From positions 36,890,001 to 36,954,000 of the forward strand of contig OZ024745.1 in the NCBI GenBank assembly GCA_964016885.1: a stretch of DNA of 64,000 nt, given 5' to 3'. Origin of the DNA: Eledone cirrhosa (taxonomy: Eukaryota). Position numbers and translations under genes: made by a program. Of this stretch, positions 1 through 64,000 are shown in pieces (within the stretch, counting starts at the first letter, position 1; each line of letters opens with the position of its first letter). The notes beneath the pieces are model-generated. The model saw only the letters and a list, made by a program, of their open reading frames with translations. It was not told the origin of the DNA and searched no databases.

Positions 1-277
1 ATCTTTTGTTGACTGTATATTCGAATTAGCGGTGTCCAACCTTTGTTTATACGCCATTACAGCCCTAATCGAGCGTATGGCATCAGAAAGGTCCTCCATG
101 CGTGACCAACCCGTCTAGTTTGTACAACTAAAATTATACTGCCCAATGTGTCCATTATTTTATAAGGCGGTAAAATTGTGATTCATGGGAGAGATTTGAC
201 TGTTATTTGTGGAAAACGAGAAATGCAAAGACGGTTCAGAATCAGAATTTCTTAAACAAATCAAATAAGGAAATAAC

Positions 278-420
278 TATCACCATAGGCACTGAGCTGG
301 CCAGCAGCAGGTGCGAGCCTCGCGATTTGGAATGGCTTTTCCAGAGCGTCTCCCTTGCCGTCCTCCGGTGAAACGCCTTCTTCATTCTATCCGCCGGAGC
401 AGTGGAAAGGACACTAATAT
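278..420 (+). mobile_element. CRE-clade non-LTR retrotransposon, 3' coding remnant
   Basis: Translates as TIGTELASSRCEPRDLEWLFQSVSLAVLR*NAFFILSAG, near-identical to the C-terminus of the element at 44801-46488 (TIGAELASRRCEPRELEWLFQRASLAVLRGNAFSILSAG). Confidence 0.85.
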
Positions 421-914
421 GATTGACTGACTTCGCATTTTATCAGTCAACTGTTGCTGTCGTTAACATCTGTCAGTCAATTATTTAAATACTTTCATTT
501 TGTAAGCCTCGTGGAACCTAATTCCTTTCCAGGTCTGAAGAAAGCAGATTTCTTCAAGAAGAATAGGGAGTGAGAGAAAACATGTGAAAGAGATATAGAG
601 GAAGAATCGACCCCAGTACTATTGTAACTGTGGGGCAATGAGAAATTAAGAAAGGTAAGTAACAATATATACACAAACAACAAGTGTTTCAATGTCATAT
701 CCCAAATAAAGCAGAGGTTAGCCATGCGGGCCTATGCTGTCTTTTGTGAGACAGCTTTCCTGCAGGGTGTCATTCCTGGAGTCAACCCTTCTCATCGTAT
801 TACGACATGGAGTGGTACGGTGTATCTATTCTAAACCAGATACAGACAGTGATATGTTGTATATATGTATATTTATATATTATCAAGGTTTGCTCACTTC
901 CGAACCCCCTTTGG

Positions 915-950
<36 letters not shown>

Positions 951-1099
951 GGTGTCCAAAAAAATGCATACACACTTCAACAGAAGGCGTCTTTATCATC
1001 CAAACACACACACACACACACACACATCTTAATCGATCGACTTTCGTCAAATCGGACCGAGGAAACAATGTTTCCATTGGTCTTTCCAGTTGCTAGTAC

Positions 1100-1250
1100 T
1101 ATCTATCGGTCGCAACTCCAGGTAGAAGGAACAACGTCAAATAAAGTGTCTTGCTCAAGGACATAACGCATCGCCCGGTCCAGGAATTGAACTCACAGCC
1201 TCAAGATTGTGAATCCAATTCTGTAACCACTCAGCCACACGCCTTCACAC
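1100..1250 (-). mobile_element. tRNA-derived SINE, family 1 (head plus conserved core)
   Basis: Minus strand reads A box TGGCTGAGTGG, B box GAGTTCAATTCC, then TGTCCTTGAGCAAGACACTT. Related copies at about 3440-3600(+), 14030-14160(-), 23480-23615(-), 25930-26030(+), 56610-56736(-), 57230-57370(-), 59215-59300(-). Confidence 0.8.
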
Positions 1251-1610
1251 ACATATATATATATAAGATTTTAATTACTTTGAATTATTGGAAATACAAA
1301 ACTAATTACTGCATTCCCCGGTGGACGAACGTTACTTTAAAGTACATGAAAGTATTAAGACCTTGTTTTTACGTTCAGCTGCTTCTCATTTTTAAATTTT
1401 TCACGTCCAAATTGATGTGCAGCTTCGATATTAATATACATGAAAGTGCTGAAATCTTGATTTTATGTTTTTCCTGGTGGGGTTGGGGGTTCTTTGGGGT
1501 GGGGGGCATTTTCAAAGTGTTCCTGTCAAAATTGACGTGCGTTTTCGAGGTCGGAGCGTCTTCTTGACTCCGAAAATACTTTATCTCATCAACATATATA
1601 TGTGAATATA

Positions 1611-1670
<60 letters not shown>

Positions 1671-2879
1671 CTGCCTCTACTAGAAAGTTTCTTTAGTTCA
1701 TGACTGCCATAAATTCCAGAGATTTTCGAACCACTACAAATTATAATTGACAATGTGACAGCCAAGCTAAGGAGGATAGCCCGGAAATAACAATAGAAAG
1801 GATAAATAGTTTATTTTCAGGTGACGTTTATTCACCTGTTCTTACCAAACAATATAACAATTATAGTATATTGTACTATTTTAAAAACACGTCAGTCGCA
1901 CAAAATATCTCCACCATAATTAATTTCTATTGTTCTTGACTGTTGGCTATCCCATATTTAATTAGGCGACCGAATATTATACCGTAAGGTGTTTCTAAGA
2001 AGAAAAAATATGCTAAAAATCTGAAGAAATTAGTGATAATTTGCATCGGTAGAAGAAAAATATCAAACAGATGCGTAAAGGTGCGTTTTAACGCTATACC
2101 TTGCAGAGGTTCTAAATAACTTAGTCGTACACGGTATTTCATTAGAGCTCTTGGGCAGGCTAAGAAAATTAAATAACAACAACAAATTATTGTAAAATTA
2201 TCACATGCTGATTGTGTTGACGTATGTGAGGATTTTGTACAAGTAAATAATAATATTGGATTAATATTCCTGAATGAAGAGGAAATAAATAACCTAAGGG
2301 TTTTTTTAGTAAAGTGGAAGTGTTTCTTCTATCAATTGTTATAAGATGCATAGAAGTTGATTTCTCTCTTGAATCACTACACCCACTTCATTAATATCTC
2401 TGAAATGTCATTTCGTCTATAATTCTACCGTCTTGTGCTGATACAGCAAATAGTCGCTAATTTGCCAATCACTTTGTTTGTATGCTATAATTGACCATTC
2501 CACTTTTAGTCGTATTTGGTACTATATTACCGAATGAGTCATTTAAAAAAAATAAAGATGCTAGGTATGAATTGAGACAGATTTAACTATTATTTCTAGA
2601 GGTCGAAAGACAGCATTAAGACTAATTCGTGGGTTCATATTTATTTATGATGATGTTGTTGTTGTTGTTGTCGTTGTTGTTGTTGTTGCTGTTATTGCTG
2701 ATATCAGTGCCTGCTGAAGCAGAATGTTCATATTGTCATTAACGATGCTAAAATGTTTCTCTCACTGAGTTTGATCGTTTAACAGTGGAGACTGAAGTCT
2801 GTGTAAAATACATGAATACATCAACATTTAATTTGCTTGGCATTTATATTTATATTTGTGTACATCTATATTTTATTAC

Positions 2880-3020
2880 GCCAAATTGGCAAAGTTGTTA
2901 GAGCGTCGAATTAAATGCCTCGATATTCCGGCTCTGTGCACTTTGAGTTCAAATCCCGTCGAGGTGAATATTGCGTTTCATTGTCATGATATCGACAAAT
3001 AAAGTACCAGTCTAGGAGCA
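2880..3020 (+). mobile_element. tRNA-derived SINE, family 2
   Basis: TGGCAAAGTTGTTAGAGCGTCG...GAGTTCAAATCCCGTCGAGGT...AAATAAAGTACCAGT. Degenerate copies at about 3820-4030, 13570-13830, 16590-16800, 25400-25550(-), 37560-37750(-), 38070-38200, 53820-53950(-), 58020-58220, 58570-58730, 60940-61200. Confidence 0.75.
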
Positions 3021-5311
3021 GTAGATCAGAAGAATTTTTAAAAACGTCGGGTGGGATGCATTATGTGTATGTGCGTTATGTGTTCAAACCCCGCCTATGT
3101 TTTCTTGGTTCGATCTCACAATCGGCTCCCTTTCTCCTCTAGTTGTGAAGACACTGTAGAATGCCTTGCAGTATTAATTTATTATTTCCCCTTGCATATT
3201 GATTTCGTATCATGTCGAGGTCAACTTTATAGAACCCGGAAGAGCGTCAGTGTTTGTACCGGATCTTTGCGTTCATCCTTCACATCCCGTTGCACTTCAT
3301 TTATAAAATGCATTACTCATAACAATATTCCTAATTAGGTAATTTGGTGACTAATTCTATCTATAAATCATAACATATTTACTTATAAAACTGAATGTTG
3401 ATTTGGTAACCTAGATGTAATAATATTTTATTTGTGAATGCAGCATGGCCGGGTGGTTAAGAAGTTCGTTTTACAATCATGAGGTCCTAGATTCCATTCC
3501 ACTGGTTAGCATCTTCGACGAGTGTCATAGCCTCAAGACATCCCATGCCTTGTGAGTGAAGTTATGTAGACGGAAACATTTGAAAGCTTGTCGGATGAAC
3601 TGTAAGCATTATTCAACTTTGTCATACACACACTGTCACCTTAAATCTTTCCGAGAATTACTTTAACAGAACACGTGTCTATGGAGTTAATTTCACGAAC
3701 AGGCTATTCCGTTCATCAGACAACGGTAACATTTGTTGTAGAAGCCAACGGAGGTATGTTCTAAAACCTTATCTGTTTTATCATTTCGTTCAGTTTAAAT
3801 CTTTAATATCTGTACAAACTGAGTAGGAAGGTTGGCAGAATTCGTTGATCATCAGAAAAAAATTCCATTGCCCCTCTCTGCATTCTAAATTCAAATCCTG
3901 CCAAGATCTACTTCGCCATTCATCATTCAGTAGTCGATCAAAAAAGTTTCAGTCAAACATTACAGACTTTTTAATCTCGTGTTTTCCTCCAAAATGCTGT
4001 GTCTTTATAACACTGTTAGATATTAATATCTGTATAAACTATCTTCAAGAAAATAATATTTCGAAATAGATAGCGATGATTAACACTATACATGTTATCA
4101 ATACAACGTCTTCTCTATGTTGACAAAGATATCATTGCGAGATCAGAATCAAACATAAAAAACCTATTAAACTTTCTTAATAATACAGCACTTTTTCTTA
4201 AAGCTATAACTACATGAGGCAAGTGTAAACTGTTTATACTAGTGGGAGGCATTTGACCGTATCAACTATAAGTTTATCTACAAGTGTAAAATGACTAGCT
4301 TTTATAATGCAAGGCACATGCTACACTCATTTCTAACTCCAACAAAAAACGGAAGGTAAGGGCTGCAAATAAAATTTCTTATAAAGTAAAAGTAAAGACA
4401 TCATTAATGCTCTTAAACACAATATATATAGTTAAGTTATTTAGATGAGAACAGCAAAAATATTTCTTTTTCTTCTACAACGAAGCGATTTTATGTTTCT
4501 TTCTATATAAATACCAAAAACAAAGTAACGGGTGTGTGTGTGTCGATGTATATATGCGAATAAAATATGAATAAACGAGTATTATGTTTGTGTGTGTGTG
4601 TATGTCTGAGATAGAGAGTGTATGTGGGTGTGCACAAATTTCTCTCTCTATATATATATATGTGTGTGTGTGCGCACGCGCGCGCGTGTGTCTGTGTAGA
4701 ATGTGTGTGTGTGTGTGTTTGTAAGAGTGTGCGCGCGTGCTTGTGTGTGTGTGTGTGTGAATTCTTGTAACGTTTATACTTAGACATAATATTCTGTCAT
4801 TGTGCAATGGAATATAGCTAAGGTAAAAACCAAACCTATATTTATGACGAAAACTAAAAACTAAATTAAAATAAATCTTTTTTATATATATATTCTGATC
4901 GAACAAGACATGACAGAACGTGGTTTTATGGAATACAGAAATATATGGTAACATTTAGATGTGTAAACATAGCTTGGATACACACAATTGTCTGTTTGTG
5001 TGTGTACAACGAAGATACTTTTTCTATAAACTTATACGGTTTTGTGTAAAGTTTGTGAGTGAGTTTGTACGAATGTATGTGGCCATTTTTTCATCTGAGC
5101 GTGCACAGTAAAGTGTAAATAAATGTAAGGCAAATGTCTTTGTTGTAAAAAATTAATATTTTGCAAAGACATTATGTTGCTTACATCAAATATATAAGAA
5201 GAGACAGGGATTCTTCTAAAATCCTACGCAAAATTACCAGGATTTGACATTACTATCCACGTTATTTACTCGGAAAAGGCACACACAATCACATACCCAC
5301 ATATACACACG

Positions 5312-5384
<73 letters not shown>

Positions 5385-6277
5385 ACACACACACACACAT
5401 ACACACACACGCATATACAAATATACACACACAAACACGAACACACACACGCGCACACATACACACGAACACACACACACATACACACAAAGAGAAAACA
5501 TGAGTTGGAGAAAGGAACTCTTGAAATGACAGAAAAAAACAAGCTAGAATTGTAAGTGGTGAGGGCTGAACTAATACTTTTACGAAATGAATTGATACCT
5601 CGAGATATTTATTGTGACACAAGAAACTGGTGGTTTATTAAAGGAGGATGTGACTAACGCAGTAACGTCAGGGTGCCAACGTAAGGGAGACAACTGGGCA
5701 AAGGAAGCTATCGTGAAGCATGTTATCTAAATTGGATCCAACCAAATGACAATTCCTCTAGAGAACATTGAATGATGGGCTTCTATCTTCTATCTCCAAC
5801 CAATATTAAACGATGGATCTGAAATGACATTGCTACTTAACATCGGTGCGGTGGTTATGCATCGTTGGTGCATGTTCTGGCATCACTCAAGTGATCGCTT
5901 GTAGAGTATGCCTGATGGCAGAGATGGCGCTAACTTTAGGTCAACTAGGCAGCCATCTATGACACACATCTCATAGATGCGTATTACTGAACCATAAAGA
6001 ATTAGTCTCATCCAAATTTGTCTAGATAAATTTCTACAATCAATCAATATATATCTATATATAAATGAAAAGATTCAGGACCCCCGACGGCTGAGTTCCG
6101 GCCGTTCCGACAGCTAGATCCGAGTTCGGATCATCAGAGCTCCCTGATGACTTCTCCCGACCAGCGTGAAACAGACTGTCAGCTACTTTAAAACTGATAG
6201 TGCATGGTCTTCTAAATGTTTTTAATTAAACATACGGTATATTGCCAAATATGCATTAATATATTTATATATATATA

Positions 6278-6929
6278 GTAATAAGAATATTTATATTTAT
6301 ATATGTTTAATACAACTATAAATATGGAGGGTAGTACTAAGTACTAGCCGGTTACCGGTATGACAAAAGGCTCAATGCAAATTTTCAAGTGTTTTACTGA
6401 GCCGAGATACAAAGTTTTAAAACGATCAAATTTTAGTTTAGAACATTTATTTGCTGACAATTGTTTCTTCCAGAGGGAAGTCTGGAATCATCGGAGCATA
6501 TGGAATGTCGAAACATGTGACTAAAATCCTAGTCATTTAGAACATTTAGGGTACATAATTGTTGTTATGGGCATAGGCATCATGTGGAGAGTCAGGAGTT
6601 AAAAAGATGTTCTGCTTGAGAGAACACAATTACAGGCAGCACTGGTTGAAAGTGTAATAGGTATAAGCGAAAAGTACAAGCAAACAAATACAGGCAAAAA
6701 AGTTCTAAGCAAGGAAAATTGGTGTACAATGCAGGAGTCAATACAGTCAATAATGCATGTATGAGGACAGAGTTATAATGCAGTTGAAATAAACTTATTT
6801 TGTGTGGGGTGTTAAAGCATGTTATAATTGTTAGAAATGTTTAAGATAGTGTGCAATTTGTTAGAGAGGCATGTGGTGATAATGTAGGTATTTGTTATGT
6901 AAGGTGTAATGCAAAGCACGTGATAGAGT

Positions 6930-6930
<1 letters not shown>
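6278..6930 (-). mobile_element. Penelope-like element 3' region (pLTR plus tail) inserted in (TA)n
   Basis: Bounded by TA tracts, carries a hammerhead motif at 6452-6498, and has a rearranged second copy at 12268-12782. Confidence 0.7.
6452..6498 (-). ncRNA. Minimal type I hammerhead ribozyme, variant core CCGAUGA
   Basis: Minus strand: TGCT-CCGATGA-TTCCAGA cttccc TCTGGAA-GAA-ACAATTGT-C-AGCA, giving a 4-bp stem I, a 7-bp stem II, a palindromic stem III and a GUC cleavage triplet. Confidence 0.75.
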
Positions 6931-7008
<78 letters not shown>

Positions 7009-7887
7009 ACTAAATCTAATCCGTTACCATGTAGTCTAGTGAGATCCAGTGATTTTCCGTATTTCAGTTGAGTCAATTTTTCAGTTGATATACCGACAAT
7101 GAATGAGACATATAAAATAACTTGCCTTTGTTATCATTGTTAAATAAGCTAATATGTTATATACTCTTTTACTCTTTTACCTGTTTCAGCCATCCGGCTG
7201 AGGCCATGCTGGGGCATGTATATATATATATATATATTATATATGTATATATGAATTCTCTGCGAAATCTCTTGGTAGTTTATTCTATATTAGTATTGTA
7301 AAGCCGACACTTTTGAAGGTCTGCTACGTTCTTGTCAAAATTCCACTTCCTCTTTTGTCAATTTATTTTTGTTTGTTTCTTTCTTTTTTCTTTCTTTCTT
7401 TTTTTTTTTTTTTTTTTCTTTGTTCGATGTACTTTTGTTTGATATTTTATGTTGTTATTCTATTTACAACCTCTTGAGGGAGGGGCTTTAATCTTTGCAG
7501 ACACAACGAGACTGATAAGATTCAAGCTGTTGATATCTTGACCGATGATACTGTAGCTGTTGGGAGTACTAACGCCATTTCAGTAACAGCATAAACCTCA
7601 CAACTCTAATTTTTCTTATAAAGTCTCTACACTGCATCGGGGATTGGGGCGGGGGCTGGTTACCCGAGGCAAATTGATATTTAGAATTCCAAAGATTTAA
7701 CAATCAAAATCTTATCTAAACATTTTCTGTTTTGATAGAATTTTTTTAATAAAAAAAAATATAACAAAATAAGAAGGTTTGAAACGAAAAGATAAATTCT
7801 AAGATTATTTCCTACTTCTTTCAAAAATAACAAACATGAAAACCTGTGGCAGTGTTTTTTGATAAGTAATAAATATATAAATACATT

Positions 7888-8085
7888 CTCTCTCTCTCAT
7901 CTCTCTCTCTCATCTCTCTCTCTCATCTCTCTCTCTCATCTCTCTCTCTCATCTCTCTCTCATCTCTCTCATCTCTCTCTCTCATCTCTCTCTCTCATCT
8001 CTCTCTCTCATCTCTCTCTCTCATCTCTCTCTCATCTCTCTCATCTCTCTCTCTCTCTCTCACACACACACACTTACTCTCTCTC
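7888..8085. repeat. (CT)n microsatellite with periodic CA interruptions
   Basis: Repeats of TCTCTCTCTCA-like units of about 9-13 bp. Confidence 0.95.
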
Positions 8086-8092
8086 TCTCTCT

Positions 8093-8152
<60 letters not shown>

Positions 8153-8325
8153 GTGTCTGTATAAGGGTATTTTTGTATTTGTATGTTAATAAAACATGGC
8201 TTCTTGGATTCAGGTATTTGTATTTATATACCCGTCAGGCATGTGTGAGTGCGTGTTATATGTACATATATATATTTATATATTATCATATATATATATA
8301 TTCGCAAACATACATATACATCTAA

Positions 8326-8383
<58 letters not shown>

Positions 8384-8388
<5 letters not shown>

Positions 8389-8575
8389 AACCAGTAAGAC
8401 CCCGACAGCTGAGCTCAAGCCGTTTCGACGGCTAATTCAGTCCAGAATTAGCCGTCGAAACGGCTTGAGCTCAGCTGTCGGGGTCTTACTGGTTCCTATT
8501 ACCCACTCTACTACCTCAAGTATTGAGTACTTTGGTGCGTTATGGTCCACCTGGTTCCTTACCACATTTCCTTCG

Positions 8576-8577
<2 letters not shown>
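8384..8577 (+). mobile_element. Fold-back short element (family A): 55-bp perfect inverted repeat plus ~78-bp tail, between (TA)n tracts
   Basis: Arms 8384-8438 and 8445-8499 are exact reverse complements around AGTCCA. Related copies at 6068-6135, 9605-9740, 46551-46680, 46800-46990 and 47055-47118. Confidence 0.85.
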
Positions 8578-8623
<46 letters not shown>

Positions 8624-9052
8624 CGTTATAATCGCTATATATATATATATATATATATATGTTTCTGTATATATCTAGTAGTGTACACATATGTATGTAC
8701 TATATATATATATATATATAGTGCTCGATAAAATGGGTTCGACCCTTCAGTTTTGTTAAGACAACCAGCCTAAGAGGTAGAGGACATTTATTCCCCAAAG
8801 CTAGGAATTATGACATCATCTAACACGTGGAAGACCGTTCACATGTACAGGACTTGATATTATAATGAAGAGAGCGTGTGTATAGTGGTACAGACGACTG
8901 ACCGCTTTATACAAATCATGTGTGTAGATTGGTCAGTAAATCAACTGCATTTTGTGTGCCTTTTTATAAATACACTTCAGATGTCATAACATTTTGCTAT
9001 TGCCGAATCCTTGTCTGTTGTTTCCGAGAGTCCCCCCCCCACACACACACAC

Positions 9053-9606
<554 letters not shown>

Positions 9607-9797
9607 AAGGCGTGGTAAGATACCATGTGGACCACAAAGTACTCGATATTTAGGGAAGTAGAGTGGGTAATATGAAAAGAGTCAAGACCCCGACGGCTGA
9701 GGTCCGGCCGTTTCGACAGCTAGATCCGAACACCTGAATATATATTTATGTGTGTGTGTGTGTGCACATACATACATGCACATATATTTGCACTTAC

Positions 9798-9945
9798 ATA
9801 TATATATAACATATATATTGGCTTAATGGTCTAAAACGCCTAGCCGATATTTGGGAGATATGGGGTTCGGTTCCTCATGACGGCCGATGAAAACATTTTT
9901 CCGTCTTTAAAGGGTCTTTACTTTATTCTAAAAGCTATTATATAG
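9798..9945 (+). mobile_element. Short tRNA-like (Pol III) element between TA/CT tracts
   Basis: A box TGGCTTAATGG, B box GGTTCGGTTCC, downstream TTTTT. No convincing cloverleaf. Confidence 0.45.
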
Positions 9946-10056
9946 CACTCTCTCTCTCTCTTTCTCTCTCTCTCTCTATATATATATATAAAATATTGAG
10001 TTATAAACTCGAAATAGTCTTTTACAATTTCGAAGGGAATATTTCTGAGCCGTGTA

Positions 10057-11524
<1,468 letters not shown>

Positions 11525-11526
11525 TG

Positions 11527-12203
11527 CATTACCATCTTTGATTATTTACAGTCTCGCTCGTTCCCCTTATTTATGTGTCCCAACGACTTTCTTTAACCGT
11601 TGCTCGCACTAACCGGTATATGGTCTTTAAAGCGATGAACTACCAATGAGGGTTGGCAGATCACTGATGAAGGACTAAATTTATTCATATGTAACACATT
11701 TGCAACCACGCAGCATGCCATGTTTTCATATTCATATATATATATATTTTCCTCCGCTGTGACCCGTCTGTTTCTTTGTTACTGCTTCCTCTTTTCTCTG
11801 TATCTCTCACTTCCCTTTACCCCCTCTAACAGTCACTCTCTCTGTTAGCCTCTTCCTCACCTTTCACTCACTCACTCTCTGCTACTCCCTCTCCTACTTC
11901 CTCCCGTTTGACCTGTGCGAAATTCTTTCCTAACGCACACTTCGACCAGGTCGGTTGTTCTTTATTCTCTCTCGTTCACGATTTCACAGAACTTATGTTC
12001 ATCGATTTCAGGTACTTGACTCCTTCTTCCTCACTTTTCGTTACATTACCATCTTTGATTGTTTACAGTCTCGCTCGTTTCCCTTATTTACCTGTCCCAA
12101 CGACTTTCTTTAGCCGTTGCTCGCACCAAACGGAGGTATATGGTCTTTAAAGCGATGAAATACCAATGAAGGTTGGCAGATAACTGATGAAGGACTAAAT
12201 TTA

Positions 12204-12210
<7 letters not shown>
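11527..12210 (+). repeat. ~165-bp direct repeat pair (pLTR-like), about 517 bp apart
   Basis: 11527-11690 matches 12044-12210+ (CATTACCATCTTTGATT...ACTGATGAAGGACTAAATTTATTCATAT). Confidence 0.8.
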
Positions 12211-12267
<57 letters not shown>

Positions 12268-12270
<3 letters not shown>

Positions 12271-12782
12271 ATAAGAATTTTTATATTTATATATGTTTAA
12301 TACAACTATAAATATGGAGGGTAGTACTAAGTACTAGCCGGTTACCGGTATGATAAAAGGCTTAATGCAAATTTTCAAGTGTTTTACTGAGCCGAGATAC
12401 AAAGTGTTAAAACGATCAAATTTTAGTTTAGAACATTTATTTTCTGTATTAACTCCTGCATTGTACACCAATTTTCCTTGCTTATAACTTTTTTGCTTGT
12501 ATTCTTTTTCTTGTACTTTTTGCTTATACCTCCTACACTTTCAACCAGTGCTGCCTGTAATTGTGTTCTCTCAAGAAGAACATCTTTTTAACACCTGACT
12601 ATCCACATGATGCCTATACACTAACAACAATTATGTACCCTAAATGTTCTAAATGACTAGGATTTTAGTCATATGTTTCGACATTCCATATCCTCCGATG
12701 ATTCCAGACATCTCTCTGGAAGAAACAATTTTCAGCAAATAAATGTTCTAAACTAAAATTTGATCGTTTTAACACTTTGTAT
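12268..12782. mobile_element. Internally inverted copy of the 6278-6930 PLE 3' region
   Basis: 12268-12442 is co-oriented with 6278-6452, and 12443-12782 is the reverse complement of about 6407-6750. HHR motif at 12691-12737(+), again with CCGATGA. Confidence 0.85.
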
Positions 12783-13041
12783 ATATATATATGTGTGTGT
12801 GTGTGTATGTGTGTGTGTTGCATAATGCAAGAACCTCTTAAGTCATTTACATTTAATGTGTTGGCGTCCGATATTATATATGTTGGTCGAGCTTCTTTTT
12901 TTAAATCAGTCAATATTAAAAGGAAATAAAATATTTTTTAAGTTTTATTTATCGATTGAATGTGCTTTAGATGTTAATGTGTTAGACTCACGATTCTAAG
13001 GTAATGACATTAATTCACACACTATTTTATATACATATGTG

Positions 13042-13148
<107 letters not shown>

Positions 13149-14749
13149 ACACGATTGGTTTCTACGCAGTTACCGACGTCCAAATTTATCTAAACCCAAA
13201 GCTATAGTAGAAAGTATTTGCCCAAGTATCACTCAGTCATACCTGCGCCTATAACCTACAATCGCCTGAAATCGCTGCTGCTGGTATGTTGCAAGTTATG
13301 ATTACTCTTAAGACGGATTGATTTATATTGCTATGGATAAGTTGTGAGTTGGAAACGTTTTTCGGCTCAATGAGATTATATATTTATTTTCACGAGTCGA
13401 ATTCTCCTCTGCGGTCTAAAAATGGTTTCTGCTTCTTACTGGATTGTGTCTTCCTATTCTAGATATTTGCAGCATCTCTCCGTATTGCAAACTTCCCTGT
13501 TTTTATATTAACTTTTCACAGACTATAGGCAGCAAATTGATAGTATCGCTAGTGCCGCGAATTAAACGCATCTATTTGTTCCAACTCTGTTTGCTCTGAG
13601 TTCAAATCACATAGAAATCTCTCCTTTTTCTGGGTCGATAAATAAATACCTGTCCATAGGCAGTGGATTGGCTGAATTGCTAAAGAGTTGTACAGGTTAC
13701 TTTGCGGCATCTGATTCAGTTCTGCGCATACATAATTCAAATTCCGCCTCCGGCAGATAGTATCAGCAATCAAAAGACCGATGAAGACATAGTTTCCTCG
13801 GCCCACACAATTATATGTCACAGGAGGTGTTTCGAAATCTATTTACCGATGAGTTTGGCCTCCACCAGTTCCGGCTACGAGTGTTTCTGTTGTTCGAACA
13901 ATTAAAATTACCTGGTCATGAAATTAATGAAAATAATAAGTGGCTGAGCATCCCAGAGAGACGTGCACGCTTAACGGCATGACGCAGTGTGTAACGAGTC
14001 ATTTGAAATACAAGTCGAACTCATTTATTTCCATATGAATGAACTGGAGCAATATCAAATAAATTGTCTTACTCAAGGATACAACGTCTTGCCCGGTTCG
14101 GGAATCGAAATCACGACTTTACGATCGTCAACCCACCACATTAACCACTAAACCATGAATATATCATATTTCTGCATTCTCAGCAGTAACTAATTTGGGT
14201 ATAATTGTTAGTTGAGCAATGTTAACATGAATAGTTTTAACGAATTTACTGTCGTCATAAGTATAGTGTTAATTTTGGTGTAACCGATGTGATATACAAA
14301 TTTCAATGTAAACATCAAAGTTGTACACACCATGAGACTAACTTCTATATCGGACACACACATACGACACTTTCCTGTTACTCAACCATGAGTTTACAAT
14401 AAGTAGCCATTACAACACATTGCAATAGAGTTCACGAAACAAAACTATACAGAAAAATATTTGACGACAAAACTACCAACTACAAATGAACTTTCACAGG
14501 ACACGGAAAGTGGATTATGAAAATAAACAAGAATTTACAGTTAAGCAATTTTGATCTGGCGATGACGAATTTGTCAGTTACTATATTCTTATTATCCTGT
14601 GTTGCCTACGACAAAACGCAGCAATACAGCACTATCATTCAGATGATATAATCTTCTAAATGAACAAGACTCAGAGAATTGCTAAACTAGGTATCGTTAC
14701 CAATTCATTCTGCTTAAGAGGGTTATTATTGCTAACTACACGTAAACGA

Positions 14750-16560
14750 ATAATGAGAAAATATTAAACATCTTTAATAAATTATATTAAAATCAAACAG
14801 TTTCTCATATATACTAATATATATCTTCACTACGAAGCTGTAAAATATCTACATCAGAATTCCTGAGAAGGCTGATCAAACGTCAGAGAGACAAGGGCAG
14901 GGAAATGATTAACTGAAATTTCACAAATAAAAGCAAAAACACTGAAAAGTTAGTAGGCAACAAACTTTCTCGACAATAGACAGACTTCGCTTTCACGTCG
15001 AATGATATATTTCCTAACTGTTCACTGTACAATTTATCCCTGATGAAATTACACTCCTCAATTTCAGCAGAAACTTCCATCTTAAAGGAAAATACAACCA
15101 AAACCAGAAAGAAAGTCGAACTTGAATTATTTTATCAGTCTCACGAGACTTTTAATGATAAAAGGATAATAAAAATTGACGACAAACTGCGTCGCTTATT
15201 CAGGTGTGAAGGCAATAAACAGAGATATTAACACAAAAATAAAAAAGTACTTAACAAGAAACTTAAGCTAGCTGTATAGAATCTGAAAATAACGATAAAA
15301 TTATATGTTATAAGCGATAAGAGCAATCTGTTTGTTATTATGAACAAAGATGAATACATTACAAAAATCAACAATATAGTATATGATAGTAGCAAATTCG
15401 TCAAAATTAGGAAAGATAACACGTCACAACTAAAAAATAAACTCAATAAATTAATCACCGCTGCAAACACACAAATAGGATCTATTCCTTTCCAGTACAA
15501 TAAAGGGAGAGTTTAGCATAACATACATCTATAGCACTGTGAAAATGTCCAAACAAAATATCTCTCTCAGACCTATAATCTCCCAAATCAACACATTAAC
15601 TCGTTTAAACGCTAAACAACTAGTAGCGTAAACAAAATACCGTAATACTAGTGTTACAGTATTCACTCATCCAATGAATTCCTAGAAATTTGAAGAAAAA
15701 CTGACAAAGTTGACCACATTTCCACTCTATGTATAAAGTCTTTTTTACTAAAGTTCTTGTAATGAATACTATGTATGAGATAGGTTGTATATACACACTC
15801 TACAATAAAAACTTTTCCTGTGCCAAGAAACAATATTTAGATTTTCTTTGGCTTGCATTATATTTCGTTGCTTTCAAAACAATGTATACATACTAAAGGA
15901 CGGGGTGATCATGGATTCTTCACTTGGACCCATATCTTCAGCATTATATGTGGATATACTTGTTCTTAACGCAACCTCATCACCCATACCGTGTTCCTTG
16001 ACAAAGTATTCAATGTGACAAATACCACAGGGCGGACAGACGGACGTAAAATTTCCGAAAATAATTTCAACCTCAAATTTTCCATTCCACATAATTCCAG
16101 AATCAATTCAAACTACAACATTAATCTATTCTTAGATATAAATGTAGGAGTAAAAGATAAGCCATATAGCACCTCAGTATACAACAAAAATAACAAAGGC
16201 CTATACGTACATGGAAATTGTGGTTGTCTCCATAGATATAAAATGTTTCGAGTCAAATCTCTTCTGTGACAAGATTATAAATTTGCATCCACTGGAGTAG
16301 CTTTAAGTAAAGAAATGTTAATATAACAGTGAAAGAAACATTAGTTAATAAAATCCGCTCAAATATGCTGTTAGAGCAGGCGAACGATAAATACAAGAAC
16401 AAATTCTCTGACATAAAACAGCGACAAAACCCAGTAAACTGACGCAACCAACACATGTAGCATACCGCATAAAATAAGTGTTATTGTTCAAAGCTAAATG
16501 TAAAACACTTAAGAAAATGAGAAACAATTTTAATGAAAAAAGTTTAACAGGAACAGTCAT
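14750..16560 (+). pseudogene. Heavily decayed Penelope-like reverse transcriptase
   Basis: Frameshifted motifs MNKDEYITKINNIVYDSSKFVKIRKD, LRPIISQI, YILKDGVIMDSSLGP (cf. QxxGVAMGSPLGP), NLFLDINV, STSVYNK and GCLHRYK. Confidence 0.8.
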
Positions 16561-17045
16561 GTCTGAACACATATATTATTGTTGTTATTGGCGATGGTTT
16601 GGCAGAATCGTTAGAGCATCGAGAAAAACGCTTTCATGTATTTTTTCCGGCTCTTTATGTTTGAGTTCAAGTCCCACTGTCAACTTTGGCACTTCCATCT
16701 TTTCGGAGGTGCTAAAATGTAGTACCATTCACGTCGATGTAAGCGACTTCCCCACCCCACAAATTGTTGACCATATGCCTAAATTGAAAATCAGTATTTT
16801 CAGGCCGAAGGATTGTCAGCTTTGCGTTTTATCTGTGCAACATCCTTACAATAAGGGTTGGAGTCAATTTAATCGACATATTCCTTCTCCTAGTTCTGTA
16901 GAAGTCATTTCTATGTGAAATAAAATTATACTTTCTCTTCTAATATATAGAGTATCTTATTTAACTGGGAGTTTTTCCGTTATTCGGGGGAAAAAAAGCA
17001 TTCTTAATACACACATGAGCACACAGAAATCTATCTCTCTATCTA

Positions 17046-17122
<77 letters not shown>

Positions 17123-17131
17123 CTCTCTCTA

Positions 17132-17167
<36 letters not shown>

Positions 17168-17498
17168 ACCCCCACCAAACCCCTTTGGTCATGCCTACCA
17201 AACCCACAATGCCTAGCATTGACGAGTTTATTATTTGAGGATGGTCTGCCGCAACAATAACACCAATTTCATTATCCATCTCCGAATAGTTTTTCTATAT
17301 TCTGTTTGATGCAATCCGCACCAGCAGTACCGTTGGAAGGGGTCAAAGTCCATCTCGACGGAAGAAGACCATGGAGTTCTGTATCTTTTATTTGTCTTTT
17401 TATTAAAAAAGAAAAAAAGAATTTAAGGTCTCTCCTTTAATTTTTTTTTTTTTTCGTTTTGCTTTGTTTTCGCTCGTTGTCGTCTCTGTTGATTTTCC

Positions 17499-17652
<154 letters not shown>

Positions 17653-17788
17653 AGGAGGTTATAGGACATTTAAATAAATCTAAGGTAAAAGACTAATTGT
17701 CAACAATATCTTTTGCATTTGCATTCTTTATTCTATGTCCATACCTGCATTGTTTTGGCTTTATTATACATATACAAACGTTTATACC

Positions 17789-17820
<32 letters not shown>

Positions 17821-17869
17821 ATATTGATAGAGTATATATATATATATTGAGTGAGTGTGATAGACCAAA

Positions 17870-18085
17870 GGTCATTATTGAAAGCCTCATTCGCAAAATA
17901 CATAATATGTTTTATTGGAGAAGGTAACATATTTTTCCGCAAAAATTTGATTGCACGTTTTGTTTCCACTTATGTATTTTGTGAAAATGTTATTTATTCA
18001 TTATAAAAATTAAATGAGAGCATTCTATATGTAGGTGAGCCCCTTTCATCTGGCAACCAATATCTTTAGACCTAGTCCGCCACTG
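17870..18085 (-). mobile_element. hAT-type terminal fragment (TIR CAGTGGCGGAC)
   Basis: Ends GTCCGCCACTG at 18085. An inverted homologue starts CAGTGGCGGAC at 21295, and the TIR resembles that of the hAT at 26543-30850. Confidence 0.65.
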
Positions 18086-18236
18086 TGAGGAAGAAAGAGC
18101 GAGGGATAGAGACAGAGAAAGAGAGGGGGAGAAATGAGGTGCAACAGAAATGAAACATGGATTGCAGGTTAAGTTGTAGTCTAGATAGATGAAAAACAAA
18201 ACGAGGATGTAGTTTATAGAACACCCAAATGATTTA

Positions 18237-18685
18237 GAAGACGACCTTAAGTAGGAGCAATAACATTAAGATAGATATGGACGACGCCACATCATTTTGT
18301 TTTGAAAATTTTGAAAGTATGTTTATAAGTATGAATTTTCATAGGAGTTTCGTAGTTTTCTTTGTAGCCTAGCAGTAGGTACTAGAGACGGTGGAGATCC
18401 TGGCCTTTTGTTCAATCCTAGTCAATGGGGCACTAAATGAATGATATTAATTTTAATATGTTCAATCCTGAACATTCAGTTTTATTTTACAACCAATAGA
18501 AAAAAACCGAAAAGGTTTACCGGGAACCTTATTCCCGATCAGGATCGAACTTTAGACAAGGATCACCACCGTCTATGATTCCTCCAACTAGGCTACCGAG
18601 ACAGCTATAAAAGTATAATGGAAATTGATAATTATAAACCTACTTTCAAAATCAAAGTTAAGGTAATTGATGACATCAGTCGTAT
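18237..18685. mobile_element. Repeat carrying two convergent tRNA-like cassettes (copy 1)
   Basis: Cassette B on + (18364-18420) and cassette A on - (about 18535-18605). Homologous to 22041-22450. Confidence 0.7.
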
Positions 18686-19314
18686 ATATATATATATATA
18701 TATATATATACGACTGATGTCATCAATTACCTTAATTTAAATGTAAATATACCCAGATTAAATCAAAGCCCACCACGATCCCAAGAAAAGGTAAATTATA
18801 CGCCTACAACAATTGCCCCCAGTCTATACGTATCAGACATGGCTACATGTTATACATTGGTGATACATAATCTGATACAGAATCCAATATGAAGTGTAGA
18901 ATCAAATATATCTGATATCACAGTTTCACCTTTGCTGATACGCACGTGCTCACACACACACACACACACATACACATATAGACACACACACGTGTGTGTG
19001 TAGTGAGTGAGTGTGTTTACATATATATGAAATGAATTTCATATAAGAAAATCTAGGGTTAAATTCTAACACTCACTGGTAAAACATAAGAAAATATAAA
19101 TACATAGTTACCCTCTTTGTACAGATAAAAATATTAGGATTGTCCTTGCATATTTTTAGCTTATTGGTTAATCAACAGAAGGCAAGTAACCCTATTTTCT
19201 ACCTTCAAGCAGAACAATAACAAATAACTATTAATATCAAATACTATCCTGGAATCGGCTAAAATAACTAATATATTTGGCATAATTTGCATTCATTGAT
19301 AATGTGATTAATTA

Positions 19315-19484
19315 CCGTATTTCCCGGCGTCGAAGACGCTACTTTTTTCCTAAAATAAGTTTCAAAAATCTATCGTGAGTCCTGGAGGCCGAAGGTTGTT
19401 TATTATTTTTTATTTCAAATTTTTAGTTGTCAAAATTAAGGTGCGTCCTCGAGGACGAAGCGTTTCCGGCGCCGGGAAATACGG
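19315..19484. mobile_element. Tc1/mariner-superfamily (pogo/Tc2-like) MITE
   Basis: 15-bp perfect TIR CCGTATTTCCCGGCG / CGCCGGGAAATACGG, flanked by TA on both sides. Confidence 0.85.
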
Positions 19485-20723
19485 TAAATAATTAAATACT
19501 TATTCACGAAAAACACAGTTTATATTATACATTCTTACTCTGTTCGAACATAAAGAAATATTTGTTTTTGTATGATATAAATATAGGTCTATTTACACCG
19601 GTATAAAATTAATATCATTCATTTAGTGCCCCTTGTTGTATATCAAGATTCTAGGGTTTGTAAAATTGAGATCGATAAAATAAGTATCAGACTGAAATAA
19701 GTTCTGAGGTTTATATGTTCCCCTAAACTCTTGAAGGCGGGGGTCATTGCATGGCCGACTTCCAATAACTGAAACCCCTAAAAGTATAAAGAATTTGTGC
19801 GTGTATATGTATGTAAGTATATATATATATATACTTACATACATATACACACACACACATACATACACACACATACATACATGCCTACATACATAGATAC
19901 ATACATGCATACATACATGCATACATACATAAAACTTTGTGAAATTATAAAACCAGAAGAACATACATACATACATACATACATACATACATACATACAT
20001 ACATACATACATACATACATACATACATACATACATACATACATACATACATACTTCGACATACAGTCTGACTGATTGGAAAACCAGATAGATAGATACA
20101 TGTTATTATTGTCTTCTTTATTTCCCTATTCCTATGCACATAGAAGATATTCATGTATACTTTATGTGGTCATAAATCTAAATATAGTTGTACGTATGTA
20201 TATTTCTTAACGGTGATGAATTTTTCTAAATCCACAAAATACATCATCCTGTCACTTACAGCAAACGGAGTAGCAATAATTGTAGGAAGATTTAGTAATA
20301 AAGTTGAAATGTCAGAAAGTAAACGTAGAGTCGGTAGAAGCTGGTGGAAGTAAGAGAAAGAGAATTGAATAGGAATGAAGAGGTGATAGGGGAGAGATGT
20401 ATAGATGGGTGTTGGTGATAGTATTATTGGTGGTGCTGCTGATGCTGATGCCGGTGATGGTGTGAGAGGAGAAGGATGAAGAGGGAAATGTTGGTTTTGG
20501 GGTGAAATAAGAAGTAATTTATAATCAGCCACTGAAAATATTTTTTTAAAATTATAGAAAAGAAAGAAGGAAAGGTTAAGAAAAAGATAGAGAAAAGGGA
20601 AGAAAAAAGGACTGAAGAAAAATAATGAAAAGAAGAAATAAAAAAAGCAAACAAACAACAAAGAAGGAAACTACAATGTCGAAAAAACTAATCGTTATTT
20701 AAAATGTCATTTCAAATATATTG

Positions 20724-20759
<36 letters not shown>

Positions 20760-20798
20760 TGCATATGTGTGTGTATATGTATGTGTGTGTGTGTGTGT

Positions 20799-20845
<47 letters not shown>

Positions 20846-21294
20846 TGTTAGTGTTTGTGTGTTTATGTATGTGTGTGAATTTTCCTCGATTATACAAGTT
20901 CTGCGACTTGGTTGGTTTCCATTCTCCGTTGAATCCGGTTCACTTCATTAAAGCTGCTTATATTTATAGAATTATATGGTGTAGCAATTGAATCTATTCT
21001 GTGAGGTAAATTGATTCTTTTTTTTTTTTTTTGTAATTAAAATTTCGAAATATGAACAACCTACAAATAACAAAGGGTCAGTTTATACATAAAGAAATAC
21101 ATCTTTTGATATGTCGAGGTGTTTGGATTATTTGAAATTCGAAACGTTGAAAAGAAATATTGTAATCACTTGTAGGCAGAGGAAAATGAAAAAAAAAAGG
21201 TAAGTGGATCATATATGGCACGGGGGCAGTTTGAGTAGAACTACTCGCCTCAAGTTCTAGCTCTTTTATTCTGATCTATTTCTTATAAATATAT

Positions 21295-21517
21295 CAGTGG
21301 CGGACTGGGTCTTAAAATATTGGTTGCCAGGAGATGAAGGGGGCCCACCTACATAAATATATGGCTATCATTTAATTTTTATAATGAATAAGTAACATTT
21401 TCTAAAAATACATAAGTGGAAACAAAGCAGTCCAATCAAATTTTTGCGGAAAAATATGTTACCTTCTCCAATAAAACATATTATGTATTTTGCGAATGAG
21501 GCTTTCAATAATGACCT
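21295..21517 (+). mobile_element. hAT-type terminal fragment
   Basis: Starts CAGTGGCGGACTGGG and is the reverse-complement homologue of 17870-18085. Confidence 0.65.
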
Positions 21518-21572
21518 TTGGTCTTTCACAGTCACTCAATATATATATACTCAATCAATATATACATATATA

Positions 21573-21649
<77 letters not shown>

Positions 21650-21847
21650 TATAAACGTTTGTATATGTATAATAAAGCCAAAACAATGCAGGTATGGACA
21701 TAGAATAAAGAATGCAAATGCAAAAGATATTGTTGACAATTAGTCTTTTACCTTAGATTTATTTAAATGTCCTATAACCTCCTCCATATATATATATATA
21801 TATGTATATATTGATTGAGTATATATATATATATATATATTGATTGA

Positions 21848-21891
<44 letters not shown>

Positions 21892-22040
21892 GGAAAATCA
21901 ACAGAGACGACAACGAGCGAAAACAAAGCAAAACGAAAAAAAAAATAAATTAAAGGATAGACCTTTTTTGCAGAAAACTATCTTACCTTCTCTAATAAAA
22001 ATATTATGTATTTTGCGAATGAGGCTTTCAATAATAACCA

Positions 22041-22450
22041 GAAGTCGACCCTAAATATTATTAATAGCTCTAGGAACGCCATGAACGACACCACATATTT
22101 TTAACTTTGATTTTGAAAGTAGGTGTATAATTATCAATTTTCATCATACTTTTGTAGCTGTATCGGTGGCCTAGTTGGAGGAATCATAGACGGTGGTGAT
22201 CCTACTCTGAAGTTCGATCCTGGTCGGGAGGAGGGTTCCCAGTAAACATTTTCAGTTCTTTTCCTATTGGTTGTAAAATAAAAACTGAAACAAGGTTACT
22301 TGACCAGGATTGAACCCAAGGCCGGGATCTCCACCGTCTCTAGTACCTATCACTAGGCCACAGAGACAACTACGAAAGTCTTATGAAAATTTATACTTAT
22401 AAACTTACTTTCAAAATGTTTAAAACAAAGTGTTGCGGTCAGTAGTTCGT
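22041..22450. mobile_element. Repeat carrying two convergent tRNA-like cassettes (copy 2)
   Basis: Cassette A on +: A box TGGCCTAGTTGG (22167), B box GTTCGATCC (22212). Cassette B on -: TGGCCTAGTG (22360) and GGTTCAATCC (22316). Confidence 0.7.
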
Positions 22451-23040
22451 GTATGTATATATATATATATACGAAATACTGACCGTAACACTTTGTTTTA
22501 AAAACTTTGAAAGTAAGTTTATAAGTATAAATTTTCATAAGACTTTCGTAGTTGTCTATGTATAGTAGTTGTCTATCTCTCTCTCTATATATATATATAT
22601 AAAGTTACAACATACCCGCTTTGGCTAAGAACGAAAGACTTGCTGAAGAAGTAAATCCTATGTTCTGTCGTCAAAAACCATTATATTGCAGACTCCTGCA
22701 ATAGGAATTTGTCGATCTTGGATTTGCAGAAACTTAGCGCTGATGTTGGATGTGATATTGTGATCTATATTGTGGATATACGATGTAAGTTATATATTTT
22801 GCACTCAGCCTCACCGTTATGTCCAGGTCAGAATAAAATCTTTTCCTGGGTCATGTATTTTCGTTGCTCTGGTAATGCGGTTGGACTGCCGACTGCTATA
22901 TCTGATTTGCTAAGCTGTCTGAACGTAATGTTATTACTCTGGGGTCTTACCTCATCCGAGTGCTAAAGCTACAGACCGATTATGCATATACGCTAGCTTG
23001 GCCGTATACTAAATCTTCGTCAATGCTGTACTAAAATTTA

Positions 23041-23075
<35 letters not shown>

Positions 23076-23369
23076 TTGTGTGTCTGTGTCTATATATGTA
23101 TGCTTGCATGCATGAATGAATGCACTAAGCTTTAGATTTAGTAGAATGTACAACCACTGATTCCAGCTATTTGCACTATCATATATTTTTGTTTCTATTA
23201 ATTCCCTGGGGAATTGGTTGACCAAATACTTTGCTTAATTGTTTTATTTATTTTTTAAAAGATTTTATTCTTTCTCTTAGATTTCAGTAATATTTTGAAC
23301 GCAAAGCATTGGCCCCTAAATTACTACAGTGGGTCCATTGGGCAACCTGTCAACATGGTCAGTCCACCA

Positions 23370-23417
<48 letters not shown>

Positions 23418-24589
23418 CATACAATGTGACAAAGCTGGTGATTTGAATTATAGATACAATCGATCGGATGAGCTTCCAAATAGTTTCCGTCAAACAAATT
23501 TCATTCACAAGGCATATGTGCATCCAAGGCTGTGGTAAATGTTGCTTTCCTTAGATCGAACCTGGGACATAATGATTGCGAAGCGAAATTTTCGACCATT
23601 TGGCCATGCTGCGTCCACCATATTTAACTAAAATGAAAAGAACCATAATTTACTTTATACAATAAATTAAAGAGGAAAAATTTAATTTACATTTTCAAAA
23701 ATCGTAAGTAATTATTTTGGCAGAGCTGCTTCATTTGCAATTGTTAATTAATTATTGTGGTAAGACGTCTAATAATTATGAAAATTTCATGAAATCTATC
23801 GGATGATTAATTAGTTTTTAACTTTCCTTCTTATTTTTTTTTTGTGTTTTGTTTTCATTTATAGTAAATTGAATATTGTTGAGGTAAAACTGGTTAACAT
23901 ACATTGTTAAGTAATTTCTTGTCGGTTTCAAAATAATCGTTCGTGTGGAAATAAGAAAAGTATTAGAACTTTTGCCATATTTTAACTCTATTTTTTCTTT
24001 ACGGTATAGTCAAGAATGAAAAGGACTCTTGTTTCTCGTAGCCTCCGTGTCAGCTGAGAGAAGGGGAGTAATAGCACGGTAAAATTGAACGCGAACCTCA
24101 TTATTGTGAAGATAACTTAAATATTCAGCCGTTATAGTTGAAAGGCTGTGGTCATGCTGGAGCGCGTCATCAAACAATTACTGTACAATGTCAAATACGA
24201 ACCCGTGACACCCAATATGAAACATCTCGTCGTGTACCGGGCAAAGGAGAGGAAGTTATCTTCAGATTTAACATCTGGATCGAATGTTTACATGAGAAAA
24301 TGTAACTTAGGGCATCCAAAGATCCGATGCTCATTATTAACCAGGCGACAGTGTAAGTCCATAAATCAAGATGCTAAGATATTGAACAAATACTACAAAG
24401 TGTCTCATCCGACAATTTCATAATTCTGTTAATTTACTAGGATTGGTCGTTCATTTTATCGACATCTATGAGCTTGATCAGTCTCGCTTTGGGAACCAGT
24501 CGGGTCAATCGGGTATAGTTGCTTCTCATAGGACCCTCTGAAAGGCGTGTCTGAGGACTGTCTCTATGACCCTCACAAGGAATGGTAAG

Positions 24590-24633
<44 letters not shown>

Positions 24634-24699
24634 GAAGAAGAAGAAGAAGAAGAAGAAGAAGAAGAAGAAGAAGAAGAAGAAGAAGAAGAAGAAGAAGAA
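24590..24699. repeat. Compound (GAT)n(GAA)n microsatellite, probably seeded by a LINE 3' tail
   Basis: Read directly from sequence. Confidence 0.95.
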
Positions 24700-26060
24700 C
24701 CTTAAAGGGGTGAATAACAAAGTCTGTCTCCGAGGTATTTTATCTTCGAGAGTAGAGAGCAAGAACAAATACCGCAAAGTGTTTTGTCCTACGCCCTATT
24801 GTAAGTTCTATGTGTGTGACTCGACTGAATCCTAAAACCTATGTCAGTGATATCCTCTTCTGTGGCATGGTCCACCATGTCTCACACTCCTCCAAAACCC
24901 GCAAGTCAATGCCCATGACATGGATATACTTTATATCATATATAAATGATACAGGTCATTGGAAGGCTGCTGGAAACTGATTTTGTTTTGTTTTGTTTGT
25001 TTTTCTTTGCTGTCTAATCGGGGGGAAAGTGCAGTGCCTATAACTTTTTTCAGAACCTCCGCGACTGGTTTGGAAGGAGAACTGGAGGTGTCTTAAAAAC
25101 AAAAATCTGGTATGTGCTTGTAATGGAATGGGTTCAATAAAAGACAATTAAGGGCCAGTGTTAAATAGGGTGACGTATTAAGCAATGGTAAGATTAGAAT
25201 TCAAGAACGCAAAGGTCCGGAACTAATACCGCAATGCATCTCGTCCAACCCTCGAATAAATCTGCCAATACAATATCCAGGAGTGGTACTTTATCGAGCC
25301 TGAAATAATGTAAGTTGCAGTCGGCGAGATTTAAACTCTCTCAGCGTTTGTTTGTTTTTTTTGTTTTTTTTTCAAAGCCGATATTTTCCAAAGAAGATAG
25401 ATAATGATAGATAAAGGAACGATCGACCCCAGGATGAGAGGCAAAGTTAATCTCGGTGGAATTTGAATTGAGCGTGCAGTAAGTGGGAACAAATACTGGA
25501 GCATTTTATACAGATGCCCTAACGAAGCTGCCAAATCGCTACCTATCACTATTTTAGATATTTAGAAATGTTTTAACAGTATATAGCTTTCTTTAATAAT
25601 CATCTTCCATACTGACAATCCTCCTCCGTCAGTGATAAATAGATTGACGTCTTTCCTTAAATCATTCCATCCCTTTCTATTATTCTGGTACCGTTGCTGT
25701 TCCATACAACATCACATCTCTAGAGGCTCTATCATTTTCCTTATTCTCTATGAATTACTAGGTTTTGTCAAGTCCAATTTCATTTTCCATTGCTTATTTA
25801 ATTTTTAACACACAAGAGTGGCAGTCACGGAACCAACCAATGGCGTTTAAACAAATCCTAAATACATGGTTTGCTTTCTGCATAGTTATAAAGTCTACAT
25901 TTATCTACTCATACATGCAAACATGACAGCATAGTTATAAAGTTTGCTTCACAACCATGTGGTTTCGAGTTCGCTCCGACTGCGTAGCAATTTGGGCAAG
26001 TGACTTCTACTATAGATTCGAGTAAAATTTGATACCAGATGTCCGTTATATATATATATA

Positions 26061-26148
<88 letters not shown>

Positions 26149-26799
26149 CGTGCGTGTTTGTGTGGGTGTGGATGTGTGTGTGCGTGCGTGTGTGTATATG
26201 TACGTCCTTGTCTGTATTTACGTTTGTGTCTGCGTCTGCGTTTATGTCTCACTACTTAGCAGTTCGACAAAAGGAGATTAATAAAGTATGTACTAGACTT
26301 GAAGAAAAGAAATAAATACATGTGCCGATATGATCGACTAAATATTTTAAATGGTAGCGCCCTACCATGGCTGTAGTCTAATAGCTAAAGCAAGGGAGAA
26401 AATTAAAAGAAAGGTAGGAATTTTCACATTAAGTGTGAGTGTGTGCGCGCGCGCGTATATGTGTGTGTGTGCGTGGGTGTATATGTGTGTCTCTGTATGT
26501 GTGTGCGTGTATGTGTGTATGTATGTGTTTGTGTCTGTGTGCCAGTAGCGTAACTAACGGGGGTCAGGGGGCGCCCTCCCCCCCCCCCTTGGGTTTCCTG
26601 TCGGTCTAGGTGGGCCCCCTAGGCTATAATTCTAAACACATAACTTATTACACATGTAATGACAAATCCTTAACTACAACAAGGTAAAGAAAACGCTTAA
26701 TCTCTAATAAGACTAGAAGTTAAGACCAATCTCTTGTTTATTTAAAAAATATATTTCGGATAAAATGGCAACTGCATCTAAAAAAAAGTGTAGATAATA

Positions 26800-27007
26800 T
26801 TCCGTCGAATAAAAACGTTAAATTTTTTTACTTGCTTTCTCCACATCTTATTTAGTTGAATCAGGTTTCAGTCAGGTGATGCATCTGCTTTCAAAAAGTC
26901 AAAATCGCCTTGATATAGAAAGAAGTGATTTACGACTCTCTCTAACGGCTTTCACACCAAACATTGACAAATTAGTAGCCTTGCATCAATCACAGGGATC
27001 TCATTAA
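26800..27007 (+). pseudogene. C-terminal fragment of a Charlie/Buster-type hAT transposase
   Basis: LLAFSTSYLVESGFSQVMHLLSKSQNRLDIERSDLRLSLTAFTPNIDKLVALHQSQGSH*. Confidence 0.8.
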
Positions 27008-27782
27008 AAACCGATTATTATATTCTTTGATTTGTAAATATAAATAAATGATTTGATATCTAAATTCTATATTATTCTATTTGTTTGAAATGTTGTAATA
27101 CATGCTTATGTTATTCTCAATACTCAGGTTTTTAACCTAATATTTAATTAAAAGTATAATTATGCATGAGTATATACACACAAATATATATATATCTATA
27201 TATTGTGTGTATATATAGAAAAAATATATATAATATTTTTATTTGTGTTGTTAGTTTTTATCATTAGTCACATTTTAGAACAATTTGGTATTTGCGACAT
27301 TTCCTGGACTTTTGCTCTATGTTTTGTTTTTCGTCGATTACTTGACGTGTTTTACATTCTTCGGTGTTGAATATCAAATCAAGCAAATTGCATTATTCCA
27401 AGTGTGTCAATATAGTGCTCATTGTGGGTATGGTGTGATGTGTAGTGGCCGGAGGCTGGGCGTGCTTGACCGGAAGCGTGCTCGACCGGAAGGGCGAGCA
27501 AATGTGACGTCAGCTTGAGAGGCCTCTTTCTCTTCTACGGCGGTCATCGGACTGAGACAGACGTGCGATTTGAGGCTGCGATCGGCGAGCTGGATTGTAC
27601 ACACGTGGAAGAGAGGAAAACCAGCCAACGACTTTGCCAGAGAAATGCCCTAAGTGAAGTGGCTTTCTAATCACAAGCCCTTTCGGCACTTAAAGACTTA
27701 TAGAAAAAAAAAAGGAAAAAGGAAGAATTTTTTTTTAAGACAAAGCCACTGGAAAACAGTGTCAATATAGTGCTCATTAACA

Positions 27783-30515
27783 ATGCTGCCTAAAAAACTT
27801 ACAAAACTGGAGCAACAAAGAGGAGAGAAGCTAGACAAGCTGCCACGGAAGAATCTACAAAGAAATGTCATCTAATCACAAGTTTTCTGAAAAGTCAACA
27901 GTCTTTTTCAACAAGTAGTGACGCATCCCAAAGCAACGTAACTGCTGGAATTTTCGGCGAGTCGGTCTGGTCAGATGAACTGGAGAAACAGAAAAGCACT
28001 GGGGAGTCGCGATAACCTGACGTCGAAGATGCCTCAGGTCCATCGACTATCTCAACAACCGTCGTAGTCACTGAAGATGTAGTTCCAACTGGGGATCCGA
28101 ACTCAATAGAGGGGAAAATGGCTGTATCGGAATCTGAAAATGAAAATGATTCAGAGGAAACTACATTGGCAAAACAAATCCCAGAGTATGAGCCAGTAGA
28201 ATGCATGTTGAATTTACAAGAGAAGTATCCAAGCGACCCGAAACATTTCGAGGACAAACCATTGACGACACCTCTAATTCGCGCCCTCATGGCCGTTGGC
28301 CCTTGTCAGCCAGCATTGAAAGATAATTTTTGTGATTTCCCTCTCGACTCGAACCACAGAAAATTCAACATCAGTTGGTACAAGAGAAAGTGTGCTGGAA
28401 TCCATAAAGTTGACCGACACTGGTTAGTATACTCTCCTGAATCCAACAGACTATATTGATTTTGTTGTTGGCTGTTTGCTGATAAAAATGCCGAATCTTA
28501 CTCGAAGACTTGGGGTAATCCAGAGTATGGGATGGCAAACTTCAAAAAGGGAATCGAAAAAATTTCCAAGCATGAGAAAAGTGTCATTCACATCAATGCA
28601 CAAAAGCAATACTTCATGACAAAATATCGTTTGGACGCAGATAAAACAGTGATCGATAACCTCATCCATGAAGAGAAGAAGCAAATTGAACGAAATCGCC
28701 AGATATTGAGGCGATTGCTTGATTGTACGTTATTTCTCGCAAAACAAGGCCTAGCCTTCAGAGGTCACAGGAAATATGCTGGACTTGGCGCCAAATCAGA
28801 AAATGAAGGAAACTTTATTGAATTGTTGAAATTGATGGCCAAGTATGATACGATCTTGGAAAGCCATTTATTCTCGCCTGGGCGCACTAAAATACAGCCT
28901 ATGTACTTCAGTCCAAAATTACAAAACGAACTCATAGAATGCCTGGCAAACGAATGTACTCAACAAATAATCACGGAAGTGAAAGCGGCAAAATACTATT
29001 CAGTCATCGTCGATTCCACAATAGACATTTCGCATCAGGATCAATGCTCTGTGTCACTGCGATATGTATCGAAAAGTGGCCACGCACAGGAGCATTTCCT
29101 GTCGTTTTGTGAACTAGAATCAGCATCCACTGAATCATTTTACGATACGCTTGTGAAAGTTCTTTTCCAGGATCTATCCTTGGATGCTCAATATATTAGG
29201 GGATAAGCTTACGACGGAGCGTCGAATATGTCCGGCCATATTTCTGGGCTTCAGTTAAAGAGGGATGCTCTGGGCTTCAGTTAAAGAGGGATGCTCTTCG
29301 AAAGCTGTTTACGTCCATTATTGCGCTCATAACCTGAACCTGGTGTTAATCGATGCTAGCCAATCGTCAGTGGATGGTAAATTATTTTTTGGTATATTGG
29401 AGAGCCTGTATGTTTTCTTAACATCAAGCTTGCCAAGGCTGAAAATCCTCCAAGAAGAACAAGAAAAACTATTGACTTCAACGGTATTAACATTAAAAAG
29501 ACTCAGATACGCGTTGGTTTAGTCACATTCAGGCTGTCGATGCTACCATTAACAACTTTCCGGCAGTAATAAGTGCACTAGAGAGGATAATATGTGGGGA
29601 TGTTCACAACACTTCTCCGAAAGTATTAGCCGAGGCCAGAGGTTTGCTACTAAATGTGAGCAAGTTTGAATTCATTTTCATGTTGAAGTTTTTTCAGAAT
29701 TTACTTAAAAAGCTGCACTCTGTTTCACAATATTTGCAGAAGGAGGCTATCGACTTATATTCCGCGGACGTCATGATTAAAAATGTAGTAAAAGAAATTG
29801 AAGACATCCGCTCAAATGAATATTTTGACCGAACATTATCAGACGCTAAAAATCTCACCGAACAATGTCAAGTTGAACCAGAGTTTACACCAGAAAAACG
29901 GAAAAGAAAAAAGAAGCGTTTTCATGGCGAAAATGACAGTGGCGAACCTCATGAGACGATGAGTCAGCATTTTAAACGGGACGTTTATTTCACTATCTTA
30001 GATAGAATCATTAGTAGCTTTAACGAACGTTTTGCCGACTTGCACAATCTAGTGAAGGATTGTTCGTGCTTGATACCGGCGCACTTCGACGACGACGACA
30101 CATGCAATAGAGAGAGAATCGATAATCTTGTGAAATTCTACGAGGGTGACATTGAAAATGACACTATCTTCGACGAGTATTTATCATTCAAAGATTTTTA
30201 CAAGGAAGTGTGTTTAGATAAATCCATATCGAGTTCTGAGATCGTTCCGTTTATGATTTCTAATGACTTAGAGCCTATCCGAACGTGTTTGCCTTATTTA
30301 AAATGTTCATAACTATTCCGGTTAGCTCGGCGCAGGCTAAGCGAACCTTCAGCAGGCTCAAACTGATAAAGAATTATTTGCGTAGTACCATGAGTGAAGA
30401 GCGGTTGAATGCTCTGGCAATGATGAACATAGAGCGAGAACTAGCTGAAAAAATTGACTTCAGCATCGTGATTGAAAAATTTTCTAAAGTAAAACATCGC
30501 AAATTAGAACTGTAG
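27783..30515 (+). pseudogene. hAT transposase, disrupted by stops and frameshifts
   Basis: RHWLVYS...LY*FCCWLF zinc finger, FLAKQGLAFRGH...GNFIELL, YSVIVDSTIDISHQDQ, RG*AYDGASNMSG, YVHYCAHNLNL, and the dimerisation motif TIPVSSAQAKRTFSRLKLIKNYLRSTMSEERLNALAMMNIE. Confidence 0.95.
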
Positions 30516-31586
30516 AACAAGTGACGTGCTCGAATGAGAAAGTAAAGTTTTAGATGGACGATTGTACATACGAATATTTGTTGATGAATAATCGATTGCA
30601 AAACTAGTTTTATTGGATGTTGTTTATTTTTTCTGAAAATAGACCACCGTCTTCGCAGTTAATAAAGTTTTCACGGGACATGCTAACTCTGTAATCTATG
30701 ATGCTGTCTACTCTATTATAAATTATTATCTATTCTATATGCGTGTATGAACATATTTCCTTGCAGCCGATGGAAATGAGCGTATGGAATTGGTGGGCCC
30801 CCTTTAGATCGAATCCCCCCCCCCGGCTTTAAAAGCTAGTTACGCCACTGCTGTGTGCGTGTGTTTGTGTGTGTCTGTTTGTGTGTGTATGTGTGTCTGT
30901 ATGTGTCAGTGTGTGTCTGTGTGTGTGTGTGTGTGTGTGTGTATGAGTGTGTATGCGTGTGTGTGTGTGCGTGTGTATGTATGCGCTTATGTGTATGTGT
31001 GTCTGTGTGTTAGTGTGTGTCTCTGAGTGTGGTGTGTGTGAGTGTGTGTGTGCGTGTGTGTGTATGTGTGAGTGTGTGTGTTTGAGTTTATGTTTCGTCC
31101 TGTAACTTAGAGGTTCGGCAAAAAAAATAAATCTATTAAATAAGAACCCTTTTCCTCACAAACAACAAATCCCATTATAAACCCACTACATAATACGTAT
31201 TTAGGTGAACCTCTTGAACGGAAAGAAACTAAAATAATAAACAGTTTTCTCACTTTATTCTACATATGTTCATGCATTTCATATTTTAATCCAATTTTAA
31301 AAAATGTTCAAATTAATGTTTTTAATGCCTTTAGAGCTTATTTTGTTTGCGCTCTGTTTCACAATTAATTATTTTATGTTTTTGCTTGTTTTTTTATTGT
31401 TGTTTTACATTTTTTGCGCTAAGTTTACGATTTCTGTATAATATATCATACTATTAATTATAGCCCATAGTTATATCATTTCTGTTCTGGTCTTTCTCTT
31501 GATATCACTTCTCTGCCATGACTATCTCGACATGTTTACAAATTTGAGGAATTGCTTTTTATTACACACACAAAAGGCACAGAAAC

Positions 31587-31624
<38 letters not shown>

Positions 31625-31658
31625 ATAAACACACACACATACATTCACACACACACAC

Positions 31659-31715
<57 letters not shown>

Positions 31716-31854
31716 TTATTTATTAAAATAACAGATTAAAGTTTAAGCAAAGAATCGCTGTTTTCACCCTTAACGAGATCTTCAAATTTATTATTATTAC
31801 TATATATATATAAACGAAGCCAAATTTTAAATATTTGACTTATTTATTTTAGTT

Positions 31855-31910
<56 letters not shown>

Positions 31911-31929
31911 GGTCTGATTTCAATTCTAT

Positions 31930-32345
31930 CAAGGATTTTTTTCTGGAAGTCCTCTGTCGCCGACCCAAGTGCTCCAATTACAATTGGAACCACTCTTGCT
32001 TTCAAATTCCACATTCTCTCGGCATCTATTTTCAAGTCGCATATTGTACAATTTTCTCCCTTTCTTTACCATTGATGTGATGCTCTCCTGGGCAAGCTAC
32101 ATCAATAAAAAAAGTTATGTCTAGTCATGTATTTTCAAGAACTCTATCTGTATGGATTGTAAAGTCCCACAAGAGTTTCACAGTCTGTTTTCTAGGAGCT
32201 TCTCTGCTTTGTGCTGATACCATTTCTCAATTATTATAAACCCATATTTCTTGCATAAAGACCAATGGAAGTGTAAGCACACTTTACTGAGACACCTTTT
32301 ATATTCCCTCCGCGTACATAACCTACACTTATTTGTTTCATCTGG
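31930..32345 (-). mobile_element. R4/Dong-like (restriction-like endonuclease) LINE remnant
   Basis: Minus strand encodes VKLLWDFTIHTDRVLE, FIDVACP and ARVVPIVIGALGS. Confidence 0.75.
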
Positions 32346-32371
32346 TTTATTATCATTATTGTTTCTTCGCA

Positions 32372-32563
32372 GGGTGGTGAATCGACAGTATCGGTAGAGG
32401 GTCAGACGCCATGCTTTCCACCATAGTTACGTCCCTTTACGGTCTGAGTTCAAATCCCGCCGAGGTTAACTTTGCCTTTTATCCCTACGGGGTCGATAAA
32501 ATAAAATACCAGTAATGCACTGGGTAATTGCTGGCCTTGTGCCAAAAGTAGAAACAATTATTG
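32372..32563 (+). mobile_element. SINE family 2, young subfamily copy
   Basis: Highly similar to 54163-54303(+), 55143-55336(-), 57579-57760(-) and 57803-57983(+). Confidence 0.85.
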
Positions 32564-33621
32564 TTTCTTCGCTCAGCTTCTAACGCTGGAGTTGTATTAC
32601 AGTGTTTTTGTTGTTGTTGTTATTATTATTATCATTATTCCTGATTTAGGCACAAGGCCAATAATTTGGGGGAGGGGAAAGTCGATTAAATCGGCACCAG
32701 TGTATTACCGATAAAATAACGTACCAGTAACGCACTGGGGTCGATTTAATCGACTTTCCCCTCCCACAAAATTGCTGACCTTGTGCCTAAATCAAAAACC
32801 GTTATCATTATTATCATTATTATTGTTGTTGTTGTTGTTGTTACACAACAAAATCCCTTTCTACTTAGATTTTTACGTTTCCAGAAATACCTATTTATTT
32901 ATTCATTTATTAATATATGCGTGTTTGTGTGTGTATGTATGTCTGCCTGTATGTATGCATGTATATTAGTCTACTGCAAATATTGTACACTTTTTATTTG
33001 TTCAGTAACTTCCTCTTTTACGATGTGGTGCCAGCACTAAGAGCTTTGATAAAACAGTAACTTTTATTTATTTGTATAAACTATTTACATTCATTCTTTT
33101 TTAATTATATTTAAATCAATTCCTATTGCGATATTAAAAACATCGTCAAGTCGTTTCTCGACTCCCCCAGAAATAAAGGAATACAAATAAATTCAAAACA
33201 GAACCAAAATAACTAGAAAAAAGAACAAAAACTATAGAATCGTTTGCAATGTTGTCAGACTAAATCAATGTGTACTTGGAAAACAAATGACATTTTTGAG
33301 ACATAATCTATGATGTTTTAATTGTGAGAAGTGGCAGACCGGAACTAATTAGATCTAAATTAGTGATAAGAGCGTTATATTCCCTCTGCTTCAGGAATCC
33401 CGTCCAATTCCTGGTTACCAAAACATGGTACTCATTAATCTTCAACAACGTTATACTTTGTTTTTAGAATACTGCCATTAATGGATCTTTGTATTTATGG
33501 AATTTGGCAGATAAACATTAAATCACTATTAAATTGTCACATTTTACGAATGAATCAATAATTCTACGTGAATGGGTTTTCAAGTTTTAGTCTTAATCCA
33601 CAATAATTCAACGAATGGATG

Positions 33622-33685
33622 TTTGCATATTCGCATATTCGCATATTCGCATATTTGCATATTCGCATATTTGCATATTTGCATA
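33622..33685. repeat. 8-bp tandem repeat (TTYGCATA) x8
   Basis: Read directly from sequence. Confidence 0.95.
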
Positions 33686-34599
33686 CATTTTTAACATTAC
33701 CACCACTACGACTTTTCCTTCGTGAAAACAAATAAAAAAGACGAATAATTAAATAAGGAGATCAATAAGTAAATAAATAAAGTGACACAGATTCTATCAT
33801 ATCTTTTCTTATTTGTTTTACAGGAAATCGATCACCTTTAATTAAAATCTTCATTTATGTTTACGCTTACATTTGATTTTTCCGACTACTGTGACCTCTT
33901 TTGAAGCAAGTTGAAAGGCAAGCTTTCATAAGCCGACTTGAAAGTAAATAGAAAACTTAGTTACGCTCACACCTTCTACTAATAAAAGAGACATAACGTT
34001 CAATATTTTAATCTTATTTAAAAAACCGATAAAATTTATGACTCTTCAAGTATCAATTTAAAATCCTTTATAAGTTCGGCGTCTAATTATTTCTTCTGTT
34101 TCTACTTATGAATACCATTTCGTTCGCTTCCTCTGCAGAACTAAAAGCTATTTAAGCCTGGTTATATATCTTTATACCCTTACATTTTTGCAAAGCTAAC
34201 ACAAGTAGTGAGAATGTATATGTAGCTACAACCACATTTCTGTACGACATATATTCCCGTCTCACATTTCTCTCAATTACTATACAAATACTTTCGAGAG
34301 CAAAATGTACTTGTAATTCTTTATTCCAGTTTTATGCAGTTTATCCATTAAATTGTTGGTTAAAAGGGATTTTATTAAACGTTTATCAATAAAACATGCA
34401 TCATAAACCCAAATGCATTTATTCGTATTGCCACGTCTTAGATTCTATAATTCTATCTCATTAAAATCCTCAATATGGCAACAAGCCGCTGCACTTCCCA
34501 TCATTCTAAAATTTACTTCTTTCCTCATGCCTGTGTATGTTTGTATGTGTGTGAACTTACATGTGTGTATGGGAGGGCGTCTGCGTGTGCCAGTGAATG

Positions 34600-34674
<75 letters not shown>

Positions 34675-35174
34675 ACGCGCACGCATGAGAGTGTGTGTGT
34701 GTGCGTATGCACACGCGCAAGTGTGTGTTAGCCTTTCCATGCTTTTATGCAAATCTGTAGTTATATAAGCCACTATAGCTGATAATAGGTACAAATGAGA
34801 ATACATTTAGACTGTATTCCTTGAGATGCTAACTCTTTCCACATGTTTAGACGCGATATTCACATCCGTTTTATGATTGACTTCTACAACAGTGCATGGC
34901 ATTCTTCCCTTATGTCAATATCATAAGTAACTATGTACGTATGTATGTATGTATGTGTATATGTGTGTATGTTCTTCTGGTTTTATAATTTCACAAATTT
35001 TTTTCCCAATATAGAGAGAGTCGGTTTCTAATATAGATACAAGACTCTCTCGTTGGAATTTACACAACATCAACTAGGTAGATTATGTATGCATGCATGT
35101 GTATATATGGATGTTATTGTATATGTGGATGTGGATGTTTTTAGTTGTATGTGTGCATGTGTATATGCAGTTAT

Positions 35175-35835
35175 TAGATGCAACATTTTTGGAATGTTTT
35201 ACATATTTTTACTGTTCCATTAATGGATTATACTTGTAATTTCCTAACTAGTTGTGTTCTTTTTGTTCCTGTGAAGCCTAGCTTCTCAAGATTTGTATTG
35301 AGGCAGTTACTAACATACCCCAGTGCCCCAATAATCACAGGCATAAATCTGAAGGTGTAATCAGGGTGGAGTATCTGCAGATTTCTCATCAGTTCTGCAT
35401 AAATATTCTCCTTTTCGCTAATCTTTGATATTATATGGGCATCTGCTGGACAGCTAACTTCCACTACTGTGCATGCTTTCTTCTCCCTGTCCCATATCAT
35501 AATATCTGGTCTGTTATGCCTGCATTTTATTGGGGTTTTTACTGGAACATTCCACCAGTACTCTTTCATATTATGTACATGGATGTCTTCCACATTGCTG
35601 TAGCTTTTAATCTGTTTATTATCGGAGTTATCTTTTTTTACGAACTGCATCGTACAGTGTTTTGGCCACTACATAATGCCTCATAGGTAGATAGTACCGC
35701 AATGACATCTTTGGACAGTTGCTGGTGACATGGGTGATATTCACGATGTTAGTTCTGCAGAGTCTGCACTTGTTATCACATCTAGGTGTTTTGCCTGCAT
35801 CCCTATCTCTTTTTGTGAATCAGGTATTTCGTGTT
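35175..35835 (-). mobile_element. R4/Dong-like LINE 3' fragment (zinc knuckle plus RLE) within (TATG)n
   Basis: CRLCRTNIVNITHVTSNCPK, YWWNVPVKTPIKCRHNRPDIMIWD...VVEVSCP...KENIY and PVIIGALG. Confidence 0.85.
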
Positions 35836-35858
35836 AATGATGTATGTGTGTATGTATG

Positions 35859-35889
<31 letters not shown>

Positions 35890-36004
35890 ATATGTATATA
35901 TGTATATGTATGTATGTGTGTGTGTATGTATGTATGTATGTATGTATGTATGTATGTATGTATGTATGTATGTATTTATGTATGTATGTATGTGTGTGTG
36001 TATG

Positions 36005-37045
36005 TGTTACTGGTTTCATGGTGAGGAGGGTGACTTTGGACATCCTGCAGGACTAAAAACAAAACCTGTCAAAGGGCAAAAGAGCTCTTAAGAGTCAATG
36101 GCCATCCAAAATCACCGGGAGAGATGACCCCTTAGCCTTTGTCAAGGCAGAATTCTAGGAGAAGGAAAACTCTGATATAACACCTGCAACCCTGATGGTA
36201 TCCAACGATGTTGACTTGTTTTTCTTTTTGGTAAATATCATCTTGGTTAAGAGAGTGGGACTGGCTTTGTGCAGTGCCTTTGCTCACTATAAAAGCTTCA
36301 CGGCACAGACATTGCTTTATATCTGGAGATCTCTCTGCACTTGTCGTCACATGGTACCATGGGCCCAGCACTATGTGTCAATAATTGTCACAAGTGTAGT
36401 GTTTGTTCCGGAGTTTTCAAATCGCTGGCTGGGCTAAAATGTGACACTCGTTCAGCGCATCGGTAGGAGTTCTCCTACATGGATATAAAGTAGTGGCCGT
36501 ACTCGAAAACGAGTTAGCAGCCATGTGTTACTGGTAACATGTAAACCAGTACAACCTGTCGTATGGTCGAGTCGTCGGCAACTAAACCGGCAACCCCACC
36601 AAGTTTACTTGGTGAGGAGGGTGATTTTGGACACCCTGCATGACAAAAAACAAAACCTGACAAAAGGCGGAAGAACTCATAAGAGTCAACGGCCATCCAA
36701 AAGAGTGTAAATATGTATATACACATGTACCGCGTGGTTAAACCACTGGGAGTGAAGGACCCCTAGCCTTTGTCAGAGCATTCTTCTAGGAGAAGGCAAC
36801 TCAGGGAACTGAGATAACTCCGATATAAAACCTGCGGCTCAGTAGTTACCGGTGATGTTGATCTTTTCTTCTTTTCGGATTATAGCTACTGTCGCTCAGA
36901 GAGTGGGATTGGCTCAGTGTACAGTCTTTCCTCACTTTAAAAAATATCTTCACACACAGGCATTGCACGATAGAATTAATTAATAATTATTAATAATGGT
37001 ATATCGTGCTCTGGCCATACTCGATAATGAGGGGGAAGCCATTAT
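36005..37045 (+). repeat. Tandem copies of an interspersed repeat resembling an RTE 5'-UTR
   Basis: GGTGAGGAGGGTGA...GAGTCAACGGCCATCC and CCCTAGCCTTTGTC...TCTAGGAGAAGG(A/C)AACTC each occur twice here and again in 40764-41420. Confidence 0.6.
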
Positions 37046-38230
37046 CATAATGTATGTATGTATGTATGTATGTATGTATGTATGTATGTATGTATGTATG
37101 TACGAAGCATATATGTATACATGTATGAATGTGTATGTGTGTGTGTGTGTATGTGTAAAAAATAAATATGACAAACACAAACTACACATCCAGATCATAG
37201 AACATATCCACACGTGTGCTACTTGTTAAAAAGCCCCTATAGAAATGCCACACCAAAGATATCAAAGTTAACGTTGCAGTCACCGAACGAAGCATCGGAA
37301 ATGTGTATATCAAGGGGGTGTTATTCATCAATAGATTGGAACATATCATTAACAGCAGGCGGGAGGTGGATGAACCCGATTGTGTTATTGTGATTATGCC
37401 AGTCTGCGCATCTCACCAGTTCTCCGACCTAATATCTGCAGAGAAGCGCTCAGCTCGTTATCATCATCACCTCCATTCCCTTTCATTTGAAAAAGGTTCA
37501 TAACCCCCAAATATTGATTAATTTTTTCTAATCATGGTTTGTGATTTCGGCACATAGCCTACATTTTTGTGGTGAGAAAAGTCAATTAAACCGGCCCCTG
37601 TGCGTTACTGGTACTTTATTTTATCGATTCTGTAAGAATGAAAGGCAAAGCAAGCCTCGGCGAGATTTGAGCTCAGAACGTAAAGGAACGTATGCCACAA
37701 AGCATGTTGTCCGATGCTCTACCGATACTGACAATCTACCGCCCTTCATAACCCCAAAATATTAATAAGATTAAAGTGTGAACTGTTTTGTTCTGCTTGT
37801 CTTACTTTACTCTAATTTTCACTCCTTTTCTTCTAATTTGCATTGTACTGGCTCTCTCGTGAGAATCCTAACTATATATTCTACAAGGCTTCATATTAAC
37901 TATAAGACTTAGGTGTATGTGTGTGCTTGACCCATCCATACAGGATAATGACATAAGATATAAACGTGATGAAGCACTGCAATAAAATACAAAACATATA
38001 GACTAATATCACTGATTCGTTTCTGATGTAAACATTATAAGTCAAATTACATTTCTACATGTTAGAAAAAAGATTAAGCAGCGAATTGGAAGACTTTCTG
38101 CTCTCTGAGCTAAAATCCCACTGAAGTCAACTTTGCCTTTCATCATTTCATAACCGATAAATAAAATACCAGTTAAACACGAGGGCTGATTTATCATATA
38201 TATCTATCCCTCTTTCTCTCTCGCCTCCTT

Positions 38231-38520
<290 letters not shown>

Positions 38521-39447
38521 ATATATATATATATATTATATACACATGTGTGACATGGCCAAAAAGGAGGTTTCCTATTGCGTTTCTAACAATCCCTTTA
38601 ACACCACACTGTGGACACGAAAAGAAAGAAAGAAAGGAAAAGAATAAAGAAAGCTTTGGTCGTGCTCGTAGTTAGCGTTTTGTCAGCTAAGATACTGTGA
38701 GTATTGTCCTAAGTACATAATATTTTATTGCAGAACTAGAAAGGGGAAGAAACAATATGTGACGCAGTCAACGTTCGGTTGAATGTTTAGAAACAAGAAA
38801 CACTTTTTTTTTTCTCATACACTATATGCACGTATATTACTTACTATTCAAAAATTCATGATTTAAAATGTGGAAATGCCTGAAGATACTGCTGACGAAG
38901 AAAGAGCAAAGGTAAAACAACACCACAAACATACGGACAGAACACTAACAATTGTAATCAACAATTATATCGCCTATATTTCAAAGTATGTTGCTTTATA
39001 CATTCCTTGATGGAATACAAAACATGTTTCTGTTTACTGCAATAATAATCAAAGGAGAAAGTTATATTGCCAAGGAATAAATATTCTCCAAGCGGCATTT
39101 TTTTCTTTTTACTTTTTTTTCTCTCTATTTTTTGTTATTGTTTTTTTTTTTTTTGTTGTTTTTGTTTCTTTTTTTGTCTTTTGCTTCTTATATTGGGTGT
39201 ATGTACCGCTTTCAGCAATATTTTAAAGTTATTTTTCTCAGTGGATAAAAGAGAAGTTACAATGTTGGAGAGAAGAATGTCTACGTAATAAATGTGTATA
39301 GCGAAAAATTTCTATCGTTTATGTTAATATTCTTGTAATTCGTATTCAGAAAATGTTCCGCGGGAATTCTTATTTGTTTCTATATATACGTGTGCGTGCT
39401 GTGTATGTGTGCGCAGCATGTGTATGTGTACATGTGTATATGTATAA

Positions 39448-39481
<34 letters not shown>

Positions 39482-40394
39482 ATAAATTCACTAGAGAGAA
39501 AAAAATGATTGCATGCGACGATATATGCAAATATGAACTCCCTTATAGAGAAACACACGGACGGACACACAAATATACGTGTGTATGCATGTGAGTCTGC
39601 GCATGTCTTGGGTGTATGTATGTAGGCATGTATATATGTGCGTATGTATATACACATTTATATACATAGTTCAGAATATTCAAAGATGCTCTCACATAAT
39701 CAAACTCTTATAAACATGCACACACACACTCACACACACACACACAAATATACATATACTTAAGGTTTGATTCGTTATAATTCTTTTAGTTCTTCTGATT
39801 GTTTGTAGCACCCCATTGCAGGGTTGCTGGCATGATCCCTTGATTGTCCCTTTCACATCAGTCGTGAGTTGTTGATGCATTCTCCCGATCGTGAACGTGT
39901 GAACTGGATCTCTTCCATGTTTAGTAAAATCGAGTCCTCTCAAAACCTCATTATGAGATACATAACAAACCTAAAAATACCTGAAAATAAAAAGATTGTA
40001 GATCTACTAGAAGCTGTCAAATTAGTTCCTACAACGTTCATCATCAAAATCTAAGTCCTGAAGCTCTTTGGTCAGTTTCAAGTAAAGTGTTTGTCACAGA
40101 GCAGAGAGTGAGAGAGACAAATATATGTATATATATATATATATATATACAAGTTTCTACATAACCTGGAAATTATTTATCCCAAATTATAACGAAACGG
40201 CCGTCTAGAAGAAATGAGATATTTATTTAATAATGTCTCATATAAAATAATACACCTAATTATCCACGAAATACTGATTAGTTAGCACGCCAAACACTAA
40301 ATTGGGATAATACTTTAGTATATCCTAATGTTTGTTGAGTGAGATGGAGTTGGTCGGAGTATCGGTTAAGGCTTTCTCTGTTTATGTATTGTAT

Positions 40395-40474
<80 letters not shown>

Positions 40475-40763
40475 AAGGAACGAGATGGAGAGGGAATTGT
40501 CTCTGTTCAATAGAGAAAGAGGGGGAAGGTGGAGAAAGGGTAAGTACAGCAGAAAAACAGAGACGAGGTGTAAGAAAATACGGGAGTATGAAATACATAA
40601 AGATAGTCACTTCGCCAAGTAAGGACTTGCTTTTAATAATTACGTCATTGCATTGTTCTGTTTATAAAAGTTTTTATTTACATAAATTATGGGAAAATTT
40701 ACAATTTAGTTATTTCTAACAGGTCCATTGACCATATAGACGATGCACCTTAAATATATGTAT

Positions 40764-41420
40764 GTCAACGGCCATCCAAAAGTGTGTAAATATGTATATA
40801 CACATGTACATGTGTATGTATATGTATATGTGTATATACATGGGTGCATGTGTGTGTATATGCGCGAGAACATAGAAATAGTCGGGCTGGACACCCGATC
40901 GCGCGGTTAAACCACTGGGAGTGAAGGACCCCTAGTCTTTCTCAGGGCATTGGTCTAGGAGAAGGCAACTCAGGAAACTGGGATAACTCCGATATATAAC
41001 CTGCGGCTCAGTAGTTAGCGATGATGTTGATCTTTTCTTCTTTTCGGGTTATAGCTACTGTCGCTCAGAGAGTGGGATTGACTCAGTGCACAATCTTCAC
41101 GCACAGGCATTGCACGATGGCATTAATTGATAATTATTAATAATGTTATATCGTGCTCTGGCCATACTCGATAACGCGGGGGCAGCCATCATGTATGTAT
41201 ATAGGCGCAGAAACATAGAAATACTCGGTTTAGTGCCTAAGCACGCAGTTATCCCACCGAAAGGGAATGACCCCTGATCCTTGTTAGGACATCATTCTAG
41301 AAGAAGGAAAACTCTGATGTGAAGCCTACAACTCGATGGCAGCCAATTATGTTGACCTGATCTTTTCTTTGGATACCTGTCACCATTTTTCAAAGAGTGG
41401 GATTCGTCCAGTGTAAGGTC
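40764..41420 (+). repeat. Further copies of the RTE-5'UTR-like repeat
   Basis: 40764-41190 aligns with 36685-37045. Confidence 0.7.
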
Positions 41421-41780
41421 TTTCTTTAATCTTCAAGCCCAAACATCAGTTGATGTAAACATAACTGACAATAGCCAAAAATGGCTTTTATTTTATTTGT
41501 TTTTGTTTTTCGCTGCAGCATATTCAGAAAGGAATGTAAGTCCTTGACAGGGTTACAAAGTCACGTTTGTGTCACTCAGGATCAGCTGATGGCAATTCTC
41601 GAAAGCGAGATGCAGCCATCATGTATGTTTTATATCTTCAGGCATAACTGGTACTAAATAAACAAACCATAATTCTTTGTAAGTCTGATATGCAGTAGAT
41701 GTTCCATCGATTATCTTTTTTGAACTTTCTCTACAAATCAACAACCACGACTATTTCCTTCTAGTTTCCATTGCTCTCCC

Positions 41781-43771
<1,991 letters not shown>

Positions 43772-43780
43772 GGGGGGGTT

Positions 43781-44105
43781 AAAAATCAGTGATACATCGG
43801 AACTCAATTTATTGCGTATTACAATTGTTTCCCCGGCGAACAGCTCGAGGAGCGATCTGGATTCGCAGGTTCCTCAGATCCGAAATCAATAGACGTGCCT
43901 GAGGAACCTGCGAATCCAGAGTCAGATCGATCCACACACACATCGCACCTCGAGCTGTTTGCCGGCGAAACAATTGTAATACGCAATAAATTGAGTTCCG
44001 ATGCGTCACTGATTTTTCGTTTTCCATTCTATCATACTCTGCTCCGTGGAGCATAGAGTGCTCAACCGGCATACCGCCTATGGACGCATCTTAGCTACCA
44101 TAAGA
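43781..44105 (+). mobile_element. Fold-back short element plus tail
   Basis: Imperfect inverted arms at 43781-43877 and 43899-44017. Contains GAA-ACAATTGT-A (HHR stem III-like) and an upstream CTGAGGA. Confidence 0.75.
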
Positions 44106-44107
44106 CA

Positions 44108-44211
<104 letters not shown>

Positions 44212-44555
44212 AATATAAATTAGCGAGAATCGTATTTCGGCTTTGGAATTAGCGAAAAACAACTTCCGAGATGTGTGGCAAGCGCTCAATAATTCTGACG
44301 AACCAGAGCTACAACATACGTTAAAGACCAAACACACTGAGACGATGGTTAAACCGTCATCCGCACAACCATAGAAACGACCAAGTAATTCGGGTCAAAC
44401 AAATAAAAAAAATATGTGATTGAAAAATTTACCCGGACCCCTGGATGGTTGGTAAAATCCAGCATTTGGGTTTCTGCGACTCCTAAATCAAGTACTGTCC
44501 GCTTAGACAAAAAATGTTAGGCTTCTGGTAAGATGATTGAACAAGGAAGTCACTT

Positions 44556-44633
<78 letters not shown>

Positions 44634-44638
44634 ATATG

Positions 44639-44687
<49 letters not shown>

Positions 44688-44713
44688 GTGTGTGTGTGTG
44701 TATGTATGCATGC

Positions 44714-44744
<31 letters not shown>

Positions 44745-44800
44745 AGGTAATCAGAAATAACAACACAATCGGTACAGTATATGGAAGGAATATATTAGGT

Positions 44801-46488
44801 ACATGTTTACAGTAATACAGAGGTATAAGACAGCTATAGTTATGTACAATCAGATGAAAGAATGGTATTTAACTAATGTATTGGTACGCGATGGCGCCCA
44901 CCCACAGCCCGGCAGACAGAATGGAGAAGGCGTTTCCCCGAAGGACGGCAAGGGAGGCGCGCTGGAAAAGCCACTCCAACTCGCGGGGCTCACACCTGCG
45001 GCTGGCCAGCTCAGCGCCTATGGTGGTGAGTAAGGAGGTAGCCCTGGGGCCGAAGACACCAGAAGTCTCCACTGCCAGCGGAACGACCGCAAACCTGTCG
45101 GAGAGCGACCGGTATTTGAGGAGTTTGGCCCCCTAAAGCCCGACGTGCAGCAGAACCTGGGTCAGTCGCAGACTGCACCAGGTTGCGGCTGCAGAAAGTG
45201 TCGGTACAAGTGGCATCCCAGACGAGGGGTTTGCCACCGCAGAACAGGAAGATGGTCATGCCATCTGGTCTTTTGCCGTCCCCTCGATCCAGCCCCACCG
45301 GCTCCAGCTGGGAAGGGAATCCTGCAGCGTCCAAGCCATGCTTAATGACCTCGGTAAGGGCAGCATGGCGTGGAATGCGGCCGGCACTGTGGAGACAGGA
45401 AAGCGGGTGGAGGCCGAAAGAGTCCACGGTGGAACCGCAGTGACATTGGAGTGGCTGGCAGATCCGGAGGCCGAGCCTCAGGGAAACGCCGATTTGCAGG
45501 CTATGGTTGTCTAGCTGCGTGCCAGTGGAGAAGGCGGGCAGGGCATGGAGCCAGGCACCACTGTGGGATTTGAAGGCCGCACGAAAACAAGCAAGGCGGT
45601 GCTGGTCGAGCTGGCGCGTGAGCCTGTCTGAGGCCAGGCTGCACTAGATGTCATCCCAAGTGCGTTGGGGGGACTTGACGTCAACAGGGGGAGAAGGAGG
45701 AGAGACGTCTACTGGGCTAAGTCCCAGCCGGTCCCACGTCTCACCGGCGGCCTCACGTTCTCTGAACACAGAGGTTTCTGTGGTGTTTTGAAGAACCCTG
45801 CTGACGAGGACGCGGCACGAAGTTACCGACGAAAAATACGCCGGCAAAGCTAGTCAGATCGGGGACCGGAGGCCAAGGCCGCCATACCTGACCGGTAAAG
45901 TGGCCTGTTGTCACCCTATGTCGTCAAACTTGACGTTGCATATCCCCTCGGCTGCTGCTCGGATACAAGTATCGATGTCAGCGAGGAGAGATGTCTGGGT
46001 GTAGCATGGAGCGTTACGGGTGTATAGAGGAGCTTGGGCATGGCGAAGCAGTTCCTCAGCAGAAAGAGAGCTGGGTGGCCGTCAATCAAGTCCAGTCGGC
46101 TCGTGAGAGTCTGGAGCTGTTGAAGCCTGGACCTGATGGTGGAGCGGATGGTCGGCGGGTGGATCGGTGACCCGAGGATGAGGACATCCTCTTTGGGGGT
46201 CACCTGAACCTGGCGGAGAATGGACCGCACGTCCAAGACGGAGGCTGCAAAGCTCTCAGCATCGAGGCTGACGTTCACCACCTCCGACTTGGCCGAGTTG
46301 ACCTGGAGGCCGATTCCCGCTAGGGCAGGTATCACCGATTGAAGGTCTTGGTAGACCGTCCGTATGGGCCCGCCCAACGTAGCATCATCCAGATACCAAA
46401 CATTGAGAGGGGTCGTGATACTCCGGGCAATGTGGTCAATACCAAGGGCCAACAGGAGGGGTCCCAAAGAGTCGCCCTGTTTGACCCC
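44801..46488 (-). mobile_element. 5'-truncated CRE-clade non-LTR retrotransposon (RT plus RLE), frameshifted
   Basis: GVKQGDSLGPLLLAL...WYLDDATLGG, LFLLRNCFAMPKLLY, HPLSC...RHAAL...EPVGLDRGDGKRPDG...WDATCTDT. Markedly GC-rich relative to its flanks. Confidence 0.92.
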
Positions 46489-46550
46489 TAACGCTTGAAA
46501 TAGCAGGAAGAGGGTCTTTACGTTTCTCTCTCTCTATACATATATATATA

Positions 46551-46996
46551 TATAGGAAAATGTTTAACCCCGACGGCAGAGCTCAAGCCGTTTCGACGGC
46601 TGTTTCTGGACTCTACTACCCTAAGTATTGAGTACTCTGGTGCATTATGGTCCATCTGGTTTTACTACACTTCCTTCGTTATATATATAAACAGAAATAA
46701 CAACACAATCGGTACAGTATAAGGAAAGGATATATTAGGTTAACGCTTGATATAGCAGGAAGATATAGCAGGAAGATATATATAACGAAGATATATATAA
46801 CGAAGGAGGTGTGGTAAGGAACCAGATGGACCATAACGCACCAGAGTACTCAATACTTAGGTTAGTAGAGTGGGTTATAGGAAAAAGTTTAACCCTGACG
46901 GCAGAGCTCAAGCCGTTTCGACGGCTATCTCTGGACTCCAGAAATACCCGTCGAAACGGCTTGAATTCTGCCGTCGGGGTTAAACTTTTTTCTCTC

Positions 46997-47048
<52 letters not shown>

Positions 47049-47118
47049 TGTTTTAGTCCAGAAATAGCCGTCGAAACGGCTTGAGCTCTGCCGTCGGGGT
47101 CCTGAACCTTCTCCTATA
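46551..47118. repeat. Cluster of family A fold-back elements
   Basis: Repeated CCCCGACGGCAGAGCTCAAGCCGTTTCGACGGCT in both orientations, with a full hairpin at about 46876-46996. Confidence 0.85.
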
Positions 47119-47165
47119 TATATATATATAATATAAGATCAAAACATGGTTAAAAGAGTTCCAAG

Positions 47166-47236
47166 TATTTTATTATGCGCATTTCTAAAACAAATATCAT
47201 CATGGGATGACATCTGCGTTCTCATCAGATAAAATA
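47166..47236 (-). ncRNA. Type I hammerhead ribozyme in PLE pLTR
   Basis: TATTTTAT-CTGATGA-gaacGCAGATGTCATC ccat GATGATATTTGTttta-GAA-ATGCGCAT-A-ATAAAATA, giving an 8-bp stem I, a long stem II and a palindromic stem III. Confidence 0.85.
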
Positions 47237-48128
47237 GGGAGACATGATATGAAGCTTAAAAAACACTTGTGAATAGTGAAGTTTTAAATCAACATATGAA
47301 AAATAAATTAAGATTGATGTATGAGATTGGGAAAAAGTGAGGGGGGGGGGGTTGGAAAAGGTAAGGAAGAGGAAGAAATAAGAGTAAAGGATGGGAGGAC
47401 TATAAGAAGGAAGGATGAGAGAGGAGGAGAGATGGGTGATAGAGAGAGAGAGATAGCCTTTGCAACTGAGAAAAAAATATTGTCTCACAGAGAGAAATTA
47501 AAAAGCCGTTGGAAGATAATAGATAATTTAAAAGATTTTGAAATTAAAATTTAATGAGGTTTATGCATGAAGAAAAAGGAATTAAGAATAGTGTTTGTAT
47601 ATTGAAGGGTTTAATAATATGTGCGAAGGGTTTAATAATATGTGCGAAGAAAAGAATTTATTAATATGTATTATTAAAATTAAAATATTAATGATATTAA
47701 GGATATAATGTGAAAAGAAGGAGAAGAATGAATGAGTTATGAATTTAGCGGAATTAGTTAGGGTTTAAGTTTGTTTTTATGTAATGTAATATGTGTACGT
47801 AAATAGTTTGTTTAAAATGAGCGCGGAAGAAAAGAAGAAAAGAATGTTTAAGGAAGAAAATATCTAACATCAAAAAGTATATATGTTTACGAAATATTTT
47901 CTAATGGTAATAATATAATATATTAAAAGAAATTAGTTAGGGTTTAAGTTTGTTTTTATGTATTGTAATATGTAAAAGTCAAATTAAGTAGTAGGTTTAA
48001 AACGAGCATGAAAGGATGGAAGAGATATAAAAAATTTAAGGAAGAAAAAAATCTAACGTCAAAAGTTTATGTTTACGAAGGACTTCTAATGGTAATATTA
48101 TAATGTATTAAAAAAATAATTTGTATGG

Positions 48129-50290
48129 TCAATGATATGAGGAAAGATGGAAGAATGGATAATGTTGTGGTGAGTAATAATATGAATTGAGAAGTAGGCA
48201 GAGATTACATGTTCTGGACAGGGAAGAATTCAGGTAAGGAAAGGCGGAACAAACCTTCCTCCAAGAGATGTTATAGTTAATATTTTTGTCTTTCAAGGAC
48301 CATATGAGTTCTGAGAGTGCCGTGTTAGTTCTTTTAAGTTGGTATTGAAAAGACGAATTGTGATTATAAAATCTAGCTTTGAAGGAAGTGGAACCGAAAT
48401 AGGTAAAAGAATTGGTATCAGTTATAACCTTACATTCATAGACTAAATTTTTATCAAGACAATGGTTATTAAGAGGACATTTAGTTTTAATAGGGCAATT
48501 ACAATTACGATTAGAGAAATTAACAGAGTTATTAACAAGTGACCTAGTGTTATTTATAGAAGGAATTGGATTGGAGAAGTTATTTACGATAGGAACAATA
48601 GTTTCCTGATTTAGATTGGTATTATGAACATTCAACGAAGTTACGTTTGACGTCGTATTTAAATTTACAGAATCTAGCCTAGAGTTAACAATGAAGTCGG
48701 GTGTACTACTGCTATTATTATGACGCTCAGTGCTGGAAGGATGTGTTTTATTATTTAATATTTTATTGTTGTGTTTAGAGATAATGTTAGAGATGTTGGA
48801 AGTGGTAGAATAAGAAAATTTTATTGTATGTTTGTTAAAGATTTTACTATAGATATGTGAGGGAGGGAAGCATTTATCTAAAGCCCTAAAGAATAGTTTA
48901 GGAATATTATTATTAATAGATATAGAAAAATGAGCATTATACCAGATTATATTTTTGTATCTAGGTCTTTTATTTAAGTTATTGGAATGTTCATAATTAA
49001 TTATTTTACTGTAAGACCTTCTAGGATTAGTTTCTTTACTGTATTTAATTTTATCAGGGTAACCGGCTTTAGAAAGCGCATTATTATAGTAATTGGCGTT
49101 AGCATCGAATATATCTTTATTAGAGGATAGGTTTGAGATTCTTTTTTCAATATTACTGACTATAGCATTTTTAATGTTAGTGTGGTGGTTAGATTTAAAA
49201 TTAATATAATTTAGATTCTCATTGTTTTTATGGTAAGGGTAATATAGGCCAATGTCAGGATTAAGGGATATATCCCAGAAGTTAGCTAGTTTGACGTTGT
49301 TATCAAATTCAATTTTAAGGTTATGGTGATTAAAGAGATCACGTATATTGTTCTTAATAATATTAAGGTTAACTAAGTGGCGCCCACACACATTATTAAC
49401 TATTTGAAAAGATGATGGATTTCGCAACTAACTGCACCAGGGTTCCTGTACAGGGAATTCTGGGGCATGAGAGTGAGATCCATCATCTCGACAGTAGTCG
49501 ACGAATGATGATGATGATGAAGTTGCAGTTTAAGATAGTAAAAAGTCCATCGTCACGATAAATTCCACCGCGAAGTTGAGGAATTTTCCGATTTAAAGAA
49601 TTCAAAATAAAAATACCAATCAAATCAGTCAATTGCGATGAATCGGAAGCACCCATTGTGATATCAAAGTTGTTGGAAGTATCGGCTCTAGTCCAGTATT
49701 CATTGTTGAATTCTAAGATAGTTTTTCTTGCGGTGAGAATGATGTAAAGTTCATCTGTGGTGATGTCAGAATATTTAAATGCGAAAGATAGAGCGTTGTT
49801 GAGAAGTGAAAGCGAAATAGAAGAATAGTAGCTGGCAATATCAAATTGAATAAATTTTTGTTTGTTTTTCTTATTCAGGTTATTGACCCAGCCAATTAAT
49901 TCAGATGTACCAAACCATAAATTTAAGTTAGAAATAGAGCAATTAGAACGAACCTGCGGGATAATTCTATCCAAGATGGCTTTACTAACAACCCCTAGAT
50001 CTGATTTAGAGGGGGCGATTAGTCTAACAGGCAGTTCCGTTCGAAAATTACTTTTATGATCCTTGAGATTTATCCTCGGAGTTCTTGGGAGGAATAGTTC
50101 GGTCTTTTTTTCAATGCCAAGTTTAGACATAATCTCAGAAGCTTCGAAGTTTATACATTCCAAATTGTCATGGTTAGTTTTACGATAATTCTTCCTTAGT
50201 TCCTTAAGGATAAGGTTATTATACTTATCCCTAGATACGCCATATAAATTATTAGCTTTGTCGGAGTGGACTGAGACATTTTTAGAGGAA
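48129..50290 (-). pseudogene. PLE polyprotein: RT, thumb, Cys-rich linker and C-terminal GIY-YIG endonuclease, interrupted near 49430-49520
   Basis: LKDHKSNF...VRLIAPSKSDLGVVSK, FIQFDIASYYSSI, FDITMGASD, GIYRDDGL, NFWDISL, CNCPIKTKCPLNNHCLDKNLVYECKV...YFGST..FKARFYNH...CNLCL. Confidence 0.93.
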
Positions 50291-50510
50291 TTAAGGTTTA
50301 AAATCGTAATCCTGAGATTTAAGGTTTAAAATCGTATTCCTGAGATTCCTGATGATATTTGTTTTTGAAATGCGCATAATAAAATACTTGGAACTCTTTT
50401 AACCATCTTTTGATCTTATATTATTTATACTCCAGTCCTACAAACTGTAGAGTGCTACTTATCCGATATTTGCATTGCTTTATTGTGGTACAATAAAACT
50501 CACCTCCTAC

Positions 50511-50623
<113 letters not shown>

Positions 50624-50808
50624 GTCAGCTGGGCATTGGAGGAGAAACATCAAAACCCACCCACGATACATCACACGTTGAACAATAACTGTCTGATAAG
50701 GTCGTATTTATTATATAATAGATACCAATGAAATATATATAACAGAAATAAATATAAATAAAATTATGTAAAATTCAAATTCATTGACTTATTTATTTTA
50801 ATATATAC

Positions 50809-50940
<132 letters not shown>

Positions 50941-51554
50941 AAATAAAGAAGTCAGTGTATTTGAATTTACATCATTTTATTGATTACTTATATATATAAA
51001 CATCCGTTTCAAAATTCAATACTTTTTTAGTTCATTCAAATAATATCTCTTTCAAAATTATTCCTCAAAATATTATGGTAACAATATTCATTGAAACTTT
51101 TTTATTCACATACTTTGTCAATATTTTAAAAATAATTTCTTCTATGACATTTTTCCTGCAATTCGTTTAAAATGTTTAATTATTCATATATTTTTTAACG
51201 CTCTGTGATGAATCTTGCAAATATAACACACAAAATAATTAAATACTACGATACAAAAAGTAATGGACTAACAGAAACAGTCACATCATTCTCGATCTTA
51301 TAATTCAGGAAATACTTTTTAGAACCATAAGCCAGGTTCCCTCATAACCTTATACACTTTGATATGGTTGTATAGAGCTGGTCATTTCCGAAGCACTTAT
51401 TACGCGTGGTTACCAATAAAATGATGAATTGTAACTTTGATCTCTCTCTATAATTCTGCACGTTATACCAATAACTTTTACTATTGAGTATCCAGGTACC
51501 ATCTGTAGTAATAATTATTACTCATAAACTGGCAGTGTATATAAATAAATGTGT

Positions 51555-51605
<51 letters not shown>

Positions 51606-51814
51606 CGGTAAACAGAAATAACAAAACAAACGACATGGTAATTGGAAGAAATATATTAGTTTAACGCTTGAAATTGCAGGAAGAGTCTTTCATCAGAAGG
51701 TAGAATTAGAAATAGAAGATACACCCCCTTCTCCCACACACACACACAAAGTTCTTTACCTTTCCATAAAAATTCTCTTATGGAAGTTTAATCCTAACAT
51801 CCATAACAAATACA

Positions 51815-51868
51815 ACAGACTGATGAGCTGCGGAAATAACGATTTCCCCAGTGAAACGCCCGTATTCG
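51815..51868 (+). ncRNA. Hammerhead ribozyme motif (stem I degenerate)
   Basis: CTGATGA-GCTG c GGAAAT aacg ATTTCC c CAGT-GAA-ACG cc CGT-A, followed by a ~70-bp tail to TATATA. Confidence 0.65.
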
Positions 51869-51959
51869 ACAGATGAAAATGATGTGACTGAATGCCTTAC
51901 CAACATTGAATATAAGATATTTTATGAAATTCACTACTATATAATCATTTTATTAAGTA

Positions 51960-52606
51960 CTAGCAGTGGTACCCGGCGTTGCACGGCATAAGGTATTTTG
52001 GAAAGCGGGCCGCCAACAGACCTAATCATGGAAAAACTGCATGCCAGGACAACATGTAAAGAAAATAAACCGAATATTCTGATGGCTGGATAATCTTTAA
52101 GATTTACCTTCGATGAAGCAGGAAAAATGCAGGTTTTCACCTAATACGGGCCCTAGGGGATCAAGAAAATGAATTTTTTTTATGTGCATAATATGCCTTG
52201 AAATTTCGGGAAAATCAGCTAGACGTAACGCCTCAAAAAAGACCTAAAAAGCTAAAAAAATGAAGTCTTTCACCTAATGCGGGCCCTAGGCCATAAAAAA
52301 GTTGGATTTTCTTTGCTCACGGTATGAAGAAGCGACTGATTAATACATAGTTACAATTTCAAGGAAATCGGTCTTCTGTAACGACTAAAAAAAAAATAAA
52401 AAGTTGAAAAAACGTAGTTTTTCACGTAATGCGGGCCCTAGGGGATCAAAAAGTTTGATTTTTTATGTGCATAACACCCCCGGAAACATAAGTAATACAC
52501 ATGTAAAGTTTGAAAAAAATCGGTTGGGTACTTCTCGAGTTTTAGTGATTCAAACTCACAGACACACACGCACACACAGACATCCTCAGTTTTATATATA
52601 TATAGA
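51960..52606 (-). mobile_element. Non-autonomous Helitron
   Basis: Minus strand starts TC(TATATATA...), ends with a CCGTGCAACGCCGGG hairpin-like motif and then CTAG, and sits between A and T with no TSD. Confidence 0.88.
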
Positions 52607-52609
52607 TAA

Positions 52610-53213
52610 ATAACATGACAAATCGTTTGCAATTCTTTCAGAATGAAAATATAAACAGAGCATATAAATAAGTTTATAGTAGAATAAAATAACAAATATG
52701 TTTTAAATATATACATAAATAACATTACAAATGCTTAGACAACATTATAAATAGCTCGCGATTCATTCAGAAAGATACATTCTTTTAATGTTACAATATT
52801 AAAAGAAATGCAAAGGAAGGGGTGAACAACGGAGCCAACACCAGAGCAAAAGACAGCAACGTCGCCTAATGATTTTTGAGGCAAGCCGGCACGCTCGCAG
52901 CGTTGCCTCGGGTGATGGCGAGGCTGATGCGCTGAAACAGCCAAGCGCCCTAGCGAGATTCGCCAGTTACCTCTATTAGGCGAGCCGCCAGTGAAGAGAG
53001 GGAACCTCGCAGTCAGCGGCCCGACTCCCCCAAACGTCTCGAAAGCCATAGGCTGAAAAATGTAGCTGGCCGACAGATCAGAGTATTTGAGGGTCTTACT
53101 CCGCTCGGCTGAGGAAGCTGTGGCTCTCGTCCTAACCGTAGCATCCAGGATGTGGGAAAGAGCAAAAGAGTCACTAACAGTGACGTCCCAGAAAAGGCAC
53201 CTGCCTCTCGACC
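52610..53213 (-). mobile_element. CRE-clade LINE 3' fragment (second family)
   Basis: RGRCLFWDVTVSDSFALSHIL...KYSDLSASYIFQPMAFETFGGVGP and WLFQRISLAITRGNAASV. Confidence 0.85.
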
Positions 53214-53228
53214 GTATATATATATATA

Positions 53229-53576
53229 TACGATATTAACAAATGGAAACTATATTTATAAAACCATATCTATTTCATTATACATATTTCAAGGACACCA
53301 AGTTAAATTATGGTGTGCTTTCATCATATAAAATATAATATAGAGCAGTTTTATAAATAAATATTGACATACCCTTAAAGAATGCAACCATTACTGTTGG
53401 AAGCTCCCGGATTTAACTTGGTGTCCTTGAAATATGTATAATGAAATAAATACGGTTTTATGAATATAGTTTCCATTTGTTAATATCGTATTTTTACTCC
53501 AATTATTTGTTGAGTGCTTTATATCAGTTATAAAAATATTTGCTTGTTGCATCCCAACAATTTAAATAGAACTTTT

Positions 53577-53582
<6 letters not shown>
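53229..53582 (+). mobile_element. Family B fold-back element, second copy
   Basis: Aligns end to end with 9094-9490 but lacks the internal 68-bp palindrome. Confidence 0.88.
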
Positions 53583-53644
<62 letters not shown>

Positions 53645-54439
53645 GTGATGTGATATATACGTAAATCATGAGCCGTATGGGTGCCATACACGGCGTTTCT
53701 CAGGCATTTTAAAACTGGCGGATCCAATCTCACTCCCAGGTTTGAATACAGCAGACTACTTCCAGAAAAGGACAGATAGAGAGTGAAAGAAAGTGATAAA
53801 GTGATATAGAAGAAGAATCGATTTCAGTACTAGACTTTATTCCTAGAATGGATGAAAGTTGAAGTTGACCTCGGTGGGATTTGAACTCAGAGAGCAGTGA
53901 ACCGGAACGAATGCCGCAAATATTCTATCCGACTTTCTAACGACTCGGCTGCAGCAGCAGTATTAGCAGTAGTAGTAGTAGTAGTAGTAGTAGTTGTTGT
54001 TGTTGTTGTTGTTGCTGTTGCTGTTGCTGTTGTTATCGTCGTCGTTGTTGTTGTTGTTGTTCTACAGATCAGTTCTGATCAATTAAACATATCGCAAGTG
54101 TTCCTGGCATGGCTATCTCGTATTAAGGGTATCTTGGGTTTTATTCAAAATATTATTTTTTAGCATAGTTACGTCCCTTTACGATCTGAGTTCAAATCCC
54201 GCCGAGGTTGACTTTGCCTTTCATCCTTACGGGGTCGATAAAATAAAGTACCAGTAATGCACTGGATAATTGCTGGCCTTGTGCCTAAAGTAGAAACAAT
54301 TATTTTTTAATAGTAGGATGTGATTTAAAGGCGATATAGCTGTTAATGTTTGCAGGTCAAACGTTCTTGACTCAAACGTTGGACAGTATCAAGTGGGGCA
54401 AACAGATTATTATCAGGATTATCTCAAAGGTTCAAGAGA

Positions 54440-54630
54440 TGAAGACTATTGCCGTAGTTTAGACGCAACTGGCTTTCCATCACAAGTTGAACCGCTGGGG
54501 TTAGTCCGAGTGGATCGTGAAAGATCAGATAGCATCACAATCTTCCTGTCATCTTCCGTCATCTGAGACGTAACCAGCACCGATACTTTCTTCAGCATCG
54601 ACATGGTGAATTCAACACCAGAGCCAGTCC
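54440..54630 (+). mobile_element. Old CRE-clade RLE fragment
   Basis: RSLDATGFPSQVEPLGLVRVDRERSDSITIF...*DVTSTDTF parallels HGLDAAGFPSQLEPVGLDRGDGKRPDGMTIF...WDATCTDTF. Confidence 0.75.
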
Positions 54631-55364
54631 ACTCAATTACAAACATTTACAGTAGGTATTTGGTGTGGGTATAACTTCTTCCTTTCCTCTAATGAGTAAC
54701 ATATCAAAGCTTTTATATAAATAGACTTTGAAAGAATAACTAAATTTTGACATGAGTGAGAGAAAAATATAAATGTCTGACGTTAACTCCCTTGCACATT
54801 ATCTCCCCTATCTATGTGTGTTTGTGTAAGTGTGTTCAGAGTAGTCTCCCTTAACTAATAATTGTTGTTTGGTTTAGTGTTAAACAATAAAGGACAAAAG
54901 AGAAGTCACCGATACATAGAAAGTTCACACACACACACAGACACACACACACACACTAACATATTTGCTCATATTTTCACTGGACAATTTTTTCTAAATG
55001 TTGTGTATTTGTATCTATGTAATATTTCTGTTTGGTGATAGATCTGGTCAACAACGGCATAAATAACATTACATATTATTTCTTACTTTTATACTATAAA
55101 AATATAAAATCAATACTTATGAAAATATTAATTCAACACTAAATAATTGTTTCTACTTTTGGCACAGGGCCAGCAATTACCCAGTGCATTACTGGTACTT
55201 TATTATATCGACCCCGTAAGGATGAAAGGCAAAGTTAACCTCGGCGGGATTTGAACTCAGAATGGCAAGGGCCGTAACTATATGTGTCAAAGCATGGCGT
55301 CCGACCCTCTCACCGATACTGCCAATCTACCGCCCTGTGTGTCAATCAAGCGGCACCGAAGAAT

Positions 55365-55490
55365 CCCTCTAATACTTTTTGAAGCAAGCCGACACATTGT
55401 CAGCATTAACGCGGGTGATGGCGAGGCTAACGCATTGGAGCAACCAAGTACCCTCACGAGCAACATCTGACACTTGAGAAAGGCAAGCCA
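55365..55490 (-). mobile_element. Old CRE-clade C-terminal fragment
   Basis: WLLQCVSLAITRVNADNVSACFKKY*. Confidence 0.7.
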
Positions 55491-55962
55491 TCAACGATGA
55501 CTACTTTTGTTATTTTAATTACTGAATACCAAGTTATTTTTATTTTTCTATTTAGATTTTCACTTTGAAATAAAGATGTAAATATCTTGTCAGATTCACT
55601 GTAATCACAGCACAACCAATATAAGAGATGTTGTAGTTGTTCCAACCGCGCGCGTCTGTGTGTCTATGTGTGTAGCACCACTTGTAAATTCTCTTATCAG
55701 TGTGTTCACATGCACAGAGAATCCGATGAAATATTTTAGCTTTCTTATTTTGAACCATAAAATATATTATTCTCTTTTATTCTTTTCCTCGTAACCCTTT
55801 GTTTAGCAAGCTTTCTATAACTGGATTCTCTTCATGTACTGTGTGGCTTTATCATATTTATCGTGTAGATCACCAATACTAGAGAGCTTCTTACACCTTG
55901 ACACAACAGAAAGGTCTTCTCAATTCTTTTTTAGACGCAGATTCTAGTGAGCTGCTCTTCCT

Positions 55963-56262
55963 GTCTCCAACCACCTTACAGGGTCAACCAGGTGCATTTT
56001 CGTGACACCCAACATATATATATATATATACAACCCATGCTAGCATGGAAGATAGACGTTAAACGATGATGATGATGACACACATACACATATATATATA
56101 TACAAACATGCATATATATATCCACATACATACATATGCATTTATATATCATCATCATCATCGTTTAACGTCTACCTTCCATGCTAGCATGGGTTGTATA
56201 TATATATATGTGTTGGGTGTCACGAAAATGCACCTGGTTGACCCTGTAAGGTGGTTGGAGAC
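55963..56262. repeat. Inverted duplication (~115-bp arms) around a CA/TA-rich spacer
   Basis: 55963-56078 is the reverse complement of about 56149-56262. Confidence 0.92.
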
Positions 56263-56736
56263 GGGAGTTGTCCCACTTGAGGCAAGATTGGTCGAGTGAC
56301 GGTGTCTCGCTCGTATAGGACTATCTGGCAGGTTTTTACGGCTGGATGCCCTTCCTAATACCAACCACATTTACAGTGTGGACTGGAAACTTTTTACCGT
56401 GTTACCTACACGGCCACATTACAGCGTGGACTGTAAAAACCCCATTCGGTCACGAATGACCATGGGATTTGCAGCTAGAAAGTTCCTCTCCGAGGCACAA
56501 GTCCAGGCAAGGTTGTTAGTGGAAGACCAGCAGTTGCTCATGCATACCAGCCTCCCCTCTCCACACTACCGATGTTGTCCACGGCTTGGCACCAGTGACA
56601 TCGCAACTCATTTCTACAGCTGAGTGAACTGGAGCAATGTGAAATAAAGTGGCTTGCTCAAGTGCACAACACAAAGCCCAGTCTGAGAATAGAACTCACA
56701 ATCTCATGATTGTAAGCCCGACACTCTAACCACTGA

Positions 56737-56773
<37 letters not shown>

Positions 56774-57578
56774 GTATATACACATATGTATACATGCATA
56801 GACACACGTATGTGTGTGTCTTACTAACACACACACAGACATCTCCATTCTTTCTCAGTGTTGTAAAAGTTACATTTCCAATTGTTTTGTTCAATTTCCA
56901 AAGCCCATAATTCTAAATCTGCATGCAAGATTTGTTTTTTTTTCAATTTAAATCAGATATTTACCCTCAAGATGATATTTGTAATGTCAACGAATATAAA
57001 CAATACCCATTTCTTTATATTCATCATCAACATTTTACGTCCGTTTTTCCCTGCTTGCAAGGGTGGGACGGGAACTGATTCTGGCTTGATTTCTACAGCT
57101 GGATGCCCTTCCTAACACCAACCTCATTTACAGTGAGTGCTGGGTGCTTTTTTGCCGTGGCGCCTACACGCCCACTTTAGTGTGGGCTGGGAACCTTTTT
57201 TGCCGTGGCACCTCCACGACCACTTTACATTTCTACAGCTGAGTAAACTGGAGCAATGTGAAATAAAGTGTCTTGTTTAAGGAAACAACACATCGCCCGG
57301 TCTGAGAATTGAACTCACAACCTTTCGATTGCAAGCCCAATGCTCTAACCACTAAGCCATGTGCCTCCAATTTTATTGACTATAAAAACACAATGTAGTG
57401 TGATTAACATTTTTCTTCATGGTGAGTTTTTGTCATTACTTAATATAATCACTATCGTCATTATCATAGAGTAGATGAAGTGCTTTACAATATTCAATTG
57501 TAACTTCCTATATTATAGGTTCAAATCCCACCACTGTCAAATTTAGCTTTCATCCTCCCAGAGTTGATGAAATAATAA

Positions 57579-57983
57579 TAATTGTTTCTACTTTTGGCAC
57601 AAGGCCAGCAATTATCCCAGTACATTACTAGTACTTTATTTTATCGACCCCGTAAGGTTGAAAGGCAAAGTTAACCTCGGTGGGATTTGAACTCAGACCG
57701 TAAAGGACCATAACTCTGTGGTGCAAAGCATGGCGTCCGACCCTCTACCGATACTGCCAATAATCTGTGGCAGAGTGAGTAAAGTGTCACGCAAAATATT
57801 CTTGGCAGTATTGGTAGAGGGTCGGACGCCATGCTTTGCAGCAAAGAGTTACGTCCCTTTATGGTCCGAGTTCAAATCTCGCCGAGGTTAACTTTGCCTT
57901 TCATCCTTACAGGGTCGATAAAATAAAGCACCAGTAATACACTGGGATAATTGCTGGCCTTGTGCCAAAAGTAGAAACAATTA
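57579..57983. mobile_element. Head-to-head inverted pair of young family 2 SINEs
   Basis: 57579-57760(-) and 57803-57983(+), separated by about 42 bp. Confidence 0.9.
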
Positions 57984-59499
57984 TATCATTAAGGTCTGTC
58001 TTCAAATCATATCATTATTAGTTTGATGGACTGGCAAAATTGTTAATAAAATATTTTGTAGCTCTACATTGTCTGTGTTCAAATCTGACCACGGTCAACT
58101 TTATTTTTTCGACCCTGGAAAGGTGAACGACAAAGTACCACTCAAATACTGGGTCAATAGAATTGACATTTCCTCTCATTCTTAGTTACTGGCCTTCTGT
58201 CTAAATTAGAAATTATTATCCATTTCATTAGATCTTACATTCTTTCTTCAAAACATTCCAAGGTTAATCCTTTCATGATTGTATATCTTATGAAACACTA
58301 TTTCAATTAATTAATAAAGAATTTTGAGTGATTTACTAAAATTATTATCTTGTTACTAAGAAAGTAACCTAACATTATGGAAAATTATGTTGTAAGGTTT
58401 TAATTATGCTAGCGTAGAAAGTGTACAGATGATGATGATGTTTGAAAACATCAGTTGATAGATGTCAAATATAAATCCCCTCTTTATCAAAGGATCCTTA
58501 ATTTTTTAATTTTTTTTATTTTATTGCTCTGAGTTACTTTCTTTATACATTAAACATATATGCAATTCTATCAGGTGACAAATTGGCAGAGTTGTTAGAG
58601 CCTTGGATAGAACATCTGGTGTTATTTGTTCTGTTTCTCTGAGCTCAAATCTTGTCATGGTCAACTTTGTCTTTCAGGGTTGATTTATGATGTGATAAAA
58701 AAAATAATATCAGTCTATAAAGTGTTGGATGAGATATCTTGCGGCTTATCATAGTCAGAGGCCAGATAGGTTGGAGCAACCTCATATTGTTAATACAACA
58801 CATTCCACTCATACTTTCTCCCAACATAACCCATTTTTAGTAACAATAATTTCCAAATGTTTTCAACAGGGCGGATACCATTAAAGGCAACCAAGAGCCA
58901 GGTGGTGGTATTAAACAGGACAATAGATGAAGGTTAACATCCACTCATAATTATTCCCAACATAACCCACTTTTAGCAAAAACAATCTTTATATTCAACA
59001 TTGGGTCATGTCTTCAAGGATAGAACCAAAAGATTTATGCAGGCTAGGTTTTTCCTTCATTCTCCCAGTGCCCCCCAAAAATATAATTTCCACCTCTATG
59101 CCAGTTCAGTTGTCATCCTACATGAACGTATCTCATATGAGATCTCTCAGGTGTTTCAATGATAGGGGTCCCAGTTCCATTGTGAAAACCAATATGAAAT
59201 TAAGTGTTTCCTCAAGAACACAATGTGTCATCCAGTTTAGAAATCAAATTCACAACCTTATGATTGTAAGTTTAACCCCCTAACCAATAAGCCATGTACC
59301 TTCTCCCAATCTAATGAGAAGTTCATGACTAACAAGCCTGTTAGGTCAATTGAAATTATCAAAAAAAAATTAAAATAAATGAATAAATCAGAGATTATTT
59401 TTCCCCTCTTTAAAAATTCCACAAATTTGAAGAAACTCGAAGATATTGTTATTTGAGGTATTATATTGAAAATAAGCAAAGTGACATCCTGTAATGTTC

Positions 59500-60250
59500 T
59501 TTCTTGGTCAACTTGTAGCAATCCCATTCACTCAATTGCACTTGGTAAACATGCGGCAGTCATTATATTCACCACAAATACACTTGTTCAAAATGAATGA
59601 ATGCTACCATTCACCACATCCCACTTATTCAACATGTAGCCGTCCTACATTCACTACTCTTACACTTAACCTAACCCCTCTTGAAAAACATGTAGTTTTA
59701 TATTCACATCGCATTCACACTTTGGTCAACATGCAGTAATTCTATATTCAACCCTCTCACCACCTTCACCATTTGGCCAACATGCAGCAGTTTTATATAT
59801 TCACATCATCACATCACACTTCGCCAACATGAAGCATTCTAGCCTTCACACTTGATCAACTAGTGGCAGTCTTTATGTTCACCACATGACATGTGGTCAA
59901 CATGCAGCGGCATACATTCACACCATCTTACTTGGTCAACAGCTCGCAGGTTTACATTCATCACATATTGGTATATTTTACATATTAGTCAACATTTAGG
60001 AGGCTACATTTATCACATCACTCATGTACATATTATAAAACAATGAACATGTAGCAAGTCTACAAATCCTCACATCACCATTGTGTATAATTTACAAACC
60101 AATCAACATATAGTAGTCCTACATTCACCACATCATACTTAGTCAACATGTAGCCATGTAGCAGTCCTATATTCACCACAACACACATTTTAGTCAACAT
60201 GTAGCAGTCACCCATGTGTATATTTTACAAACCAATCAACTGAATAGTAG
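59500..60250. repeat. Degenerate ~40-bp minisatellite
   Basis: Recurrent ATTCACCACATCACACTTGGTCAACATG(C/T)AGCAGTC-like unit. Confidence 0.85.
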
Positions 60251-61553
60251 TGTCAATGAAAGACATAAAAGATAAGAGATGAATTAACAGAAATTAACAG
60301 ACAGAATTGAAATCAAGGACAAAAAAAAATGATTGTTTTGTTTTGTTTGTTTTTTGGGGAGGTTGTTTGTTTTCTTTTTGGAGGGAAGGGAGTGTTATTG
60401 TTTTGTTCATTTGTCTTCTTTTACATATTTGTCTGTCTGTGTTCAATCCGTTTCATGTCTGCTTTTACTGCAACGCAATGCCGAAGGTAAATATTTCAGT
60501 GAACCACCTGCCATGTAGAATGCGATAATGCCGGTCACAATCATGGTGAAGTAAGCAACCATTATCGTTATTATATACTGCGTTGAAATATGTTCACGGC
60601 TCAATCCATTCAGATATGTCTAAATAAAATAAGAAATAAGAAATAAATTAATACAAATGTTTAAACAGAAGTTTTTATATGAATGATATAAAATTTCATT
60701 TATGTATTTATTTTGCAAGATTCTTGATGTGAAATCATGTGTTGAAACAGATATTGTTATACAGTATGACCGTCCCAAATTATATTAACAATGTAATTAC
60801 CAATTTGAAACAAAATATAGAAACAAAACTATTCCTGACTCAATTGTTTCTATTGGTTGCTAGGCAACCATGTTATCATACTACAGATGCCTTGCCATTC
60901 CTTATTCTTGAATTAAATCAAGGTTTTATCTGCTGTATAAAGGGATGGATTGGTAGAATAGAATCACTAGAGCATCAGACAAAATGCTTTCTGATATTGA
61001 ACTGACATTTTGCTCTGAGTTTTTTAATTGCACTATGGTCAACTTCGCATTCATTTTTCTGGGTTCAATGAAATTAAAGTACCAGTTTAGGGCAGTGAAC
61101 TGGCAGAATTGCTAGAACATTAAACAAAAAGACCTGTGGGATTTGTTCCAGCTCTTTAACTGTTTGGGCTTGCCTGTGGTAATACTTGTGCCAAACTATA
61201 TCAACCAGCTTCCTTCCCTTAAATAACATCAATGGCGTTGAGAGAATAGATAAGTTGCATAGTCATCTATTAAACACATACATAAGCCAGGCATGCACTC
61301 TGGAGAGAAATTTTCCAAGTACCAGAATACACATGTCTGTACAATACTCAGTGAACTACACAATTGAACAAGTAAGCTTTCCATTATCAGAGCAACTGAA
61401 TGACATCTGGTTGAAACTAACAGAAGTTCATTTACTTTAACCCTTCTGATACCAAACCACCTGAAACCACTCCTGGTTCTACAATACAAAATTGTTTATT
61501 TTAAAGAGCTTAAAGTTATCTAAAAATCCTTCCATCAGAATTTTATGTAAGAA

Positions 61554-62520
61554 CTAGCAACAGTACCCAGCATTGCCTGGGTAGGTAAAATAATATCTGG
61601 TTTGATGAAAAGGTGTTGATCTTAGCAATTGCTTCTCGATGACTCATCTATGCGGGAGAGGGTGGTGATGACTTCTATCACTGAGAAACGTGGGTGACTG
61701 ACGAAGGGGCATGCTAGGGAGGGAGGTAATGACCTCTAACACTAAGCCAAATTTCCTCACGCTACTTGATTGGAAACCGATGAATTCTCAAATACACAAC
61801 TAAAAGCTCAGACGACGTCAGTGGCCATCGTTTTGCCTTTGACCATCTATAAGATGTGCAATGATAGGTTCTATCGTAGTATAAAAGTTGAACCAAATAA
61901 ATTGATTTATGTGTGAGGTGGAGCCAAAGTTTCGAATTTGAACGAAATCGGTTAAAAAATGTGGGAGCTAGAGCTGAAAAGGTGGAAATTTGAGCGAAAA
62001 GGTGGTATTTTCGAATATTTAAGCAGCTGCCACGGTGTTCCTGAACAAAAAATCTAAAATATAAAGCCACTTTAAAAGGTGAAATAGTCAGATCTAGCGT
62101 AGTGCAAAATTTGATTAATGTGGGAGCTAGAGCCGAAAAAGTGGAAATTTGAGTCTAAAAGTGGTATTTTTGAATATTTAAGTGGCTGCCACACCGTCCC
62201 TGAACAACTGCAAAATATAAAGCCATTACAGGATGTGCAATGATAAATTCTATTTTGCTTTAAAATGTGAACGAAATTGGTGGCAAAATGTGGGAGCTAG
62301 AGCCTAAAATCATATATTTCGATACCTAAAATAAGGTGATCCCCCCCTATCGATTTTATCTGCAGAATGACCCCGGAATAAAAAAAACGATACGCTGATA
62401 TATAGAAAACACTCCCCGATGACTAATCTATGAGCCTGTAAAGTTTCATGAAAATCGGTCGTAAGATGTAGGCCCCTATAAGTAAAACACAGACACACAC
62501 ACACACACACACACACATAC
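61554..62520 (-). mobile_element. Non-autonomous Helitron, interrupted near its 5' end by the RTE LINE
   Basis: 3' CTAG|T at 61554, hairpin ACCCAG cattgc CTGGGT, internal repeats AATGTGGGAGCTAGAGC x3, and the same (CA)n subterminal layout as 51960-52606. Confidence 0.75.
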
Positions 62521-62522
62521 TT

Positions 62523-64000
62523 AATTTTAAGCAAGAGCAATTAGAGTCGTACAAGGTAGAGGAACAGTGGGAATTCCTGAAAGCAAACCTGCTGATGGCG
62601 GCAGACGAAGTCTGTGGCTGGAGCAGGCCTGTAGGCAGGAGGAGAGTAACATGGTGGTGGAACAGTAAGGTGGAAGGGTCAATCAAGGCCAAAAAGCAGG
62701 CTTGGAAAGCATGGCGGGATGGGGGAAGTAGAGAAGACTATCAAGTGGCCAGGAGGGAAGCTAGGAGACAAGTGTACTTCGCAAGAAGGGAAGCAGAGGA
62801 AAGAAAGTTCAAGCATGTTCTACAACGCGAGGACCAAAAACGTGAGGTGTTCAGGATTGCTAGGCAATGTGTCAAGGAAAACCGTGATATTGTCGGGGAG
62901 AAGTGTGTACTTAACGATGATGGCGTACTTGCCATCACCGACGCTGATAAGAAGGTAGCTTGGAAGTGTCACTACGAAAGGCTACTAAATGAGGAGAATA
63001 AATGGGAGAAAGACAGTCTCCCCCACATCAATCCAATAGAGGGACCAGCAGTGTTAGTCGAAGGTAGTATAATAAGTAAGGCAATCAAAGATATGAAGAC
63101 AGGTAAGGCGGCTGGGCCTTCGGAAATAGTTGATGAGATGCTGAAAGCCTCCGGTACGGTGGGACACACCATGGTCACCCGGATAGTAAACCAAGTCATA
63201 CAGAATGGGGTTGTTCCGAAGGACTGGCGTAGCAGCATCATCGTTAACTGTTACAAGGGTAAAGGAGACGCCCTAGATAGGAGTAACTATAGAGGCATTA
63301 AATTAATCGACCAGGTCATGAAGGTCACAGAAAAAGTAATAGCGCAACTAATCAGAGAGAGAATTGATCTAGATGAAATGCAGTTCGGGTTTGTGTCAGG
63401 CAAAAGTACCACAGACGCTCTTTTCATTGTACGACAACTACAGGAGAAGTACCTAGCTAAAAGTAAACCCCTATACTTAGCTTTTGTCGACTTGGAGAAA
63501 GCCTTCGACAGAGTCCCCCGTTCCATTATCTGGTGGGCTCTTAGAAAACTAGGTGTTGACGAATGGCTTGTGAGAGCCATACAAGCCATGTATAAAGAAA
63601 CAGTCAGCAAGGTTAGAATTAACAACGAATATAGTGAAGAGTTTAGCGTAAAAGTTGGTGTCCATCAGGGCTCTGTTCTTAGCCCCCTACTATTTATTAT
63701 TGCCCTTCAGGCTATAACAGAGGAGTTCAAGACCGGCTGCCCATGGGAACTCCTATACGCAGATGATCTAACGCTCATAGCTGAATCAATGGCCAAGCTA
63801 GAGAAGAAATTCCAAACATGGAAGCACGGCCTAGAATCAAAAGGCCTTAAAATTAACCTGGCTAAGACTAAAGTTCTAGTTTGTAGGAAAGAAAATAAGG
63901 CGCCGGTCCCCTCCGGGAAATGGCCATGCTCAGTGTGTAGGAAAGGCGTAGGTAGAAACTCCATTTTATGTCCCAAATGCAAAGTATGGGTGCATAAAAG
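62523..64000 (+). CDS. RTE-clade LINE ORF (reverse transcriptase), 5'-truncated, open to the window end
   Basis: One frame read without a stop: TWWWN, GKAAGPS, NYRGIKLID, MQFGFVSGKSTTDA, AFVDLEKAFDRVPR, GVHQGSVLSPLLF, LLYADDL, GLKINLAKTK, WPCSVCRKGVGRNSILCPKCKVWVHK. It is absent from the ORF track because no stop is reached. Confidence 0.95.

Follow-up and report, generated by a model that had tools for sequence, protein, structure and literature searches.

An abundant non-coding repeat with two facing Pol III-type units in Eledone cirrhosa

Analysis of a 64,000-nucleotide stretch of Eledone cirrhosa DNA (the window) identified an abundant non-coding repeat of about 400 bases, the core of which is a diverged palindrome of two facing Pol III-type units together with their upstream flanks. 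With moderate confidence, we regard it as a non-autonomous foldback (MITE-like) repeat that arose when one Pol III unit was duplicated in inverted form, and that is present in two orientations, each copy having lost one end. The palindromic build, the gap-free spacing, the T-runs, the abundance and the arm-specific flanks at the A end are direct observations.

Two copies lie in the window, at 18236-18682 and 22040-22455, with two related convergent cassettes apiece; the cassette order is B>,<A in copy 1 and A>,<B in copy 2. This opposite interior order had been part of the original prediction and is borne out. The features of both copies and of their surroundings are as follows:

17870..18085, minus strand: second copy of the 21295-type hAT-like left end, 150 nt from copy 1 and facing away
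18236..18308, plus strand: outer (upstream) part of copy 1 arm B, the 'leader'; the motif ATGRACGAC.CCACAT starts 88 nt before the A box
18309..18423, plus strand: copy 1 cassette B; TATAA 18324, A box 18365, B box 18410
18427..18455, plus strand: copy 1 central insert, 29 nt, identical to the reverse complement of 19604-19632
18500..18651, minus strand: copy 1 cassette A with 3' trailer and T-runs; TATAA 18636, A box 18595, B box 18550, first T4 18513
18655..18738, no strand: cut outer end of copy 1 arm A; (TA)n 18683-18710 centres a near-perfect palindrome with 25-nt unique arms
21295..21516, plus strand: hAT-like left end beginning CAGTGGCGGACT; inner 75 nt homologous to the copy 2 left continuation
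21965..22039, plus strand: leftward continuation of copy 2 arm A, 92% identical to 21441-21516 and 17870-17945
22040..22110, plus strand: outer (upstream) part of copy 2 arm A, the 'leader'; the motif starts 86 nt before the A box
22111..22263, plus strand: copy 2 cassette A and trailer; TATAA 22126, A box 22167, B box 22212, T-runs from 22249
22264..22279, no strand: short unique centre between the arms, common to copy 1
22280..22416, minus strand: copy 2 cassette B and trailer; TATAA 22401, A box 22360, B box 22315, T5 22284
22417..22455, minus strand: cut outer end of copy 2 arm B, homologous to the inner half of the copy 1 leader (24/38 columns, z 5.2)
22456..22561, no strand: copy 2 (TA)n 22456-22471 and mirror copy of 22360-22455; mirror 105 nt, 93% identical
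23337..23372, minus strand: matching hAT-like right end, inverted to 21295

In the alignment of all arms, the four cassettes stack without gaps over 115 nt. As predicted, each of them carries a TTTTGAAAGTA..TATAA block, an A box, GACGGTGG(A/T)GATCC and a B box, and the promoter spacing is identical in all four (41 nt from TATAA to the A box, 45 nt from the A box to the B box). The generic A+B-box pattern gave seven matches in the window, four of them being these cassettes; 100 shuffles gave a mean of 0.29 and a maximum of 3. The inverted arms are 73-78% alike around a centre of about 16 nt (A-B divergence 23-27%), and the element is non-coding, the longest stop-free stretch in an ORF scan of both copies being 53 aa. 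The two left arms remain homologous as far as 127-129 nt upstream of the A box, and the reads show homology beyond that. The earlier view of an unclassified two-unit Pol III-type repeat that, unlike a SINE, keeps its upstream flank is supported.

A run of at least four T is found 22-32 nt past the B box of every cassette. The predicted transcript 3' ends of copy 2 are at 22249 and 22284, and the T-runs would end the two predicted RNAs about 30 nt apart. Since the T-runs precede any overlap of these RNAs, complementary transcripts are not expected, and the convergent complementary small RNAs proposed originally are unlikely. The promoter layout may instead be kept for two separate RNAs of about 90-110 nt, or only for TFIIIB/TFIIIC binding, and the 'leader' motifs may be sites shared by the two arms that act as upstream promoter elements or bind a transposase.

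The foldback element would have originated by inverted duplication (snap-back) of a single Pol III unit together with the flank upstream of it, in an event like those behind other palindromes of the window, and would have spread at the DNA level in a foldback/MITE-like manner. The predicted transcripts cannot be the transposition intermediate, because the upstream flank is kept and Pol III would terminate at the T-runs without reaching the partner arm. Pol III promoters are known to travel with SINEs and with TRIMs; a repeat of likely thousands of copies that has two complete convergent Pol III units with their upstream elements, and that probably moves at the DNA level, would add a third way in which TFIIIB/TFIIIC sites and sources of small RNAs become dispersed in an animal genome.

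Abundance was assessed with reads mapped to copy 2 in four of 11 runs. From the 17.1 million contig records of one run, 3,511 mapped, as did 1,128 raw reads out of 12.5 million; the raw reads are from another sample of the same species, the mapping masked the outer B end beyond 22441, and RAD reads are a biased sample in which depth does not equal copy count. Palindromic fragments tend to be lost from short-read libraries. The contig records number thousands, with identities of 85-99% and several arm subtypes. Two exact element patterns had no matches in viral and metagenome contigs, nor did one pattern in prokaryote genomes.

Reads from arm A mostly enter the copy 2 leader and continue for at least 25-50 nt into the sequence shared with the hAT-like end, entering the right part of 21965-22039 with small indels. 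Of 249 reads at 22061, 148 still cover 22024, and 78 of the 94 reads at 22017 carry a common insertion; the family therefore extends into the stretch common to the hAT-like end, and position 22041, proposed as its boundary, is passed by the reads on the left. Contig depth in the copy 2 leader (44,000-58,000) is not below that in cassette A (30,000-35,000), and the A end has one dominant flank in the reads. Raw depth drops to 265 at 22077, corresponding to 119 reads with one alternative flank, which by eye resembles the copy 1 leader; judged by count, a B-like base at 22131 co-occurs with it (122-126 reads, five sites). At the B end coverage falls at 22440-41 (at most 6.5 of about 127 reads; 46/5,345 in contig depth), which could be caused by one substitution.

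Both (TA)n runs are palindrome centres (18655-18738 and 22360-22561), a feature absent from the original prediction, and begin 88 and 96 nt before the A box, the edge of the conserved motif being at 86-88 nt. Only three of the 57 TA runs are palindrome-centred (eight if simple-repeat arms are counted), and two of the three are these ends (post hoc P 0.002-0.018). Random decay explains the cut ends poorly, because both runs start at the motif edge and centre palindromes; this counts against the foldback reading. The window contains six unique-arm palindromes, four of them without a TA centre, and one templated insert, the 29-nt insert of copy 1, which likely derives from templated repair; fold-back events are therefore common in this window. 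Under the foldback reading, the right ends would have been made by breakage at (TA)n and fold-back repair, and the end palindromes offer a tractable case of such repair.

The same ends could be explained by hairpin-end processing, in which the motif 86-88 nt upstream of the A box is a nick or resolution site and a (TA)n-capped end is replicated into a palindrome; since this could happen in either arm, isomer-like copies would result. This agrees with the position of both cut ends at the motif edge, palindrome-centred and in different arms, and with the copy 2 mirror (105 nt, 93%), which ends at about the predicted start of transcript B; the hairpin-type replication of the original prediction thus gains some support from the palindromes. 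However, reads from arm A nearly all enter the leader, four of the six palindromes have no TA centre, the two cases were picked post hoc and no replication protein is linked to them; we consider hairpin-end processing quite unlikely. A bolder version, a DNA-level counterpart of TRIMp3 elements with two facing full Pol III promoters, motif-cut ends capped as (TA)n hairpins and replication through a palindromic intermediate that can leave the hairpin end on either arm, seems to us rather unlikely.

The mobilizing activity of the foldback repeat may, with about even chances, be a hAT-type transposase acting on ends further out. The element at 26543-30850 is a transposase-bearing hAT (DUF4371/ZMYM1-like) with an 8-bp duplication, and ends beginning CAGTGGCG are found both on this element and on a short repeat that shares 75 nt with the copy 2 flank. 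We take the ends of the 21295 type to be hAT-like from comparison with the 26543-30850 element and from their TIR style. Because its terminal repeats differ after 8 nt, the 26543-30850 element is at most a possible partner. A search with the hAT fragment protein gave 18 matches, in fish, coelacanth, frog, Hydra and others.

It is possible that the hAT-like end at 21295..21516 is the carrier end of the repeat, with a putative link to the family; the left flank of copy 2 may also be chimeric, joined to part of the hAT-like repeat next to it. The TIR pair 21295/23372 encloses copy 2, its TA-rich flanks giving no clean 8-bp duplication, and no hAT-like frame was found around copy 1, the flanks of which resemble neither the left nor the right hAT-like ends. 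Among six boundary pairs tested for a target-site duplication, only AT matches of 5-6 nt were found. A simple inverted duplication of the hAT-like end together with copy 2 was ruled out, as the order on the left side is not a mirror image.

Comparison with known element classes gave inverted arms, small size, absence of coding sequence and high copy number (3,511 contig records), as in MITE/foldback elements. ARAGORN found no tRNA genes, and the cassettes gave no tRNA match in Rfam (RF00005) at E<=10; the cassettes fold no better than shuffles (z +1.7 to -0.9), so no conserved fold was seen. All Rfam matches in 18000-23000 were below the gathering score and lay on TA hairpins and simple repeats, the cassettes giving only a weak palindrome match. 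The A-B spacing of 45 nt in all four cassettes is that of tRNA-derived SINEs, but homology does not start at the transcription start and reaches upstream; there is no LINE-like or simple-repeat 3' tail with a duplication, the (TA)n lying upstream of the nearer promoter and T-runs following each head. Automated pipelines would probably mislabel the repeat as a SINE. Two ordinary SINE-like heads (57359, 1237), both lacking the upstream block, are also present in the window.

A retro-mobilised element with inverted terminal repeats, either relying on a DIRS- or Penelope-like partner or resembling TRIMp3 in inverted form, would move through a read-through Pol III transcript. In its favour, Helenus, Ajax and Cassandra carry Pol III promoters in terminal repeats that retain upstream sequence (PMC10886601). 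The window also contains RT fragments that look Penelope-like, for which Pfam gave no match. Retro-copying keeps terminal repeats near-identical, whereas the arms here are inverted and 23-27% diverged; in place of the two direct near-identical LTRs with PBS and PPT of TRIMp3, the repeats are inverted and 73-77% alike. Moreover, T-runs follow both cassettes, the centre is only about 16 nt long, and the hammerhead core CTGANGA occurs on neither strand of either copy. Rfam detected no hammerhead in the window at the gathering score; a suspected hammerhead at 6060-6230 was discarded, having no Rfam matches. We regard retro-mobilisation as very unlikely.

It is also highly doubtful that the repeat represents two paired host genes for small Pol III RNAs, amplified passively inside other repeats or segmental duplications and having no mobility of its own. 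Strict promoter spacing despite 25% divergence would suit such genes, as would the location of both copies within 4 kb, adjoining hAT-like repeat copies in a locally rearranged block. Against this stand the thousands of contig records with several arm subtypes and the lack of a conserved fold. The reads of two other organisms (B, C) gave one record each, over 34 nt, which is not evidence of the element there.

The original prediction of an invertible module in a frame formed by a shared leader and a right-hand (TA)n was evaluated by comparing interiors with outer parts. Cassette identities are 105/115 (91%) for A-A, 101/115 (88%) for B-B and 84-89/115 for A-B, and the 115-nt cassettes contain 13 sites diagnostic of A or B, one of copy 1 or copy 2 and none of the left or right arm. 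The left leaders are indeed alike (49/74 columns, 66%, close to the 73-77% seen between A and B; z 8.7; 0/2000 shuffles as good) and both right ends enter (TA)n, but this does not bear out a fixed frame: the right ends are only 45% alike (z 1.6; 131/2000 shuffles as good), having a short ACTGA in common, and both outer parts are less conserved than the interior (88-91%). Each right end is closer to the leader belonging to the same type of arm (z 5.2 and 3.9), though with an identity of 63-67%, well under that of the interiors. Left of 18236, copy 1 has no similarity to the copy 2 flank (z -1.2).

In the reads, at base 22430, most contig depth has the copy 2 base (the copy 1 base A in 61/5,345; raw reads 69/121, from two starts), and one contig (record 4) departs at 22100, like copy 1, both of which would suit inversion. 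Yet raw depth is flat where copy 1 departs (384 at 22097-98, 383 at 22103), with no depth step at 22098-22103 and no loose end there among the 16 of 326 loose-end rows listed. A true flip-flop, with the interior inverted by recombination between the inverted arms, is the least probable explanation. The alternative named beforehand, with the leader belonging to a symmetric inverted arm, agrees with the identities, the diagnostic sites and the linkage of A-end reads; most likely, copies 1 and 2 simply have opposite orientations and are each truncated at one end. Without a flip-flop, the repeat is a discovery at the level of curation and brings no new mechanism.

No description of the layout was found in the openly searchable literature, where a query with four DNA strings matched a single, unrelated paper; Repbase, Dfam or non-open papers may contain the family. 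MITEs and foldback DNA transposons are short, non-coding, high-copy elements with long inverted arms and a tiny centre, found in either orientation. The repeat has the same build, with the difference that its arms have diverged by 23-27% and that each forms a complete Pol III-type unit; true termini and a target duplication were not found. As for hAT transposons, the link of the Pol III module to CAGTGGCG ends depends on one shared stretch. Ohshima and Okada reportedly described octopus tRNA-derived SINEs, OK, OR1 and OR2, in 1994. The repeat resembles tRNA-derived SINEs in its tRNA-spaced A and B boxes and high copy number, and differs from them in that at least 130 nt of the upstream flank are conserved, the heads are paired and convergent, terminators lie internally and a LINE-like tail is absent.

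TRIMp3 elements (Helenus, Ajax, Cassandra; PMC10886601) likewise have tRNA-type boxes in terminal repeats, keep upstream sequence and lack a tRNA fold, but possess direct near-identical LTRs, a PBS, a PPT and 4-5-bp duplications, one LTR being transcribed into the other; here the repeats are inverted and diverged, each ending in a T-run. The words 'inverted' and 'cephalopod' are absent from PMC10886601. Rodent 4.5SH and 4.5SI (PMC7279448), which are type-2 Pol III genes, share with the repeat the A and B boxes, a TATA-like box some 30 nt ahead of the expected start, and conserved motifs further upstream, whereas in E. cirrhosa the predicted Pol III units form a convergent pair within a repeat.

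The repeat is real and unusual in build. It lies in an AT-rich, animal-type window dense with microsatellites and transposon fragments, seemingly octopus-like in the style of its SINEs and microsatellites, where no third full copy was found within the 64 kb:

18236-18682: copy 1, cassette order B>,<A
22040-22455: copy 2, cassette order A>,<B

Copy 1 (18287-18661, plus strand) and copy 2 (22438-22101, minus strand) match at 79%, including a central length difference of 38 nt. The four cassettes, which are tRNA-type Pol III promoter units, stack without gaps over 115 nt, with identities of 91% (A-A), 88% (B-B) and 73–77% (A-B). All four keep 41 nt from the TATAA block to the A box, 45 nt from the A box to the B box and a run of at least four T 22–32 nt 3’ of the B box. 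The gap-free stack and the kept spacing bear out the original prediction that each copy carries convergent related cassettes. A distance of 45 nt between the boxes is the spacing of tRNA genes. A generic A+B box pattern occurs at seven window sites, four of them these cassettes (0.29 expected), and type-2 Pol III promoters are described, in the accessible part of PMC7279448, as being aided by a TATA-like box at about −30. The cassettes were rejected as tRNA genes: ARAGORN reported none, Rfam gave no tRNA match, and they fold no better than shuffles. Ordinary tRNA-derived SINE-like heads lie at 57302-57359 (minus strand; 31.2 bits, above the gathering threshold of the Rfam tRNA model) and 1128-1237 (minus strand), and another tRNA-like head at 9820-9890 is unrelated to the cassettes by profile search.

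Homology between the arms (cassette plus upstream flank) spans the T-runs and leaves a centre of only ~16 nt; the core is thus one diverged palindrome. The RNAs predicted for copy 2 have 3’ ends at ~22249 and ~22284 and so would not overlap, which speaks against the proposed convergent complementary small RNAs; according to the reads, most copies have T at 22258 and 22263, making the second T-run of arm A longer. As a whole, the best explanation, and in our judgement a rather probable one, is that a single Pol III unit, upstream flank included, underwent fold-back duplication, that the arms then diverged while promoter spacing was kept, and that the module spread as DNA. Movement as DNA is suggested by the kept upstream flank and by the T-runs, at which each RNA would terminate without reaching the partner arm. 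Judging from sequence, the putative units may be transcribed or may only bind TFIIIB/TFIIIC.

Processing of hairpin ends is an unlikely alternative that draws on the right ends, where both copies are cut at (TA)n. These runs are palindrome centres, with perfect 25-nt arms in copy 1 and a ~100-nt mirror (93%) in copy 2; their starts, 88 and 96 nt upstream of the A box, fall where the conserved motif begins in intact arms (86–88 nt). The case for hairpin ends is based on this position at the motif edge. Eight of the 57 TA runs of at least 14 nt in the window are armed, three after removal of five with simple-repeat arms, and two of these three are the cut ends of copies 1 and 2 (post hoc P 0.002–0.018). 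One scan found six unique-arm palindromes in the window. Near-perfect palindromes that combine fragments of different repeats lie at 8384-8499, 9250-9317, 38346-38473 and 46882-46990, together with three larger ones:

10057-11524: larger palindrome
55959-56266: larger palindrome
57578-57984: larger palindrome

Fold-back duplication thus seems frequent in this genome, though the palindromes may be an assembly artefact. A 29-nt insert in copy 1, identical to nearby 19604-19632, is counted among the fold-back events. A GC-rich short repeat family has palindromic and scrambled forms (6050-6123, 8365-8499, 9670-9787, 46535-47135); a suspected hammerhead near 6145 had no Rfam match.

A retro-mobilised inverted-repeat element is still less probable, as the T-runs would halt each RNA short of the other arm, and passive amplification of a gene pair is equally so. 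Broken reverse-transcriptase/endonuclease-like frames, presumably Penelope-like, occur at 48129-50325 (minus strand) and ~15000-16400 (plus strand); the two frames at 48129-50325 had no Pfam match.

The original prediction regarded the copies as flip-flop isomers, the interior inverting inside a fixed frame of leader (outer left flank) and (TA)n, which predicts a frame conserved as well as the interior. The leaders are indeed similar (49 of 74 columns, 66%, z 8.7), but the right ends of the copies agree at only 45% (z 1.6, a level reached by 131 of 2000 shuffles), against 88–91% for the interior, and the 115 nt hold 13 sites diagnostic for A versus B, one for copy versus copy and none for left versus right arm. 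The right ends match the leader of their own arm type in 24/38 (z 5.2) and 24/36 positions (z 3.9, owing in part to 11 shared nt adjoining the cassette). These matches, at 63–67%, are well below 88–91%, and a short ACTGA is common to both right ends; both points count against arm-type flanks.

Reads aligned to 21990-22500 came from four of 11 runs, none of the 11 recorded as RNA and three of them containing over half of the sequence words: 3,511 of 17,142,217 contig records (the window’s organism) and 1,128 of 12,467,656 raw RAD reads (another sample), with one record from each of two other organisms. All read results are qualified by the RAD sampling and by the dropping-out of palindromic fragments, and variant and loose-end figures refer to those listed (40 of 251 variants, 16 of 326 loose ends, 10 of 3,546 pieces). 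Raw depth at the A end shows no step where copy 1 departs (384 at 22097-98, 383 at 22103); it falls to 265 at 22077, a loss equal to the 119 reads carrying one alternative flank that by eye resembles the copy 1 leader. Five of the listed variant sites, including a B-like base at 22131, have 122–126 reads each, and the matching counts suggest one linked read class with this flank. One contig departs at 22100, as isomers would allow. The flip-flop claim is not supported, and inversion is the least probable reading. Contig depth over the copy 2 leader (44,000–58,000) is no lower than over cassette A (30,000–35,000); single contigs have depths of 4–17, so that copies likely number thousands, although depth itself is no copy count.

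Coverage at the B end, with 22442-22500 masked as repeat and nine loose ends set aside, is steady to ~22439 and collapses at 22440-41 (at most 6.5 reads, contig depth 46). This fits a family end unlike that of copy 2, but a single substitution could also cause it. The copy 1 base at 22430 is found in 69 of 121 raw reads (two starts) but in 61 of 5,345 contig depth. Arm-specific flanks are thus supported at the A end only. Read-end pile-ups at 22132, 22136, 22388 and 22391 fall on AATT sites and are library cuts. Further loose ends at 22328 (72 reads) and 22368 (78 reads) represent a cassette subtype that keeps the A-box region and upstream spacing and differs in the B-box region and flank, which points to more than two arm types.

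Coverage continues past 22040 (148 reads at 22024, 249 at 22061), with a common loose end at 22021 (54 reads) and shared insertions at 22017 (78 of 94 reads) and 22020 (64 of 93); position 22040 is not the family terminus in many copies. The adjoining 21965-22039 shares 92% identity with 21441-21516 and 17870-17945, which form the inner portion of a short hAT-like repeat, listed here with a separate hAT element:

21295 and 18085: left ends of the hAT-like repeat, both beginning CAGTGGCGGACT
23372: matching inverted end
26543-30850: decayed hAT element (DUF4371, ZMYM1-like) with both TIRs, within a (GT)n tract, reading frame broken by stops

The ends of this element open with the same eight letters as the CAGTGGCGGACT repeat (one mismatch at the left end), an 8-bp target duplication surrounds it, and its closest protein matches (45–59%) are in fish, coelacanth, frog and Hydra. 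No 8-bp duplication was found flanking 21295-23372, and the copy 1 flanks match neither hAT-like end. It is about an even question whether the Pol III module would ride in a hAT-type shell; the copy 2 flank could be a local chimera. An inverted pair of hAT-like repeats (17425-18085 and 21295-21965, 92–98% identical in blocks) brackets the region between the copies, and a small element with terminal inverted repeats, which from its end style we take to be pogo/Tigger-like, lies at 19311-19488.

The repeat fails the SINE tests and keeps its upstream flank, in agreement with the earlier view that it is unlike an ordinary SINE. It also fails the tests for TRIMp3; tRNA-promoter TRIMs, as described in the consulted part of PMC10886601, have direct LTRs, a PBS and a PPT, and the mollusc cases there come from bivalves only. 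Searches of the open literature found no description of convergent Pol III units paired in inverted arms, with Repbase, Dfam and subscription papers outside the search, and the accessible portions of PMC4758252, PMC8967140 and bioRxiv 10.64898/2026.07.22.740005 held no match. The repeat could belong among the 893 unclassified recently active SINE families or the 49 unclassified TIR families that the available text of PMC13282606 gives for Octopus vulgaris. DNA transposons with 5S promoter sequence are mentioned in the part of PMC10946416 consulted, a precedent for Pol III promoters in DNA elements. The repeat works like MITE and foldback elements and is a candidate member of that group.
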